Positions 1 to 64,000 of a DNA stretch of 64,000 nt are shown here, one piece after another (the first letter of the stretch is position 1; each line of letters begins with the position of its first letter). The stretch covers positions 12,089 through 76,088 of IMG/VR virus record IMGVR_UViG_3300022668_000040; one strand, 5' to 3'. The position numbers and the translations under genes are program-made. Source of the DNA: a virus. The notes under the pieces are model-generated. The model ran no database searches and had not been told where the DNA came from. It saw only the letters and a list, made by a program, of their open reading frames with translations.

Positions 1-1
1 G

Positions 2-361
2 GATTTACAATCAGTATTTAATGCAGGCATTGAAACACTGTTCACTGTGTTAAAATCAGCAGTACATCAGGCCGTATATATTACGATGGATGATAATGGG
101 TTTGATCCTATTGTGGAGACATCCCATGAAAATGTGCGGCTAATTTTTGATAATTACAAACAGGGGGATATGAATCCCCCATCTTTTGTTAAGCTTATTC
201 AGCCCACAGATACACTAGGTATTGTTCCCAGTAAAGATTTACCGGAAGTGGTCAACGCAAATAACATTATGGATGTAGAGGGAAGAAGGTTCACTATTGT
301 GGCGTTTGATACTGATCCACTAAATGTAGCATACATCTTTTTATTGAGAGATATTAAGTAA
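2..361 (+). CDS. Putative head-tail connector/head-closure protein (5' end outside window)
   Basis: Frame is open from position 2 (DLQSVFNAG...) through the tracked 47..361 ORF; size, GRRFTIV..D-type C-terminus and position before the gp10-like gene. Confidence 0.5.
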   Translation, partial: DLQSVFNAGIETLFTVLKSAVHQAVYITMDDNGFDPIVETSHENVRLIFDNYKQGDMNPPSFVKLIQPTDTLGIVPSKDLPEVVNANNIMDVEGRRFTIVAFDTDPLNVAYIFLLRDIK

Positions 362-822
362 TGGCTAAATTGGAGGATATAGTATCCATTTTTTCCCGTG
401 CAGCGGAAACAATAAGACCGGCTATCCGTAATGTTCTATTTGCTGAAAGCAATGATTTGTCCAGAGAATTTCAGGAACGATCTCCAATTGATACTGGGGA
501 GTATGCGGGCAATTGGAAAGTAAAAAGATCCAATTATTTGCCTGGAAATATTATAGCATCTTATACAGTATTTAACGATACAGATGATTATGGAATATTC
601 ATGGAGTTCGGAGCTACCCCTGGAGAAGCACCTTGGTATTTTGAGGGATCTTCTGATTCTGGAAAATTGGGAATTTCTGAGGGCAAAGTTTGGGCAGGTG
701 GATTAGAACCAGGATTTTCCAATACAGTAGGGGGAGCAGTGGGACCAACTCTCTTGGATAACCAACAAAGATTGGATAGAATAGCGAACACCATTGCAGA
801 TGTTATTATAAGGAAGCTTTAG
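361..822 (+). CDS. HK97 gp10-like tail completion protein
   Basis: SPIDTGEYAGNW and YGIFMEFG motifs typical of the HK97 gp10 family; synteny. Confidence 0.75.
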   Translation: MAKLEDIVSIFSRAAETIRPAIRNVLFAESNDLSREFQERSPIDTGEYAGNWKVKRSNYLPGNIIASYTVFNDTDDYGIFMEFGATPGEAPWYFEGSSDSGKLGISEGKVWAGGLEPGFSNTVGGAVGPTLLDNQQRLDRIANTIADVIIRKL

Positions 823-824
823 GT

Positions 825-1262
825 ATGTTACAAAGAAAAGGTGCAGTAACAGCTTTGTACAATAGGGTTAAAGGTAAACGAGTTGAATTAGGATTATCCT
901 CTTTTAAGTATACTCCCACTCCGCCGCTACGAGAGGAGATGTTGCCTGCTGTTTTTCTTTCCGAGGGAACAGATATACCAGTAAAGCCCAATTCCAGAGG
1001 AAAATTGATCTATCCTTGTACGAGAAGATTGGAAATATCTTTGGAGATAGTCGATTTAAACAGGAATGCTGTTTGGGATTTATTCTTAAACACTAGGAAA
1101 ACCGTGTTTACAGGGGAGGGAGAAAATGTAATTGATCCAGTTTTGTTTGAAACTTCATTTATTTCAGAGAATCGCACAGAAGGGCCTTTAGGGTATCAAT
1201 TACCGGGGGCCATTGGTATGAGACTTGTTTTGGATCTCATTTACACTGATAAAGGATTTTAA
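825..1262 (+). CDS. Putative tail terminator
   Basis: 145 aa, immediately upstream of tail tube gene; LPAVFLSEG motif. Confidence 0.55.
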   Translation: MLQRKGAVTALYNRVKGKRVELGLSSFKYTPTPPLREEMLPAVFLSEGTDIPVKPNSRGKLIYPCTRRLEISLEIVDLNRNAVWDLFLNTRKTVFTGEGENVIDPVLFETSFISENRTEGPLGYQLPGAIGMRLVLDLIYTDKGF

Positions 1263-1277
1263 AGAGGAAAATACATC

Positions 1278-2318
1278 ATGGCTACGAATATGTCACCCAG
1301 CCCGGAAAATTACACCCTTGGTAAGGGGGTTCCTTACTTTGATAGACTTAGTCCTACAACAGGGCTGCACACAGGGGAGCTTGATCTTGGCAATGCTCCG
1401 ACATTTTCTTTCTCAATTGCAATTGAGAAATTGGAACACTATAGTTCCAGAGGCGGCCTTTCTGCCAAGGATAAGGAAATTACACGACAGATTACCCCAT
1501 CATTAGCATTCACTTTGGATGAAATTAACGTGCAAAACGTTTCTCTTCTTACATTAGGAGAAATAAACGAAATTTCTGCCGGGAGTGGAACTGAATCTGC
1601 CGAAGCTATTACTGCATTTGTTGGTAAACGTACAGATCTTGCACATAGAGGAATTGGAAAGGTGTATTCTCTCCCCTACGATGATTCTGCCGCAGATAAT
1701 GTGGCTTTCGTGCCGGGAGAAATTGTCTCTGGAGCGACTGGGGCAGGAATTGTCTTGGCTGTAACTGGAGATGCTACATCAGGAACACTCACTATTGCCT
1801 TGATTAGTGCTGGTTTTGTTGATGATGAAACTTTGACTGGTTCAGTCGCAGGCAGCGCTGAGGTAAATTCAACATCAGGGGAAGTAGAACTTTCCACTAC
1901 TCCCGTTATTGCCGTACTTGATCAAGCAGATCCGTCTGGAGCTACAGCATACACTGCTGGAGTTGATTACGTTATTGACACTTCCTTGAAAGATGACAAA
2001 ATAGGAAGAATTAGATTTCCAAACACTACCACAATTCCTGATGGATCAACAGTGTATGTGTTTTATGAGTATGCGTTTGCAGCGTATTCTGAGATTCAAT
2101 TGTTTAAAGATACACAAATTGAGGGTCGCATTCGATTTGTATCTGATAACCCAGCAGGCAATAATCAAGAAGTAGGGTTTTGGAAAGTATCCCTAACTCC
2201 TGCCGGAGATACTGCTCTAATTGGGGATGATTGGTCTACCCTTAGTTTTACTGGGGAAGTGTTGAAAGATGAGGTTAATCATCCAAATAGTCCATATGGA
2301 TATATCATAATGGATTAA
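1278..2318 (+). CDS. Major tail (tube) protein with inserted beta domain
   Basis: YTLGKG..YF, LGNAP, KLEHYSSR, NPAG...W.VSLTP.GD..LIGDDW motifs; GAGGA SD; precedes chaperone and tape measure. Confidence 0.85.
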   Translation: MATNMSPSPENYTLGKGVPYFDRLSPTTGLHTGELDLGNAPTFSFSIAIEKLEHYSSRGGLSAKDKEITRQITPSLAFTLDEINVQNVSLLTLGEINEISAGSGTESAEAITAFVGKRTDLAHRGIGKVYSLPYDDSAADNVAFVPGEIVSGATGAGIVLAVTGDATSGTLTIALISAGFVDDETLTGSVAGSAEVNSTSGEVELSTTPVIAVLDQADPSGATAYTAGVDYVIDTSLKDDKIGRIRFPNTTTIPDGSTVYVFYEYAFAAYSEIQLFKDTQIEGRIRFVSDNPAGNNQEVGFWKVSLTPAGDTALIGDDWSTLSFTGEVLKDEVNHPNSPYGYIIMD

Positions 2319-2326
2319 ATTTTTGA

Positions 2327-2356
2327 GCTTATGTGCGAGTAATCTCGCACATAAGC
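2327..2356 (+). terminator. 13-bp hairpin after tail tube gene (terminator, attenuator or mRNA-stabilising stem)
   Basis: GCTTATGTGCGAG-TAAT-CTCGCACATAAGC perfect stem; no downstream U-tract. Confidence 0.5.
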
Positions 2357-2368
2357 ATGGAGAGAAAT

Positions 2369-2815
2369 ATGAATATGAATGAAAAACAAAGTCTCAACGT
2401 TGATTTTAATGAGCTTCTCCCAGGGGAATCCATGCCAATTGGAAATCAATCAGTTATGATTCGTCCTTTGGGATTTATGAAGTTAGCTGGCATTATAAAG
2501 CAAGTAAAAGGGCTTCTCAAAATTTTTGAAGAGCAAGAAGTTACTTGGGATAATTTTCAATCCCCGGAGAAATTTGTAGCCCTTGCCGAAATTATAATGA
2601 TAAATGCTCCAGAGATACTGTCAGAAGCCTCTAATATTGAGTTAGCAGATTTGGGACAATTGCCTTTGGATATTATTCTTCAGATCCTGGATAAAGTGGT
2701 TGAAGTAAATATGAAAAGTAAGGATGCTTTGGTGGGAAACTTCAAAAGCTTAGTGAAGAGACTGGGCCTTCAGCTGGAGGAGAAGGACAAATCTACAGAG
2801 CCGCTCAAAAATTAA
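2369..2815 (+). CDS. Tail assembly chaperone (lambda gpG analogue)
   Basis: Between tail tube and tape measure; GGAG SD before ATG 2369; in-frame G GGA AAC slippery site at 2734-2740. Confidence 0.8.
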   Translation: MNMNEKQSLNVDFNELLPGESMPIGNQSVMIRPLGFMKLAGIIKQVKGLLKIFEEQEVTWDNFQSPEKFVALAEIIMINAPEILSEASNIELADLGQLPLDIILQILDKVVEVNMKSKDALVGNFKSLVKRLGLQLEEKDKSTEPLKN

Positions 2816-3078
2816 TTGAGCATGGGCATTCTTGGCTAAGCATTCAAGAGTATTCTCTGGCAGAAATAGGGGGGTTTTTGAGCACCATTCTGGAAATGGA
2901 AAAGGAAAAACGTGCTGAAAACCTTCAATATATGTGGATGTCCCACAATCTACAATATAAAGGACTACAAGAAGTGTTGGAAAAAATAAGTAAGGGAAGT
3001 ACAAAGCCAAAAGAACCAACAGTTGACGAAGTTCAAGATAGTTGGAGAAGGTTAAAAGCGCGTATGAGCGGGTTGTGA
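2734..3078 (+). CDS. -1 frameshift extension of the tail chaperone (gpGT analogue)
   Basis: -1 frame is open from GGGAAAC to TGA 3078, giving ...LIEHGHSWLSIQEYSLAEIGGFL... and joining the tracked 2878..3078 ORF. Confidence 0.8.
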   Translation, partial: GKLQKLSEETGPSAGGEGQIYRAAQKLIEHGHSWLSIQEYSLAEIGGFLSTILEMEKEKRAENLQYMWMSHNLQYKGLQEVLEKISKGSTKPKEPTVDEVQDSWRRLKARMSGL

Positions 3079-3201
3079 ATAGGAAAGTGGGAAAGGTTAA
3101 TCTCACAGGGATAAACTCTTGGTAAATACAGCTCATTTGTCAAGAGTTTATTGTATAATGAAGTTCATGAAGAAATTAAAACTATTTTAGAAGGTATAGT
3201 A

Positions 3202-3390
3202 ATGAACGAACAAGTGGAGATAAGAATAAGTGTATCAGAAGTCACGCCCGAACAATTGGAAATAATTTCCAAACAAATGAAAAAGATTATGGTGGAGGTA
3301 AATAAAGAGGAAAGAAATGAAAAAGAGATAGAAATGAAGGAAATTCAAGATGGTTGGAAAAGGTTAAAACATTGGGCAAATGGCAGATAA
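3202..3390 (+). CDS. Small hypothetical protein whose C-terminus resembles the gpGT C-terminus
   Basis: EIQDGWKRLK vs EVQDSWRRLK; GAAGG SD before ATG 3202. Confidence 0.5.
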   Translation: MNEQVEIRISVSEVTPEQLEIISKQMKKIMVEVNKEERNEKEIEMKEIQDGWKRLKHWANGR

Positions 3391-3438
3391 GAAGAAAGTA
3401 AAGAGTGATACATAAGGTTACAATTTTGAGGTAATATA

Positions 3439-6400
3439 ATGGCAGAGAGAAGTGTAAATATAAAACTTAATGTAACTGGAACTTCTCCTGCGCAATTAAA
3501 AGCACTTGCTGAGGGGTTTTCTAGTATCAGTGAGGCTGTTAATGTAGTATCTGATACTATATTTCAATTAAAGAGAAAATTTGGATCTTTAAAAGCTCCT
3601 AAAGCAATTTCTCAGGTTGCAAATGATCTAAAAAAATTATCAAAAATAAATTCTGGTAATTTATCCAAAATTACTGATGACCTATCAAGTTTGCAGAAGG
3701 TGAAAGTAGATCCTTCTTCTATCCAAAATTTGATAAATTCACTTACCTCTCTTAAAGGAATTAAAATTCCTTCTCTGAAAAATTTTGTTTCTAGTTTGGA
3801 AGCAATATCAAAAATAGATATATCCAAAACAAGTACAAACATAGTAAGTTTGTCTACTTCATTAGATTCTTTATCCAATAGAAAATTTCCAAGTGTTACC
3901 ACATTGGTATCTGGTTTGAAAAAACTAATATCATTGGATCTTGCCGGAGTAATCAATAAAATTAAAGATTTAGACAGTGCTATTAGGTTATTGGATAAGG
4001 CAGGGTACTTGAAAAGCTTTGCCTCTTTTGCCAACAATCTAAATAAAATCGCATCTTCTTTAGAAAAAACAAAAAAATCTTTAGATGGATATAAAGTAAG
4101 TGTTGCACAAGCAGCTAAGTCTACTAAAAGCTTTGGTGATAGAATACAGGCATATTTTGAGTATCGAGTAGTTGCAGATGCTATTATGGCTATCAAGTCA
4201 GCAGTGTATGGAACTATTGACGCGGTAAAGTTGTATGATCAATCTTTAAAAGATTTGCAAGCTATTACTGGTGCTACAGCACTTGAAGTAACGCAGATGG
4301 GAGAAAAGATTAAGGAAGTTGCAGGAACTACCAAATTTTCTGCTCAGGAAGTTGCTGATGGTATGAAAACTTTAGGCCAAGCTGGATTTTCAGCTGCTGA
4401 AGCTGTAGAAACCATGCAGGCTGTATCAGATTTAGCAACTGGTACTTTATCCACTATGGGATCAACTGTGGATTTAGTAACCACAGCCATGCGTGTGTTT
4501 AATTTTCAGGCTTCAGAATCTGGCAAAGTGGCCGATGTATTTGCAAATGCTGTCAATAAGTCCAAACTTACCATTGATAAGTTACGAACTTCTTTCAATT
4601 ATGTGGGGCCGATTGCAAAGGATGCAGGTATATCTTTTGAAGAAGTAAGTGCATCTATGATGACTTTGGCTAATACTGGGCTACGTGCAAGTACAATAGG
4701 TACCGGATTACGTAACGTGTTTTCCCTTTTGGTAAAACCATCAGAAAAATTACGGAATGCAGTCAAAGATGCAGGCTTATCAATGGGGGATATTGATCCA
4801 CAGACTAGAAGCTTGAAAGAGGTAATACAAAATCTTGGTCTTGTGGTAAATTCCACTGGAACAGCTTTTGATATATTTGGAAAACGTGGGGCCGGAGCTG
4901 TATTAGCATTATCCAAATCAGGGGGGCAGTATGAAAGTCTATTACAAACAGTTCGGGATTCTGGCACAGCTGCCAGAATGGCAAGCACCCAGATGGAGGG
5001 TTTAGGGGTATCTTTTAAAAATCTAAAGGATAAGTTTGGATTATTGGCTATTTCTATAGGAAATCTAGGAATAGCGGATGCTATGAGAATTATAGTAGAT
5101 GTGGGAAGAAAAGTAATAGATGTAATCACTGCTTTGACCGATACTGCTTTGGTTCAATTTATTGGTAAAATGACATTGACCATTGTAGCTGTAAATGGAT
5201 TGGTTACAGCTTTTACAGCTATTAAATCATTGAATTTATTGGCGACTATTAGTGGGTTCATATCTGGTATCCAATCTGCAACAACTGCATTGATAGCTTC
5301 TGAAGCTTCTGTGTCAAGTTTAGCTTTGACTTTAGGTCCTATTGTCGCAGTATTGGGACTTATTGCTGCTGGAGCAATATACGCATTTTCTTCTTTAGGG
5401 CATGCAAAAGAGGCTTCTGAAGAAGCCGCTAAGTTAGCTGATCGTTATAGAAGCCTAAGTAATTATATTCAAGATTATAAAGTAAAAGCAGCTAATATGA
5501 AAGAGGGTTCCGATGAACTTCTTTCATCCAATAAAGAATTGCGCATCAAACTTCTTGAAGTAGCTTCAGGAATTTCTGATGTATCAAATGAGGCAGAAAG
5601 GGCAGCTGCATCTATTGATCCCTTGACCGGAGAGATTTTAGATGGTGGGGAAGCTCTAAAAAAATATAATGCTGAATTAAAGAAGCTAACACTTCAAAAG
5701 TTAATAGAATCAACAAACGAAGCAGGAAAAAATATCACAGCTGTTTCTGGAAGAATGAACCAGTTTCTAAACTGGTTCAAGGATGCTGCCGCACAAGCCA
5801 GCACTGCTATTTCAGGTTTAGGTGCCAAAGCAGGGGCTGTGATGGATGGCGAATTTGAGAAGGGAAATAAATTATTAGAAAAATCTCAAAAAGATATTGA
5901 AAAATACACTGCTAACATAATAAAAGCAATGAATTTTTCAAAAGCTTTAAGAAAAGGTGAGGTGGATTTCAAAGCATTTGGAGAATTTGTTAATTCTTTG
6001 GATATGTCAAATCTTACTTCTCAACAAAAGGATTTGGTGGAGTCTTTTAATATTCTTAATGATAGTGCTAATAAATTATCTGAAGAGTTGAAGGAACAAG
6101 GAAAGATAGATCTAAATGATACTATAGAAAATATTGAAAAAATAGCAAAAAGTTATGGGATTGTTGGAAATGAGCTTCAAGCAACAGTTGCTAAATTGGC
6201 TGTGATGAAGAAATTACATGAGGAATCCAGCAAAAGTATAATAGAAAAATGGGGGAATGATGCAAAAGACACCACCGAATCTACTGAAGAATTAATTACA
6301 TCCTTTGAGAAAGCTGGAGGAAAAATTTCAGTAGAGCAAAAGGAGCAAATGAAACTGTCGGAAGATGCCAAGAAAAAATTAATAGATGAATTAAATACTG

Positions 6401-9400
6401 CCAAAAAGGTTAGAAATGCGAAGATAAACGCAAAAATGGATGAGCGTGAAGCATATAAAGAGTTTTTTGCAGTTGTGCGTAAGTTAGAGAAAGAAGCTGA
6501 GGAAGTAAAAAAGGGGGACGCATCAAATACAGCGGCACAAACTATAAAAGAATTGCAAATTGCAGAAAAGGCATATACAGATCACGTTAATGAGCTAGAG
6601 GCTAAATATAAGGGAAAAGCAGAATTACTTGAAAAATATCTATCAGAAGCAGAAAGGGATTTTCAAGAAAAGCAAAAATCTCTTTTACAGCAAAGCACAG
6701 ATCCTGCTGTTTTATTGGCAAATACCAAGGTTCAAATAAAAATCATTGAGGAGGAATATTCCAAATTTTATAAAGAAATAGAATTGGCATCTTTAAAAGA
6801 ACATGCAAATAAAAAGGCTCTAAATGAAAAAAGAAGGGATTTAGAGTTGGAATTATCTGAAAAAATTAAAAGTATTTGGGAAAGTGTTGAGGACAGTATT
6901 GAAGAAAAAAATTCAGCCACTGCACGTACAGTGTTAAAGAATAGACTAGATGCAGAAATTAAAAATAGCAAATTAGTGGCAAAAATAGCTCAACAATCCG
7001 CAAAAGAAACAACCGATGCCCAAATTGCAGTGTATGAGGAAGCAAATAATAAAAGAGCAGTTGAGCAAGAATCTACATTATCCAAAATTGCTACTGCGGA
7101 AACTAATGGTGTTTTGACTCATGAAGAAGCAGAAGCTGCTAAATTACAAGTCTCTTTAAAATATTATGAACAAGCCTATATTGCGGCTAAGGATTATTTG
7201 GCACAAGTAAATAAAGGTCAAAATCCTGATGAATATGAAAAAAGACAAGAGAATCTATTAAGTGCAGAGAAGGCATACTATGCAAAGAGAAAGTCTTTTG
7301 CAGAAAAATTTAATTCTGAAATGGCTTCTATAGCTAAATCTTTGGAGAAAAAAGATGCGGCAAGAAAATCCTCTGTTGAATCTAATTTAGAGAAAATTCA
7401 TAGATTAGAGAATAAATTTGCTGAGGATAATAGTAAAATTCATTCTGATTATGTAGATAAGAGGGAAAAGAAAGATAGAAAGTATGCCGAGACTGTAGAG
7501 AAAATTGAACTAGGTTTATCTGACAAGATAGAAGATATCAATGAAAAATTGGTATCAGATCTTGATAAACTCAATAAAAAACGAACGGAAAATGCTGCCA
7601 ATTTACAGGCTGCCCTTTTAGGTATTGAAAATGATACTGAAGATAAAATCAGAAAGATAAATCAAAGGGGCATGTCTGAATCTGAAAAAGATTTGGACAA
7701 TGAAAAAGCTGCAAGAGAAAAGTTAGCTAAAGCAAAAGAATTACAACAAGAAGCTGAAGCTTCTGGAAACCAAGAACTTGCCAAACAAGCAGAGGATATG
7801 ATTGGACAAGTTCAAGATTTAGCTGAAAATTTAAAAGATGCTAAAGATGCCAAAGAATTATTATATGATTCTAAAGATGCCCTAAAAGATAATGCAGCTA
7901 TTCAGAATACTATAGACAACCTTGCTTTAGAGAAGAAGGAGATAGAAGCAATAGCAGAGGTAGAGAAAAAGCGACTGGAAGCTAAAAATGATGCTGAAAA
8001 AGCCCTTACTGCCGCAGACAAAGCACACGAACGTGATTTGGCAGATATAGAAGAGTGGCAAACAAAAAAATTGGCTGCTACCGAATTAGCGTTTAATAAA
8101 GCTATATCTTTGGAAGATGCGAGACATCAAAAGGCAATGACTAACTTAGATAAGGAAATTGCCAAATTAAACGAACGAATGGGCTCAGTAAAAGAATTAT
8201 CTTCTGTTACGGAATCTAGTTCTATTCAATCTAATGCCAAAGAAGATCAAAAGAGAACATCTTCAAGCAATGTTGAAGAAAATTTAAAATCTGTGACAAC
8301 TGTGGCAGATACAGCATTAGAAAAGTTAGGTATTGTTGACGAAAAAGCAAAGCAAGTTGCAAATGATAGTACATCTAAATTTACCTCTTCTATGCAGGAG
8401 ATGACCCAAAATGCTGTGGATGAACTTGAACAATTTATTGTTATCACCACAGCAACTGGGGAAAAGGTAATAACCACCGCTAACACAATGTCTACCGGAT
8501 TCTCTGCTTTTGGAGATGTAGTAAAAACAGAACCTTTGGCTGCCATAGAGAAACTAAAAGAAAATACCATATCTATTAATGGAAAAGAAATTTCCATTCC
8601 TGTAAATTCTTCAGAAATATTGGAAGCATCGGATACCGTAGAAAAAATAAAGAATTCTTCGAGTTCTGAAATGGATATTACGGTAAATACGAATGATGCT
8701 TTAGAAAACATTGATGAAGTACAAAAAGAAGCTACAACAGAAATTTCTATACCCGTACAGGTGGATACAGAGGGGGTTGACACTTCCATAGAAAAGATAA
8801 ATTCTGCAATTACTGATATGGAGAATCCTTCAATAACTGTAGTTGTGGATAGAGAAGAGTTAGATTCACTTATCTCTTCGGTTCAATTATTAAGTGAATT
8901 GGAAACAGTAGTGGTTACATCTTCTGTAGTTGGGGCAGATAATGTTCAAGAATTGCTTACCTGGATACTTACATTAAATGGGGAAACGCCAAAAAATGTA
9001 AAAGTAATCACTGATGTTTCAGGTTTGGATGACACAGTCAAATTAAACCAATTGATAGATTCGTTAATAAATAAAACTGTAAAAGTGATAACTGAGGTAC
9101 TAGGACTTTCTGATGTACTAAAATTAAAAGCATCCATTGATAGCCTAAAAGATAAGACAGTAACTGTTACAACTATCAAAAAAACAGTAGAGAAGAAAGC
9201 TGGGGGAGGAGAAGTTGGATTTTTTGCTGAAGGTGGTTCTGTTTTTCGTAGATTAACAAAAAGGTTTATATCCGCTGGATCTGGGCTTCGGGATGATGTT
9301 CCAGCAATGCTCATGAAAGGCGAATTTGTCCACACTGTGGATGCAGTAAGGAAATATGGACGTAATTTTATGGAAATGGTAAACAACGGATCATTTCCAG

Positions 9401-11526
9401 TTTCTTTGGCGAAGCAGGCTGTACCCGCATTCAAAGAAGGAGGATCTGTTGATTTTTCTTTAACATCATCAGGAATTGCTCAACAGTTTGCAAAGGGAGG
9501 ATCTGTATTATCTGGTACTATTTCTGCATTAAAAAAACGCCTATATGACCTTTTTAGCATTCAGGACGGGACACAACGGGAGGTTAGCGTAGGATCTGTT
9601 AACTTTGCAAATACAGTGGCAAATAGTGCGCAAAATATTTCAACAGAATTAGGACAAGAGTCCATTTCCAAATTAACTGAAGCGTTTTCTTCCACTGTTC
9701 AGGCCTATGCCTCTGGAGGAGCAGTATTAAATAGTGGACAATTGGAAGAAGCTATTGGGAGTATAAGTGGAACTTATGATAGTTTAATAAAATCAGCTTC
9801 AAATGCAGGAAGTCCTGAAAGAGCAAAATTGCTAAGGGAAGAACAGCAGGCCATAACGGAAATTGCTGATGCTTTAAGAAAAAAATTGGCCGAACTGAAA
9901 GAAGAATATGATGCCTCAGTTAATGAAGCGAAAAAATCTCATGAAGATACAGTATCTGATGCAAAAGAATCTTACACGGAATCAGTAGAAAATAGGCAAG
10001 AACAAAATGAGGATTCTACTGAAGCAATTAATTCGGAATATGAATCAGGAAAAAACTCTGAAAATGAGGCTTATGCAAATCAGGTAACGGAAGATTCAGA
10101 AGAATATGAAGATTCTGAATCAGAATATTTGGCTAACATAGCTACATTAAAGGGGGAATACGAAGAGTCTGTAAATAGTATCAATCAAGAATATCCTGGA
10201 AAAGAAAAGGAACTTCAAGCAAATTTGTTTGCGGCCAGGACATCCGCCAGGGAGGCTGCCAAGGAAGTTAATGAGTTTGGAAAAGAGTATGGGGTAAAAA
10301 CCACAGGAAACGCCACATACAACACTCAAAAGCAAGAGTGGACTGATCCTTCCGAAAGTAGAACATATTTTCCAGAAGGATGGGAAATTCCAGATTACAA
10401 ACAGCTTATGTCTTCCATTGAATTCTATTGGATAAACTCACCAATTCCAGAAGATAGAAAGGCAGAAAAATTGGCTAACTCCCAAGAGTTAGCATCCCAA
10501 AAATGGGAGAAATGGCTTGTAGCTGCTAATAGTCTGGAAGATCTTGGTGTATCCAATATCGGACCAGTAATGAGTGGCAAGCAGGATTTGGAAAAGTTTG
10601 CCAAAAGTATTATTACTAAAGAAAGAAAAAAGGCATTAGCAGATGAAAAAAGCACTTATCAACAAAAGCAAAATGCATACTCATCTGATTGGGCAGAATA
10701 TAAAGGTGAGTTTAAGAAATCAACTGTATCCAGAGATAAGGAACATGATCAAGTATTGTTTAATGTTGAGGATACAAGAAATACATCTTTGGGAGATGAA
10801 AAAGAATCTTTTCAAAATGATTTAGCATCTTATCTGGAATCTTTTACAGAAGCTAAAAAGGCAGCTGATGAAACATTGAATGATACTCTTTTATCATTGT
10901 TACAGGCGTACAATGATAGTGTAAGTTCTGAAAAACAGTCAGCTGATGAAGCAATCAGTACTAAAAAAAGCGAAACACAAGCAGCCTTGGAGGAGCTAAA
11001 AAATTCTTTGGCTTCAGGAAAAACGGTTGGAGAAGCTTTAGATAATACGGCGGAATTAGATTCAGAAATAAATCAGCGGACTTCTATAGAGGAGCTACTT
11101 AGACGGTTAAAAAATGGTATTTTTGGATTTAATGTTGGGGGTAGTGTCCCCCATACACCATATTCAGTTCCTGGAAAAGATTCTTTATTGGCAGCATTAA
11201 CTCCTGGGGAATACGTAATTCAAGAACCTATAGTGCGTAAGTTTGGTAAAGGATTTTTTGAAGCTATAAATAACTTCAAAATACCAAAGTTCAATCTAGG
11301 AGGATCTGTTGGAAGTGGATTAATGTCCGCCCTTAGTAATTTTAGTATACCGGAGTTTAATCTCGGAGGAGTTGTTGGTACTTTGTCACAAGACCAAGCA
11401 TCTGTGAAACACACATATGCTCTGGATCTCACAATAAATGGAAAACAACAAGAATCTGTATTGGGAACAGCTTCTGGCATAGAATCCATCATAGAAGAAT
11501 TACAATTTGCCAAAAGGGGTGCGTAA
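3439..11526 (+). CDS. Tape measure protein (TP901-family core), 2695 aa
   Basis: TTKFSAQEVADGM..LGQAGF core, hydrophobic mid segment, long coiled coil, C-terminal FAxGG and D.VPAML..GEFV motifs. Confidence 0.93.
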   Translation: MAERSVNIKLNVTGTSPAQLKALAEGFSSISEAVNVVSDTIFQLKRKFGSLKAPKAISQVANDLKKLSKINSGNLSKITDDLSSLQKVKVDPSSIQNLINSLTSLKGIKIPSLKNFVSSLEAISKIDISKTSTNIVSLSTSLDSLSNRKFPSVTTLVSGLKKLISLDLAGVINKIKDLDSAIRLLDKAGYLKSFASFANNLNKIASSLEKTKKSLDGYKVSVAQAAKSTKSFGDRIQAYFEYRVVADAIMAIKSAVYGTIDAVKLYDQSLKDLQAITGATALEVTQMGEKIKEVAGTTKFSAQEVADGMKTLGQAGFSAAEAVETMQAVSDLATGTLSTMGSTVDLVTTAMRVFNFQASESGKVADVFANAVNKSKLTIDKLRTSFNYVGPIAKDAGISFEEVSASMMTLANTGLRASTIGTGLRNVFSLLVKPSEKLRNAVKDAGLSMGDIDPQTRSLKEVIQNLGLVVNSTGTAFDIFGKRGAGAVLALSKSGGQYESLLQTVRDSGTAARMASTQMEGLGVSFKNLKDKFGLLAISIGNLGIADAMRIIVDVGRKVIDVITALTDTALVQFIGKMTLTIVAVNGLVTAFTAIKSLNLLATISGFISGIQSATTALIASEASVSSLALTLGPIVAVLGLIAAGAIYAFSSLGHAKEASEEAAKLADRYRSLSNYIQDYKVKAANMKEGSDELLSSNKELRIKLLEVASGISDVSNEAERAAASIDPLTGEILDGGEALKKYNAELKKLTLQKLIESTNEAGKNITAVSGRMNQFLNWFKDAAAQASTAISGLGAKAGAVMDGEFEKGNKLLEKSQKDIEKYTANIIKAMNFSKALRKGEVDFKAFGEFVNSLDMSNLTSQQKDLVESFNILNDSANKLSEELKEQGKIDLNDTIENIEKIAKSYGIVGNELQATVAKLAVMKKLHEESSKSIIEKWGNDAKDTTESTEELITSFEKAGGKISVEQKEQMKLSEDAKKKLIDELNTAKKVRNAKINAKMDEREAYKEFFAVVRKLEKEAEEVKKGDASNTAAQTIKELQIAEKAYTDHVNELEAKYKGKAELLEKYLSEAERDFQEKQKSLLQQSTDPAVLLANTKVQIKIIEEEYSKFYKEIELASLKEHANKKALNEKRRDLELELSEKIKSIWESVEDSIEEKNSATARTVLKNRLDAEIKNSKLVAKIAQQSAKETTDAQIAVYEEANNKRAVEQESTLSKIATAETNGVLTHEEAEAAKLQVSLKYYEQAYIAAKDYLAQVNKGQNPDEYEKRQENLLSAEKAYYAKRKSFAEKFNSEMASIAKSLEKKDAARKSSVESNLEKIHRLENKFAEDNSKIHSDYVDKREKKDRKYAETVEKIELGLSDKIEDINEKLVSDLDKLNKKRTENAANLQAALLGIENDTEDKIRKINQRGMSESEKDLDNEKAAREKLAKAKELQQEAEASGNQELAKQAEDMIGQVQDLAENLKDAKDAKELLYDSKDALKDNAAIQNTIDNLALEKKEIEAIAEVEKKRLEAKNDAEKALTAADKAHERDLADIEEWQTKKLAATELAFNKAISLEDARHQKAMTNLDKEIAKLNERMGSVKELSSVTESSSIQSNAKEDQKRTSSSNVEENLKSVTTVADTALEKLGIVDEKAKQVANDSTSKFTSSMQEMTQNAVDELEQFIVITTATGEKVITTANTMSTGFSAFGDVVKTEPLAAIEKLKENTISINGKEISIPVNSSEILEASDTVEKIKNSSSSEMDITVNTNDALENIDEVQKEATTEISIPVQVDTEGVDTSIEKINSAITDMENPSITVVVDREELDSLISSVQLLSELETVVVTSSVVGADNVQELLTWILTLNGETPKNVKVITDVSGLDDTVKLNQLIDSLINKTVKVITEVLGLSDVLKLKASIDSLKDKTVTVTTIKKTVEKKAGGGEVGFFAEGGSVFRRLTKRFISAGSGLRDDVPAMLMKGEFVHTVDAVRKYGRNFMEMVNNGSFPVSLAKQAVPAFKEGGSVDFSLTSSGIAQQFAKGGSVLSGTISALKKRLYDLFSIQDGTQREVSVGSVNFANTVANSAQNISTELGQESISKLTEAFSSTVQAYASGGAVLNSGQLEEAIGSISGTYDSLIKSASNAGSPERAKLLREEQQAITEIADALRKKLAELKEEYDASVNEAKKSHEDTVSDAKESYTESVENRQEQNEDSTEAINSEYESGKNSENEAYANQVTEDSEEYEDSESEYLANIATLKGEYEESVNSINQEYPGKEKELQANLFAARTSAREAAKEVNEFGKEYGVKTTGNATYNTQKQEWTDPSESRTYFPEGWEIPDYKQLMSSIEFYWINSPIPEDRKAEKLANSQELASQKWEKWLVAANSLEDLGVSNIGPVMSGKQDLEKFAKSIITKERKKALADEKSTYQQKQNAYSSDWAEYKGEFKKSTVSRDKEHDQVLFNVEDTRNTSLGDEKESFQNDLASYLESFTEAKKAADETLNDTLLSLLQAYNDSVSSEKQSADEAISTKKSETQAALEELKNSLASGKTVGEALDNTAELDSEINQRTSIEELLRRLKNGIFGFNVGGSVPHTPYSVPGKDSLLAALTPGEYVIQEPIVRKFGKGFFEAINNFKIPKFNLGGSVGSGLMSALSNFSIPEFNLGGVVGTLSQDQASVKHTYALDLTINGKQQESVLGTASGIESIIEELQFAKRGA

Positions 11527-12209
11527 TGAGCACATATATCTACGATGATTATGTGTGGAGATTGAAAGCAGAACCGCTTTCTTTGGACATACAGTTGCCT
11601 AAAGATTTAGAATGGGTAGATGAATTAAGTTGGTCACCTATTTCACAAAATATCTCTTTTTCTCTTTCTGGAGCACTTGTAGTAGAGGAAAGTGAACAGT
11701 TAAAAGGCCGTCCAATAACTCTACAAGGAAAAGATCAAACAGGATGGATATCAAGAGAGGTGGTCGATAATTTAATTAAAATGAAGGATTATCCAGGCCT
11801 TGCAATGCAGCTGAGCTTTGCTCACTATAATATTGACACAGAACAATATGGTGCTGTAAAATTAAATTATGATGTAATGTTTCGTCATTATGATCCTCCC
11901 GTACTAGATTTATCCAACATTCTTGGGTTTGGAAATTTTGAAGCAGGTGCTTTATTTTCAGTGAGAAATTTAAAATTTATGGAAGCTACTCCCGGCGCAT
12001 CATCTCCCTGTTCTGCAAATGTCACTTTGAATATTACTATTTTATCAGGCACTATTTCAGTTGGAGAAAGTATTACAGGAGCCCAGTCAGAGGCATTTGG
12101 GACAGTTGTTAAGTATACGGACCCTCTACTGTATGTGTATACTACAGATGGTTCTTTTATTTCTGGGGAAACTATAATAGGACCAAATGGAACAGCAATA
12201 ATAAACTGA
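11526..12209 (+). CDS. Putative distal tail protein
   Basis: Directly after tape measure; LP.DL.W.DE..WSP, SLSGALVV, GRPITL motifs of siphophage tail proteins. Confidence 0.65.
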   Translation: MSTYIYDDYVWRLKAEPLSLDIQLPKDLEWVDELSWSPISQNISFSLSGALVVEESEQLKGRPITLQGKDQTGWISREVVDNLIKMKDYPGLAMQLSFAHYNIDTEQYGAVKLNYDVMFRHYDPPVLDLSNILGFGNFEAGALFSVRNLKFMEATPGASSPCSANVTLNITILSGTISVGESITGAQSEAFGTVVKYTDPLLYVYTTDGSFISGETIIGPNGTAIIN

Positions 12210-12216
12210 GAAAGTT

Positions 12217-15200
12217 ATGGCAGATATAAACAAAGAAAATATAAAACTACTTCAATCACAGAGGCTTGATGACACTGATCAGGGTGGTGGTCAGATGATA
12301 AAGTATGAGGTAGTTGATGGTGAAGTCAATAATTTATTTCCAGATATCTCAAGAATAGGAAGAGTGTATGGAAATGTCTCTATGCGCAAAGTGTTTCTAG
12401 CTGTGCAAACATATGCTAGGGAAACTTATTATGGATCACATACAATACTAACTCAGCAAGCTGGTGACCCTAATGTATCTGTTTGTTTTTTTTCCACAGA
12501 AGATTGGTTTGACACAAGACAAGATGCACAAAACAGAATAGAATCTTATTTGGTAAAAGGACCGAATGCGAATATTAAATTTTGGGGAAACCATTATAAG
12601 GGATCTTCTCTATTAAAGTGTGTAACACAAGTTGGTTGGCCTGTTCCAGAAATAGGGGATGTGTTGGTATTACGTGCTTCTGGTGCAGATAATGCTGAAC
12701 AATATGTGCGCATTATTGATGTATCCACATCAGCAGAAGAATTTTTTACTAGCAGCTCTTCCACTGCGTATTATAAGTCAGTATGTGATATAACAATAGG
12801 CTCTCAACTTGAATATGATTTTGTTGGTAGTGAAGTTTATTATGGATGGGACCAAATTTCAGGAGATGCTATTTTTTCCACTGTGGTTGCGGATGCTTCA
12901 AGGTACCACAGTGTATCCCCAGTATTGGAAAATATAACTGCTGGAGAATTGCAATTAAGAGTGGAATCTATATTCACAAGTTTGGTTCCATCTGCCGCAT
13001 CAGAAACAGCAATTGTGGATGCCGCTATTGGGTCAATAACTTCCCCGATGGTACAAACAAAAGATGCCGACCCTTCAGTTTCACGAAGTTTATCGTTCAA
13101 CATTTCCTCTAATGCCAAATTGTACATAGGGGAGGGGGTAAAACCAGGAACATTCACCTGGACAGGTGGGGCGGATTTATTTGATGATGAAACCGGTAAC
13201 ATATATAATGGTTCCACAATTGTTGGATCTATAGATTATCCCACAGGTGTGATTACTTTTGGATCTACAGGAATATCGGCAACTGGTACTGGCACTGCTA
13301 CGTATGTTCCTGCATGTGCTCCACAGCAGGTCTCTCACTCTGGAGGCATCCAAGTTGCTATAAATAATCGTGGATTCGCATATACATTTAATTGTAACCC
13401 ATTGCCCATGAAAGGCACATTACATATTAAATATTTAGCTGGAGGAAAATGGTATTCTATTTGGGATGATGGTACAGGAAAATTGACTAATTCATTAGAT
13501 CCTTCTATAGGATCAGGGGTAGTGAATGTCAACACCGGATCTGTATCTATAACTTTAGGAGCTATGCCTGATGTTGATTCTCAAATTATTTTTTATTGGG
13601 CTAAACCAGCAGAATATTATGATTTTTCAGGAGAAACTTTACCATTACGATATAAATTTACAACCAATACGGATGGGGTAGCCAGAAATACTTTTGCTTT
13701 GATTTGGACTGGGGATGGATTAGGTCCAGGGCCAGCAGGAGAATATGCCATAGTAGATGATGGTAATAGTAATCTGTGTGTAGGAGAATATGATTCAGGA
13801 TCAGATAATTGGGCACCAAACCCAACTACTCCTGTATATGTTGGCAAAATACGTTATGCTACAGGAGAGGTGGATACAGGAGTCGATAGCTCTCAGAAAA
13901 CCCCTGTAGCAAATGAGATATTTACAGTGCAGTATAATTACGGTGAACCTATTACTGAATCTTTCCCTGCCCCTCCTCAATCTGGAAATAGTATTACTCT
14001 AAATCTTACAAATACCCCCATTGTTCCAGGGACATTTAAGATAGAGTGGCACACACTTTTAGAGACGTATGATTTGGAAACAAGGATGAAATCTCCTCTT
14101 GATCCAACATATATATTCCAAGATGATGGCGTGGGATTATTTGAGGGGGATACAAACGATGGTACTTCTGGATGGTTTCAAGGGAATTTAGATTATAATA
14201 CAGGGGAAGTAAATTTTGCTCCGCATAGGACAGATACTTTTCCTGATCCGGTATATAAGTGGGTAGAGACTGCTTGGCACCTTCCTGGAGTAGCAGAATC
14301 GTATGTGTTTGATCATATAGAATACAGAAGTGGAGCATCTCTATTCCCTGTGGATGGCACAGTAGTTTGTCAATATTGTTCAACCGATGGGACTAATTTT
14401 GATCAATATTCAGGTACACTTACGCCTGTATTTTTCATAAAGGAGAACAGTGCTCTTGAACTTGTAATTGGAGGGTTAACTGTAAATGCTTCCGGCACAC
14501 ATCTTGTGGATGGTAGGGATGGCAAATTATATTTTCATGAGGATGGTATAAGCGGTGATAAAATACATGTCGGAAATATCAATTATACCAATAAATCGTT
14601 CACTATAACATCAGATTCAATTTTATTGGATTCAATGGAGATAACCAGTGCTGTAGGAACTGCCGCAATTGATCCAGTTATGTCTATGGTATTTAATGCT
14701 CCAGGATCTCCTCTTAGGCCCGGATCGGTGTTTGTAAAAGCTGTAACAGGGGCAGGCACAGTATTAGAAGGCACTTCTGATTTTAGTGGTAATATCACAG
14801 GCACGGGTGTATTTGGGCATGTTGATTTCAACACAGGGTTGTGCCATGTTGGATTTGGAATTTGGGTAGTAGATGATGCGGCTGCTCAAGCAGAAGATTG
14901 GTATAGTGCCACAGCTACAGATGGTGCTGGCAATGTTTGGAAACCATATTCAGTGAAAGCATCTTCTGTAACTATGAATTGTGTAGTTACTTCCTATCTA
15001 CCCCTTGATCCAGAACTTCTTGGATTAGATCCAGTTAGGCTCCCAATAGATGGAAAAGTACCAATTTTTAGAGACGGGGAACTTATTGTAATTATTGAAT
15101 CTGACACAGAACCTTGTCCATATCCTCTTGGAACAGATCAGTCATCTGTTTTGGATTGGGAAGGAAATCCATGTGCCACCTGTAATAGCGAGGGAAATCT

Positions 15201-16149
15201 TCCGCTATTATGTGATACCAAAATAGAACTCGAATCTGTTCAGGGTAGGGATTTGATAGAAGTGTATGCGTTGCCTACAGATTATGATGTATCTGAAGGG
15301 GATTTATTGAGTCCAAAATTAATCCCTGATGGGGGTGAGTACACAGTAGATTTGGGAAAAACACCAGAAGGTGAAGAGTACAATGCAGCAAGGAGAGCAT
15401 CAGTTACCTTTTTGGCTGGCTTTCCTAATGGAACGGGTACTGGGAGCGCTTCTGATTCATTATATGATGGAGAAGGTACTGAACGGCAATTGATAATTAT
15501 GCACAGAATTGAAGATTTGTGCTTAGCTTCAGATGTACAAGTAACTGGACATATCTCAGTAACAAATGAGATTACCCATGATTATATTGCAGGAAAAGCG
15601 CAAGTTTGTTCAGTACTACCATCAGGAAATTTGCAATCAAGAGCTTATAATGAGTTTGAAATGGAGACTTGGCCTGGAGAATGGTATGATGCCCTTCCTG
15701 ATGGGTTATCCCCTCCATTGGCTAGTTATAATTTCATAGATTACCCTATTACTGTTATTAATCGACCATCCATAAAAGAGCGTTGGTTAATTTTATGGCA
15801 GACACCAACGACAGTACAAATAATTGGCGAAAACTTTGGTGTGTTAGCCACCAATGTAAACATAGATCCTGATTCAGCAGCCACTGTAAATGGCAATATA
15901 GAATATCCTACGGGATCAGGGAGATGGTTTGTGGGAGTACGCAATAGAAATTTTGCTGGTGATGATTTCCCATTTTATTGGTTAATGGATCTTGATGGAT
16001 TTGGATTAGGGTGGCAGTCAGGTAATTGCATACGATTTAATCAAGATCCGGCTAATTTTCCGTTATGGTGTGTACGAACTACTTTGCAAGCACCAGCTAC
16101 AAAAACAACAGATTACTATACTCTGCAAATTCGTGGGGATAGTTCATAA
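12217..16149 (+). CDS. Large virion structural / tail tip protein
   Basis: N-terminal SQRL.DT..GGG.M...NNLFPDIS...G.VSMRKVF, repeated G.IDY.TG.V motifs, LGLDPVRLP.DG.VPIFR. Confidence 0.75.
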   Translation: MADINKENIKLLQSQRLDDTDQGGGQMIKYEVVDGEVNNLFPDISRIGRVYGNVSMRKVFLAVQTYARETYYGSHTILTQQAGDPNVSVCFFSTEDWFDTRQDAQNRIESYLVKGPNANIKFWGNHYKGSSLLKCVTQVGWPVPEIGDVLVLRASGADNAEQYVRIIDVSTSAEEFFTSSSSTAYYKSVCDITIGSQLEYDFVGSEVYYGWDQISGDAIFSTVVADASRYHSVSPVLENITAGELQLRVESIFTSLVPSAASETAIVDAAIGSITSPMVQTKDADPSVSRSLSFNISSNAKLYIGEGVKPGTFTWTGGADLFDDETGNIYNGSTIVGSIDYPTGVITFGSTGISATGTGTATYVPACAPQQVSHSGGIQVAINNRGFAYTFNCNPLPMKGTLHIKYLAGGKWYSIWDDGTGKLTNSLDPSIGSGVVNVNTGSVSITLGAMPDVDSQIIFYWAKPAEYYDFSGETLPLRYKFTTNTDGVARNTFALIWTGDGLGPGPAGEYAIVDDGNSNLCVGEYDSGSDNWAPNPTTPVYVGKIRYATGEVDTGVDSSQKTPVANEIFTVQYNYGEPITESFPAPPQSGNSITLNLTNTPIVPGTFKIEWHTLLETYDLETRMKSPLDPTYIFQDDGVGLFEGDTNDGTSGWFQGNLDYNTGEVNFAPHRTDTFPDPVYKWVETAWHLPGVAESYVFDHIEYRSGASLFPVDGTVVCQYCSTDGTNFDQYSGTLTPVFFIKENSALELVIGGLTVNASGTHLVDGRDGKLYFHEDGISGDKIHVGNINYTNKSFTITSDSILLDSMEITSAVGTAAIDPVMSMVFNAPGSPLRPGSVFVKAVTGAGTVLEGTSDFSGNITGTGVFGHVDFNTGLCHVGFGIWVVDDAAAQAEDWYSATATDGAGNVWKPYSVKASSVTMNCVVTSYLPLDPELLGLDPVRLPIDGKVPIFRDGELIVIIESDTEPCPYPLGTDQSSVLDWEGNPCATCNSEGNLPLLCDTKIELESVQGRDLIEVYALPTDYDVSEGDLLSPKLIPDGGEYTVDLGKTPEGEEYNAARRASVTFLAGFPNGTGTGSASDSLYDGEGTERQLIIMHRIEDLCLASDVQVTGHISVTNEITHDYIAGKAQVCSVLPSGNLQSRAYNEFEMETWPGEWYDALPDGLSPPLASYNFIDYPITVINRPSIKERWLILWQTPTTVQIIGENFGVLATNVNIDPDSAATVNGNIEYPTGSGRWFVGVRNRNFAGDDFPFYWLMDLDGFGLGWQSGNCIRFNQDPANFPLWCVRTTLQAPATKTTDYYTLQIRGDSS

Positions 16150-16158
16150 GAGGATTTT

Positions 16159-17136
16159 ATGGCATCAGTATTTAGATCATTTCAAGACACGGGAGCCCCT
16201 ATTTTAGCAGGAAATACTTTGGGGTCACTTATCACTTTGTTAAAAGCTGTATTGGTAGATGGTTATGGGTCATTCGATCCTTTAGGATGGGAAGTGGTAT
16301 TTGATGATACTGCTTCTCACTCCTGTGTTTTTAGACCTTTAGGTGGGGATCTTCGTCCATTTGTGCTAGTTCAAGATAATATGGGTTCCACCAGTGACCA
16401 ATACGCAAAGGTCACTGTATTTGAATCTATGTCCTCTATTTCTGAAGGATTTTTTCAATGTCCGTCGGGTGAATCAGATTTGGATAATTATATAATCAAA
16501 TCAAAGTATAATACGAGTGTGGGTATTCCTTGGGTAATAATAGGAGATAATCTTGGATTTTGGTTATTAACTAGGCCATACGACCAGACTGGAACAGGAG
16601 CTGATCTTAATAATGGATCTCTGCATTATCCTCATTATATTGGATATTTTCCGTGTTTTATCTTAGAAAATAAATATAATTTTATTACTATTTTAAACAA
16701 TAAAAGTGATGTAATGTTTCGCGCCAATCTTGAAACATATGGATGTTATATGCAAAGAGATCCGTTTACTTCAGAAATAGGGGCTGTCAAGTTCACCCCA
16801 ACAATTCAATATAGTGCGGGTGATAATGCATTTGGAAACAGTTGTCCAAACTCTTCCCCTAGAAGTGGTAAATATATGTATGAACCAGTTGTTGTGGTAT
16901 ATGATAACTGTCCCACAATAGGGCTGCTTCCAGGGTACTTTAGTATGCTTTGGCAAACTGAAGTTGAGGGTGCTTCTTGGTATACACAGAGTGAAGAAGA
17001 AAGAACCCCATTTTTTGAATATGGGCAAAATTCATCAATGTACATATTTGCCCAAAGAGTACGGGGTTACTCATATAATAGTGTAGTGAGCAGGGGATCT
17101 ATATTAGTTGGAGAGGGTTTTCGCAATGCATATTAA
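16159..17136 (+). CDS. Tail/virion structural protein
   Basis: GAP.L.G..GSLI.LLKA.LV.GYG...LGW N-terminus typical of phage tail proteins; GAGGA SD. Confidence 0.65.
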   Translation: MASVFRSFQDTGAPILAGNTLGSLITLLKAVLVDGYGSFDPLGWEVVFDDTASHSCVFRPLGGDLRPFVLVQDNMGSTSDQYAKVTVFESMSSISEGFFQCPSGESDLDNYIIKSKYNTSVGIPWVIIGDNLGFWLLTRPYDQTGTGADLNNGSLHYPHYIGYFPCFILENKYNFITILNNKSDVMFRANLETYGCYMQRDPFTSEIGAVKFTPTIQYSAGDNAFGNSCPNSSPRSGKYMYEPVVVVYDNCPTIGLLPGYFSMLWQTEVEGASWYTQSEEERTPFFEYGQNSSMYIFAQRVRGYSYNSVVSRGSILVGEGFRNAY

Positions 17137-20100
17137 AAAGAGATATATTTCTAATGTTTTTTTAGCAGTAACGGCTAAACAAAAATTATCAGGTAACGTA
17201 TCCTCCCCTAGTAGTGGTCTATCTACAATTTTTATTTTAGATAGAAACACTATGAATTTGATTGCGACCACAATAGCTGATCCACAAACGGGAGATTGGG
17301 TTTGTTATGTTCCTTTTAGAAATGATGAGCAATTAATTGCTATTTGTCGAGATGAATCAGGAGATTTTAACGCAGACATATATGATAGAATTTCTCTTTG
17401 TACCAATGATTATGTGCATGTAGTGGAATTCAATTCCATTGTTATTCCAGGAGAAGATTTGTTTTTTATGTTGGAATCTCCCAAGCAAACGGGCGCAGTG
17501 GCTGGATTTCCACATGAAGTGCAACATAGAGATTTGAAATCCACAATAAGTACCATTGGTTGTGGTAATAATTTGAATGAGAGTATATTTAAAAATATTA
17601 GTGAAGTACAACTTTCTATTGGGGAGGGTGGGGATATTCCAGAAGTAGTTCCAGGATCGTTAATAAATGGGAATTCTGGTATTTGGCCTGAACTAACCAC
17701 TGATGATAGGGAAAATAGAGGAGTAAAAACACCAGATATATTTGGAGACAGCTCTTGCAGGTTATGTTTAGATTTTAAGGATGGCCTTCTCATAGATAAA
17801 ACAGGCACCCAAATTGTGGAATATGCAAAGAGTCAATTTAGGGCAGCCCCCGGAAAATACAATAGTGGATTTGGTAACGCAAATTTATCATTTCACAATA
17901 TTTTTGATTTAGGAATAAATTTTATCTCGGGGGAAGCAAATGCTCTCTCATTTTGGGTAAATATTAATGAGCTTGAGTACACAGGTGCAGACACATATAT
18001 TGTACACCATTCTTCTGATTATGGTTTCAGATTGGGTTTTAGACCAAGCACACGAACAATATATCTATCTGTTGGTTCAGATACTAGCTGGAGTATAAAT
18101 AATCAATATATTACTCTACCCGTGTATCCTTACGTATATTTTGCATACAACAGTTGGGTCCATTTTGTGGTAAGCATCGGGGTTTCTTCTTCCAAAATAT
18201 ATGTTGACGGGCAGTTGGTAAAAACTTTTACTGGTAATGGGTTCACTGCATCTACTGGAACGTTGATATTCAATTCTGAGCTAACCAATAGAGGAACTAA
18301 AAGCACATTCGATATCATCAGGGTATTTAATAGAGAAATTACTGATGGTGAGGCAATACAGCTATTTGAAGAAAAGAAAATGTCCACTGTTTCTGTAACA
18401 GGGATATATGGCGTAAATCCAGCTATAACAGATAAATTAATCCTTAATGGACTTTCATCTCCTCCTATATGTAACTTTAGGCTGGATGGCCATTTTGCAG
18501 ATGTTTCCGATAGTAATTTCTCAGGATATCTTGATGGTGTATTCTTCAATAACGATTTTATAAATTTTGATGGAACTAATGGAATACATTCCTCAGAATT
18601 GTCTACAGATATAGGAACAGGTTCTGTGGGGGATGAAGGTGCAATTGATTTACTTTGTAAATTTTCTTTAGAAGATATAACCAATATAGGCACTAGCTGT
18701 TTATATAAATCTGGGGATAATTCTAATGGGATTGCTTTAGGATTTAATGCCGTAGGGGATTTATGTATTTTCGGGTGCCTTTCTGGAACAGTAACTGCTA
18801 TTTCCATCTCATTGTCATATTTAACAGATAATGGGTGGTATTATGTTATTGGCTCTAAAAAAGAACTAATATTATTAAATGAAAAATTAGAAAAAATTGC
18901 CAGTTCAAAAGGGACCATAGAAGTTGGAAACGGGAGTAACCAACAATCCGTAGGTATAGTAGTTGCTGGGAGCCCTCTTACAGCAACGGCGGGAGGCCCT
19001 ATTCAAGGATTTATTGGAAGTATAGAAAAAGTTGGTATATACGAGGAAAATACTCTTTCTGTTGATTTTTTAGATAATTTGCAATTAGCCTGTGAAGTAG
19101 GATCTACAGGGCAGCAGTGCTATGGGGAAGTGTCTAAATGGGATATTTTAGATGATGAAATAATCATATGGGTGAAAGTTCCGACTATCTCCAATGCCGA
19201 GGACACAGTTCTTAGATTTTATTTTTCTGCCGGTGCAGTGCCCAATACTACCTACATGGGACATACTGGAGATGTCCAAGCTCAACAAGTTTGGGATTCA
19301 AATTATGTGGCTGTATATCATTTAGAAAGTGATGGAACAACCATCAAAGACTCTACTGCAAATAGTAATAATTTAACTCTATCCGGGGGTTCTATTGAAG
19401 AAGGAATAATCTTTGATGGAGTATCAGATTATGCTTTTGTAGATTCTTCAACTTTAAAATTAGGGGATGGAGATTTTTCATATGAAGTATTGTTAAAAAG
19501 AACATCCCAACAATCTTCATTAGGAATTGTTATGACTGGAGGACAAACAGGCAGTTTGCTTTCTCCTATTTTGGGCATCATGCCAAATTCAGAGGTGATT
19601 CAATTTGGTACGGATGTGGGGTATATTTATGGAGGAACACTATCATATGATTCTGAGTATGTAGCTGCTACCTATGATGGGTTAGGTCAATTTTCTGGAT
19701 TATCTCTGTACGTTGATGGGGCAAGCATCAGTACAAATACACAAGGAGCATTTTCTGGATTTTCTAATTCAGCAGAATATTTTACTGTTGCGGCTGAATT
19801 AGATGATGGTGCTCTTTCTAAGTTCTTTGAAGGAAATATTCAAGAAGTGCGTGTATCTTCCATCAAAAGAAATGCAGATTGGATAGCACTTACAAATAAA
19901 TCTATTTCCGACAATTTAATAACATTTATTGGAAATTATGTTAAACCATCCCTGTCTGGGTATGAAAATGCTAAATCAATGCATATTCAGATAGATGCGA
20001 CAAAAATTGGGGAACAGTTATCTAATTTTCCAATTTTGTTACAAATAAATGCAAATGCAGGTATTAATGGAACAGATCTTTCTGAAATACTAACTGAGTT

Positions 20101-23100
20101 GCGAACACCAAAAAATCAGGAAGATGATCTATTATTTGGATTTATTGGAAATCAAAAAGATGGGTCCAGCGTTATTGCAGATTTTTCTATACATAATAAG
20201 CAGATAACAAATGAGGGATGTACTCATTCCACGCAGTATATGAATAAAACTCTAGCTTCAGTTTTGTTTGAATCTAGTAGATTATTGATAGAACCATTTG
20301 ATCTTCCTCTTTTTTGGAATGATATGACCATTGAATGGTGGGAATTTCGTATTAAAGGTGTATCTGCCAGTGCTATTCTTACTAATAGAGTACCAGGAGG
20401 AGAGTATACAGGAATGCTGATAGGATATCAATATGGTAGCAATATGTTGTGTTACATGAGATCAAATAAAAGTGCTTCGTGGGATATTTTAAGTGGAGTA
20501 TCTATGGGCGCTATAGATTATCTCACTTGGAATCATTTTGCCATTTCTAAAAAAGGGAATATATATAGAACATTTAAAAATGGTATTAAAATTAGTGAAG
20601 TTTCCTCTGATTTGATTCCTTATAATTCCACAAATCCAATAAAAATTGGACAAGATCAGAATTACTTTTCTGGAGCAATACAGAGTTTGCGGGTATCTCA
20701 AAAGTGTAAATATGTGGAGAATTTTACACCAGTTATGAACTCAGATGGGCTTGTGTCCTATTCTAGGTTAGCCATTGAACACGTTCAAACAGGTCAGCAA
20801 TGTTATGCTGAGATTGCTTGTATAAAAGAAGATAATTTAGATATTTTTGTTAATATTCCCTCAATTTCAGATACTACAGATGAGGATTTATTACTAATAT
20901 ATGGCAATGAGTTAGACGAGAACTCTGACTATGTTTCCATTACCGGAGAAGATCGAATTAATTCGTTACTCAGATCTTGTGTTATCAATGATGAGTACTC
21001 AAACTCTGTTGTATGGAGAACTCCAATTCCGCCAGAAATGTTTTCAGATATTCCTTCTGGGAAAAAAATAGCTTTTATATTTCCGCATATGGGTAATGAT
21101 TACACTGTACAGGGTGTGTTTATAGGGCTACAAGCATCTTCAGGAGGGGCCTCAGATTTTGAACCAGGAACCAAAGTCCAACTAACATTTAATGGTGGAG
21201 ATAATGGATCTTTAATTACATCCACTAATAATACTACAGATTTTGTTTTATTTAATTTTGGGGAATTAGATACTATAGTTATCTCCTTTCAACAAGTTAG
21301 TGGTAGTCAGCCTCGTAATACTGGAGAAAATGGGCTTACTACCTATTATAAATTTACTACAGATGAAGTATCCGGGGATGATGTAGTAAGTGGATTGTCT
21401 ACTACACCATATATTATGAGGCCATTACATGTGATTACGGAGCCCGAAAGACCATATCAAAAGGTTTGGGATGATTCTTTCCTATCTGTATACCATTTAG
21501 TAAACAGCAGTAGTGGTGCAGAATCTGTGTACGACTCCACTATTAATAAAAATCATTTAACCCCATATGGTAGTTTGCCAGGGAAAATTACCACAGAGGA
21601 TGGACTTTCATTTTCTAGTAGTTCAAACGATTATATAAATGGGACGGGGGATTTTTCCAGCATTATAGATGAATATTCCCTGGAAGTGTTCCAAAAATGG
21701 AATACGATTCCTGGGGAATGGGACACTGTTATTCGTATAGGGCAAGCAAATCAAGCCGGGGCTATTATGATGGGGACATACTCAACATCTTCTTATTGGG
21801 ATGTTGGTGTATGGTATGATCATTTACAATCCTCTACTCCTTTAAATAGTGATATGCAGCATACTGCCATAACATTTGAAAATGGGGATGCTAAAATTAT
21901 TCAAAATGGAGTTTTTGGAGGAACTAATTCTGTAGCTTTACAAACTTTTACTGAGTTTTCTACTATTTTTATTGGTGGGGATACTCAAGGAAGTGGAACA
22001 GAAATGAGTGATCAGACTATTAAGGAGATACGTATATCAAACACTGCAAGGAGTCAGCATTGGTTACGGGCCACAGAATACTCTCTTCATGATAATTTAT
22101 TATTATATATTGATCATTCTGCGCATGAATCCCCGTTATCTGGATGGGAAGAGCATCAGCCAGTAACGGCAATAATTTCTGCAAATGATGTAAATACTAC
22201 GGTAACAGACTTTCCTGTTATGATACGAATTTCACAAGAATCAGGCAAAAATGCTGTGAATTTATTTCATATTTTGAATGAGTTTAGAAGCCAAGGCACT
22301 TTTGCAGGAAATGTTATCCAATCATATGAATTTAATTCTACAAACAGATTAGATGGTATGTTTATGGATAATTTGCAATTTTCCTCCAACAACTTGTTTA
22401 TGGAAAATCACGCAATGGAGTTTTTTCAAGATGGGAGTTCTACTATAACTCTTTCACCAAAATTAAGAGATGTATTGGTTCAAGAGGATCTCACCTATTG
22501 TTTTTGGATAAATCCTTATGCTAGTAGGAATACTTCAGGATCTGATACAAAAAAATCCATATTTGGTACCAAATATAGTGCTGAGGTAGCTATAATATAT
22601 CATTATGCAGAATATGTAGAATTTTATATGGATAGTGACTTAATTAGAACCTCAGATGGGAGTGTTCCATTACATAAATGGACTTTTGTGGTTTTTGTAA
22701 GAAATAAAGAGGAAGATACGGTCAAAATTTATCTAAACAATAAAGTGGCTGCACAGGGAACTTATAATTATTCCTTATCTTATTCAAATTGGCCTATACT
22801 TCTTGGAGATAGTCAAACTGATTATCCATTTGTTGGTGGACTTTCAGATTTTATGATATTTGACAGAGCTTTACTCCCAGAAGAAATACATCAGATATAT
22901 TTTAATAGAAGGTATGTAACGTTCAAAAATGTTTGGAGTGTATCTATATTTACGGCACAAAGTGAATTTCCTTTGTTTTTAAATGAAACTATTTCTTCTA
23001 TTAATATAGAAGCCACAGAAAATGGACAATATGTGTCCCTGTGTTTTACCACTGATCAAAATACCTATTGGATATATTCTGGTTCTAACTGGGTTGCGAT

Positions 23101-23671
23101 AGCTTCTAATGATGAAAATATTCATGGGGATGTTGGAAGTGATGCTTGGCATTTTAAAAATTCTGCTGATGTATGGACATTATCTTCTAGTAATGAACCT
23201 ATGAATACAATTGCTATGGCATTAGATTTCCAAGAAAATAGGATGGGCTATAGTACGGTAAATAATTTAAACCAAACAGCTATCCATGAATTATTTTCTT
23301 CAATAGAAGGTGTTTTTGATGTGGCTATAGGGTTAAAAACTAATAATGATTATGAGTTGCCAGAAGTAACAAAGGTAAAATACAATAATTCAGAATATTG
23401 GGTATCTAAAGTATATGATTTAGCTTATATGGATGGGGCAATAGTCTCTTCAAATGTTAGTTGGATTTATAGGGATTCTTCAGACCATATCAAAGTGTTT
23501 GTTATGATCACTGGTAATCCCAATTGGGTAGAATGCACTAATAACAGTCCTATCCCTGGAATTACTTACCAAATGAATACAGTAGGAAAAGTTATGCAAT
23601 TTAAAGTGGTATTTGACTTTGATACAAATGCAAGCCCTGATGATATAGAGCTTGCAGTAAAATTGATATGA
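17126..23671 (+). CDS. Very large putative receptor-binding tail protein with LamG/concanavalin-like and DUF2341-like repeats
   Basis: Repeated LamG motifs (W.H.....YVDG, I.E.R.S...R...W) and DUF2341-like segments (IWVKVPTIS, FVNIPSIS; VWDSNYVAVYHL, VWDDSFLSVYHL). Confidence 0.75.
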   Translation: MHIKKRYISNVFLAVTAKQKLSGNVSSPSSGLSTIFILDRNTMNLIATTIADPQTGDWVCYVPFRNDEQLIAICRDESGDFNADIYDRISLCTNDYVHVVEFNSIVIPGEDLFFMLESPKQTGAVAGFPHEVQHRDLKSTISTIGCGNNLNESIFKNISEVQLSIGEGGDIPEVVPGSLINGNSGIWPELTTDDRENRGVKTPDIFGDSSCRLCLDFKDGLLIDKTGTQIVEYAKSQFRAAPGKYNSGFGNANLSFHNIFDLGINFISGEANALSFWVNINELEYTGADTYIVHHSSDYGFRLGFRPSTRTIYLSVGSDTSWSINNQYITLPVYPYVYFAYNSWVHFVVSIGVSSSKIYVDGQLVKTFTGNGFTASTGTLIFNSELTNRGTKSTFDIIRVFNREITDGEAIQLFEEKKMSTVSVTGIYGVNPAITDKLILNGLSSPPICNFRLDGHFADVSDSNFSGYLDGVFFNNDFINFDGTNGIHSSELSTDIGTGSVGDEGAIDLLCKFSLEDITNIGTSCLYKSGDNSNGIALGFNAVGDLCIFGCLSGTVTAISISLSYLTDNGWYYVIGSKKELILLNEKLEKIASSKGTIEVGNGSNQQSVGIVVAGSPLTATAGGPIQGFIGSIEKVGIYEENTLSVDFLDNLQLACEVGSTGQQCYGEVSKWDILDDEIIIWVKVPTISNAEDTVLRFYFSAGAVPNTTYMGHTGDVQAQQVWDSNYVAVYHLESDGTTIKDSTANSNNLTLSGGSIEEGIIFDGVSDYAFVDSSTLKLGDGDFSYEVLLKRTSQQSSLGIVMTGGQTGSLLSPILGIMPNSEVIQFGTDVGYIYGGTLSYDSEYVAATYDGLGQFSGLSLYVDGASISTNTQGAFSGFSNSAEYFTVAAELDDGALSKFFEGNIQEVRVSSIKRNADWIALTNKSISDNLITFIGNYVKPSLSGYENAKSMHIQIDATKIGEQLSNFPILLQINANAGINGTDLSEILTELRTPKNQEDDLLFGFIGNQKDGSSVIADFSIHNKQITNEGCTHSTQYMNKTLASVLFESSRLLIEPFDLPLFWNDMTIEWWEFRIKGVSASAILTNRVPGGEYTGMLIGYQYGSNMLCYMRSNKSASWDILSGVSMGAIDYLTWNHFAISKKGNIYRTFKNGIKISEVSSDLIPYNSTNPIKIGQDQNYFSGAIQSLRVSQKCKYVENFTPVMNSDGLVSYSRLAIEHVQTGQQCYAEIACIKEDNLDIFVNIPSISDTTDEDLLLIYGNELDENSDYVSITGEDRINSLLRSCVINDEYSNSVVWRTPIPPEMFSDIPSGKKIAFIFPHMGNDYTVQGVFIGLQASSGGASDFEPGTKVQLTFNGGDNGSLITSTNNTTDFVLFNFGELDTIVISFQQVSGSQPRNTGENGLTTYYKFTTDEVSGDDVVSGLSTTPYIMRPLHVITEPERPYQKVWDDSFLSVYHLVNSSSGAESVYDSTINKNHLTPYGSLPGKITTEDGLSFSSSSNDYINGTGDFSSIIDEYSLEVFQKWNTIPGEWDTVIRIGQANQAGAIMMGTYSTSSYWDVGVWYDHLQSSTPLNSDMQHTAITFENGDAKIIQNGVFGGTNSVALQTFTEFSTIFIGGDTQGSGTEMSDQTIKEIRISNTARSQHWLRATEYSLHDNLLLYIDHSAHESPLSGWEEHQPVTAIISANDVNTTVTDFPVMIRISQESGKNAVNLFHILNEFRSQGTFAGNVIQSYEFNSTNRLDGMFMDNLQFSSNNLFMENHAMEFFQDGSSTITLSPKLRDVLVQEDLTYCFWINPYASRNTSGSDTKKSIFGTKYSAEVAIIYHYAEYVEFYMDSDLIRTSDGSVPLHKWTFVVFVRNKEEDTVKIYLNNKVAAQGTYNYSLSYSNWPILLGDSQTDYPFVGGLSDFMIFDRALLPEEIHQIYFNRRYVTFKNVWSVSIFTAQSEFPLFLNETISSINIEATENGQYVSLCFTTDQNTYWIYSGSNWVAIASNDENIHGDVGSDAWHFKNSADVWTLSSSNEPMNTIAMALDFQENRMGYSTVNNLNQTAIHELFSSIEGVFDVAIGLKTNNDYELPEVTKVKYNNSEYWVSKVYDLAYMDGAIVSSNVSWIYRDSSDHIKVFVMITGNPNWVECTNNSPIPGITYQMNTVGKVMQFKVVFDFDTNASPDDIELAVKLI

Positions 23672-23680
23672 GGAAAGAAA

Positions 23681-24238
23681 ATGAGTAAATGGTTGCCCGA
23701 TAGCACACTTGAATTAATTCTAGTAAAAATTCAAAATTCAGAGGAAATAGCTATATGCTCACAGCAGCCACTAACCTATTTCAACGCTGCATGGGGTTCG
23801 TTGTGGATTCAAAATACGGCATATAATTTGGGGGATATTATACACCCACCCACGCAAAATGGACATATTTACGAGTGTGTGGTGGCGGGCACCAGTGATT
23901 CCACAGAACCTGGATGGGGTGTCACACAAGACCAGGAGTTTGTGGATGGTGGAGTAACTTGGAAGACACATGATAATTATTCTTTAGTAAATGCAGCATT
24001 ATCTCCTAGTGATTTAACCATTGGAGAAGGTTCAGTTAGTGGACGAGCCCTGTTTGTAGCACAAAAAGTAGGAGAAATAGTACACACAGGAGGTGCTGTT
24101 ACACACACAGCACTAATTTCTAATACCACAAGAGAATTAAATGCTGTTTCCCTTTCCCAAACAGATGGGGGTGTATTGGAGGAAGGAAAATTAACGGCAA
24201 TCATAGGATTTAGCATAGAAGTTGGAGACCCTGAATAA
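23681..24238 (+). CDS. Virion protein with carbohydrate-binding-module-like insertion
   Basis: WIQNTAYNLGD...NGHIYEC..AGTS...EP.W......DGGVTW motif. Confidence 0.55.
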   Translation: MSKWLPDSTLELILVKIQNSEEIAICSQQPLTYFNAAWGSLWIQNTAYNLGDIIHPPTQNGHIYECVVAGTSDSTEPGWGVTQDQEFVDGGVTWKTHDNYSLVNAALSPSDLTIGEGSVSGRALFVAQKVGEIVHTGGAVTHTALISNTTRELNAVSLSQTDGGVLEEGKLTAIIGFSIEVGDPE

Positions 24239-26490
24239 TGGTGTATACCCCAAAAACATGTGACGATATATTATTTCAGTTAGGAGGTACATATACCCCT
24301 CCAAATTGTGGTAGTATTGATTTTACTTTTGGGGATACTTTAACTCAAATAGTCACAACAAATAATCTGCTGATTTCTATTTCATTATCTCAGCCCATTG
24401 TTTTATCTGGGGAGATAATTCAAACAGAAAATGAGATTATTCCTATATCTGCATCCACAAACGATGTAGAACAGTTGACCAACATTATTTCTGAAAACAG
24501 CACCATTCCTATTTTGGGATCTTCTACAGAAGTGTGGATGATTCCAACAATAATAACTTCGGATATAAACGTTGACGTTTATATTAATTCTTTGGACATA
24601 CCTGAACCAAAGGAGTATGACCTTCCTGTTGGATTTGGTGGATTACTAGGAAGATTATTTTTTTGGGGCAATGCTACACCAGTAGATAAACACTTATCAA
24701 TGTCTTTTAGTGAAGGCATTCATATTGATAAAAAAGAAACTCTATCTGTTGATATTACAGAAGATTTAGATTCCTCCACATCTTCATCTTGGAAATCTCA
24801 AGATATTGTGGATGTGGTTGTTCATTCTTCTTACAGGAAGTATCAGTACCTGATTGATATTTCTGTAAGTAGTTCGTACATGGGAATAATGAATTATGTA
24901 GATTTAACATATGATAGTTCTTGGAAAGATTTTAGAAAGCAATATGATTGGCAAATTTCTACTCCCTACAAGTCTCCATTATCTAAAGATATCCATAAGG
25001 GTATATCATACGGTACACCGAGTAAGGAAGACAAAGGGCAATCTATTGTTTGGAGTGAGCCAGGGGGGACAGATATAGAAAAAATTCAGACCTGGGGACC
25101 TTACAGCTATTTCAAACTGTGTGAAGATGATCATAAATATTATCCCCCAAAAGCATGCTCCCCCGTAAATTTTGCGTTTCCTTCTAAATACGAATTAAGA
25201 CCTAATGTATGTGAAGGAGTGAAGTTTTTTCTTTCCGGTTTTGCTACAAAACCAGATCCACGTTGTCCTTGGGATCATTATCATAGTGGCATAAGAGATA
25301 GATATCCAGGAATTTTGGTAAATGTTACTAAATTTCCATCCCCAAAAAAGGTGTATTATATGTTTAATACCATATTTGTAAGTGAATTGATAACAAATCG
25401 TCCTATTGAAGTTTTCCAAGTATCTGCTTCTATCGATAGAGATAGTTGGCTATGGCAATTTAATTTGACTATTGCTTCCAGAGATTGTCTTGAGTTGATA
25501 AAACCAAAAGATGGGGTATTTACGCATATAAAAATAGTAATGAATGGGTATGTTTGGTTTTGTACAGTAGAAGGGTGGAAAGAGAATAGAACACACACCA
25601 AACAATCTTGGACAGTATATGGGAGATCCCCTTCTCTAATGCTAGCTGCTCCAGTACACCAAAAAGAAACATATACAGAAACTTCTGCTTTGCAGGGACA
25701 AACTCTTTTCAGTCAAATTGTAGGGGGAGCAAATATTCCAAATTATTGGCCTACACAATTTCAAAGTTGGACAGATGATTGGAGCACATATAACAATACA
25801 TGTACAGGGTTTACTCCTTACTCCTCCTGGTATATCCCAGAGAATACATTATCTTATTCAGATAAGACACCTATTGAAGTAATGAAAGATTTGGCTGGAG
25901 CTATTGGAGCATACATTCAAACTGATCCTGAAGATCCGACAGTGCATGTCAAGCCTTTATATGCTCACCAACCTTGGGATTGGGACAATACTAATTCTAA
26001 TATAGATTGGAAGCCAATTATTGAAGATCAATGTGTGGAAATAGCTAGTTCTTCAAATCTAAAATCATATTACCAAGCTGTGCAGGTAATGGGGGAAGCT
26101 GTGGGGGGATCAAATTCAGGTACAGGATCTGATGCATCCAATACAGCCATATTTGCGGATGTGTGTCGAGATGGATGGTGTGGGGGTGGGGCCACCTATG
26201 CACCTATGGAAACTCACCCTTTAATAACCAGCACTAAAGCAGCGCTGGAAAAAGGACGTATGATCTTAGGGAACACAGGAGAGTGGGTGGATCATACTTT
26301 ACGCCTTAATGTATTATGCCCCGGCTCTGATTCATCGGGACTATTTCTACCCGGAGACATGATTACAGTTTTGGAACGAGGAACTCCTTGGTATGGGCAG
26401 GTAACAGGCACGTCTGTCACTGCATCTATGTCAGGATCTGCATTTACCATATCACAACAAATAGAAGTTGAAGAATATATTGGAGAATAA
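24238..26490 (+). CDS. Putative tail hub/tip protein
   Basis: 750 aa; S.DRDSW.W.F, GRSP..ML.AP, TP.EV...LA.A.GA, PLIT......KGR..L motifs. Confidence 0.6.
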   Translation: MVYTPKTCDDILFQLGGTYTPPNCGSIDFTFGDTLTQIVTTNNLLISISLSQPIVLSGEIIQTENEIIPISASTNDVEQLTNIISENSTIPILGSSTEVWMIPTIITSDINVDVYINSLDIPEPKEYDLPVGFGGLLGRLFFWGNATPVDKHLSMSFSEGIHIDKKETLSVDITEDLDSSTSSSWKSQDIVDVVVHSSYRKYQYLIDISVSSSYMGIMNYVDLTYDSSWKDFRKQYDWQISTPYKSPLSKDIHKGISYGTPSKEDKGQSIVWSEPGGTDIEKIQTWGPYSYFKLCEDDHKYYPPKACSPVNFAFPSKYELRPNVCEGVKFFLSGFATKPDPRCPWDHYHSGIRDRYPGILVNVTKFPSPKKVYYMFNTIFVSELITNRPIEVFQVSASIDRDSWLWQFNLTIASRDCLELIKPKDGVFTHIKIVMNGYVWFCTVEGWKENRTHTKQSWTVYGRSPSLMLAAPVHQKETYTETSALQGQTLFSQIVGGANIPNYWPTQFQSWTDDWSTYNNTCTGFTPYSSWYIPENTLSYSDKTPIEVMKDLAGAIGAYIQTDPEDPTVHVKPLYAHQPWDWDNTNSNIDWKPIIEDQCVEIASSSNLKSYYQAVQVMGEAVGGSNSGTGSDASNTAIFADVCRDGWCGGGATYAPMETHPLITSTKAALEKGRMILGNTGEWVDHTLRLNVLCPGSDSSGLFLPGDMITVLERGTPWYGQVTGTSVTASMSGSAFTISQQIEVEEYIGE

Positions 26491-26492
26491 TA

Positions 26493-26750
26493 ATGGCAAA
26501 TCCTTGGGTATCCTTCCTATCTTTATTACCTAAAAATAAAAGATGGATAGGAAAAATAAAATCTATTAATTCCATAACGGCAACTGCCACTATTGAGATT
26601 CCTATTGGAATGGGAGGGGCAAGTGGATCTGATATTATGCTACCTACAAATAATTCCTATTCTGTGGGGGAGTATGTCTTTATAGAGGGCAATTCTATAG
26701 TAGGCAAAGCCCCGAATTTACGTACTGTTTCCCAGGAAATAATTTATTGA
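26493..26750 (+). CDS. Small tail tip protein
   Basis: MANPW..F..LLP and VGEYVFI.G..I.G.AP.L pattern; follows hub gene. Confidence 0.55.
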   Translation: MANPWVSFLSLLPKNKRWIGKIKSINSITATATIEIPIGMGGASGSDIMLPTNNSYSVGEYVFIEGNSIVGKAPNLRTVSQEIIY

Positions 26751-26775
26751 CTTAATGAGTTTAATTCTTTATACT
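26747..26775 (+). promoter_or_regulatory. Sigma70-type promoter
   Basis: TTGACT-N17-TATACT, 25 nt upstream of ATG 26801. Confidence 0.7.
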
Positions 26776-26800
26776 TAAAAGAAATACTTTGGTATAGTAT

Positions 26801-27193
26801 ATGGCAAATAAAATTAAAAATTTTTATCAGGGAACCACACGCAGATACTCAATAAATGTACTTATAGAAGATGAATTGGGAGAACAATCCATAGTCTCTG
26901 TAGACGGAGCCATCTTGTTAGTAACATTCAAATCTGATGTGTACATGGAAGATGAAGACGCGGAAATTTATAAGCGTCAAGTTTGTGCTGAAGTAGACCC
27001 AAGCAATCCTACAGGAAAGATAGAAATTTCTTTATCTAAAGAAGATACTGCTGTTCCTCCAGGGAAATACTATTATTATTTCCAAATATTATTTCCAAAT
27101 GGCACACTATATACAATCCTACCGGATGTAAATGCAGAAAAAGCTGATAAAATCGTACACATAAAAAAACGAGTTAGAGATGAGGCCGTGTAA
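26801..27193 (+). CDS. BppU N-terminal-like virion protein
   Basis: QG.TR.Y....D.......G...TFK, G.IEI.L...DT...PG.YYY..Q pattern. Confidence 0.5.
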   Translation: MANKIKNFYQGTTRRYSINVLIEDELGEQSIVSVDGAILLVTFKSDVYMEDEDAEIYKRQVCAEVDPSNPTGKIEISLSKEDTAVPPGKYYYYFQILFPNGTLYTILPDVNAEKADKIVHIKKRVRDEAV

Positions 27194-27639
27194 TGAGTGC
27201 TTGTGAATGCATTGTTGTAAATATAGCAGAAAAGGAGGAAATCACTTGTACCATTCATGAAGAAAAAATACTCTGCACAATTGTAGAAAATGAACCAATT
27301 AATATAACTGGTCATTTTGCAACTGAAGATATCAAAAATGCAATTTGGAGACATTCTATACAGTTTTCAGCAGATTCTTTTTCTGGAAATACTCTATACA
27401 TTGGTACGCCCCCGGAAAATTATATGATTATAGCTGTACAACTGATTGTTTCTGAGCCATTTGATACATCTTTATTATTGGGAACACTAGATAACACTTC
27501 TGAAATTGGAGTTGTTCCAATAGAAAAAATTGGAGATCTTAGATGGTCTCCAATGATCAATATACAGGGATCACTTAATATTTTTACAACTTCAGCTCCT
27601 ACAAAAGGTGCTGGAAAATTGCTAATAATCGCTATATGA
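27193..27639 (+). CDS. Hypothetical, probably virion-associated
   Basis: Coupled ORF; V.EPFD and PTKGAG.L.I C-terminal pattern shared with the next gene. Confidence 0.45.
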   Translation: MSACECIVVNIAEKEEITCTIHEEKILCTIVENEPINITGHFATEDIKNAIWRHSIQFSADSFSGNTLYIGTPPENYMIIAVQLIVSEPFDTSLLLGTLDNTSEIGVVPIEKIGDLRWSPMINIQGSLNIFTTSAPTKGAGKLLIIAI

Positions 27640-27648
27640 GGTACACAT

Positions 27649-28065
27649 ATGTCTTACACTGACATGGATTTGCAAGGAACAGGAGAGCCCGACTTTGAAA
27701 TTGGAGGGGTAGCCAATTCGTGGAGCACTTCTACAAATCCTCCCATTCTTTTGAATACTGCACTCATTGCAGCTGAGAGCACTGCTGAGCTTTCCGAAGG
27801 AGCCAGAATTAAAGAAATTATTTTTGTTGTCACCACTGGATACGATAACAATTCGCAACTTGCTTCCAGGATCGAGGGGACAACTAATTTGAATCTTCCC
27901 ACACTTCCGGCGGCGCAGGCTGCTACACCTGGAGTATATAAGTACTCCACAGGATGGACAGTTGGATCTGGAGAAAATGGGCCTCTGGTGGTTACCCCAT
28001 CAGACACCCCTACTGTGGGTGCCTGTCAAGTATTTCTGTATTATGACGATGCTCCGGCTGAGTAA
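27649..28065 (+). CDS. Hypothetical, probably virion-associated
   Basis: GAGG SD; VTTGYD and PTVGACQVF C-terminal pattern. Confidence 0.45.
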   Translation: MSYTDMDLQGTGEPDFEIGGVANSWSTSTNPPILLNTALIAAESTAELSEGARIKEIIFVVTTGYDNNSQLASRIEGTTNLNLPTLPAAQAATPGVYKYSTGWTVGSGENGPLVVTPSDTPTVGACQVFLYYDDAPAE

Positions 28066-28068
28066 ATT

Positions 28069-29550
28069 ATGGATTCTTGGGTAGGAATGGATGATGACCA
28101 TAGCTCCCAATGGACTGTGGCGGCTGCTGAGGCCGCCACATACATTGAAGGGGAGCAAGTGTTTATCTGGGAAACAGGGAATACATATTACTGCTCTTTG
28201 TCTAGTGGAGAAACAGTAGATCACTCTGATTTTACCATACTTAGTTGTGGTAATGGCGGAGATGCCAGATTAATATTGATAGGGAAAAATATTAATTTTT
28301 CAAGGATTACACCTGATGCTAGTAATATTGTTGGATCTGTTACTACAGATCCAAGCTTATCCAATTTATTAAATTTAATATGGAGTTCTGGATTATTTTC
28401 TGGATTTTCCCTAACTGACAATAATAATGGTACTGTAAGTATTTCTAGTGGAGAAGGGGTATTACGTGTATCAGATTCTCCCACAGCTCAATTAAAACTT
28501 ATCACAACACCCGCTTCAAATAATATTCAGTTAACTGATAATTCTATAAATTATTTATATGTAAATTACGATTCTGGAAATCCAAGCATCCAGGTCGGCA
28601 CTTCTGAATCAGAATTCAATTGCTTAGATAAATGTGTTTTGTATCGAATATCTCGAACTGGTAACACTATCCATTATATTAATTTAATGGCAAATAACAT
28701 TGATGCCAATAGATCTTTACGTAGGAAAGATTTTGAGATATCCAATATAGATATTGGTATTGGAGCAAAATTATTTGAGATTGGAAATAGATATATTGGA
28801 ATAACAGCAGGTAGTTTTTGGGTAATTTTATCCAGAATTTCTACTGAAGCTTTTGATTCTTCAGCAAGTGATACATTTGAGGTACATTATAGAGATGGTT
28901 CGGGAGGATGGACCACTTCTACTGGAAATTCTCAACTTAGTAATCTCTATTATGATAACAATACTGGATCACCAACTACTTTAACTAACGGACGATTTGT
29001 AACTTACTTTGTTTTTGCTTGCTTGTCAGAAAATGGATACTCTGTATCTGTAGTAATGGGACAATTCCAACATAAAACAAGGGAGGATGCAGAAAATGAA
29101 AAGATACCCTCAGATCTACCTAGTAAAATTCAAGCTGTTGGCACTATTTTATCTTTAGTAACTATTGAAAAAAATAATACTAATTTTTCTTCTTATATAA
29201 ATGTGGAACATTCCTCATTTCAGAGATCTTTACCAACAATACATAACAATATAAATGGATTGCAGGGAGGGGAAACTGGGGAATATTACCATTTACCAAG
29301 TGATGACTTTGTTAATATTACAGATAGCAACGCACAGCTTGGTAATTTGCTCACTTCAGGAACACCTACATTCCTTTCTATATTATTATCCAAAGGAATT
29401 AAATTAGGAAATGATACTTCAATTGCCTCTTCCACTAATGAAGGGACTATTAGGTTTAGAAAAGAAACCAATAGTGTACATCTGGAGCTGTCTGTGGCTA
29501 TAGATGGCGTGTATTCCTGGCAACCTATAATGGACCCAATAACTTGGTAA
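28069..29550 (+). CDS. Putative tail fibre/decoration protein
   Basis: Ser/Thr/Gly-rich beta protein; HNN..GLQGG...EYYHL motif and C-terminal GTIRF. Confidence 0.55.
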   Translation: MDSWVGMDDDHSSQWTVAAAEAATYIEGEQVFIWETGNTYYCSLSSGETVDHSDFTILSCGNGGDARLILIGKNINFSRITPDASNIVGSVTTDPSLSNLLNLIWSSGLFSGFSLTDNNNGTVSISSGEGVLRVSDSPTAQLKLITTPASNNIQLTDNSINYLYVNYDSGNPSIQVGTSESEFNCLDKCVLYRISRTGNTIHYINLMANNIDANRSLRRKDFEISNIDIGIGAKLFEIGNRYIGITAGSFWVILSRISTEAFDSSASDTFEVHYRDGSGGWTTSTGNSQLSNLYYDNNTGSPTTLTNGRFVTYFVFACLSENGYSVSVVMGQFQHKTREDAENEKIPSDLPSKIQAVGTILSLVTIEKNNTNFSSYINVEHSSFQRSLPTIHNNINGLQGGETGEYYHLPSDDFVNITDSNAQLGNLLTSGTPTFLSILLSKGIKLGNDTSIASSTNEGTIRFRKETNSVHLELSVAIDGVYSWQPIMDPITW

Positions 29551-29551
29551 A

Positions 29552-30048
29552 ATGAAAACCTATTTTTTAAAAATATGCTTCTTGTGTTCTTTGTATTTAT
29601 CTAGTACCACAGCATATGCTAATGAAGAAACAGCTGTGTTAGTTGAACGTTTAAAGCATTTACAGGCATCTTTAGAACAGTCTCACACTGCGCTTCAAAT
29701 GACTGTTACACAATTAGAAGAAACAAATGAACACGTCATTGCTCTTCAACAAGATCTAAAAGATTTACAAAGAATTAATACTCAACAAGATAAAATAATC
29801 TCCAAATTAGTGCAAAGTGAGGAAGAAAATACGCGCATAAAAAAAAAGTATATGAAGCTAGGGTATTTATCAACTGTATTTGTAAGTGGGGAACAGTGAT
29901 AATCACAGTTGTGCTCCCGGCAGGATTGGGATTTATTTGGAAAAGAAAAATTAAACTGACAGTGGGTAAAATAAACGAAACTCTCAGTATGATTGAAAAA
30001 AGTATTAGAGACAAACCTATCGACAAAGAGGAAAATAAAAATGGATAA
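29552..30048 (+). CDS. Signal peptide + coiled coil + C-terminal TM protein of the lysis region; -1 frameshift at A9 run 29839-29847
   Basis: 0 frame stops at 29899; -1 frame after A AAA AAG gives WGTVIITVVLPAGLGFIWKRK and stops at 30048, overlapping the next ATG. Confidence 0.6.
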
Positions 30049-30436
30049 AGCTGTAGAGCTGTTTCTCAGCATGCTAAAAAATGGATTTACCTTGGAAGGT
30101 AGCTTCCAATTATTTGGATTATTTGTACTTTTTGTAGTATTGGCAACATTAGGTATAGCGATTACAAAAATTGCTCATAGTCTCTTATTAGGTGCTAATA
30201 AACGATTAAATGTCGGATCAACTTGGTTACGTCGAGAAAATAATGCTGGAAAAACAATAGCTGCACTATACCTTAAAAAAAGCTTTTTTAAAGTTTGGTT
30301 GTGGAATTCAGATAATGGGGATCTAATTGAAGAATCCACTATTAAATTTAGCCAATCCACGAAACATTTCATTTCATCTGTACCTGAAGGAATAGACAAA
30401 AAGAACATTCCAAGTGCTTCTACATTTGGAATATAA
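30041..30436 (+). CDS. Membrane protein, holin candidate
   Basis: TM segment LFGLFVLFVVLATLGIAI; GAGG SD; next to endolysin. Confidence 0.4.
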   Translation: MDKAVELFLSMLKNGFTLEGSFQLFGLFVLFVVLATLGIAITKIAHSLLLGANKRLNVGSTWLRRENNAGKTIAALYLKKSFFKVWLWNSDNGDLIEESTIKFSQSTKHFISSVPEGIDKKNIPSASTFGI

Positions 30437-30447
30437 GGTGTAATACA

Positions 30448-31152
30448 ATGAAAACCATTCTATGCTCATCAATCCTTCTGCTTATGCTTTATGGGTGTGC
30501 TGATTCTCATAAATTTAAAAGAGCCGAAGATATAGATGAAAAATATACAGGAATCAGTACTACGGCTATAGCAGCTGAAGAGAGTATTTCCTTAGCTGCT
30601 ATGGGGGTGTACAGAGATAAATACGGGGATATAGTAAAAATTGATTCTGTTCCTCCTAATGTAACACATGATAGTAATCCTCCGCCTTTACTAATGAATA
30701 AGGATACATCATCACTTACACAGGAGGAACAACTTTTGGCAAATGCTATTATACAGGGTGCAGTTAATTTGGGATTAGCAACCCCAAATATCCCCTCACC
30801 AAATATAGAGATTTCCCTGTTTTCAGGTCCTGTAATAAATAGTACTGTGCAGTTAAACACTGGAGCCGCAGCAAGATTATCTGGCGGAAGTACAAACCAA
30901 GAATCTTTTTTATCCATTGCTAGAGAAGGATTAAAAAAGATTGGAACTCCTGTAAAAACAGATTTGGAAATAATTTCAAATACTGGATATTCCATATTTA
31001 GAAACGTAGCTTTTCCTCTGGCCGGAGCATATGTACTAAAAGAAGCATTCAAAGCTGCTGGAGACAATATCCATGTAGCTGACAGCAATAATCCTGATAA
31101 TTCCACGCATGACATTGATAATAGTGTCAGCTCTCCTTCTGCCACAGAGTAA
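30448..31152 (+). CDS. Predicted lipoprotein
   Basis: MKTILCSSILLLMLYGC lipobox-like signal peptide; AAGG SD. Confidence 0.6.
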   Translation: MKTILCSSILLLMLYGCADSHKFKRAEDIDEKYTGISTTAIAAEESISLAAMGVYRDKYGDIVKIDSVPPNVTHDSNPPPLLMNKDTSSLTQEEQLLANAIIQGAVNLGLATPNIPSPNIEISLFSGPVINSTVQLNTGAAARLSGGSTNQESFLSIAREGLKKIGTPVKTDLEIISNTGYSIFRNVAFPLAGAYVLKEAFKAAGDNIHVADSNNPDNSTHDIDNSVSSPSATE

Positions 31153-31156
31153 TTTG

Positions 31157-31807
31157 ATGACTGATATCTTAATTGCTTTGTATTTGACAGTGAATGTTCT
31201 TCGGGAGGCTCCTAATGATCCTCCTGAAAGTCAAAACGCAATAGCCCATGTTGTGCTAAATAGAGCCCGCCAATGTTCAGGAGACATATCTCCTGAATCA
31301 GTCCTAACTGAATTGCGTCGTAATGCACAATTTAGCTGGACAAATAGGGTGAAAGGAAAAAGGGATACTTCATACTCATTAGATATTTTACAACAAAATT
31401 CTTTTCAGAAATTTGCGTATACATACCCTATAATGATACAGGCGTACTCAGAAGCTAAATCTGATTTTGATCCTACGGGAGGGGCTCTATATTATCACTT
31501 AAAAAATATGCCTGTGTATCCAGATTGGGCAGCGTTCAAAGTGGCTCTCCCGTATAATTTTCAAGGATCGCATATATTTTATTTGGGGAATGGAGGAAAT
31601 CCTGATTTCGAATTCTGTAGTAAGAAAATCATTCCGGCTAATAAAAAAGCAGTAGAAGCTTGCCAGAACTTATCAGTACATCCCAATGGTGAACACACTG
31701 ATAAGGATAAACTGAAGAAACAAAAGGAAGCTACTCCAAAAGAAACAAAGTTGTCATTTCTTTTGGAGGTAGTCAGGAAATTAACTGTTAGGCATACTTC
31801 TAAATAA
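31157..31807 (+). CDS. SleB-like cell wall hydrolase (Hydrolase_2), putative endolysin
   Basis: REA.......AIAHVVLNR, QFSW, DPTGGALYYH, HIFY motifs. Confidence 0.85.
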   Translation: MTDILIALYLTVNVLREAPNDPPESQNAIAHVVLNRARQCSGDISPESVLTELRRNAQFSWTNRVKGKRDTSYSLDILQQNSFQKFAYTYPIMIQAYSEAKSDFDPTGGALYYHLKNMPVYPDWAAFKVALPYNFQGSHIFYLGNGGNPDFEFCSKKIIPANKKAVEACQNLSVHPNGEHTDKDKLKKQKEATPKETKLSFLLEVVRKLTVRHTSK

Positions 31808-32437
31808 ATCGGAAATAGGGCCTCCATGAGCAAACCCGGTAAATCCTAACTGCTGGATTTGCTCATCCTCAGTAAATGCATGCATCGTGCAATCTTTCAT
31901 TATTGAATCTATACAATCCATAATTTTAATTTCCTGAGTATAATGTAATGTTGCAACTTTATTCTCTGCTAACTTATCACAAATTGTATTCAAAACGACT
32001 TGAGCGTTCCCGACACAAACTATTTTTTCCTCCACTGATTCTAAAACTATTTTTTCTTTTTCTAGTTTGCTCAACTCTAGCTTTAGTTTTTTCCTAATAT
32101 CTGTGGTAGAATCACGTATAACTTCAACTATAGTCAATCTTCTATTGCCCTTTATAACATGCTCTAACCACTGCTCTGTAAAAGAGCTAAGTCTTGATAA
32201 TGCTTGGGATAAAATTACAGATTGTTCTTTTTTTGGAATTTCCCCATGTTTATCGTAATAAGCTCTGTCTTCCTCATTTGATAAGACAGTGTAAGCCTTA
32301 TTTATTTGCATGAATAGTTCTGCGGATGCCCTGGGGCCAGTATCTGGATGATACAATTTAGCGAGGGATCTGTAGGCTTTCTTTATTTGTTCTGTTGATG
32401 CATCGTTTTTTACTCCTAAATCATCATATAAGCTCAT
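31781..32437 (-). CDS. J-domain (DnaJ-like) protein
   Basis: LYDDLGV..DAS...IKKAYRSLAKLYHPD...F..INKAY.VLS....RA.YD; intact HPD. Confidence 0.9.
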   Translation of the reverse strand: MSLYDDLGVKNDASTEQIKKAYRSLAKLYHPDTGPRASAELFMQINKAYTVLSNEEDRAYYDKHGEIPKKEQSVILSQALSRLSSFTEQWLEHVIKGNRRLTIVEVIRDSTTDIRKKLKLELSKLEKEKIVLESVEEKIVCVGNAQVVLNTICDKLAENKVATLHYTQEIKIMDCIDSIMKDCTMHAFTEDEQIQQLGFTGFAHGGPISDLFRSMPNS

Positions 32438-32481
32438 ATTTTTCTCCTCGGATGAAATATTAGTGTGGGATAAGCAGTACT

Positions 32482-32913
32482 CTACTTATCAGGGGTAAAG
32501 AGATCACATACAGATAAAAATACCATGTGGCAATTTGTACACGTATGTTGAGATCTTCTGTTATTTTTTACAGAATTCTTGGTTACCCCACAATGTGGGC
32601 ATGTTATGGCAAAAAGAGCGCTATGCACTCCCCCCGTAAGCATATCTTTTTGTGTAAGTGTAACACATTGGAAACAACTGATATATACTTTCACAACATT
32701 TATACATGATATCCATTCTTTCCAATTTTTCAAAAATAAGCGAAACATCCTATCTTGAGAATACTCATATAACATTTCTTCTCTAAAACAAAGTGTGTTG
32801 GAAAAAAATATACCATCTTTAGATAGCCAAATTATGGAAAATATTCTTCCATCTATTGGAATATCTACATCACCATCACAACTTGTGCGCACTATTATCC
32901 TCTTAACACCCAT
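32482..32913 (-). CDS. Hypothetical protein with C-terminal zinc ribbon
   Basis: CPHC...CTNC. Confidence 0.5.
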   Translation of the reverse strand: MGVKRIIVRTSCDGDVDIPIDGRIFSIIWLSKDGIFFSNTLCFREEMLYEYSQDRMFRLFLKNWKEWISCINVVKVYISCFQCVTLTQKDMLTGGVHSALFAITCPHCGVTKNSVKNNRRSQHTCTNCHMVFLSVCDLFTPDK

Positions 32914-32922
32914 TCTTTGACC

Positions 32923-33387
32923 TCATCTAACAAAATTAATCGCTGAGTATACTTTTGTCACTACTGCATCAGCTATAATACAATCATCATAAGCAAGGTC
33001 CACATGTTGTGATGCTCCGGCAATTGTCTCTAAAAGAGGATCAAAGAGGGATAATTTTTCTGAACTTTTTATTTTTTCACTCAAATCAGTCATTACATGA
33101 TTAATGATACAAAGTAATGTTGGCAAAGATAGAGATTGCCATTCCTTATCAGTATTCACACAATCCCCAATAAGTTTAAGGTGAGTACATATCCATTCTT
33201 TATTTTTTTCAGATTTTCCAGTTTCTGGAAACTTTGCACAACAGTCTTCACTTACTTCCAATCCATATAGAATAATTGGCCTTATGTCCCCGGATAGCTC
33301 ATAAGATTCTATTGTTATAAAACAACTATGTACAAAAGCTAACAATGTTATTGTTTGATTAGATGCTAAGCTCATATGTATTTCCAA
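32923..33387 (-). CDS. Hypothetical protein
   Basis: Tightly packed 154-aa ORF. Confidence 0.5.
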   Translation of the reverse strand: MEIHMSLASNQTITLLAFVHSCFITIESYELSGDIRPIILYGLEVSEDCCAKFPETGKSEKNKEWICTHLKLIGDCVNTDKEWQSLSLPTLLCIINHVMTDLSEKIKSSEKLSLFDPLLETIAGASQHVDLAYDDCIIADAVVTKVYSAINFVR

Positions 33388-33812
33388 GTTATCCTATGTA
33401 CTATTTTATGTATTGTTGATCTGCACACTCCAAATTGTGCTGCAAGAAGGGTCATACTTTTTCCGTTTCCATTAAGTTCACGTATTTGCATAACTTGAGA
33501 ACGGGTTAACTTTTTTCTTTTTTGAGGTTTTTTATTTTGGACAAAATCTATAAACTCCATAAATTTTGGAGTTTGGAAATCTATGCCAAGTTTTACTTTT
33601 TTCCCTGTAGTGCATTGTAGGCAAACACTGGTATCATGTCTCACAAAAGTTTGTAAGTTTATGGAACTTTTGTTTCCTGATTTTATTTCCAATTTCGCCC
33701 TTCTTTGAAAAGAGAGACACATAGAGATAAATGAAGATTTACTCATACGTGTCTCTCTTTTGCCTGTAATAGGGCATCCCATATATTTATGGATACCATA
33801 TTTATCAGCCAT
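33372..33812 (-). CDS. Hypothetical protein with C-terminal HTH
   Basis: KLTRSQVMQIREL...LAAQFGVCRSTIHKIV..ITW. Confidence 0.6.
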   Translation of the reverse strand: MADKYGIHKYMGCPITGKRETRMSKSSFISMCLSFQRRAKLEIKSGNKSSINLQTFVRHDTSVCLQCTTGKKVKLGIDFQTPKFMEFIDFVQNKKPQKRKKLTRSQVMQIRELNGNGKSMTLLAAQFGVCRSTIHKIVHRITWKYI

Positions 33813-34290
33813 GTTGCTCCTTGATATTACCCTCGGAGATAATGGGTGCAGCGGGGCCGATCTTTGTTACTCCTGCAACTTGACCGATCTTTTCTTTAAA
33901 GTACTCAAATGAATCAATAGCCACAAATCCTTGGGATGATGCTCCCTTTACAGTGATAGAGGTGTAAATATCATCTCGGAATACACTTACTATATGATCT
34001 ATAGCCAGGAACATTTTTACTGTGGGTAATTTTCCGTCCTGAACGACTCCCATCCCCACCATAGCAGCCAGCATAGGAATGTGTGCTGAGTCCATAAACG
34101 ACAGTAAGGCCATTACATCACATGAGCTGATCAATATGTTCCCTTCGTATAAAATTTTTGTTCGTCTGTCTCCAGATTGGTATATCCCTACAATAAGATT
34201 TGGATCTATGAGTGTTGGCATTATGCGAGTATTTGACTCTGCATTCTCATCTTCATTTTTTCTTACATACTCTATAGGTAACTCAAGCAT
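33805..34290 (-). CDS. Hypothetical protein
   Basis: AGGAG SD; overlaps the downstream start. Confidence 0.55.
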   Translation of the reverse strand: MLELPIEYVRKNEDENAESNTRIMPTLIDPNLIVGIYQSGDRRTKILYEGNILISSCDVMALLSFMDSAHIPMLAAMVGMGVVQDGKLPTVKMFLAIDHIVSVFRDDIYTSITVKGASSQGFVAIDSFEYFKEKIGQVAGVTKIGPAAPIISEGNIKEQHG

Positions 34291-34302
34291 TCTTTTCTCC
34301 TT

Positions 34303-35232
34303 TTATATTATCCAGTTTCTTTGTTCAAATTCACTTTTTACGGGAGCCAACAATTCCCTGAATTGTGGGTATGCATCTTTTGCAGTGCGCAGTTTGAATA
34401 TATGATTCCATTCAGGAACACTTGCAGTTACCACTATTCGTGTGGCTACCTGATTATTCAAATGTACTCTAGCTTGTTCCGCTGCTTTCTTCCCATTTAT
34501 TCCCAGCATATGAGCTATTTTCAAATCCTGAATATACACAGATTCAGTGTGTGCGCAAGCATTCCTCCATGCTGAATATCTTTCTAATTCAATAGAATTA
34601 GGAGTGTGCTCTTTTTCTAACATTTTACTAAAATGCTGAGGCACAATAAATTCAACATGTTTTTTATACATGCAATACCTTTGGGACTCTTGACAAAATG
34701 AGCAAAGTCTGTGACGAACAAGTTCATGTGTGACAGCTCTATCTGTTAAAAAATGTACTGATACTCTTTTCAATTGTATTGGTATTTCTTCATTAGAACA
34801 TACATGAAAACAATTGGGGAATTTATTAAAAATAGTTTCCAAATTATCTACATTATTCTCCTCTGGGGGAAACGTCCCAAAAAAAGCATCCAAATAAGCA
34901 TTATGCCATGCCAAATAATTACCCCCGATATATGCATCCCCTTCATGCATGATGAAGGCAAGATGATCTGAATTAGCCGCAATTTTGGCATTATTAAGAA
35001 GAATACGTGGAGAATATAACCCTTTAGTTTTCACAACAAGGTTTGAATGTTCTATAACAGCAGTGTGGTTTCTTTTCATTAACCCATTTACGAACCGCTT
35101 CCCGGACCCATCTATAATTTTATCCTCTGATCGGTAACAAATTCTGCCCGCCTTCTCAATTCTTAGAATATTGCCCATAAAAGTATCTGGACATTCTCCC
35201 CAAAACTCCATTCCTTGTGTGAGTATCTTCAT
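34303..35232 (-). CDS. thyX: Flavin-dependent thymidylate synthase
   Basis: AGRICYRS, H.AVIEH and THELVRHR..SF.QESQRY signature. Confidence 0.92.
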   Translation of the reverse strand: MKILTQGMEFWGECPDTFMGNILRIEKAGRICYRSEDKIIDGSGKRFVNGLMKRNHTAVIEHSNLVVKTKGLYSPRILLNNAKIAANSDHLAFIMHEGDAYIGGNYLAWHNAYLDAFFGTFPPEENNVDNLETIFNKFPNCFHVCSNEEIPIQLKRVSVHFLTDRAVTHELVRHRLCSFCQESQRYCMYKKHVEFIVPQHFSKMLEKEHTPNSIELERYSAWRNACAHTESVYIQDLKIAHMLGINGKKAAEQARVHLNNQVATRIVVTASVPEWNHIFKLRTAKDAYPQFRELLAPVKSEFEQRNWII

Positions 35233-35235
35233 AGT

Positions 35236-35583
35236 TTATTGATCCAATAATAAATTTGAAATAACAGCTTTTATTTCTCCACTTGTGAGAGATTTTCCAA
35301 GTTCCTCTTTAAATGATAAAGGAGTATTGCAAATAATATTGCGTATTCGTACTGGGTATGGATATTCAGTAATAAAATAAATATTTAATATATGCTCTCT
35401 TTTCGTACTATCCAAACTGTTTACAGCATGAACTTCTATTGAATCTAAACTATTTACTATAGAAGTACGAATGTGTAATTCTAATATTCCCTCTGATTCC
35501 ACAATCCATTCTTTAGATGCATCGTTAAGTATATCTTGGGGAGATCTGACATCTTTTATTATAATATCTTTTGGAAAGTACAT
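35236..35583 (-). CDS. Hypothetical protein
   Basis: Coupled 115-aa ORF. Confidence 0.5.
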   Translation of the reverse strand: MYFPKDIIIKDVRSPQDILNDASKEWIVESEGILELHIRTSIVNSLDSIEVHAVNSLDSTKREHILNIYFITEYPYPVRIRNIICNTPLSFKEELGKSLTSGEIKAVISNLLLDQ

Positions 35584-35855
35584 TATATACCCCTATTTAA
35601 TATTTCCAAAATACACCCTTCGTTATCAATAATTTTCCCCAATTTTTGCTTTAACCTTCTTTGCTGATTACGATAGCCAATAATAGTAAACACTAATACG
35701 TTTTCTACAAATGTGGGCATTTCTTTGAAATATACTTCATTATTCTGAACATACCAAATAATACTTCCAACTAACTTTTTGGTATTCACAGATGTGTTTG
35801 GTTCTTTTTTAGTCACCATATATGTGTAATGTCTATCTTGCATAATATAATCCAT
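35583..35855 (-). CDS. Hypothetical protein
   Basis: Coupled 90-aa ORF. Confidence 0.45.
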   Translation of the reverse strand: MDYIMQDRHYTYMVTKKEPNTSVNTKKLVGSIIWYVQNNEVYFKEMPTFVENVLVFTIIGYRNQQRRLKQKLGKIIDNEGCILEILNRGI

Positions 35856-35864
35856 AAATATTTA

Positions 35865-35898
35865 AAAATAAGGTGTGGGATTACCCACACCTTATTTT
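35865..35898. terminator. Bidirectional intrinsic terminator
   Basis: AAAATAAGGTGTGGG-ATTA-CCCACACCTTATTTT. Confidence 0.75.
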
Positions 35899-35929
35899 AT
35901 TTAGGGAATAATCTAAAACACTCTTTTAA

Positions 35930-36424
35930 TTATCCCATAGCGCCTGACACACTGGAACGCAAATCAAACAAAGAGGTGATTTTTGGCAATGGGAAAGGTA
36001 GTTTCTTATTGCACTTACCGTCTTGCTGAGAATAATTCTGCCGTTTAGCAAAATCTATCTCCGTCATACACCCAAGATTCTGTGATACACTGGAGCATTT
36101 CAACTTGACGACCACGGAATTCGCTTTGTTTACCAAATCAACAGACACCCAGCCATCCCCTTGTGGACATTCATTTGTTTGGCTGCTATCCCCTCTCATT
36201 TTCACCACAAGCTCAGGACGATTCTGCAACTTCCAAGCATTAGCATTGAACTTTGCATTGTCATTCACGACAGCCCGCGCTGCCTCCAATGTTGCGAAGG
36301 ACACTTTATCCGACTTTCCTGTAAATATATAGAAGATAAAGAAGGTCCCAAAAATCAAAAGTAACATTCCTGCAATAGCTGACTTTGGTCTACGTTTCAC
36401 TCGTTGAATTATTTCACTATTCAT
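35930..36424 (-). CDS. Membrane-anchored Cys-containing exported protein
   Basis: N-terminal TM helix, CPQGDG...LKC...GC; GGAG SD. Confidence 0.6.
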   Translation of the reverse strand: MNSEIIQRVKRRPKSAIAGMLLLIFGTFFIFYIFTGKSDKVSFATLEAARAVVNDNAKFNANAWKLQNRPELVVKMRGDSSQTNECPQGDGWVSVDLVNKANSVVVKLKCSSVSQNLGCMTEIDFAKRQNYSQQDGKCNKKLPFPLPKITSLFDLRSSVSGAMG

Positions 36425-36455
36425 ACATTCTCCTTATTTACTACTTGGTTTATAT

Positions 36456-37007
36456 TTAAGCAACTAAACGCAACCCTGCGTATAATTGTCCTACATTTGC
36501 CTCTCTTCGTGCTCTTTTACGAGCATTTGCACGTATCTCCGCCTGCACAGGAGCTTGTTTATCCAAAGCCATTTGCAATATTTGGTCCATACTGGCCTCA
36601 TGCAAATATATTTCTTTTTTTGGCTCCTCTGGGCGATGAAAATGAACAATATCCTCCAATCTTTGATAGGTAACTTCTTTCCACGTGGGGATTCCTGATA
36701 TGGGGGAAAACAAAACTTTATGATCAAATGCTTGAACTAAAATTTCCCCTCCCAATGCCCGCAAATCAAAAAATTGGACTGGAAATGGCATAGAGGGATT
36801 TCTCTCCCTATACGTAAAATCCCGCAAATTTGTTATGCCCTGTAAATTGAACTGTTTGTGCTGTATGGCTATCTGCATGGTTCCGCTGGATACATCCTGA
36901 TTTGCAGAAAGTTCCCATCCATTTTGATATAAATCATACGAATTTGTTTTCCATCCAGCCCAGTAAATATCTAATGGGGCATTAAACTCCTTCCATCCGG
37001 GAAACAT
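36456..37007 (-). CDS. Hypothetical protein
   Basis: 183-aa ORF with WAGW motif, GGAG SD. Confidence 0.6.
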   Translation of the reverse strand: MFPGWKEFNAPLDIYWAGWKTNSYDLYQNGWELSANQDVSSGTMQIAIQHKQFNLQGITNLRDFTYRERNPSMPFPVQFFDLRALGGEILVQAFDHKVLFSPISGIPTWKEVTYQRLEDIVHFHRPEEPKKEIYLHEASMDQILQMALDKQAPVQAEIRANARKRARREANVGQLYAGLRLVA

Positions 37008-37009
37008 TC

Positions 37010-37222
37010 CTATTCTCCAAACTCATCACGAAGCTCTTGACGTAAATCCTCTAGCTCACGCAAATAATTGTCGTAAATATGTTTGGCATTGTTTACTCTC
37101 TCCATAAGAAGCCTCACCCTTCCTTTCGCAGCTTCTCTTTTCTCCCAGGAAACCTCGTGCTCCGCTTCTTTAAAAATAGAGCTCACTGTAAAACTACCTA
37201 TCTTTTTTTCTTTATCAGCCAT
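37010..37222 (-). CDS. Small coiled-coil hypothetical protein
   Basis: GGAG SD, tight packing. Confidence 0.55.
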   Translation of the reverse strand: MADKEKKIGSFTVSSIFKEAEHEVSWEKREAAKGRVRLLMERVNNAKHIYDNYLRELEDLRQELRDEFGE

Positions 37223-37234
37223 TTTATTCTCCCA

Positions 37235-37435
37235 TCATACAGAATTTAATCCTTTTTGTTGCATTACTTTTAAAAGTCTTTTAGACCTCATCCTTTCATC
37301 CATTGTGCCAATCATACTTAGCACAGTCCTTGCCTCAAACAAAGCTTTGAACTTTTTTTCTTTAGGACCCTCCGTATCCTCCATAATAATGTTGTCTTTT
37401 ACTGTCCTCATCTCATTTTGTGTGTGTGGTAGCAT
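37235..37435 (-). CDS. Hypothetical protein
   Basis: GAGG SD before ATG 37435. Confidence 0.45.
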   Translation of the reverse strand: MLPHTQNEMRTVKDNIIMEDTEGPKEKKFKALFEARTVLSMIGTMDERMRSKRLLKVMQQKGLNSV

Positions 37436-37454
37436 TCTGCCTCTCTTTATGTAG

Positions 37455-38003
37455 TCATACGATATTAGTACACATAAACCTATAAAAAGCAAGTTCAGTT
37501 GAATGATCGGGTATATTTAAAACATAATCCTCACTTTGTATAGAAACTCCTTTCTCAGAAGCATGTGATTTGGAATCTATTTTTGGTGTAAAATTCCTTT
37601 GTAAATGAACAATTACTCCATCATTTTCTCTTATTAAATTAGCTTCGTTATCAAATCTTACATCATCTATCACTAAAGAAATTCCATTTCTCATGAGTTG
37701 GGAAATTTGCTGTTGCATCCTTTGTATAAAGAAATCATGGCATATAACATCCCGAATAAATTCTGTAGCAAATAATTGCATCAATTTTCTCGGTGTAATA
37801 TTTGGAATCCAGGGAATCTCTCGTTCTTTTTTATCCTGATCTGTAAACCAAGATAAATCCAACCCCGTTAATACTACTAAAGATTCTTTTAATGGATTAG
37901 CAAAGGATATCAATTTATAATCAGCTGACCTTTGTAACCACTTTGCAGCTGTTGTTTTTCCAACTCCGGCTGGTCCGGCCAATCCTATTATAGGAGTACT
38001 CAT
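37455..38003 (-). CDS. Deoxynucleoside monophosphate kinase
   Basis: GLAGPAGVGKTT P-loop, SFANPLK, TPR.LMQ, VIDDVRFDNEA, H.SE. Confidence 0.88.
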   Translation of the reverse strand: MSTPIIGLAGPAGVGKTTAAKWLQRSADYKLISFANPLKESLVVLTGLDLSWFTDQDKKEREIPWIPNITPRKLMQLFATEFIRDVICHDFFIQRMQQQISQLMRNGISLVIDDVRFDNEANLIRENDGVIVHLQRNFTPKIDSKSHASEKGVSIQSEDYVLNIPDHSTELAFYRFMCTNIV

Positions 38004-38143
38004 TTTTTACTTTCCTTTTTCACCACTAAATCTTTAGCCATGTTTGTATGTGCGTCCTTCACATGGCTCCGTAATTGCCTAGGAGTATCAAAATCTTTAT
38101 TACATATAGGGCATTTATGATCTTTTTTTCTGTGCCAAGCCAT
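38000..38143 (-). CDS. 47-aa C2H2 zinc-finger protein (absent from ORF track)
   Basis: MAWHRKKDHKCPICNKDFDTPRQLRSHVKDAHTNMAKDLVVKKESKK; AAGGA SD; TGA overlaps the kinase ATG. Confidence 0.8.
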   Translation of the reverse strand: MAWHRKKDHKCPICNKDFDTPRQLRSHVKDAHTNMAKDLVVKKESKK

Positions 38144-38164
38144 AGGTATTTCCTTTTAAGTACA

Positions 38165-38193
38165 TTATTAGCAAGAATTTTGTGGGTTGTCAA
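38165..38193 (-). promoter_or_regulatory. Sigma70-type promoter
   Basis: TTGACA-N17-TAATAA upstream of the zinc-finger gene. Confidence 0.55.
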
Positions 38194-38203
38194 TAATATT
38201 TTA

Positions 38204-38809
38204 TTAAGAAGTTAATAAAATATTACTAACTCCATCGATTTGTTCAACAAAAAAAGCCTTATCTGCATGCTCTTTTAACACGGTGACATGTGTAGCAATA
38301 ATAAATTGAATTCCTAATTCAGTAGAAAGTTCTCTAATCATTCGAGAGGCAAGTCTATGCTTTGTTTTTCCCAAATTTCTAAAAGGTTCATCCAATATAA
38401 GTACTTTATCATTAGAACACAAAAGTGTATGTGCTACTTTAAGAGAAAAGGATATTATATCCAAAACACCATACCCTCTACCATCCAAGAGATCATATTG
38501 TCTTCCATCTTCTATTAGGTATATATCGCATTCTGATGTGTTCCTTCTTTCCACAAACTCTAATTTTAATTTCAAATTCTTTTCTGGAAAAACTACACTA
38601 AGAGCTTTGCTTACAATAGATGATAATGTATTTGAAATATCCTGCTGTGTAAGCAATGTGGATTTTTTAAAGATATCCAAAGCATGAAGTAAATTTGTTT
38701 GCTCACTTTCTAAGGCATCTCTCTTTCGCGTCAATTTCGTCGCATATGAGTCTAAAATCTTTTTTTTAGACTCAACTTCCTGTAACCTACTATTCCAAGT
38801 ACTCAGCAT
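38204..38809 (-). CDS. sbcC: SbcC/Rad50 C-terminal half (Walker B, D-loop, H-loop)
   Basis: Coiled coil, then G.GV.DI.SF.L, LILDEPFRNL, QFIIATH. Confidence 0.8.
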   Translation of the reverse strand: MLSTWNSRLQEVESKKKILDSYATKLTRKRDALESEQTNLLHALDIFKKSTLLTQQDISNTLSSIVSKALSVVFPEKNLKLKLEFVERRNTSECDIYLIEDGRQYDLLDGRGYGVLDIISFSLKVAHTLLCSNDKVLILDEPFRNLGKTKHRLASRMIRELSTELGIQFIIATHVTVLKEHADKAFFVEQIDGVSNILLTS

Positions 38810-39029
38810 ATTTTTTTTCAAATACGTTTAGTTTTTTTTCAAAAATGCGTTTTTTTCTATCCAATTTTTTCTTTTCTTGAGATAAGGCTCTTTGTGCTTC
38901 TTCGACAGTATTCCATCCTAGATCTTTTAACTGAGACATGAGCAAATCTACCTGGGCTGTAATTCTATTTCTTTCCCTCTCATGCTCATGCGCTAAAGCA
39001 ATTAATTCTTCCAATCGTTCATCATTCAT
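38790..39029 (-). CDS. Small coiled-coil protein, possibly an SbcC arm segment
   Basis: Charged helical 79 aa between SbcD and the SbcC C-half. Confidence 0.5.
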   Translation of the reverse strand: MNDERLEELIALAHEHERERNRITAQVDLLMSQLKDLGWNTVEEAQRALSQEKKKLDRKKRIFEKKLNVFEKKYAEYLE

Positions 39030-39030
39030 T

Positions 39031-39945
39031 TTATTCTCTCTGTTCTCCTAATATCGATAACACTAACTCTTTCACTTGTGGATCAACATTCTCTTTATCC
39101 ATAACAAAATCTACAGCTCTGGGAAAACTTGGAACACGTTGTTTATCAGTAAACGTTTTCAGCAATTTTTGCATCTCTTTGGAAAAATGTTTATTTTTTC
39201 CACTTTGTTTACTTTCGGCTAAAAACACTTTTTCCTTTTTCTCAATTTTTAAATATACTCTTTTTAAATGTCCACTATAAGTGTTTAAGACCCACACAGA
39301 AGGGCGAAAATTTTTTTGAGTAACATTTTTTCGCATCATAGGACCGCAATTTATCAGCAGCCTCTCTTTGTATCTGAGAATAAAGGATTCATGGTAATCT
39401 CCAGATACTATGAATTTATAATTTTTGTATTGGGATAATGCTGTCTTTGCAGACACTGCATCTGGTAAAAAAAATGGAGGCTCTCCATCTGTTATGGATT
39501 TATGGATAACTAATATATTTTTGGAATTATTCGCAACTGGGACTTCTTGTCCAAAAGAAGCACCATATACTTTGTACATTCCAAGCATTGTTGGGGTGGA
39601 GGATAATAAATGGATATTATTATCAAATAATATTGTTTGCAAAGGGGATGATATAAGGTCCTGAGAATGATAGGACATATCATGCTGACCAGCTACAACA
39701 AACACACCTTTTCTCACATTTTTTAATGCGCGTATAACCGTATTCACTACTTTATGGCCCACACGCACATGATCAAAAATATCCCCGGCAATTATTAAAG
39801 CTGCTTGATTCCTATTAGCAATTGAAACTATTTGTTTCAATTTTGCACATTCTGTAGTGAAGTAATCATCTACTCTAAATTGTGGTCTATTTATTTGCAG
39901 GTGCAAATCAGCGCAACATACTATATTTTCTAAATTGGTAATCAT
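39031..39945 (-). CDS. sbcD: SbcD/Mre11-like metallophosphoesterase nuclease
   Basis: ADLH, AGDIFD, GQHD, H, GDYH, NCGP motifs. Confidence 0.88.
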   Translation of the reverse strand: MITNLENIVCCADLHLQINRPQFRVDDYFTTECAKLKQIVSIANRNQAALIIAGDIFDHVRVGHKVVNTVIRALKNVRKGVFVVAGQHDMSYHSQDLISSPLQTILFDNNIHLLSSTPTMLGMYKVYGASFGQEVPVANNSKNILVIHKSITDGEPPFFLPDAVSAKTALSQYKNYKFIVSGDYHESFILRYKERLLINCGPMMRKNVTQKNFRPSVWVLNTYSGHLKRVYLKIEKKEKVFLAESKQSGKNKHFSKEMQKLLKTFTDKQRVPSFPRAVDFVMDKENVDPQVKELVLSILGEQRE

Positions 39946-40973
39946 TTGATAATACTTGCGCATGTTGGACATTTTCCTAATCGCTTTAAGTATAATTCCA
40001 CATTATGTTGTGCGCGCAAAAATTCTTTATTTTCCGTGACCTTATCTTTAGAATATTTGTCTATCGACTGTAGAATATGCGCAAGGTTTTGCACATATTT
40101 AACTCTTTGGTTTATCTCATACGACTCTTTTTTAATAAACCTGGCATCTATATGTGGATAATTATTCAACAAAGTCGTATTCCGTTTGACCAACAAAAAT
40201 TTGTCAAATTTATACGTGTAGTTCATTTCTTGTTGGTGTATATGTTCTCTATCTTTATCCAACACTAACAATTCATCTATTTGCTTTTGAGATAGTAAAG
40301 AGGAAAGTTCTGACAATTTTTCTAATATCTGATCTACAATAGATCGTACTTTAGTATATTTTTTATACCCTTTATTTAATTGCTTGTCCAAAGTAAGCAG
40401 AGTATTTAACTCATGCCTTGCTTTATTTGTCCAATAAAGATCCTTAATATCTTTATTGGTTTCAGCTAGTAAATCATTATTTCTTTCTAAATCAGCAGAT
40501 ACAGTGCGGAGTTTCCCTTTTACAAATTTTAAGACCTTATCTGTTATTCCCAGCCCGGTAACTTTATTTATGGCTTGCCCAACTTGTCCAGGAGAAATAT
40601 CTATCAAAAAATATATATTATGCTGTAATTGAACCGCATCACCATTTAGGCATAAGGCCGTCAACACTTCTTCGGGTACCTGTGTTCTAAGAGCCTTGAA
40701 TTCTTTACCGTTAACCTTATAAGAATTAATGCTATGTGTCTTTTTACGGATAACAATTGACTTTTCTGTGTATATTTCTACGACTGTGGATTTTGTATCA
40801 TGCCTTCTAAATTTTTCCCCAACAGGCCTATTGGTCAATACCCAATTAACAGCTCTTATTATGGCTGATTTTCCACTCTCTGTATCCCCATAAAGTATAT
40901 TCAAACCCGGACTTAACTCTATCTGAGTATTTGTATGAGACTGGAAATTTGTTATAGCTATTTTAGTTATCAT
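39942..40973 (-). CDS. sbcC: SbcC/Rad50 N-terminal half ending at the zinc hook
   Basis: NFQSH, G.TESGKSAI Walker A, coiled coil, terminal CPTC. Confidence 0.85.
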   Translation of the reverse strand: MITKIAITNFQSHTNTQIELSPGLNILYGDTESGKSAIIRAVNWVLTNRPVGEKFRRHDTKSTVVEIYTEKSIVIRKKTHSINSYKVNGKEFKALRTQVPEEVLTALCLNGDAVQLQHNIYFLIDISPGQVGQAINKVTGLGITDKVLKFVKGKLRTVSADLERNNDLLAETNKDIKDLYWTNKARHELNTLLTLDKQLNKGYKKYTKVRSIVDQILEKLSELSSLLSQKQIDELLVLDKDREHIHQQEMNYTYKFDKFLLVKRNTTLLNNYPHIDARFIKKESYEINQRVKYVQNLAHILQSIDKYSKDKVTENKEFLRAQHNVELYLKRLGKCPTCASIIK

Positions 40974-41048
40974 AGTATTTCTAATAAAATACTCTTTTGA
41001 AATATGTAATCAAGTAGCGATTTATACAAAGTGCAATTAAAATGACAA

Positions 41049-41236
41049 TGCCCCAGCAATAGTAAGAGATTGAAGAACTATTGTGGGGCACTGAAAGGCG
41101 TGGACATGATCTATTTACCCCCGTTGCCATCCGAGGGGAGGAGCAGACTATAAAAGAAAGGATGAGCTTTATTATTTCGATGTCGTCAAATGCACGATAG
41201 TCTTGCAGAACCACTCATGCCTCATGGTAGCTCACT
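41049..41236 (-). ncRNA. Structured intergenic region, candidate ncRNA or terminator complex
   Basis: Stems at 41049-41090, 41118-41138 and 41143-41151/41197-41206. Confidence 0.35.
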
Positions 41237-41246
41237 TATTTGTGAA

Positions 41247-41519
41247 TTACTTCACAGCTCGTTTCAGCTTCGCAGAGGGTTTAAATTTCACCCTATTGCT
41301 TGCCGGAATATCTATAGTTTCCCCTGTAGCAGGGTTTCTTCCTTTTCTGGCAGCTACTGGAGTGATAGAAAATGATCCAAATCCAGCTAAATCAACTTTC
41401 TCCCCTTCTTCCAATGCCTCAGCAATTGTTTCAAGGCATGCATTCAGCACAGGGCCTACTGTTGATTTTGGAATGTCGTTAAGATCAGAAATAGCTGCGA
41501 TTAGTTCAGTTTTATTCAT
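41247..41519 (-). CDS. hup: HU histone-like DNA-binding protein
   Basis: MNKTELI...GFGSF......RKGRNPATGE.I.IPA...KFKPS..LK. Confidence 0.95.
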   Translation of the reverse strand: MNKTELIAAISDLNDIPKSTVGPVLNACLETIAEALEEGEKVDLAGFGSFSITPVAARKGRNPATGETIDIPASNRVKFKPSAKLKRAVK

Positions 41520-41622
41520 TACATTTTTCCTCCTGTCCTTATTGTTATTATCAACAATTAAATTATTTTATCAGTACTCTCATATATTATATACATTTTT
41601 TACTAAATGCAAGAATAATATG

Positions 41623-43083
41623 CTACCTTTTTAACAAATCTTCTAATGAATCTGCAACATCTCTGTCCTTCCGTATCTCTACAAATCTAGGTAGAAATAG
41701 TGAGTATTCCTTTTTATTTTTACTTATGGATACGGATTCAAATTGAATTGTAACTATTTTACCAATAAGTTCTTCAAACTTAATTATTCTCTGATCATCT
41801 GAAAATCCAGATCCAACAGATACACACAATTTTCCATCCCTTGTGGAGCATTCGATAGCTCCAAGTTGTTTTTCATATTTTGTTCCTTTTTTACCATATT
41901 TACATTTTTTTATGTACAGTTCCGCTTCGGATGCATTTTTTAGTTTTACTATATTTGGAGATGTATGATCTTTCCAAATACTGTTTAAATTTTTAAGTAC
42001 CGCTCCCTCCCCTCCAGCTGCTCTTATTGTTTGATAAAATTTATTTACTTCTTTTAAAGAATGCACTTTTTTGGATTTTATTACATCCACAAACTCAGGG
42101 TCATTTACAGCCCGCACGAAACATCTTGTTTCATACAGTCGTGTATTGTAAGCTGAGCAATACTCTCCTTGAACAAAATTTCCCATAGAGTTAATTTGAA
42201 TGTACCTTTTGCCCAATTTGTCAACATAAGATTTTGGGAGATTCACAATAGGCACAGAATCCCAACATCTAAAAGCCACACATTGGACATCCTCTTTATC
42301 TGCTGTACCATGAATGCATGAATTCAGAATACCATTACCTTCTTGTCGTGATAAAATTTTTCCATCTTTTATCACAATTAATTCCCCAGAGTATACTTTG
42401 TTACAGAATGATTTGGAAGAGTAGTTATTTAATATTCCATATTTTGTGGATAATGTAGTTCTTCCACATTTCTTAGGGGGGAGGCCCCTTCCCTTCAGAA
42501 TTATTTTTTTCAGATGATCTAACTGGTATACAGTTCTTCCATTTCTTGTGATTATTTTAATTTGAAATTTACTGTTTATCATGACATAAACAAACATGCC
42601 ATCAGCTTTCTCTTGTATAATGGAAGGGAAAGTTATATTTTCAATCTTTTTCGTTGTAGAGCACCTCATATAAGGGACTACAAAAATAGTTCCCGGAACA
42701 GCCTTGTTTATTAATTTTCCACTTACACCACATTTTAAATCCTTATTTACTATTCTTCTCACCACTTCAAATGTTTTGGCATCTATAGAAGCAGCTAAAT
42801 TGGCTAATTTACTTTTTTCTTCATGGGTTGTTCCTGGCTTGTTAGCTAAAATGGATAACAAATCAAATATTTCTTTGATTGATCCCCCCTGTTGACTTGG
42901 AACTATGTTTTTAGGGTATTCCAAATCTTTTATCCCATATTTTTTATGGATATCTAAAGTGTATTTAACTACTTGTAAAAATAAAGGATCTTTTAAATGG
43001 GTCTTTAGTAAATTTACTTTTTCATTTGTAGAAGAAGTATTTTGTAGAATCTCAAGATTTTCTAATATATGCTGTAGACTCAT
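41623..43083 (-). CDS. lig: ATP-dependent DNA ligase
   Basis: EKADG adenylation motif, GELI, EGAVLKN, KLK, VGSGFSD, LFLPRF. Confidence 0.93.
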   Translation of the reverse strand: MSLQHILENLEILQNTSSTNEKVNLLKTHLKDPLFLQVVKYTLDIHKKYGIKDLEYPKNIVPSQQGGSIKEIFDLLSILANKPGTTHEEKSKLANLAASIDAKTFEVVRRIVNKDLKCGVSGKLINKAVPGTIFVVPYMRCSTTKKIENITFPSIIQEKADGMFVYVMINSKFQIKIITRNGRTVYQLDHLKKIILKGRGLPPKKCGRTTLSTKYGILNNYSSKSFCNKVYSGELIVIKDGKILSRQEGNGILNSCIHGTADKEDVQCVAFRCWDSVPIVNLPKSYVDKLGKRYIQINSMGNFVQGEYCSAYNTRLYETRCFVRAVNDPEFVDVIKSKKVHSLKEVNKFYQTIRAAGGEGAVLKNLNSIWKDHTSPNIVKLKNASEAELYIKKCKYGKKGTKYEKQLGAIECSTRDGKLCVSVGSGFSDDQRIIKFEELIGKIVTIQFESVSISKNKKEYSLFLPRFVEIRKDRDVADSLEDLLKR

Positions 43084-43095
43084 AGTAAATCCATT

Positions 43096-43596
43096 TTATT
43101 TATAGAATTTAGGGAGTATATTATATTTTTTAAATAATGCAGCCAAAGGAATTGTCAATTTCTGGGCAGGTTTTCCTTTAGATGTTACGCGATATACAGG
43201 GATTTTTTGTCTTCCCCCAACTGCTCTCTGTAACTGATTATACGATGAGCGCATCAAAATTGAGGCTTTCGGAGCTTCTGAAGGGTGTATGTAAGGGTAT
43301 TGCTTTTTTTTCAAATAATAGGCAGACCGTACCAACACCCTTGGCAAATCTTTTTGAGGTATATTATACCTTTTACAGTTATTCTCAAGCTTTGCGAGGA
43401 AGATATTACACCCACTACATATGACCCCACGAATAAGACCGCTACCATTATTTCTCTTCTTATGATGATGGTCCAAAACTGGCTTCGTTACAAATTTTCC
43501 ACATATCGGACACACCCCTCTCTGTTTTTTCAATATCCGTTTTCTCAGGGCAGGGATATCCTTATTTTTTAATTGGATTGGTTTACTGATTTTCAT
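43096..43596 (-). CDS. Endonuclease VII-family protein (putative Holliday junction resolvase)
   Basis: Q.G.CPIC......LDH.H......G.IRG..C..CN. Confidence 0.85.
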   Translation of the reverse strand: MKISKPIQLKNKDIPALRKRILKKQRGVCPICGKFVTKPVLDHHHKKRNNGSGLIRGVICSGCNIFLAKLENNCKRYNIPQKDLPRVLVRSAYYLKKKQYPYIHPSEAPKASILMRSSYNQLQRAVGGRQKIPVYRVTSKGKPAQKLTIPLAALFKKYNILPKFYK

Positions 43597-44245
43597 ATTT
43601 TTGTACTTCGGTACTAATAAAAGAAATATCCACCCCCGCCTGAGCAAATAATTGCTCTGATTCTTGGCCTGCATGATATTTTGACGCACAGACTACACGA
43701 ACTATTCCACAATTTATAATCAGCATGGCACACACCCGGCAAGGGGTCATTTTACAGTAAAGAGTTGCACCTTTTAATGAAATACCATTTTTTGCTGCTT
43801 GACATATAGCATTTTGTTCTGCATGAATTGTGCGTACACAATGAGTGGTGATAGTACCATCGGAATCTGTATGTTTTACTTGCTTTAGCTGATGCCCCAC
43901 ATCATCGCAATGGGGAAGGCCTTTGGGAGATCCCACATAACCTGTTACCAGTATTTGATTATCTCTAGTTACAACACATCCACTTCTCCCTCTATCACAT
44001 GTCGCTCTGGAAGCTACAGTTTCTGATATTTCAATAAAATAAGCGTCCCAGGAACATCTGACACTTAAATGTTGCTTACAATAGAAGGTAAATGTACGTG
44101 AAATTATACCTGTTAAATGATTTATAATAGAATGAGCATCAGTATGGGTATAGGATTGCATGTTATTGGCAAATATAAAAAATTCTACTTTTTTATCAAT
44201 CTCTAAATTACTTTTACCATTAATCTGTATACTAATATGTTCCAT
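43583..44245 (-). CDS. dCMP deaminase
   Basis: WD.YF......A.RATC.R..GC, GY.G.P.G..HC, HAEQNAI, PC..C. Confidence 0.9.
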   Translation of the reverse strand: MEHISIQINGKSNLEIDKKVEFFIFANNMQSYTHTDAHSIINHLTGIISRTFTFYCKQHLSVRCSWDAYFIEISETVASRATCDRGRSGCVVTRDNQILVTGYVGSPKGLPHCDDVGHQLKQVKHTDSDGTITTHCVRTIHAEQNAICQAAKNGISLKGATLYCKMTPCRVCAMLIINCGIVRVVCASKYHAGQESEQLFAQAGVDISFISTEVQKYENQ

Positions 44246-44270
44246 AAGCTATCCTTATTATGTATAAGTA

Positions 44271-44442
44271 AGAGAATAATGCAAATATGTACCTTTTTCC
44301 TATGCGTAATAAAAGGGTGTGTCGTCCTAAAATTCACGTTTGGAACTTTTTGGGTGTGTGGCAATGTGGAGTTGCCCCTTCACCAAGGCTCCATTTGCTC
44401 CTAAATCAAAAGTTAAGGCATGCACTATTTGCATTATTCTCT
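44271..44442 (-). ncRNA. 172-nt element closed by a perfect 17-bp inverted repeat, directly 3' of the tRNA
   Basis: AGAGAATAATGCAAATA (44271-44287) / TATTTGCATTATTCTCT (44426-44442), with an internal hairpin. Confidence 0.4.
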
Positions 44443-44447
44443 ATTTT

Positions 44448-44523
44448 TGGTTCCCGAGTGGAGACTTGAACTCCAAACCTATCGGTTATGAGCCGATGGC
44501 TCTACCAGTTGAGCTACACGGGA
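44448..44523 (-). tRNA. tRNA with CAT anticodon (Ile2-like or elongator Met), encoded CCA
   Basis: TCCCGTG TA GCTC-AACTGGTA-GAGC C ATCGG-CTCATAA-CCGAT AGGTT TGGAG-TTCAAGT-CTCCA CTCGGGA A CCA; lacks the initiator GGG/CCC anticodon stem; U6-U67 mismatch. Confidence 0.92.
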
Positions 44524-44551
44524 CTATCTCAAGCTACACGGGACTGTCTCA
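44512..44551. repeat. Tandem 20-bp duplication covering the tRNA 5' end
   Basis: AGCTACACGGGACTATCTCA AGCTACACGGGACTGTCTCA (19/20 identical). Confidence 0.9.
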
Positions 44552-44914
44552 AGAATTTCTACCAAGATTAAAATTAGTGAAATCCTCTTTACACCCGGTG
44601 GCACCAAATATCTTCACTGCTATAAAACTTGCGGGACAAGATAATCTGATTTTTTCTTTCTCCATAGTTACTATATTACAAGTTCCATAGCCATCACCAT
44701 CAGAGTCCCCTGCACACGTCATTCTTTCTACAGCAATACTGTTGTTGTCGGCATATGCATATGCAGATTCATATGCCAATTTTTCGGTGTATCCTCTGCT
44801 GGAAATGACCATTACAAAAATACCTATACTGAATAATATGCCTATAGAACACAGCGTAATTACCTTACAGTTGTGCTTACGTTTGCTCTGTGCCTTTTGT
44901 CTCTCAATACTCAT
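44549..44914 (-). CDS. Membrane-anchored Cys-containing exported protein
   Basis: TM helix VITLCSIGILFSIGIFVMVI; C.GDSDGDGYG.C...LSC...GC. Confidence 0.6.
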   Translation of the reverse strand: MSIERQKAQSKRKHNCKVITLCSIGILFSIGIFVMVISSRGYTEKLAYESAYAYADNNSIAVERMTCAGDSDGDGYGTCNIVTMEKEKIRLSCPASFIAVKIFGATGCKEDFTNFNLGRNS

Positions 44915-44961
44915 TTTATTCCCCATACGTGATAGTAACAAATTGATTGATAGCCATACTT

Positions 44962-46584
44962 TTATTCAGAAATATATTGAGAAATTGCCGCTGGAGTATT
45001 TGGAGAAAACCCGACAACATCCAACATATTATCATAATCTGGCCGCGCTATAGAAAACCTACTTGCAGTCATGCTGCAAACTACAAGTTTTACAGAATGC
45101 CCTACTTTATTTTGATATATATCCAATGCTTGCCAAGGATGAATATTCCCATGAGCAGTTTCATTATCTGTGTAAATCACTATTGCATCCACATCCCAAT
45201 TTCGTTCTTTGGCATATAGCATAGGTAACGCACAGTCGGTTCCGCTAAAAGGTAAATTGGAAATTATCTGCAATGTTTGATGTAGTGTCATGCCAGAAGT
45301 AAGACACAGCTCCCCTACACACCCATTTGCACTCAGATGTTTAACATTACGGGGAGCTCCATGTGTGGTGAATCCAATTATTCCAGTGTGTTCTTCAACT
45401 CGCATAGTAACCATAGCCAGAGCAGCAGATGCCATTCTGCAATCCAACAAGGGGGACCCGGATACTAAATTACATGCCATTGATCCTGATACATCCAATG
45501 ATAATAGTATCTTTTTACCCGTGGACTTTACATTTTTAAACGACAAATAAAACGCAGTGTCGAGAATCTGTAAAACTTTAGCGTTCACACTCCAAGATAA
45601 TGATCCTTTTATCCCCCTTCCTCTATTATAAACCAATATAGCATTAAATAGAGATAACGGGTGAATCCTACTATGCAATATACTCTCACGGTTACTCAGT
45701 GCCTCCAAAGTTTTGTTTAATGAATCACTAAACGAATCATGCATTCCTAAAGAAGCCATTTTTCCCAAATTACGCACAAGTGCAGTGTATGGCATGTTTT
45801 CCAACAATGCCTCCCACACATCTCTATTTCGCAGCAATTCTGTGGGGACTACCTCTCTAGTCAATGCGTACTTTTTAATTATACCTGGGGCTTTAAAAGA
45901 TTTGCATTTTCTAATCTTTCTTGCCCCTTCTGCATAAGGAGATACTTTTGGAATTTTTCTTATTCCTCCAGTAACGTAACCAAACAATCTGTTTTGATCT
46001 TCATTTTTTGGTTGTGCATGACACATTCGCAATACATCAGCATGTGTCCATCCCGATCTATTTTGGTATTTTAATAATTGATAAGCCAAAACATCTGTAT
46101 TTTTAGAGGTGTACCAATTTGCAATCTGCTCTCGTAAATTTCTACCAAACCCTCTCATATTCTTAATAAAAGAGACAAAGGTAAGAATATGTGTACCTAT
46201 TCGACAAACTGCATTTAAGTGTTGCAACGCATATTTTCTGGTTTCCAAATCTTCAGTGGATGCGGCCATAGCCAAACAAAAAATAGCGGCATCATTGCTT
46301 GCAGACAAACCTTCTTTTGATACAGATACTATAAGGTCTACTGCCCGCTTGCCATCTGATTTAATACACTTCTGTGCTGATTTACATGCCTCTACAGTAA
46401 GAGCCCTTTCCGAGACATAATAGGTCCCTCCTTCAGTTCCTATAACCAAGAGCCTTTCAAAATGTGCCCATTTTGAAATTTTAAAAGATATCCCTCCGGC
46501 ATTATTCCTCTTTTGTTCTTCTACTCCGGGAACCTTATCTACTTGTCCGGTTACTTTATTACCATAATGTTTATTGTAATTCAT
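44962..46584 (-). CDS. rsr: Ro60/Rsr (TROVE + vWA) RNA-binding protein
   Basis: NNAGG..F, RLLVIGTEGGTYY, KYQNRSGWTHADVLR..H, MPYTALVRNLGKM, RIHP, LDVSGSM (MIDAS), GTDCALPM, YTDNET; GAGGAG SD. Confidence 0.96.
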   Translation of the reverse strand: MNYNKHYGNKVTGQVDKVPGVEEQKRNNAGGISFKISKWAHFERLLVIGTEGGTYYVSERALTVEACKSAQKCIKSDGKRAVDLIVSVSKEGLSASNDAAIFCLAMAASTEDLETRKYALQHLNAVCRIGTHILTFVSFIKNMRGFGRNLREQIANWYTSKNTDVLAYQLLKYQNRSGWTHADVLRMCHAQPKNEDQNRLFGYVTGGIRKIPKVSPYAEGARKIRKCKSFKAPGIIKKYALTREVVPTELLRNRDVWEALLENMPYTALVRNLGKMASLGMHDSFSDSLNKTLEALSNRESILHSRIHPLSLFNAILVYNRGRGIKGSLSWSVNAKVLQILDTAFYLSFKNVKSTGKKILLSLDVSGSMACNLVSGSPLLDCRMASAALAMVTMRVEEHTGIIGFTTHGAPRNVKHLSANGCVGELCLTSGMTLHQTLQIISNLPFSGTDCALPMLYAKERNWDVDAIVIYTDNETAHGNIHPWQALDIYQNKVGHSVKLVVCSMTASRFSIARPDYDNMLDVVGFSPNTPAAISQYISE

Positions 46585-46608
46585 ATCGACTCCTCTTTGG
46601 AATTAGAA

Positions 46609-46684
46609 ACCCCGACCACACAACGGCAAGGCCGTAGGCAGAAGCAGAAGCTAGGCGAAAGGCAGAAGCAGGTGTGGACGGGGT
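46609..46684 (-). ncRNA. Stem-loop with pyrimidine-rich repeat loop in the Ro60 leader
   Basis: ACCCCGUCCACAC / GUGUGGUCGGGGU stem enclosing CUGCUU/CUGCCU repeats and an ACGGC-CUU-GCCGU hairpin. Confidence 0.5.
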
Positions 46685-46969
46685 ATACAGTATTTTTAGG
46701 AAAATAGGGCAGCTGATTTTTTGTTTGCGGCCAGCTTTATAACATCTGCATGCTGGATGTTAACCGCTTAAATTCAGCCATAGTCATTTACCCATATAGT
46801 GTGGGCGAAATTTAATACCGGGTATTCTACTGTGCATGCAAATAATAGTGAACAAAACAAACATGATTATCACTATTATTTGATTCAGCATGAAAATTAA
46901 CATAAGCAACATTGATTATAGGTTTAACTTTTTACTTCCTACTTCTTCATAGAGTAAGTAAAAATAAAT

Positions 46970-47030
46970 ATGGGCAAAATGTAAATTCAATCTTTCTGAC
47001 TCAATGCGATAACGAATTTTCGCGGCCCAT
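46970..47030 (-). ncRNA. Minimal Y-RNA-like RNA (unit A, about 61 nt)
   Basis: AUGGGC-C(bulge)-G / U-GCCCAU helix, AAAUUCG/UGAAUUU second helix, UUAUC. Confidence 0.75.
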
Positions 47031-47037
47031 TTTGATA

Positions 47038-47391
47038 TCACTTAATCAATCTTAATTTTGAATGTTTGTTTTTCTTTGGTTTTTTATCTTTTTTTGAAGC
47101 ACTCATAGCTACAGGAAGTATATAACGCGGATTCCCTTGCATTGTGAATTCTTCCGATCCATTTATTTGAGGAACTCTAAGTGTCCAAACAACGCGCCGG
47201 GGAGGCATAGACAACATGTCTATTGTTACATGAAACCAGTCATCTTTTTTAGTTTCATCTCTCACAAATTCTCGTATTATGCCCCACATTAAAGAAGAAT
47301 CTTCTCCAAAAAATACCAGAACCGTACTTCCTTGTTCAGCACTTTTTGCTTGTGTTACAATAGATTTTACTTGTTTGATAAGTTGTTTCAT
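47038..47391 (-). CDS. Hypothetical protein embedded in the Y RNA array
   Basis: 117-aa ORF between Y units A and B; W..V......P...V.W.L.......FTM.G core, basic tail ending KLRLIK. Confidence 0.65.
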   Translation of the reverse strand: MKQLIKQVKSIVTQAKSAEQGSTVLVFFGEDSSLMWGIIREFVRDETKKDDWFHVTIDMLSMPPRRVVWTLRVPQINGSEEFTMQGNPRYILPVAMSASKKDKKPKKNKHSKLRLIK

Positions 47392-47415
47392 CGAAATTCC
47401 CAATAAAAATAAAAA

Positions 47416-47537
47416 GTGGATAAAATAAAGCTCACAATGCGCGTCCTAACCACTAGACGATCACCGAATAGTCGGTGAGCAGGATTTGAACCTACGTTTC
47501 GGTCTCCAAATGACGATAAGTGAACTTAACGACCCAC
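47416..47537 (-). ncRNA. yrlA: YrlA-type Y RNA with circularly permuted tRNA domain (unit B)
   Basis: GUGGGU-C-G / U-AUCCAC helix; UUAUC; T arm GUAGG-UUCAAAU-CCUGC, closed acceptor stem UCACCGA-CUAU-UCGGUGA, D arm GUCU-AGUGGUU-AGGAC. Confidence 0.88.
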
Positions 47538-47697
47538 AAAAATTTAAAGTGTCCCAGGGTTTCAATTTTAAGCAATACTAATAGGGTGGCTACTTAAAAT
47601 ATGGCAGAGCAAACCTGGGTAATGCCTTAGCCTGCATTTTTTACCTAAATTTGTGCTGAATGGTCCACTATCCCCTTCAGCACTCCTTTACGCTTAA

Positions 47698-47830
47698 TTA
47701 TGGACAAAATGTGAAAAATGAGTATTCTTTAGACTATTGCTCTACCAGCTGAGCTACACCTTCTGTGAAGATGAATGGACTCGAACCATCGACAAACAGT
47801 TTTCAGTAATCATTTTTCTTCGGCCCATAA
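47698..47830 (-). ncRNA. yrlA: YrlA-type Y RNA with circularly permuted tRNA domain (unit C)
   Basis: UUAUGGGC-C-GAAG / UUUU-GUCCAUAA helix; T arm GAUGG-UUCGAGU-CCAUU, acceptor CAUCUUC-ACA-GAAGGUG, D arm GCUC-AGCUGGUA-GAGC, ACUGU/AUAGU stem. Confidence 0.88.
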
Positions 47831-47838
47831 ACTTGTAA

Positions 47839-47900
47839 TTGAGCAAATTGCATATTTGGAGGACATCATTAACAGTGATAACCAAATACCTTCGGCCCAA
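47839..47900 (-). ncRNA. Minimal Y-RNA-like RNA (unit D, about 62 nt)
   Basis: UUGGGC-C-GAA / UUU-GCUCAA helix, GUAUUUGG/CCAAAUAU second helix, UUAUC. Confidence 0.8.
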
Positions 47901-47911
47901 ATTTGTAAAAG

Positions 47912-48038
47912 TACCCACCTGCCACCTAGAGTGATATGTGCCACACTATGCGGCGAGATAAGTGGCAGGTGGTATTAAATTCGGATCAACGGGGGAGGAA
48001 TGGGTTGTGAGAGCCGTTTTATTTCCCGCTGATCCGAA
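47912..48038 (-). ncRNA. Two further hairpin RNAs at the head of the array
   Basis: CCACCUGCCAC-UUAUC...GUGGCAGGUGG (47915-47972) and UUCGGAUCAGCGGG...CCCGUUGAUCCGAA (47980-48038). Confidence 0.5.
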
Positions 48039-48055
48039 ACTCATTTCTTATACAC

Positions 48056-48084
48056 AAAATACTCTAAAACATTTTTTGTGTCAA
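48056..48084 (-). promoter_or_regulatory. Sigma70-type promoter upstream of the ncRNA array and Ro60
   Basis: TTGACA (48084-48079)-N17-TATTTT (48061-48056); first hairpin begins 18 nt downstream of the -10. Confidence 0.65.
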
Positions 48085-48100
48085 CAGAAAAAAACTACAT

Positions 48101-48421
48101 CTAATCTTTTTCATATACTTTGCTAGTTCTACGCATCAACTCTTGTAATAATTCATCCTCAGAAAATTGTGACAAAGACATAGCATTTTCTTCAGATACA
48201 GTACAGGTAAGTTCAGAAGTTTCTTCAATCTTATCCATAGATGAACAGATTGCTTTAAGTATAGGGAGACCAGAACATACAGACCTTATGTAGGGGCCAT
48301 TATGTGCAGATCTATACTCATACTCAGGAAGATCTACTTCCATAGAAATTAGTCCACATACATATATTCCTTTGTTGGTGTGTAAATGTAGTTCCCCGTG
48401 CAATTGGTATGTGTCCTTCAT
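48101..48421 (-). CDS. Hypothetical protein
   Basis: AGGAG SD; ATGA overlap with upstream gene. Confidence 0.55.
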   Translation of the reverse strand: MKDTYQLHGELHLHTNKGIYVCGLISMEVDLPEYEYRSAHNGPYIRSVCSGLPILKAICSSMDKIEETSELTCTVSEENAMSLSQFSEDELLQELMRRTSKVYEKD

Positions 48422-48846
48422 TTCTTTCTCCTTGCTATTCCTATAAATTTCCAAACATCTTGCCATTTAGCTATCATTTGGGCATCCTCATCAATATGTA
48501 ACCTGAATATACACTGCCCTTTATCTCCCTCAATGGACATAACTGTAGATAATTTTGAAAATGGTCCTTCTAAGAAACACCCGTGAAACCCGTCCGGGCT
48601 TATCCCTATAGCATATTTTACACTGGTATGATATTTTAATTCCTCTTTTCTAGGAGAAGGAAAAGGCCCTATCCATCCATAAACAGGACCTCTAAAGTGC
48701 TGGTCGGATCTTGGATAATACCAAGTATTCTCTTCCAGCATAAATACCATTAATTCTTTGGAAAGAATTTCACACTCTGTTCCAAATAAATCAGTGTATA
48801 TCAGGTACACCCCAGATTTTTTTGGATTTTCATTTTGTATTTTCAT
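48418..48846 (-). CDS. Hypothetical protein
   Basis: Coupled 142-aa ORF (P.KSG.YL...W...GWIGP). Confidence 0.55.
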   Translation of the reverse strand: MKIQNENPKKSGVYLIYTDLFGTECEILSKELMVFMLEENTWYYPRSDQHFRGPVYGWIGPFPSPRKEELKYHTSVKYAIGISPDGFHGCFLEGPFSKLSTVMSIEGDKGQCIFRLHIDEDAQMIAKWQDVWKFIGIARRKK

Positions 48847-49739
48847 ACTTTTTCATTACATAATATATGCCAATCTTCAATTTTACCAAGTATGGATTTG
48901 AACCCATATCTGTTGCAAATATCTTTTATCGACGATATAGTTACGTGGTCATCCTGTAAAACATATCTAGGAGTGCCCGCAAACGGTAATTTTACCAATT
49001 TTCGATTATGCTTTACTCGGATATGTCCAGCTGGCCTTTCTATAGCTTTATAGGCCTTATAATGTGCAGGAAGCTCCCCGCGTAAGTATTTTAATGCAGT
49101 TACTTCCCCCACTCTCATTCTTTTCTTTGTTTTATCCGATTGTGGAATTGGTATTCCCAACACATTATCTGAGGAACATCCTCCAATTGCTTTTACCTCA
49201 CCCCATAATTTTGGAGATATTTTATACTTATTGGAAAAGCTAGATAAAGTAAAAGGCATATTTGTTCTCGTATCAATTATGGATACATTTTTTGTTAATA
49301 ATTGATACATGTCTTTATCCCCGCTATAAATAACAATTTGTTCATAGGAGTATGAATCACATATTGAAGCTATGATATCATCAGCTTCAAATCCAGGCGC
49401 TCCAAAAATATTAGAAAATCCTAGTTCTTGCAAAAGTTTTGTTTCTATCTCTGCAAATTGCGGATATGCCAGGGCATCAAGAGCCATCTGCTCTTCTGTC
49501 TTATTTTTACTTCTTTTTTCTTTGTATATTTTTGATAATTTTTTTCTATGACTTTCTTGACTGTCCAAAGCAAACACTACTTTAGTTGGTCTCACCTTCC
49601 TAAATAAATAAGGAAGATTCATCATAAAACCATATATTACAAATGTTGGTTTATCTTCATTCGATAATCTATGTTTACCCAAACTAAACTTTACTGCATG
49701 CAGTATAGCACTCAAATCGATTACAAGTATTCTTTCCAT
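48843..49739 (-). CDS. 5'-3' exonuclease / flap endonuclease (PIN + H3TH)
   Basis: LVID, FALDS...RK.....YK..R, GFEADDIIAS, SGDKDMYQL, G.SSDN..G. Confidence 0.9.
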   Translation of the reverse strand: MERILVIDLSAILHAVKFSLGKHRLSNEDKPTFVIYGFMMNLPYLFRKVRPTKVVFALDSQESHRKKLSKIYKEKRSKNKTEEQMALDALAYPQFAEIETKLLQELGFSNIFGAPGFEADDIIASICDSYSYEQIVIYSGDKDMYQLLTKNVSIIDTRTNMPFTLSSFSNKYKISPKLWGEVKAIGGCSSDNVLGIPIPQSDKTKKRMRVGEVTALKYLRGELPAHYKAYKAIERPAGHIRVKHNRKLVKLPFAGTPRYVLQDDHVTISSIKDICNRYGFKSILGKIEDWHILCNEKV

Positions 49740-49743
49740 AATA

Positions 49744-49775
49744 ATAATGCCGCCTAATTTCTCAGGCGGCATTAT
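49744..49775 (-). terminator. Hairpin between the 166-aa ORF and the exonuclease
   Basis: ATAATGCCGCCT-N8-AGGCGGCATTAT. Confidence 0.5.
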
Positions 49776-49794
49776 GCAGAAGGGCGCTATTTGA

Positions 49795-50295
49795 TTACTC
49801 AAACAGTAGATCGATAACTTCTTCTCGCAGATCTGCGAGCTTTGCCTTTGTATCAACCCCATCTGTGAGATCTTCATCCTCAATCAGCTGGAGCAAATCC
49901 TTCTTGCTCATCTTTTGGATATCTTCAGGAAGGATATCATCTTCTTCGCCACCTTCAGCCCCCTCCTCTGGATCATCTTCTGGATCATCTTCATATACTT
50001 CAGAATCGTACCCAGGCTGTCCTGCATCCTCAACTCCAAATTTCTCGGCCATATCAGCTGCTTTTTCTTCCAGCATAGCAGTAAGCTCTTCATACACAGC
50101 GTCTGTAGCCTGCTGAATATCCTCATCATCTTTGATATTTTTTGTCAGCCCAATTGAAATTTTTGGATTTCCAAATTCTCCAGATGTTCCAACCATCACT
50201 GAGAGTCTGCGATCCTCAGAAAATTCTGCGGAGCAGGGTTCTGGAGTAGTAGTTGCTTTCTTTGGGGATTTGCCAGTTGTTGAACGTCGTCTCAT
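49795..50295 (-). CDS. Acidic hypothetical protein with a small C-terminal helical domain
   Basis: Arg-rich start, D/E-rich linker, DIQKMSKKDLLQLI...LREEVI. Confidence 0.6.
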   Translation of the reverse strand: MRRRSTTGKSPKKATTTPEPCSAEFSEDRRLSVMVGTSGEFGNPKISIGLTKNIKDDEDIQQATDAVYEELTAMLEEKAADMAEKFGVEDAGQPGYDSEVYEDDPEDDPEEGAEGGEEDDILPEDIQKMSKKDLLQLIEDEDLTDGVDTKAKLADLREEVIDLLFE

Positions 50296-50296
50296 A

Positions 50297-51469
50297 TCAA
50301 TACCTTTTTTTCCTTTTTGGTTTTAATTTACGAATGGCTTCGTCATATGCTGCTTGGCACAAAGAAAATAAATCTTCATGCAAATTATGTTCTTCGATAT
50401 ACATCACACTTTCTTTAAGAGTTCTATCGACCTCCCTTTTTTTACTGTCTATTTTTTTAGGAATAAAACCTAGAGAATTTAATTTTTCTCCATTTTTTTT
50501 CCATTTTTTTTCATTTAACAAAAAGAGAACACAGGCAGTGGTATTATCTAATCCGTATCCATACAGACTTGAAAAAAATGCAGATCCCTTCCCGCCTGTT
50601 AGTTTATTTTTCTCCACTTTTGCCTGAATATCAGTGACACTTATTCGGTTATTGGTTTTTGTATTCTTAACACATGCCAACCAGATCTCATGCGCAGAAT
50701 AAAAGCGAAGGGCTTTTCCCCCAGACCGTGTTTTTGGGGAGAACATAGCCCCAAATCCGATATTTTCTCTAACCTGGGAGATTATAACCACCAAAGACTC
50801 TGTTTGCTTTATCCCCTGAGTTCTGAGAGAAAACATCTCAGAAGCTTTTTTAGCTTTACCATCTCCGTAGCTACCTGTGGATTCTTTGCCAGAATCACGA
50901 AGCTTTCTATTCTTTACATCCTTTTCTTGAGCAGCTTCCGAAGTTAATGCATCAAAACTGTCAAGAATGTAAATAAAAGGAACTCCCGTAGCAATAGCTT
51001 TTGCTAGATTGTCAGAAAAATCTTCTATTGTAACACTCTGGTGTAATCCGTCATAAGTAGTCTTTTCCTTCGTCTGAGCAATAGCTGCTAAATCCTCCAT
51101 ACGATCAACAACTGCATTTCCAAATAATGCTTGTATATTGAACGCATTTGCTGCTTCAACATCATCATATATGAAACGGTAATGACCAAATCTTTCATAT
51201 ATTGACATCTCTGCAAATATGGTAAATCCTAGCAGGGTTTTTCCTGCATGACTATCACCTATTATATTTACTATTGTTCCCGGACAAAATGCCCCTTCTA
51301 CCCTTCCAGAACATTCCAAATTAAGGGGAGTAATTCCTGTTGGAATTAATTTTAATGGATCAATAATAATAGGCACATCTGTTTCATTAACAAATTGAGA
51401 AAATCCTTCGGTGATATCTTCTGGAGATCCTTTCTCAATTTTTTTTAAACGTCTCCTTGGTCTAACCAT
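50297..51469 (-). CDS. recA: RecA/UvsX-family recombinase
   Basis: IPTG...LN, GDSHAGKT Walker A, YILDS..AL, ISQVRE.IG, SGGKAL.FYS, KNK. Confidence 0.9.
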   Translation of the reverse strand: MVRPRRRLKKIEKGSPEDITEGFSQFVNETDVPIIIDPLKLIPTGITPLNLECSGRVEGAFCPGTIVNIIGDSHAGKTLLGFTIFAEMSIYERFGHYRFIYDDVEAANAFNIQALFGNAVVDRMEDLAAIAQTKEKTTYDGLHQSVTIEDFSDNLAKAIATGVPFIYILDSFDALTSEAAQEKDVKNRKLRDSGKESTGSYGDGKAKKASEMFSLRTQGIKQTESLVVIISQVRENIGFGAMFSPKTRSGGKALRFYSAHEIWLACVKNTKTNNRISVTDIQAKVEKNKLTGGKGSAFFSSLYGYGLDNTTACVLFLLNEKKWKKNGEKLNSLGFIPKKIDSKKREVDRTLKESVMYIEEHNLHEDLFSLCQAAYDEAIRKLKPKRKKRY

Positions 51470-51474
51470 AAAAC

Positions 51475-52443
51475 TTATCTCCGACGACGTTTGCGTCTCA
51501 CGGGCCGGGAAGCAGTTGAAGTGGACCGTCTTCTCTTAGAAGAGCTATCTGACGATTTTCTTCTTCTGGAATATCTTTGGTTTTTTCTTTCTTCATCAGT
51601 ATATAAGGGCACATCATCTCCAGCTGACATTGACACCCTATCATCAAATCCTTCTTCCTCTTCTTCCTCCTCTTCATCAATAAGTTTCATTTCCTTCAAT
51701 GTTCCAAGAAATGCCTCATTGATTTCATTATACGAAGGATGCATATTAACTATGGAATCAAGAGGGAACGTTTGATCAAGAATTCTATCTGGTATAGGCC
51801 CTTCACGATCAAGCAGCTTATGCCCTACATACTCAGTATCCCTGCCTTTACCAACTCGCTCCCATGACAAAGATTTTCCAGTATCAATATCAGAAAAATC
51901 TACATATCCTCCACCTCTTGGCAGTTTGGCAATTCCTGCTAATGGTTTTTCTACCAAATGCCAGGATGCTTCCCAGATCTGTAATCCTTTCTTCTCATCC
52001 TTTCGGGTGTCATGCACCCATACAAAGTAGAGCACCCTCTTCTTTGTAGCAATTTTTGCCCAATCTTCTTTTTCCAGTTTATTTGCTTTGATGTATTCGC
52101 AAATTGGACACGGTAGCCCAAAATTTTCAAAAGGGCATACAAATGGGGTTTTCATTGCGCCGATATTTTGATGCACGGCCAGTTGCAATACATAGTCAAG
52201 ATCACCCTCATCTGTTATTGGCTGAAGATTGCTGTCAAATGGCATATCTTTACCGGCAATAAATGGGATGATATCCACATAATGATCACCCTCTTTGCAA
52301 GACCAAATATCCACTCCTGCGGGTATCTTGTCCTTTAAAAGTATACTGGGATACCTCCCCCCTTCATTCACTGCCCCTTTGCTATGTCTTTTATGTAAGG
52401 ATGATTTTTTCTTCTTGTATCGCGACCGAAAATTTACACTCAT
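51475..52443 (-). CDS. Putative single-stranded DNA-binding protein (T4 gp32-like)
   Basis: H...CP...G..CPICE, R.G.G..T.Y, acidic tract; adjacent to recA. Confidence 0.7.
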   Translation of the reverse strand: MSVNFRSRYKKKKSSLHKRHSKGAVNEGGRYPSILLKDKIPAGVDIWSCKEGDHYVDIIPFIAGKDMPFDSNLQPITDEGDLDYVLQLAVHQNIGAMKTPFVCPFENFGLPCPICEYIKANKLEKEDWAKIATKKRVLYFVWVHDTRKDEKKGLQIWEASWHLVEKPLAGIAKLPRGGGYVDFSDIDTGKSLSWERVGKGRDTEYVGHKLLDREGPIPDRILDQTFPLDSIVNMHPSYNEINEAFLGTLKEMKLIDEEEEEEEEGFDDRVSMSAGDDVPLYTDEERKNQRYSRRRKSSDSSSKRRRSTSTASRPVRRKRRRR

Positions 52444-52452
52444 ATAGTACTC

Positions 52453-52938
52453 CTACCTAATTCTTCGAGTTTTTAAATGCTTTTTTTGTGCGGCATGAGA
52501 AGGGCTTTCACTCATGCCCCCTCTTCTATTTCTTGGTTCAGAGTAGATGCCAGTTACTTTCAGCGATACCAAGTTTTCTAAGGCCTTTTTTCTATGCTCA
52601 AATGCGTTTTTGGCCGCAAGCATATCATTTACCACTCTGTTTGCAGTGATATGTGCATGCTCCACCTTCATATACTCTTTCATTGTGAGTATTTTTTCTT
52701 TCAAAGCCGCCTCTGTTGGCCTGACATCAAAATATTTTGTATGTTCCTTCTTGAGCATACTATACAATCTAGCATAAGTAAGATCAAGGAGAGATTTAGC
52801 TTTATCTCTATTAAAAATTGCTTCAGCATGAGCACTGGCGTAATGTAAATATTTCTCTGCCTGCTCTACCCACTCTTGTTCCAAATTATTTTCATCTATT
52901 CTGATATCATTTGCAATAGATCTGACTCTTCGTGTCAT
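52453..52938 (-). CDS. UvsY-like recombination mediator
   Basis: IDE.NL..E..Q...Y, PTEA.L, AFEHRK..L..L; position next to SSB and recA. Confidence 0.55.
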   Translation of the reverse strand: MTRRVRSIANDIRIDENNLEQEWVEQAEKYLHYASAHAEAIFNRDKAKSLLDLTYARLYSMLKKEHTKYFDVRPTEAALKEKILTMKEYMKVEHAHITANRVVNDMLAAKNAFEHRKKALENLVSLKVTGIYSEPRNRRGGMSESPSHAAQKKHLKTRRIR

Positions 52939-53210
52939 ATTACTTCCTGTTCAGTACAAGTATATCTTACAATTTCAAAGCTAGGACAACATACTTCTAA
53001 CTTATAACTGCCCGTAGTGTGTATATTATGCTTTTTTGCTAACTTTTCTGAAATTAAAGTTCCACATATATCATTCAAATTTGGTTTTTTATGGTATATT
53101 TTTCCATGTTCACTCAAATTTGTTGTTTGGGAATACCTGCCTGTTTTTGGGGTATAGTACAGTACTGTTCCTACTAGCCTTATTTTATATACATGAAATG
53201 TATTCTCCAT
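52935..53210 (-). CDS. Hypothetical protein
   Basis: ORF coupled to the downstream gene; start uncertain. Confidence 0.45.
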   Translation of the reverse strand: MENTFHVYKIRLVGTVLYYTPKTGRYSQTTNLSEHGKIYHKKPNLNDICGTLISEKLAKKHNIHTTGSYKLEVCCPSFEIVRYTCTEQEVI

Positions 53211-53381
53211 ACAATATGTCCTATGCAAAGTAAAACAAAAATGATTATGGACCACTTTAAACCAACTTGTTGGAAACAGTATTTTATATATCTTACAATA
53301 ATACTGTTTCCAAACAACATATCTATCACTTGAATAAGTGCCAGTAATTGCACCACATAGGTAATAATGCCATCCTCCTTT

Positions 53382-53714
53382 TTAGAATGGGTGCTTTTTT
53401 GATTTGCTTATCCGAGGAGCATTTATTTTACATTTGGAAAGATTATACTCCCAAAACCCTCCCTCCTTTATCTCAGGAATAATAGTTTCTAAAAATTCCC
53501 AAAGAACATATTTTTCTCTAGCGCCGGATGCTTTATGGTTTTCAGCAAATTTCAAAGCATCATGGAGAGTATAAAATTGCTCTACATATTCTTTTGGAAT
53601 ATAAAAAATTTCAGCCTGTTCATCCTTGGAAAAAGACCGTATCCACATGGCGGATCTTTCCAAAAAATTAGCTACAGAATTAAAAATTCCATTCGCGCAC
53701 ATAAATTCCTCCAT
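53382..53714 (-). CDS. Hypothetical protein
   Basis: 110-aa ORF. Confidence 0.45.
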   Translation of the reverse strand: MEEFMCANGIFNSVANFLERSAMWIRSFSKDEQAEIFYIPKEYVEQFYTLHDALKFAENHKASGAREKYVLWEFLETIIPEIKEGGFWEYNLSKCKINAPRISKSKKHPF

Positions 53715-53762
53715 ACTATATTTTATAGCAATTATTTTCTCAGTTTGTCCACAAATACATTA

Positions 53763-53948
53763 TTATATTATATACATATCCAAATTTTTGCCTATTGCAA
53801 TATCTTCTTGAATAGTTATTATTTGTTCATTCACATCTATTTCTAATAAAAGCTTCTTTGGAATCCAAATAGTCTTATCATCAAATAAAAAATTGATAGC
53901 CAACTCTGTTTCACATATTACCTCATCATAGCACACATCTACCTGCAT
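53763..53948 (-). CDS. Small hypothetical protein
   Basis: GGAG SD; ETE.A.......WIPK pattern. Confidence 0.5.
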   Translation of the reverse strand: MQVDVCYDEVICETELAINFLFDDKTIWIPKKLLLEIDVNEQIITIQEDIAIGKNLDMYII

Positions 53949-53950
53949 TG

Positions 53951-54880
53951 TTATTCTCCTCCATATATACAGTAAAAACATGCCATAGATAACCCAGGTT
54001 TTCCTGTATCGTAAAAATTTTTGGAAAAAGATTCCATCACCGTATATGCACGAAAATTTCCAGAATTTAATAATACTGATTGCATATACCCTAAAACAGC
54101 TCTTCTTACCGATTCAGGATCGGCATCGAGTGACTTTATAATTTGGGCAATTCTTTTCCACTGTGCAGATTCATTCATATTCTCCGCAAGCAGTGCTCTG
54201 CACAGGGTGGCTACATCATCTTCAGAACTGCTTGCAGACTGTAATGCGGCTATTGCCTTTCTCACATTACGTATGTCAATTACCATATCCAACAACTTTA
54301 ATGCTTGCCCGGCTGAACCATCTGCAATTTCTACAATTCTGTCCGTCACTTCTGCTGCAATGTTCACACGTTCTTTTTTAAGCACACGTTTAAGAAGAGT
54401 TTTCATCTCTCCTTCTTTCAGTTTTGCCAAGGTATATGTGTGACATCTGCGCTTTAATGTCCCTTTCAATTTTTCTGGGTTAGTGGTACATATAATCCAG
54501 TGTACAAATTTTGGAGGCTCTTCCAAGCTTTTTAACAGACACTCTTGAGCTTGTGGAGTAATCTGGTGGGCCTCATCCAACATAATAACCCGAACTGGAC
54601 CCCCCATCGGAGCAAATTGCATTTGCTCTAGTAACTCTTTAACTGCATCTATACCTCTATCATGGGCTGCATTTAGTTCCTTCCAATCCAGCCTATCACA
54701 CCGCAATTCATTACCTACAATCCTCGCCAGTGTGGTTTTCCCTGTTCCTGCTTCTCCTGTAAATAAAAATGCAGCTGGAGGTTTCTCCCTATCCAATACA
54801 TTACGTAGGGATTCTATTGTACTGGCATTCCCTATTAATTGATCTAATTTTTTTGCTCTATATTCCGTGTGCAAAGACAT
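53951..54880 (-). CDS. dnaX: Clamp-loader AAA+ ATPase (DnaX gamma/tau-like)
   Basis: SLH..YR, GEAGTGKTT, ELNAA..RGID, LDEAH, LLKSLEEPP, RRC. Confidence 0.85.
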   Translation of the reverse strand: MSLHTEYRAKKLDQLIGNASTIESLRNVLDREKPPAAFLFTGEAGTGKTTLARIVGNELRCDRLDWKELNAAHDRGIDAVKELLEQMQFAPMGGPVRVIMLDEAHQITPQAQECLLKSLEEPPKFVHWIICTTNPEKLKGTLKRRCHTYTLAKLKEGEMKTLLKRVLKKERVNIAAEVTDRIVEIADGSAGQALKLLDMVIDIRNVRKAIAALQSASSSEDDVATLCRALLAENMNESAQWKRIAQIIKSLDADPESVRRAVLGYMQSVLLNSGNFRAYTVMESFSKNFYDTGKPGLSMACFYCIYGGE

Positions 54881-55068
54881 TATCTTTTTCCTGTAGTATT
54901 TCTTGGTAATAAAGAACTGCTTTCTTTATGTTGCTCACGTAGCTTTAGCCAGTCCAACAAAACGTGTCTGACTACAGCTGACCGTGAAGTGGATAAAGCT
55001 CTAGCTTCCTCATTTAAAGCTACTTCTATTTTCTCAGGGACTGTAATTGAAAATGTTTTTCCAGGCAT
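54880..55068 (-). CDS. Ribbon-helix-helix (CopG-like) regulator
   Basis: KTFSITVPE.I...L...A....SRSAVVR..L. Confidence 0.7.
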   Translation of the reverse strand: MPGKTFSITVPEKIEVALNEEARALSTSRSAVVRHVLLDWLKLREQHKESSSLLPRNTTGKR

Positions 55069-55137
55069 AGTTTTTTGTAGTAAAATTATTAAGTAAATTT
55101 ATACTTAATAAAAAATTAATAAAAAGTCAATAAAAAA

Positions 55138-55527
55138 TTACTCATCTTGGTTTGTTTGATGAAAATATGTATCTATCATGTCACACACTCTACCTTTTGC
55201 AATAGGGGTCAACTGTATAATTTGTGCGCTAGCTAATTCTCCTTGAGAGAATATAACAAATTTAGCCAAATCACGCCAAATTTGCCCGTAAATCCACCCA
55301 GAAGAAAAGAATACTTGACACACACTCAAACAATGCTCGCATGTTTTTGATACATACATTTTATCTTTCAAATAAATAACATCAACCAGATAGTCATATC
55401 CAATATTTATTATTTCCCCACACTCAGTGCAGGTGTGGGGGATTTTTGCTGTAACAATGCGCGATAACTTAACCGTGCATAACTCTGATGATTCCAATTT
55501 AAACGGTACTGTGATTGCGCATTCCAT
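55138..55527 (-). CDS. Hypothetical zinc-binding protein
   Basis: TAK..H.CTECG...KTCEHC. Confidence 0.6.
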   Translation of the reverse strand: MECAITVPFKLESSELCTVKLSRIVTAKIPHTCTECGEIINIGYDYLVDVIYLKDKMYVSKTCEHCLSVCQVFFSSGWIYGQIWRDLAKFVIFSQGELASAQIIQLTPIAKGRVCDMIDTYFHQTNQDE

Positions 55528-55538
55528 ATCTATAACTC

Positions 55539-55820
55539 CTACATTATAGAAACTTCGCCTATAATGAATACATTCCAGTTTATCCCGCTGAGCACATCAT
55601 CATTAATGAACGCCAATACTTCCTCCACCTCTGTATTCTTAAAAAATTCATAATGATTCCAGAAATGAGAGAAGTTATCAACATCATCCTTGGCAAGTAT
55701 AAATATGGTTCTCTCACTTACGTTATCTGTACGTTGCACCCAAATAACTGGGATTATCTCCCTTTGAAGAAATTTTTTAATTCCATTTCTTATCTCATTC
55801 TCTACTGATAGTTGTTGCAT
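55539..55820 (-). CDS. Hypothetical protein
   Basis: Tightly packed 93-aa ORF. Confidence 0.5.
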   Translation of the reverse strand: MQQLSVENEIRNGIKKFLQREIIPVIWVQRTDNVSERTIFILAKDDVDNFSHFWNHYEFFKNTEVEEVLAFINDDVLSGINWNVFIIGEVSIM

Positions 55821-55824
55821 TGTA

Positions 55825-58482
55825 TTACCAAAATTTAATGTTATTCAAATTTACTGCCTTGAGTTCAGAAAAATTTCCGCCCTCTTCTCTAACCCTTGAT
55901 ATTTCCGCCTCTATTTCCATAGGAACTAAAAGCCAATCAAATTTATTTTTCAATCCTTCCACAATACCATTGACTCCAGTTAAATAGGTAGATAGCTCAT
56001 CAACAGGGACATCCGCTATCACCGAATCATGTACTTGGCCTATTAATTTTGTTCTTAGCCCATGTTTTTTAATAAATTTTATTACTTGAATCAAAGTGTA
56101 TACAAGGATGTGAAAACTTGTCCCCTGAATAGGGTAATTTGTACACTGCTTTCTATCCATAATTCCCACAAACCTGAAACCAAAGAATGTTTCTATATAT
56201 CCATATTTTTTGTAGAATTCAACAATTTCCTGCTTCCATTTTGTATATCCAGAAAATCTCTCTGTCCACATTTTATGCTCTACATGGGCACAATGCTCTA
56301 AGAAAGATCCTGGGGTGGGTCCATTTGGCCCAATTTCTCCTAATTCAAATATGCCCTTATCAAGTAACCAATCTCGTACAGATATCCCATTAGGCAATTT
56401 CATATCTGTTTCTACACAATTTTCCCATAATTTTTCCCCACAAGAAGAAAACCAATCTCCATAAAATTGTGCAAATGTCCAATTATTTTTTGCAAAAAAT
56501 CTAATATTCTTGCAAATTTTCTTTTGCTCATCTGTATATTCATTTAATGCTGGATCCAGCATATCATTTGGCAACATCCAAATATCGGTGGCATTGTCCC
56601 TGTGCATGTCTGTCGTTGGATCCACCAAATAATTGTAAAAATTTTTATCTTTATGGTAGCACACCGAGGTGATAACTTCTGCTCCAGAAAAGTCAGCTTC
56701 ACATAATACACACCCTGGAGAAGGGATCAGTCCCCTACGTACCCAAGATTTTACTTCAGGGTCACGTTTTGGTAAATTTTGAAAATTTGGTTTTGATGAA
56801 CTTGATCTATAAGTTACTGGAATATGTAAATCAAAAAATGGATGTATTTCTCCATCACATATTTCTCTTCTGAATTGCGCTAAATAAGTACCTCTCGCTT
56901 TATCTAATCTACGAATATTTAACAATTCGTCTGCAAATGGGAGACCTAGCCCAGGCAATGTTTCTTTATCAACCTTATAATTTCCTTTGGGAGTAAATAC
57001 TGGATCTTTTCCCAATACCTCATAAAACAGCAATCCTAGATCTTTGGGGGAAGTTAATTTTATTGGCCTGTCATAAGCTTCTTCAAACTTTCTGGCCTCT
57101 CTCCCCGTCTGCAAATTTTTGGTTAATTTAAGTATTTTTCTATTTATACTTATACTTGTCCTTCTATAATATTTTTCATCTACAGATATTCCTCCCTTTT
57201 GGATAGTACCCATAGCCGATAATCCTTGCATGAATAATTTGTAAGCCCTGCTTAAATTATTCATTTTAGATAAAGCACTTTTTTGTTTTTCATACAGCAT
57301 CCAACCAAATAGACAGTCTAACCCATTATATATCAAAAGATCTTTAAAGGGAGCGTCCTCTACTGTATTAAATTCTCCATTTTTGGAATCTAAGAATTTG
57401 TGTATGTGTTTGTCATAAGGACGTACTCCAAAATTTATAAACGTTTGAAATTTTAATCCCGTGAATGCGCTTCGATTATCCAATATGTGTGCTGCCATCA
57501 TGGTATCCCAATACCATCTTGAAGGGGTACTTCCAATATAAATGGAAGACCAAGCATCCTCAAATTTATAATTGTGGGCCATCTTCAATATCTTTTTATT
57601 AGAAAGAATTTTTTTCCATAAATGTTCTATACTATTAATTTCCGCATGTGTCCAAAAGGATCTCCATTTATATGGGAAAGCATATGCGACTTTTTCCGAT
57701 AGGGCTAGCCCTATCGACACTATCTTATGCCCATTTCTATATGGCTTTAACCCCGTGCCCTCATAGTCAAACATTATCTTTGATTGACGATGAAGTATGC
57801 CTTCTAATAGACGCTCAACACTCTTATACTCTGTTAATACCTGTACCTTCTTTGTGTAATCTATTACAGAGATATCTTCTTTATTGAGAGCTGAAGGTAT
57901 TTTTGCAAAATCTCTGGAAAGTACAGTTTGCAAAATCCCATCTTTGTTTGCTAAAACTGCGTCCGGGTGAATCATAGGGAAAATGTAACACCCTAACTTC
58001 TGATCAGGGATGCATAGTCCACGCCATCTATCCACGGTTCTATTGGAAAAATCTTTTCCAAATAATGAATTTATACCTGTATGTCCAAAAATTATTATTA
58101 TTTTTGGTTTTACTTCTTCTATGGTCTTTTGTACAAAGGGGGAACAGCAATTTATTTCCTTTTGTTTCGGAGCACGTCCCGGAGTACGACAATTAACTGC
58201 ATTTATTATATAACAATCTTTGTGCAAGGATATTCCTATTTTCGCAAATAAATTACGAAGAAGAAATCCTGATTCTTGGGAAAAATGTGTTCCATAATTA
58301 TCCTCCTCACTTTTTGGAAAATCTCCTATAATCAGAATCTTCTTATTTCCCAATCCTGACATTTTCATTTTAGGTGATTCACAATTTTTATATAAGCCAC
58401 ATTTCAGGCAATCTGGCTCTAATTGTGAAGGATCAACAAATATGGATGTTGATTTATCTAGTTCCGAGGAAGAAAAAAACAT
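55825..58482 (-). CDS. polA: Family A DNA polymerase with N-terminal uracil-DNA-glycosylase-like domain and 3'-5' exonuclease
   Basis: C..C.L..C, NAV.CR.P...EI.CC, HP (UDG family 4-like); DYEGTG, HNYKFE, DTM (exo); PNFQNLP, ADFSGAE, NYPIQG, QVHDS (pol). Confidence 0.92.
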   Translation of the reverse strand: MFFSSSELDKSTSIFVDPSQLEPDCLKCGLYKNCESPKMKMSGLGNKKILIIGDFPKSEEDNYGTHFSQESGFLLRNLFAKIGISLHKDCYIINAVNCRTPGRAPKQKEINCCSPFVQKTIEEVKPKIIIIFGHTGINSLFGKDFSNRTVDRWRGLCIPDQKLGCYIFPMIHPDAVLANKDGILQTVLSRDFAKIPSALNKEDISVIDYTKKVQVLTEYKSVERLLEGILHRQSKIMFDYEGTGLKPYRNGHKIVSIGLALSEKVAYAFPYKWRSFWTHAEINSIEHLWKKILSNKKILKMAHNYKFEDAWSSIYIGSTPSRWYWDTMMAAHILDNRSAFTGLKFQTFINFGVRPYDKHIHKFLDSKNGEFNTVEDAPFKDLLIYNGLDCLFGWMLYEKQKSALSKMNNLSRAYKLFMQGLSAMGTIQKGGISVDEKYYRRTSISINRKILKLTKNLQTGREARKFEEAYDRPIKLTSPKDLGLLFYEVLGKDPVFTPKGNYKVDKETLPGLGLPFADELLNIRRLDKARGTYLAQFRREICDGEIHPFFDLHIPVTYRSSSSKPNFQNLPKRDPEVKSWVRRGLIPSPGCVLCEADFSGAEVITSVCYHKDKNFYNYLVDPTTDMHRDNATDIWMLPNDMLDPALNEYTDEQKKICKNIRFFAKNNWTFAQFYGDWFSSCGEKLWENCVETDMKLPNGISVRDWLLDKGIFELGEIGPNGPTPGSFLEHCAHVEHKMWTERFSGYTKWKQEIVEFYKKYGYIETFFGFRFVGIMDRKQCTNYPIQGTSFHILVYTLIQVIKFIKKHGLRTKLIGQVHDSVIADVPVDELSTYLTGVNGIVEGLKNKFDWLLVPMEIEAEISRVREEGGNFSELKAVNLNNIKFW

Positions 58483-58483
58483 A

Positions 58484-59503
58484 TTACCCTTCTTTAATTA
58501 TAGAAGAAACTATAGAAAATTTTTCCGTATCTAAATCTACTCTCACTCTATCAGCAGATATCACAAATGTTGTTGAATACGACAACATATGTTGAAAAAA
58601 TCGGGGATTTATAGAAAATTTTAAAATAGGTCCTGAATAATCTAAGTCGGATGTATGTCGGAATGTGCCTGAAATTGAACGGGAGCGCATGGTCATTTTC
58701 CCATCCTCCAATTCAACGAAAATAATGGGATTTTCTTTTTCTGTAAATAATGCAGCTGTGTTCACATTATCAAGGGATTCCTCAGAAAATTGTACTGTTT
58801 CCCCATCAAATATAAAAAATTTACTAAAATCGGGAAATTCTCCAGAAGTTATTCTCACTGAAAGTATACACCCATCCTCATTTTTAAAGTGTATCCACGC
58901 TTTAGAGATACCAATCTCTACAGGATCTATTGCGGATATATGCTTTACTTCCTTAGCGGGAATTAATAAACTATCCACAAAAGCTGGCCCCTCAAACTCA
59001 GCCCTTGCTATTCGATTATTATCCGATGCCAAAGCTGTATTTCCTTGCACAAAAATATAAGACAAAGTGCTCCCTGTATCTTTCTGTATTGCTGCCTCTG
59101 CGCACATCTCCAAAGATGATACAAAGCTGGTAGAAATCGGAATCCATGTTGTTGATCTTAACGATTTATTAACCATAAGAATTCTTCGTTTCATTTCTTT
59201 ATCCTCAAATAAGGACAATTTTGAAGTAGATTTTTTAGTGCGTATTTCTAAAGTATCTCCTTTTTCTTGTATTAATAGATCCTTCGCAGATAAATTACTG
59301 AGTAAATTATTGAGATCCGTTGCTTTCACTATAGCAGACAAATTCGTGCTTATTGGGTGCCTAACAGTCATTCTATTACTGTAAGACACAATATATTTTC
59401 TATAAAATACATAATTGCCCATCCCTCCAATAGTATCATTAGCTGATACCCCAGGACGAACTTTTTTTACTGCATTTTGTAAAGATTCTTTACTTATTTT
59501 CAC
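58484..59503 (-). CDS. dnaN: DNA sliding clamp (beta/DnaN-like)
   Basis: MKISKESL..A..KV, ASDNNRIA, GEFPDF, INPRFF..ML; 339 aa; upstream of polA. Confidence 0.75.
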   Translation of the reverse strand: MKISKESLQNAVKKVRPGVSANDTIGGMGNYVFYRKYIVSYSNRMTVRHPISTNLSAIVKATDLNNLLSNLSAKDLLIQEKGDTLEIRTKKSTSKLSLFEDKEMKRRILMVNKSLRSTTWIPISTSFVSSLEMCAEAAIQKDTGSTLSYIFVQGNTALASDNNRIARAEFEGPAFVDSLLIPAKEVKHISAIDPVEIGISKAWIHFKNEDGCILSVRITSGEFPDFSKFFIFDGETVQFSEESLDNVNTAALFTEKENPIIFVELEDGKMTMRSRSISGTFRHTSDLDYSGPILKFSINPRFFQHMLSYSTTFVISADRVRVDLDTEKFSIVSSIIKEG

Positions 59504-60623
59504 TATTTGTCTCCCACATATTAATATCGGATTCTGTTAATCTCCATCTATCCTTAGCTTCTTTTGACTTTATATATTGATCGAAAGATATACCAACATA
59601 ACCATGCCGAATAGATTTCATTATCCAAAAAGTTCTAAACGCTTTTGTCAATCTCAACGTCCAATGTTTTCCCACAAAATCTGTTCTTTTATGGAGAGTG
59701 TTTAATGGGCGAAAACATTGAGGATATGCCCTAATTCCCAAAGCCAAGCATTGTTCCATTCTGTAGTTTGCATCATGGGGCTTATCTACAAAGTTGTATA
59801 AAACATAAGCCATAAAGCTCTCTTTGTTTACCCCTTCCTTTTTTAGCAATTTTATGGCTGACTGAAAAGTTCCATCTTCCTCTAATCTATCAAAAGCTGT
59901 ACGCAGCCCATGCCGAACATACTTAACCCTTCCCAATATTTTTGCTATTTCTTTGGTTACAAATTTACAATCTACTCCTTCCAACATTACTTTAATTTTT
60001 CTTTCTAATAAAATATCCACTATGCCTGTTAATCTTTTTGGGTCCATAGAAGAAATATTATTATCCATTATAACTACATTCTTAGTATCAGAATGTAGGT
60101 GATTAAGCCAATTTTTATTATACCATCTATCTTGTTCAATTCTCCAAACTGCGCAGTAAGCGCATCTATTAGGACATCCTCTTGATGTAAATACCCAAGA
60201 GAATCCATCCCACTTATTGTTCCTCGGGATCATCATAGATTTATCAGGAGCTTGGGAATCTAAAATTTTTGAATATCCTTTAAATACAAATACATTACCA
60301 AATTTTTCAAATTGCTCGGGCATTAAAGTAGCGAATACTCCCCCGACTATCACCGGTGTATCAGCATTAAAAAATCCTTTATTTCGTATAATAGAAAACA
60401 CAGTTTCAGAATAATATGTAAACAGTGTGGTTATACATATTAAATCAAACTTTTCAGGAAGAACTGTATTGGAAAATTTTGAAGATATCCCTTTGCTGGT
60501 TAAGTATGTTTTTATTTTAGCTAAAGCTAAAGGTGGATATTTCTTTCGATGATCAGGCTCAACCAAAAGCACATTTTTAGCTCCATTTAATTTCTCAAAT
60601 AGAGTATTTTCATCTATTATCAT
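59490..60623 (-). CDS. Radical SAM enzyme with B12-binding-like N-terminus
   Basis: YPPLAL.KI, VGGVFATL, TSRGCPNRCAYC, MDNN. Confidence 0.85.
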   Translation of the reverse strand: MIIDENTLFEKLNGAKNVLLVEPDHRKKYPPLALAKIKTYLTSKGISSKFSNTVLPEKFDLICITTLFTYYSETVFSIIRNKGFFNADTPVIVGGVFATLMPEQFEKFGNVFVFKGYSKILDSQAPDKSMMIPRNNKWDGFSWVFTSRGCPNRCAYCAVWRIEQDRWYNKNWLNHLHSDTKNVVIMDNNISSMDPKRLTGIVDILLERKIKVMLEGVDCKFVTKEIAKILGRVKYVRHGLRTAFDRLEEDGTFQSAIKLLKKEGVNKESFMAYVLYNFVDKPHDANYRMEQCLALGIRAYPQCFRPLNTLHKRTDFVGKHWTLRLTKAFRTFWIMKSIRHGYVGISFDQYIKSKEAKDRWRLTESDINMWETNSENK

Positions 60624-60630
60624 GATCAAT

Positions 60631-60655
60631 GTACCGGGCAATAATTGCCCGGTAC
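60631..60655. other. Perfect hairpin between the Lys-rich ORF and the radical SAM gene
   Basis: GTACCGGGCA-ATAAT-TGCCCGGTAC. Confidence 0.5.
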
Positions 60656-60664
60656 CCCCCAATC

Positions 60665-61291
60665 TTATTTATTAATTTCAGGGACATGCTTTAACACACA
60701 TACCACAGACGCAACGCTGCTTTTTAATGCCCTTTCTTCCTTTTCTGGAAACTCAGAACGTAATATTTCAACAATATCGGGTGTTTTCCGAGCTATTCCA
60801 GCAGTATATATTTCCACCACTCGCGGAACCAAACCACCACGTTTATTTGTGCGTTCTGTTTTTTTAGGGTCTGTTTTCCGGCTTCCTTTGGGGGATCTTT
60901 TCCGCTGTGCTTTCTTTTCCTCCGAATTTTTAGCGGCTGGTTGCTTTCTCCTCTGTTTTGGTGTGGATTTGGGAGGAGCCTTCTTTCTCTTTGTGGATTT
61001 GGGAGGATTGGTTGAGGAAGATTCTTTTTTATTCTCCTCTTTCTCACTTTCTCTACTTTCCTCACTTTCTTCAGCAGCTATGTACTTGTTGTAAAAATCA
61101 ATTACATCATCAGGGACTACCTCTACCTTCCCAGCCTCATGTAGACTTATGATTGCATCGGCTACACTCTCCATCACTACTTCCAGCTTAACACCAACAA
61201 TCTTAATTTTTGACATGTTCTGATCAGCAAGAACTGGATTTAGTGATTTTACTATTCCCTTCAACATAGGGATCGTTACTGTTGTACTCAT
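60665..61291 (-). CDS. Hypothetical protein with acidic and Lys-rich low-complexity linker
   Basis: AGGAG SD; repeated PPKST, K/R-rich segment. Confidence 0.6.
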   Translation of the reverse strand: MSTTVTIPMLKGIVKSLNPVLADQNMSKIKIVGVKLEVVMESVADAIISLHEAGKVEVVPDDVIDFYNKYIAAEESEESRESEKEENKKESSSTNPPKSTKRKKAPPKSTPKQRRKQPAAKNSEEKKAQRKRSPKGSRKTDPKKTERTNKRGGLVPRVVEIYTAGIARKTPDIVEILRSEFPEKEERALKSSVASVVCVLKHVPEINK

Positions 61292-61330
61292 TTAGTTCTC
61301 CTTAGAATATCCTAATAAATCGTTAATAAG

Positions 61331-61359
61331 ATATTATTAAATTAATATGTGAAAGTCAA
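61331..61359 (-). promoter_or_regulatory. Sigma70-type promoter
   Basis: TTGACT-N17-TAATAT upstream of ATG 61291. Confidence 0.55.
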
Positions 61360-61391
61360 CAAATAAAAACTACATCATTGTGATTAAGCAC

Positions 61392-62337
61392 CTATTTGTA
61401 TTTACTGAATTCTTTTAACTTATCCAGCACAACCATCCCACACTCATTAACTACATCAGGGTTATATCCTCCTTCCAAACAGAAAAGGATGTTACCAAAA
61501 CACACCCTATTTGCAGTAATCATCAAAGTGTGCATTATTTTTTCAAACCCCTTGGTAGTTACTCGCAAACCTCCTAAAGGATCATCCTTATGGAAATCAA
61601 ATCCACAAGATACCAATATAATATTTGGAGCAAATTCGTGCATGTATGGGACCACTATATTCTCTATTGCTGGCAGGTACGCCAAATCATCTGCACCAGT
61701 GTGTAAAGGGATATTGCATGTTGTTCCCCGCCCTTTTCCCTCTCCTATCTCTGTATTTTTTCCGGTGCCTGGATAGCATGGGAAATGATGTAGTGACATG
61801 TAGAATACTTGCTCATCATTATAGAAACTATCTTGTGTACCATTTCCATGATGAGCGTCAAGGTCAAGGATAAATATTTTTTGATCCCCAAAGGTGTTTA
61901 AAATACATTTAGCACCAATTGCTATATTATTAAAAATACAGAATCCTTGCGATTTATTATAAGTTGCATGGTGTCCGGGGGGGCGTACCACACAAAACCC
62001 ATTGACAACTTTTCCAGAGTAAATATCATTTACTCCCTGAATGACTGCACCTACAGCTAACTTGGCACAACTGAATGAGTATTGATTTAGATATATACCA
62101 TCCCTTACTAATTTTTCGTTATATCCTCCATTTTCAATTGCTTTAATCATGCGCTCAGAATGATTAAGCAGCAGGTGCCTTTTTGTAGCTTTTTTTTACC
62201 TCTGGAATATAACATGTGCCAGTATACTTATTCTTAATAGATTCCAATAATGGCTTAATTCTATCAGCGCTATCATACCCGTCTTTAGGGGAATGCAAAA
62301 GGAATCTTTCATCTGTATAAATGCCAGTATTACTCAT
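61392..62337 (-). CDS. Zn-dependent histone deacetylase-family protein; frame break at A8 run 62190-62197
   Basis: RPPGHHA, GFCIFNN, DLDAHHGNGTQ, GFD.H.DDPL, LEGGY; upstream frame MSNTGIYTDERFLLH...RI supplies the family N-terminus. Confidence 0.88.
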
Positions 62338-62597
62338 TATTTTCTCCGTTTCCTTATTGGACGCAATATTTTTCTGCGTTCAGTAGTTTTTGATGTCCTC
62401 ATTTTCTTATTTCCATTCAATCCCCGTTCATTTCCAAATCTAAATGGAAATAAAGGGCATTTGGGAGAAGTACATTTTAATACCTCTCCCAAATGTCCCC
62501 CCATACAATCTACACAAAAGAATCGGATAGCCTTTGCCTTTGTTAAAATTCTTGTTTTATCCTTTCCCGCTACCTTAAACGTATGTTTTATAGCCAA
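62337..62597 (-). CDS. Small Cys-rich basic protein
   Basis: KAIR.FC..C.G....V..C....CPLFPFRFG; AGGAG SD with TTG start. Confidence 0.65.
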   Translation of the reverse strand: MAIKHTFKVAGKDKTRILTKAKAIRFFCVDCMGGHLGEVLKCTSPKCPLFPFRFGNERGLNGNKKMRTSKTTERRKILRPIRKRRK

Positions 62598-62613
62598 AAT
62601 AGTCTCCTATCGT

Positions 62614-62940
62614 TTATAAATCTGCCACATCTTCCATAGCACGTATCTGTCCGAGAACATACCCTAAATCGTATCCTGCATGAAATGTGAGTTTATCCTC
62701 ATTTCCCCTATATCGTTTGGACAACTTACGCTTTTGTTGATGTAATCTTTGAAGTCTACGTTTATATATTTTAACATCACTCAATGTTGAAAAGTGTAGA
62801 TCCATAATGAACTCAAAAACATCTTCCCTCACATAAACAACTTGGTAATCATCAGAGGAAGCATTAACAATTTCCTCTTCCTCATCTTCCATTAAAGAAA
62901 TGAACCCATTAGGGGTTATCTTTACTGCTATCTCATCCAT
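62614..62940 (-). CDS. Hypothetical protein
   Basis: AGGAG SD, coupled. Confidence 0.55.
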   Translation of the reverse strand: MDEIAVKITPNGFISLMEDEEEEIVNASSDDYQVVYVREDVFEFIMDLHFSTLSDVKIYKRRLQRLHQQKRKLSKRYRGNEDKLTFHAGYDLGYVLGQIRAMEDVADL

Positions 62941-63335
62941 TATCGTCTCCTATCTCTATGTTCTACCGATGCTAACCATTTCAAAATAGCTTGATGAAAT
63001 GAATTCCTTCTAAGCATCCCATTCGTTTTATCAGTAATAGGTGATGATAAAACAGCCATTACTGTAGCCATAAGATTATCCAATTCTGTCTCATCCTGAA
63101 TTAATTCCATTACTATGGCGTTAATTGGTAGTGAGAATCGTTTATTTACATTATGTACTAACTCCGGTATATCCGAAAAATCTCCGTATCGGCACCAACA
63201 ATCTAAGCATTTTGCATAATATTTATCATTAGATCTTCTTTTTATAATCCTCATCCTTGCCCCACAAAAAGGGCAAGGCATAAGTCGCTCTGATTCCGTA
63301 ATGACGTAATTTGTATTTTGGGAAATCATTGGCAT
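62940..63335 (-). CDS. Lar-like (restriction alleviation) zinc-ribbon protein
   Basis: L.PCPFCG....C..C....NKR pattern. Confidence 0.5.
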   Translation of the reverse strand: MPMISQNTNYVITESERLMPCPFCGARMRIIKRRSNDKYYAKCLDCWCRYGDFSDIPELVHNVNKRFSLPINAIVMELIQDETELDNLMATVMAVLSSPITDKTNGMLRRNSFHQAILKWLASVEHRDRRR

Positions 63336-63339
63336 CTAC

Positions 63340-63567
63340 TTAATTTATTGGGATTAGTACAACACATGGATCGGTCTTCACCACACTATCTGTACCCATG
63401 TTTTTCTGAAAAACATCTCCTGACCAAGTATTTTTGGCATGATAAAATCGATCATCTTCAATAGATTCTATTGGTGAATGGTTATTTCCCTCAGAATCTT
63501 TTGATAAAATAACCAAAGCATTAGGATCTGCTCTACTTAATAATTCCAATAAAGTTTTTACCCTCAT
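63340..63567 (-). CDS. Hypothetical protein
   Basis: M.VK.L.ELL...DP...V....D.EGN..P pattern common in phage ORFs. Confidence 0.55.
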   Translation of the reverse strand: MRVKTLLELLSRADPNALVILSKDSEGNNHSPIESIEDDRFYHAKNTWSGDVFQKNMGTDSVVKTDPCVVLIPIN

Positions 63568-63568
63568 G

Positions 63569-63874
63569 CTATTCTCCCAAACTATTAAAACATTCTATAC
63601 ACAAAAGTGTGGCACATACGATCAGGGACTCATCCTTACTTACGCATGCTATCCTTTTGTTATTTGCTCCTAAAGTTGTCTTACACATATTCTGCCCTAC
63701 TTTCAATGGACCATCAGGCACTTTAATATTTCCTTCAATTGCTCTAAAATTACCTGCATGTGCGTGCATGTACCCACATTTATCACACACGTACATTTTT
63801 ACAGTAGACACATACTCTGTATCTTTTTCAATATTCCTTTTAGCTAGATCTTCCTTTGTTGATCCTTTTATCAT
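63569..63874 (-). CDS. Hypothetical zinc-binding protein
   Basis: CDKCG...CIEC; GAGGAG SD before ATG 63874. Confidence 0.55.
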   Translation of the reverse strand: MIKGSTKEDLAKRNIEKDTEYVSTVKMYVCDKCGYMHAHAGNFRAIEGNIKVPDGPLKVGQNMCKTTLGANNKRIACVSKDESLIVCATLLCIECFNSLGE

Positions 63875-64000
63875 CGTCTTGCTCCTCAATTATTAGAAAG
63901 TAACTCAGTTCTGAGTTCTTCCGCCATCTGTAAAAAGGTCAAATAACTCTTCTTTTCCCATCCATCCGGCTTTTCCTTAACGGCTTCAGTGAATTTTTCG

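What the first reader, a model, noticed from the sequence alone, without database searches (positions are those of the whole stretch)
44962..48084. Phage Ro60 locus preceded by an array of four different Y RNAs
Seen: on the minus strand a TTGACA-N17-TATTTT promoter is followed by about 1.5 kb of stacked stem-loops, one ORF and an intact Ro60 gene. Four units share the same terminal helix with a bulged C: AUGGGC-C-G/U-GCCCAU, GUGGGU-C-G/U-AUCCAC, AUGGGC-C-GA/UU-GUCCAU and UUGGGC-C-GA/UU-GCUCAA. The changes between copies are compensatory, and each helix is followed by a second helix and UUAUC/UUAC. The apical domains all differ. Established: the bulged-C helix is the Ro60-binding site of Y RNAs; Y RNAs tether Ro60 to effectors such as PNPase in Deinococcus; Ro/YrlA pairs are already reported in bacteria and some phages. 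Inference: one Ro60 ring served by interchangeable RNA adaptors with a constant handle and variable payload. This could redirect host RNA decay or counter RNA-targeting defences. I do not know of a described phage array this diverse.
Basis: partly seen in the sequence, partly recalled or inferred. Interest (0 to 1): 0.95.

Follow-up and report, generated by a model that had tools for sequence, protein, structure and literature searches.

The report
Phage Ro60 gene with four Y RNAs
An uncultured tailed phage carries a gene for the ring-shaped RNA-binding protein Ro60 preceded by four different small "Y RNA" genes that share the Ro60-docking helix; this is real, but it is a further example of a known protein-RNA partnership, and rows of four to eight such RNAs turn out to be common beside Ro60 genes.

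Summary
Observation confirmed. On the minus strand, an intact Ro60 gene (44962-46584; TROVE plus Ro60-vWA domains) is preceded by four Y-RNA-like units. Each has a terminal helix with a bulged C, a G·U or GA/UU closure, a second helix, then UUAUC or UUAC.

Two units (U2 47700-47828, U3 47416-47537) carry a permuted tRNA-like module, the YrlA architecture. Two (U1 47839-47900, U4 46970-47030) are about 61-nt hairpins.

Covariance models built only from other Ro60 loci pick out exactly these four in the whole 76-kb phage record:
- U2: 79 bits
- U3: 49 bits
- U1: 35 bits
- U4: 24 bits

The claim of exceptional diversity does not hold. Across 240 Ro60 loci the same design occurs 299 times on the Ro60 strand and 24 times on the opposite strand. 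Rows of 4 to 8 units occur in other viral contigs and bacterial MAGs.

The literature already covers much of this. It describes several Y RNAs per bacterium, YrlA in 22 phages, and a Thermus phage Ro60 that binds two Y-like RNAs and host PNPase. This scan has also noted such arrays on other DNA.

Verdict: a new member of a known kind. Function (Ro60 tethered by Y RNAs to host RNA enzymes) is inferred, with no expression data.

The parts
48056..48084 (-). sigma-70-like promoter candidate TTGACA-17-TATTTT, in the gap after the upstream ORF (stop at 48101)
   Evidence: 10 of 12 matches, the best in the region. Promoter-like sites are not enriched over shuffles, so this is a candidate only.
47976..48043 (-). 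leader hairpin A: 18-bp stem with a large loop
   Evidence: the 148-nt leader folds at -56.7 kcal/mol, z -5.85, 0 of 200 shuffles as good. No Rfam or R1/R2 match. Role unknown.
47915..47972 (-). leader hairpin B: 14-bp perfect stem, with UUAUC inside the stem's 5' strand running into the loop; lacks the bulged-C handle
   Evidence: Not recognised by R1 or R2. Not counted as a Y RNA.
47839..47900 (-). U1, short Y RNA (62 nt): lower stem UUGGGC/GCUCAA, bulged C, GA/UU, 8-bp upper stem, UUAUC, small apical hairpin
   Evidence: R1 (built without window sequences) scores 35 bits, E 1e-6. Fold. It aligns end to end with Rfam Y_RNA at 16.4 bits, below the gathering score of 38.
47700..47828 (-). U2, YrlA-type Y RNA (129 nt): handle AUGGGC-C-GA/UU-GUCCAU, 9-bp second helix, UUAC, then T-arm, 7-bp acceptor-like hairpin and D-arm
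   Evidence: R2 79.4 bits, E 1e-17. Rfam YrlA 46.5 bits, E 8e-9, below the gathering score of 69. Fold z -3.1.
47416..47537 (-). U3, YrlA-type Y RNA (122 nt): handle GUGGGU-C-G/U-AUCCAC, 8-bp second helix, UUAUC, V hairpin, T-arm (GGUUCAAAUCC), 7-bp acceptor-like hairpin, and a D-arm of a different type from U2; followed by a U-run
   Evidence: R2 49.1 bits, E 3e-10. Fold z -3.3. No Rfam YrlA hit at E<=10.
47038..47391 (-). ORF of 117 aa (ATG start) between U3 and U4; function unknown; not part of the conserved Ro60/Y module
   Evidence: No Pfam or PHROG match. No tblastn hit in 240 Ro60 loci. ESM Atlas look-alikes are hypothetical proteins of 122-126 aa.
46970..47030 (-). U4, short Y RNA (61 nt): handle AUGGGC-C-G/U-GCCCAU, second helix of about 7 bp, UUAUC; followed by a U-rich tail
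   Evidence: R1 24.4 bits, E 5e-4. R2 25.8 bits through the handle. This is the weakest of the four; fold z only -1.5.
46609..46684 (-). 12-bp hairpin with a large pyrimidine-rich loop, followed by UUUCUAAUU, about 25 nt before the Ro60 start codon; a possible terminator/attenuator or processing element
   Evidence: -32.2 kcal/mol, z -5.39. In the related contig L084 a canonical terminator hairpin with a T-run sits at the same place. The role is inferred.
44962..46584 (-). Ro60 (Rsr-like) gene, 540 aa, intact
   Evidence: TROVE and vWA_Ro60 domains. PDB Ro60/Rsr matches at E 5e-98 to 4e-91. The MIDAS-type D364/S366/S368 are invariant in the clade alignment.
44448..44523 (-). tRNA-Met(CAT), same strand, downstream of Ro60 and a 130-aa ORF
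   Evidence: ARAGORN. Rfam tRNA 62.9 bits.

Best explanation
This is a phage-encoded Ro60/Y-RNA ribonucleoprotein module. It sits in the early replication and recombination gene block of a tailed phage.

The phage makes a Ro60 ring protein and four small Y RNAs. They are probably cut from one or two precursor transcripts that start near 48056.

Each RNA docks on Ro60 through the same terminal helix, which has a bulged C followed by G(A). This part is shown by sequence, by models from other loci and by covariation.

The apical parts differ. U2 and U3 present two different permuted tRNA look-alikes (T-arm, 7-bp acceptor-like hairpin, D-arm), which is the YrlA design. U1 and U4 are minimal hairpins of the metazoan Y/sbRNA layout (lower stem, upper stem, UUAUC).

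The mechanism is inferred, not shown here. The analogies are Deinococcus Rsr-Yrn1-PNPase and Thermus phage phiLo Ro60-Yrl-PNPase. On that basis the RNAs would gate the Ro60 cavity and tether the ring to host RNA enzymes (a 3'-5' exoribonuclease such as PNPase, and tRNA-recognising enzymes). Different Y RNAs would then give Ro60 different partners during infection.
For: Protein:
- TROVE and vWA_Ro60 domains.
- Close to solved Ro60/Rsr structures.

RNAs:
- R1 and R2, built only from other loci, hit exactly U1 to U4 in the 64-kb window and the 76-kb record.
- Rfam YrlA hits U2 at E 8e-9.
- U1 aligns full length to Rfam Y_RNA.

Family-level support:
- The strict design occurs 299 times on the Ro60 strand and 24 times on the opposite strand over 2.05 Mb of Ro60 loci.
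- All CM hits in 14 multi-unit loci are on the Ro60 strand (53/53 and 36/36).
- Stem pairs that were not used to select sequences covary: pair 2-74 is paired in 43 of 49 sequences with six pair types.
- Pairing is 85-88% against 37-50% when the partners are slid.
- Handle types covary: GGGC/GCCC, GGGU/AUCC, GAGC/GCUC.
- The nearest relative fetched with upstream flank (L084, Ro60 52% identical) has three units with GAGC/GCUC handles in the same place.

Literature:
- The GNCGAAN0-1G and YUAY motifs, Y RNAs within 4 kb and on the same strand as Ro60, and at least two Y RNAs per species (PMC4201824).
- A phage Ro60 that binds two Y-like RNAs and host PNPase (PMC12135203).
Against: - There is no expression, processing or binding data for this uncultured phage, and no RNA run was listed.
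- No unit reaches an Rfam gathering score.
- U4 is weak: 24 bits, fold z -1.5.
- U3 and U4 lack the full GNCGAA motif (GUCGUU and GCCGCG).
- The effector (PNPase or another) is pure analogy; the host is unknown.
- Covariation in the handle and second helix is partly built in, because my scanner required pairing there.
Confidence: 0.85

Rival explanations
1. The units act mainly in cis, as a structured leader of the Ro60 mRNA. On this view Ro60 binds the handles in its own 5' UTR to autoregulate, or they act as terminators or attenuators. They would not be released as stable trans-acting Y RNAs.
For: - All units lie upstream of Ro60 on the same strand, behind a single promoter candidate.
- U3 and U4 end in U-runs, and a strong hairpin with a U-rich tail lies just before the Ro60 start.
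- In bacteria, Y RNAs are made as polycistronic precursors together with neighbouring genes (PMC4201824).
Against: - In other loci the same units lie downstream of Ro60 (56 of 289 scanner hits) or up to several kb away. That does not fit a 5' UTR role.
- A protein-coding ORF interrupts the array.
- Homologous RNAs in Salmonella, Mycobacterium, Deinococcus and phage phiLo are discrete Ro60-bound RNAs (PMC4201824, PMC12135203).
Confidence: 0.07
2. The tRNA-like units are decaying or rearranged phage tRNA genes, and the short units are chance hairpins. The shared terminal helix would have no Ro60-related function.
For: - Phages often carry tRNA arrays next to Ro60, for example Gordonia phage Sixama.
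- Rfam tRNA gives a weak partial hit inside U2 (19 bits).
- A loose handle pattern alone is expected about 11 times per 64 kb by chance.
Against: - The T-arm comes before the D-arm, with a closed 7-bp acceptor-like hairpin. This is the ordered YrlA permutation, not a broken tRNA.
- Models from unrelated loci score the units at E 1e-17 to 5e-4 and find nothing else in 76 kb.
- There is a strong strand bias toward Ro60 across 240 loci.
Confidence: 0.03
3. The Y RNAs act as decoys rather than adaptors. Their tRNA look-alike domains would soak up host tRNA-targeting enzymes or defence nucleases, or signal to RNA-repair systems. Ro60 would serve mainly to stabilise them.
For: - U2 and U3 present two different tRNA-like modules with 7-bp acceptor-like stems.
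- YrlA RNAs are substrates of tRNA modification enzymes and RNase P (PMC4201824).
- Ro60 stabilises Y RNAs in all systems studied (PMC4726728).
Against: - There is no direct evidence.
- No RNA repair or anticodon-nuclease countermeasure genes lie next to the locus. The neighbours are DNA ligase, endonuclease VII, dCMP deaminase, 5'-3' exonuclease and a UvsX-like recombinase.
- This reading does not explain the two short units.
Confidence: 0.05

Closest known systems
Bacterial and mycobacteriophage Rsr (Ro60) with YrlA/YrlB Y RNAs (Chen et al. 2014, PMC4201824; Rfam RF02553)
   Same: - Ro60 gene with Y RNA genes within 4 kb on the same strand.
- A 5' GNCGAA-type motif in a bulged terminal helix.
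- A YUAY (UUAUC/UUAC) motif that starts the V region.
- A permuted tRNA-like module (T-arm, acceptor-like hairpin, D-arm) in U2 and U3.
- A shorter partner RNA without the tRNA-like domain (like YrlB) in U1 and U4.
   Different: - Four units instead of the one to three seen in the cultured phages I checked.
- None reaches Rfam's YrlA gathering score (U2 46.5 against 69; U3 no hit).
- U3 and U4 depart from GNCGAA.
- The Ro60 is at most 40% identical to any Ro60 in the deposited phage genomes.
- An unrelated ORF splits the array.
Thermus phage phiLo Ro60 with Yrl1 and Yrl2 and host PNPase (PMC12135203; PDB 9KOP, 9L5Y)
   Same: - A phage-encoded Ro60 with Y-like RNAs encoded upstream.
- A CGAA-bearing stem-bulge-stem design.
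- It is the model for co-opting a host exoribonuclease.
   Different: - The proteins are only distantly related: E 4e-6 to phiLo Ro60, against about 1e-95 to animal Ro60 and Deinococcus Rsr.
- Four RNAs rather than two, two of them with tRNA-like modules.
- Nothing has been tested biochemically here.
Metazoan Y RNAs and nematode stem-bulge RNAs (Rfam RF00019, RF01656; PMC4726728, PMC4450293)
   Same: - A lower stem with a single bulged C followed by GA, then an upper stem, then UUAUC at the 5' end of the loop. U1 and U4 have this layout.
- U1 aligns end to end with the Y_RNA model.
- RF01656 scores above its gathering cut-off on sister short units beside Ro60 in two Anaerolineae MAGs.
   Different: - U1 scores 16.4 bits against a gathering score of 38, and U4 has no hit.
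- Bacterial-type transcription rather than Pol III.
- The units lie in a tandem row next to the Ro60 gene.
- There is no evidence of a role in DNA replication.
Deinococcus radiodurans Rsr with Yrn1/Yrn2 (the RYPER complex with PNPase)
   Same: - Several small RNAs encoded upstream of rsr and made as a polycistronic precursor with a tRNA.
- The Y RNA tethers Ro60 to PNPase and gates the cavity (PMC4201824, PMC4726728). This is the mechanistic template used here.
   Different: - Yrn1 has a different order of tRNA-like arms and is evolutionarily distant from YrlA.
- It is a cellular stress-response system, not a phage one.

Membership tests
Ro60 / Rsr protein family | TROVE (HEAT-repeat ring) domain | tested here: met
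   PF05731, E 1.3e-36, 127 bits against a cut-off of 23. Also found in the whole-record search.
Ro60 / Rsr protein family | C-terminal Ro60-type vWA domain with a MIDAS DxSxS motif | tested here: met
   PF25045, E 7.5e-49. D364, S366 and S368 are invariant in the 29-sequence clade alignment. DVSGSM aligns with DVSASM of human Ro60.
Ro60 / Rsr protein family | Full-length similarity to Ro60 proteins of known structure | tested here: met
   9nen (a chain deposited as RO60) 5e-98, 1yvp (60-kDa SS-A/Ro) 1.6e-95, 2nvo (RSR) 3.9e-91, each over about residues 19-535.
YrlA (Rfam RF02553) | Score at or above Rfam's gathering cut-off (69 bits) | tested here: not met
   U2 scores 46.5 bits (E 8.3e-9). 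U3 has no hit at E<=10. The Rfam model also missed every unit in 8 multi-unit loci that my model R2 scores at 60-90 bits, so the Rfam model is narrow.
YrlA (Rfam RF02553) | Permuted tRNA-like module: T-arm, acceptor-like hairpin, D-arm, in that order, enclosed by the terminal stem | tested here: met
   Met for U2 and U3. Not present in U1 and U4, which are YrlB-like short forms.
YrlA (Rfam RF02553) | GNCGAAN0-1G motif near the 5' end (Chen et al. 2014) | tested here: inconclusive
   U1 and U2 have GCCGAAG. U3 has GUCGUUAAG and U4 has GCCGCGAAAA, which depart from the motif.
YrlA (Rfam RF02553) | Encoded within 4 kb of Ro60 on the same strand | tested here: met
   386 to 1316 nt upstream of the Ro60 start, same strand.
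YrlA (Rfam RF02553) | Bound and stabilised by Ro60; carries tRNA-type modifications | not testable with these tools
   Uncultured phage. No RNA run was listed.
Metazoan Y RNA / sbRNA (RF00019, RF01656) | Lower stem with a single bulged C, upper stem, UUAUC at the 5' end of the loop | tested here: met
   Present in U1, U3 and U4; U2 has UUAC. The features are as defined in PMC4726728 and PMC4450293.
Metazoan Y RNA / sbRNA (RF00019, RF01656) | Score at or above the Rfam gathering cut-off | tested here: not met
   U1 scores 16.4 bits against 38 for Y_RNA. U4 has no hit. No RF01656 hit in the window.
Ro60-linked Y RNA family as defined here (models R1, R2) | Significant score to covariance models built from Ro60-adjacent units of other loci | tested here: met
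   U1 35 bits, U4 24.4 bits (R1). U2 79.4 bits, U3 49.1 bits (R2). No other hit at E<0.01 in the 76-kb record.

The most novel reading that the evidence does not exclude
The short units (U1, U4 and their many relatives beside Ro60 genes of phages and bacteria) may be true homologues of animal Y RNAs and nematode sbRNAs. They share the lower stem with bulged C, the upper stem and the UUAUC motif. On this reading the animal-type Y RNA design is shared with prokaryotes and their viruses. Rows of 4 to 8 different Y RNAs would then form an exchangeable adaptor set that lets one phage Ro60 ring engage several host RNA enzymes, for example to blunt RNA-based defences.
Probability: 0.15. Interest if true: 0.6.

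Novelty: new member of a known kind. Interest (0 to 1): 0.3.

Why it matters
It adds a clean, well-delimited example of a phage Ro60 module carrying both classes of Y RNA: tRNA mimics and minimal hairpins.

The survey done here shows that rows of several Y RNA genes are a general feature of Ro60 loci in uncultured phages and bacteria. Current Rfam models and GenBank annotations largely miss this: no unit was annotated in the four cultured phage records I inspected.

That is useful for annotation and for choosing test systems. It does not open a new kind of biology. The open questions stay open:
- what phage Ro60 particles do during infection;
- why several adaptors are kept.

Tried and rejected
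I could not fetch the contigs of the closest Ro60 relatives (P0002-P0028, 52-61% identity). Unit-by-unit orthologous covariation could therefore not be tested. Only L084 (52%) had upstream flank; L083 (56%) has just 107 nt upstream.
2. The search for related loci with the single protein in viral contigs found nothing. The profile search gave loci at 46% identity or less.
3. Rfam at gathering thresholds finds only tRNA-Met in the window.
4. No RNA holder was listed among public runs. Read laying was not used, because the only holder was a small-share DNA run.
5. The reviews PMC10870794 and PMC6047535 are not held. The supplementary tables of PMC4201824 are not held either. The largest published count of Y RNAs per locus could therefore not be read.
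6. The 117-aa ORF has no Pfam or PHROG match and no homologue in 240 Ro60 loci, so I rejected it as a conserved part of the module.
7. Leader hairpin B contains UUAUC but has no bulged-C handle and no model hit. I rejected it as a fifth Y RNA.
8. A 5'-half-seeded test of 3' complementarity was too permissive: 2136 seeds, 445 with a complement against 251 in a permutation control. It supports pairing on the Ro60 strand only (110 against 117 on the opposite strand) but is a weak statistic.
9. The segments between U2 and U3, and most of the 385 nt between U4 and Ro60, fold no better than shuffles (z -0.6 to -1.5).


Full report
**Context**

The window is 64 kb of a 76-kb IMG/VR virus record, estimated 69% complete. 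It is a tailed phage:
- Structural genes: major tail protein and other tail proteins.
- Replication genes: DNA polymerase, sliding clamp and clamp loader.

Beside the locus lies a T4-like recombination and nucleotide block: UvsX-like recombinase, gp32-like protein, 5'-3' exonuclease, ATP-dependent DNA ligase, endonuclease VII and dCMP deaminase. The Ro60 locus sits inside this block on the same (minus) strand.

**The observation**

The ORF at 44962-46584 is an intact Ro60. It has TROVE and Ro60-type vWA domains. Full-length matches to solved Ro60/Rsr chains (deposited as RO60, SS-A/Ro and RSR) are at E 5e-98 to 4e-91. MIDAS-type residues are conserved.

Four units lie upstream:

| Unit | Coordinates | Length |
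|---|---|---|
| U1 | 47900-47839 | 62 nt |
| U2 | 47828-47700 | 129 nt |
| U3 | 47537-47416 | 122 nt |
| U4 | 47030-46970 | 61 nt |

Each unit has:
- a 6-8 bp terminal helix;
- a bulged C, then G·U or GA/UU;
- a second helix of 7-9 bp;
- UUAUC directly afterwards (UUAC in U2).

Between the copies, the terminal helix shows three two-sided compensatory changes and two G·U changes.

U2 and U3 then carry a T-arm, a closed 7-bp acceptor-like hairpin and a D-arm. This is the permuted tRNA-like module of YrlA. Their D-arms are of different types. U1 and U4 are minimal hairpins.

A 117-aa ORF of unknown function separates U3 from U4. Two very stable hairpins follow the promoter candidate, and another lies just before the Ro60 start.

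**Is it more than chance?**

A loose handle pattern alone is not significant: about 11 are expected per 64 kb. The heptamer TGGGYCG occurs four times, as chance would give, although all four are here.

The decisive test used models that never saw this window.
- I collected Ro60 loci from viral contigs, metagenomes and species-representative genomes.
- I found units with a scanner, then aligned 49 short and 30 tRNA-like units from other loci (A3, A5).
- From these I built covariance models R1 and R2.

Results of the model searches:

| Unit | Model | Score | E-value |
|---|---|---|---|
| U1 | R1 | 35 bits | 1e-6 |
| U4 | R1 | 24.4 bits | 5e-4 |
| U2 | R2 | 79.4 bits | 1e-17 |
| U3 | R2 | 49.1 bits | 3e-10 |

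Nothing else in the window or in the whole 76-kb record reaches E 0.01.

Rfam's own models give weaker, sub-threshold support:
- YrlA scores 46.5 bits on U2, below its gathering score of 69.
- The metazoan Y_RNA model aligns end to end with U1 at 16.4 bits, below 38.

**Family-level evidence**

Over 240 Ro60 loci (2.05 Mb), the strict design is handle, bulged C, second helix and UUAY. It occurs 299 times on the Ro60 strand and 24 times on the opposite strand. About four fifths of the hits lie upstream of Ro60, at a median of about 440 nt.

The structure covaries:
- In the short-unit alignment, the outer stem pair 2-74, which the scanner did not require, is paired in 43 of 49 sequences with six pair types.
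- Overall pairing is 85%, against 37-48% when partners are slid.
- The tRNA-like alignment gives 88% against 40-50%.
- Handle variants covary: GGGC/GCCC, GGGU/AUCC, GAGC/GCUC.

Caveat: pairing in the six inner handle pairs and in the second helix was a selection criterion.

The nearest relative fetched with upstream flank (L084, Ro60 52% identical) has the same 5'-3' exonuclease gene upstream. It has three units with GAGC/GCUC handles just before its Ro60.

**How unusual is a four-unit array?**

Not very. I counted loci with at least 2.5 kb of flank on both sides, and strict units within 3 kb of Ro60.

| Units per locus | Viral loci (n = 56) |
|---|---|
| 0 | 19 |
| 1 | 18 |
| 2 | 7 |
| 3 | 3 |
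| 4 | 7 |
| 6 | 1 |
| 8 | 1 |

Bacterial MAG loci reach 6 by this strict count.

The covariance models confirm rows of 5 to 8 units in viral contigs (L038, L080, L082, L058, L057, L069, L051, L075) and 8 in two Anaerolineae MAGs. Every hit is on the Ro60 strand. Mixed rows of tRNA-like and short units are common.

Cultured phages that I checked have fewer, and none of the units are annotated:
- Microbacterium phage FuzzBuster: 3
- Gordonia phage Sixama: about 3
- Mycobacterium phage McWolfish: 2
- Sinorhizobium phage Phosso: 0

Earlier notes of this scan report similar phage Ro60 arrays on other DNA.

**What is already known**

- Chen et al. 2014 (PMC4201824) reported the following:
  - 355 YrlA RNAs in 254 bacteria and 22 phages, within 4 kb of Ro60 and on its strand;
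  - the GNCGAAN0-1G motif, and a conserved YUAY that starts the V loop;
  - tRNA-type modifications and RNase P cleavage;
  - at least two Y RNAs in each of three bacteria, and four small RNAs upstream of Deinococcus rsr.
- PMC12135203 shows that Thermus phage phiLo Ro60 binds two phage-encoded Y-like RNAs and forms a complex with host PNPase. The authors suggest this is a counter-defence strategy.
- The UUAUC motif at the 5' end of the loop is described as conserved in nematode sbRNAs and vertebrate Y RNAs (PMC4450293, PMC4726728).

So the handle, the second helix, the UUAUC/YUAY motif, the tRNA mimicry, several Y RNAs per locus and phage carriage are all in print.

**Mechanism**

Shown here: the gene, the four RNA genes and their shared, covarying architecture.

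Inferred from the named systems:
- The RNAs are processed from a precursor.
- They dock on the outer face of Ro60 through the bulged helix.
- They gate its cavity and tether it to host enzymes. PNPase is the documented case.
- The two tRNA look-alikes probably engage tRNA-recognising enzymes.

No RNA data exist for this phage. The host is unknown.

**Verdict**

This is a real and nicely organised phage Ro60/Y-RNA locus. It is a new member of a known kind. The claim of an exceptionally diverse array is not borne out by the survey.

The most novel reading still open is that the short units are true relatives of animal Y/sbRNAs and that multi-Y rows are adaptor sets. Support for it:
- the shared layout;
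- RF01656 scoring above its cut-off on sister units.

It is not demonstrated.

Noticed in passing
L084:4389-4513: In the related phage contig, two 39-nt direct repeats (95% identical, 86 nt apart) end in ...GCGTGGATTGAAAC. They look like CRISPR repeats and lie immediately upstream of its three Y units. They could be a phage mini-array or a repeat mimic. The window has no counterpart.
   Followed up: partly
L234:6640-6705 and L237:6676-6741: Rfam RF01656 (nematode stem-bulge sRNA ceN72-3/ceN74-2) scores 43-44 bits, above its gathering cut-off of 38. The hits are on short Y units just downstream of Ro60 in two Anaerolineae MAGs. A curated animal sbRNA model thus recognises bacterial Ro60-linked RNAs.
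   Followed up: partly
L038:1829-1901, L038:1970-2041, L058:1867-1929: Some Y units in other viral Ro60 arrays enclose a complete tRNA in native order. Rfam tRNA scores 38-46 bits inside units closed by the Ro60-type handle. This layout differs from the permuted YrlA module of U2 and U3.
   Followed up: partly
L250:3548-3789 (Mycobacterium phage McWolfish, MK112548.1): A YrlA-type hit (65.7 bits) overlaps two annotated small 'hypothetical protein' CDSs (genes 228 and 229), and a short-unit hit (25.5 bits) lies just upstream of gene 228. The CDSs are probably over-called ORFs on Y RNA genes. No Y RNA is annotated in any of the four cultured phage records inspected.
   Followed up: no
window 47038-47391 (-): The 117-aa ORF inside the array has no Pfam or PHROG family. 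Its ESM Atlas look-alikes (feature score 0.94, TM 0.86-0.89) are hypothetical proteins of 122-126 aa, mostly from Thermodesulfobacteriota. This is a weak lead to function and perhaps to host range.
   Followed up: partly
window 47915-48043 (-): Two unusually stable hairpins lie between the promoter candidate and U1 (joint z -5.85). One has a perfect 14-bp stem, with UUAUC inside its 5' strand running into the loop. Neither matches Rfam or the Y models. Their role is unknown.
   Followed up: partly
window 3439-11526 and 17108-23671 (+): Two very long ORFs (2695 and 2187 aa) lie in the tail gene block. A radical SAM protein gene (59490-60662) lies next to the DNA polymerase processivity factor. 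Not examined further.
   Followed up: no
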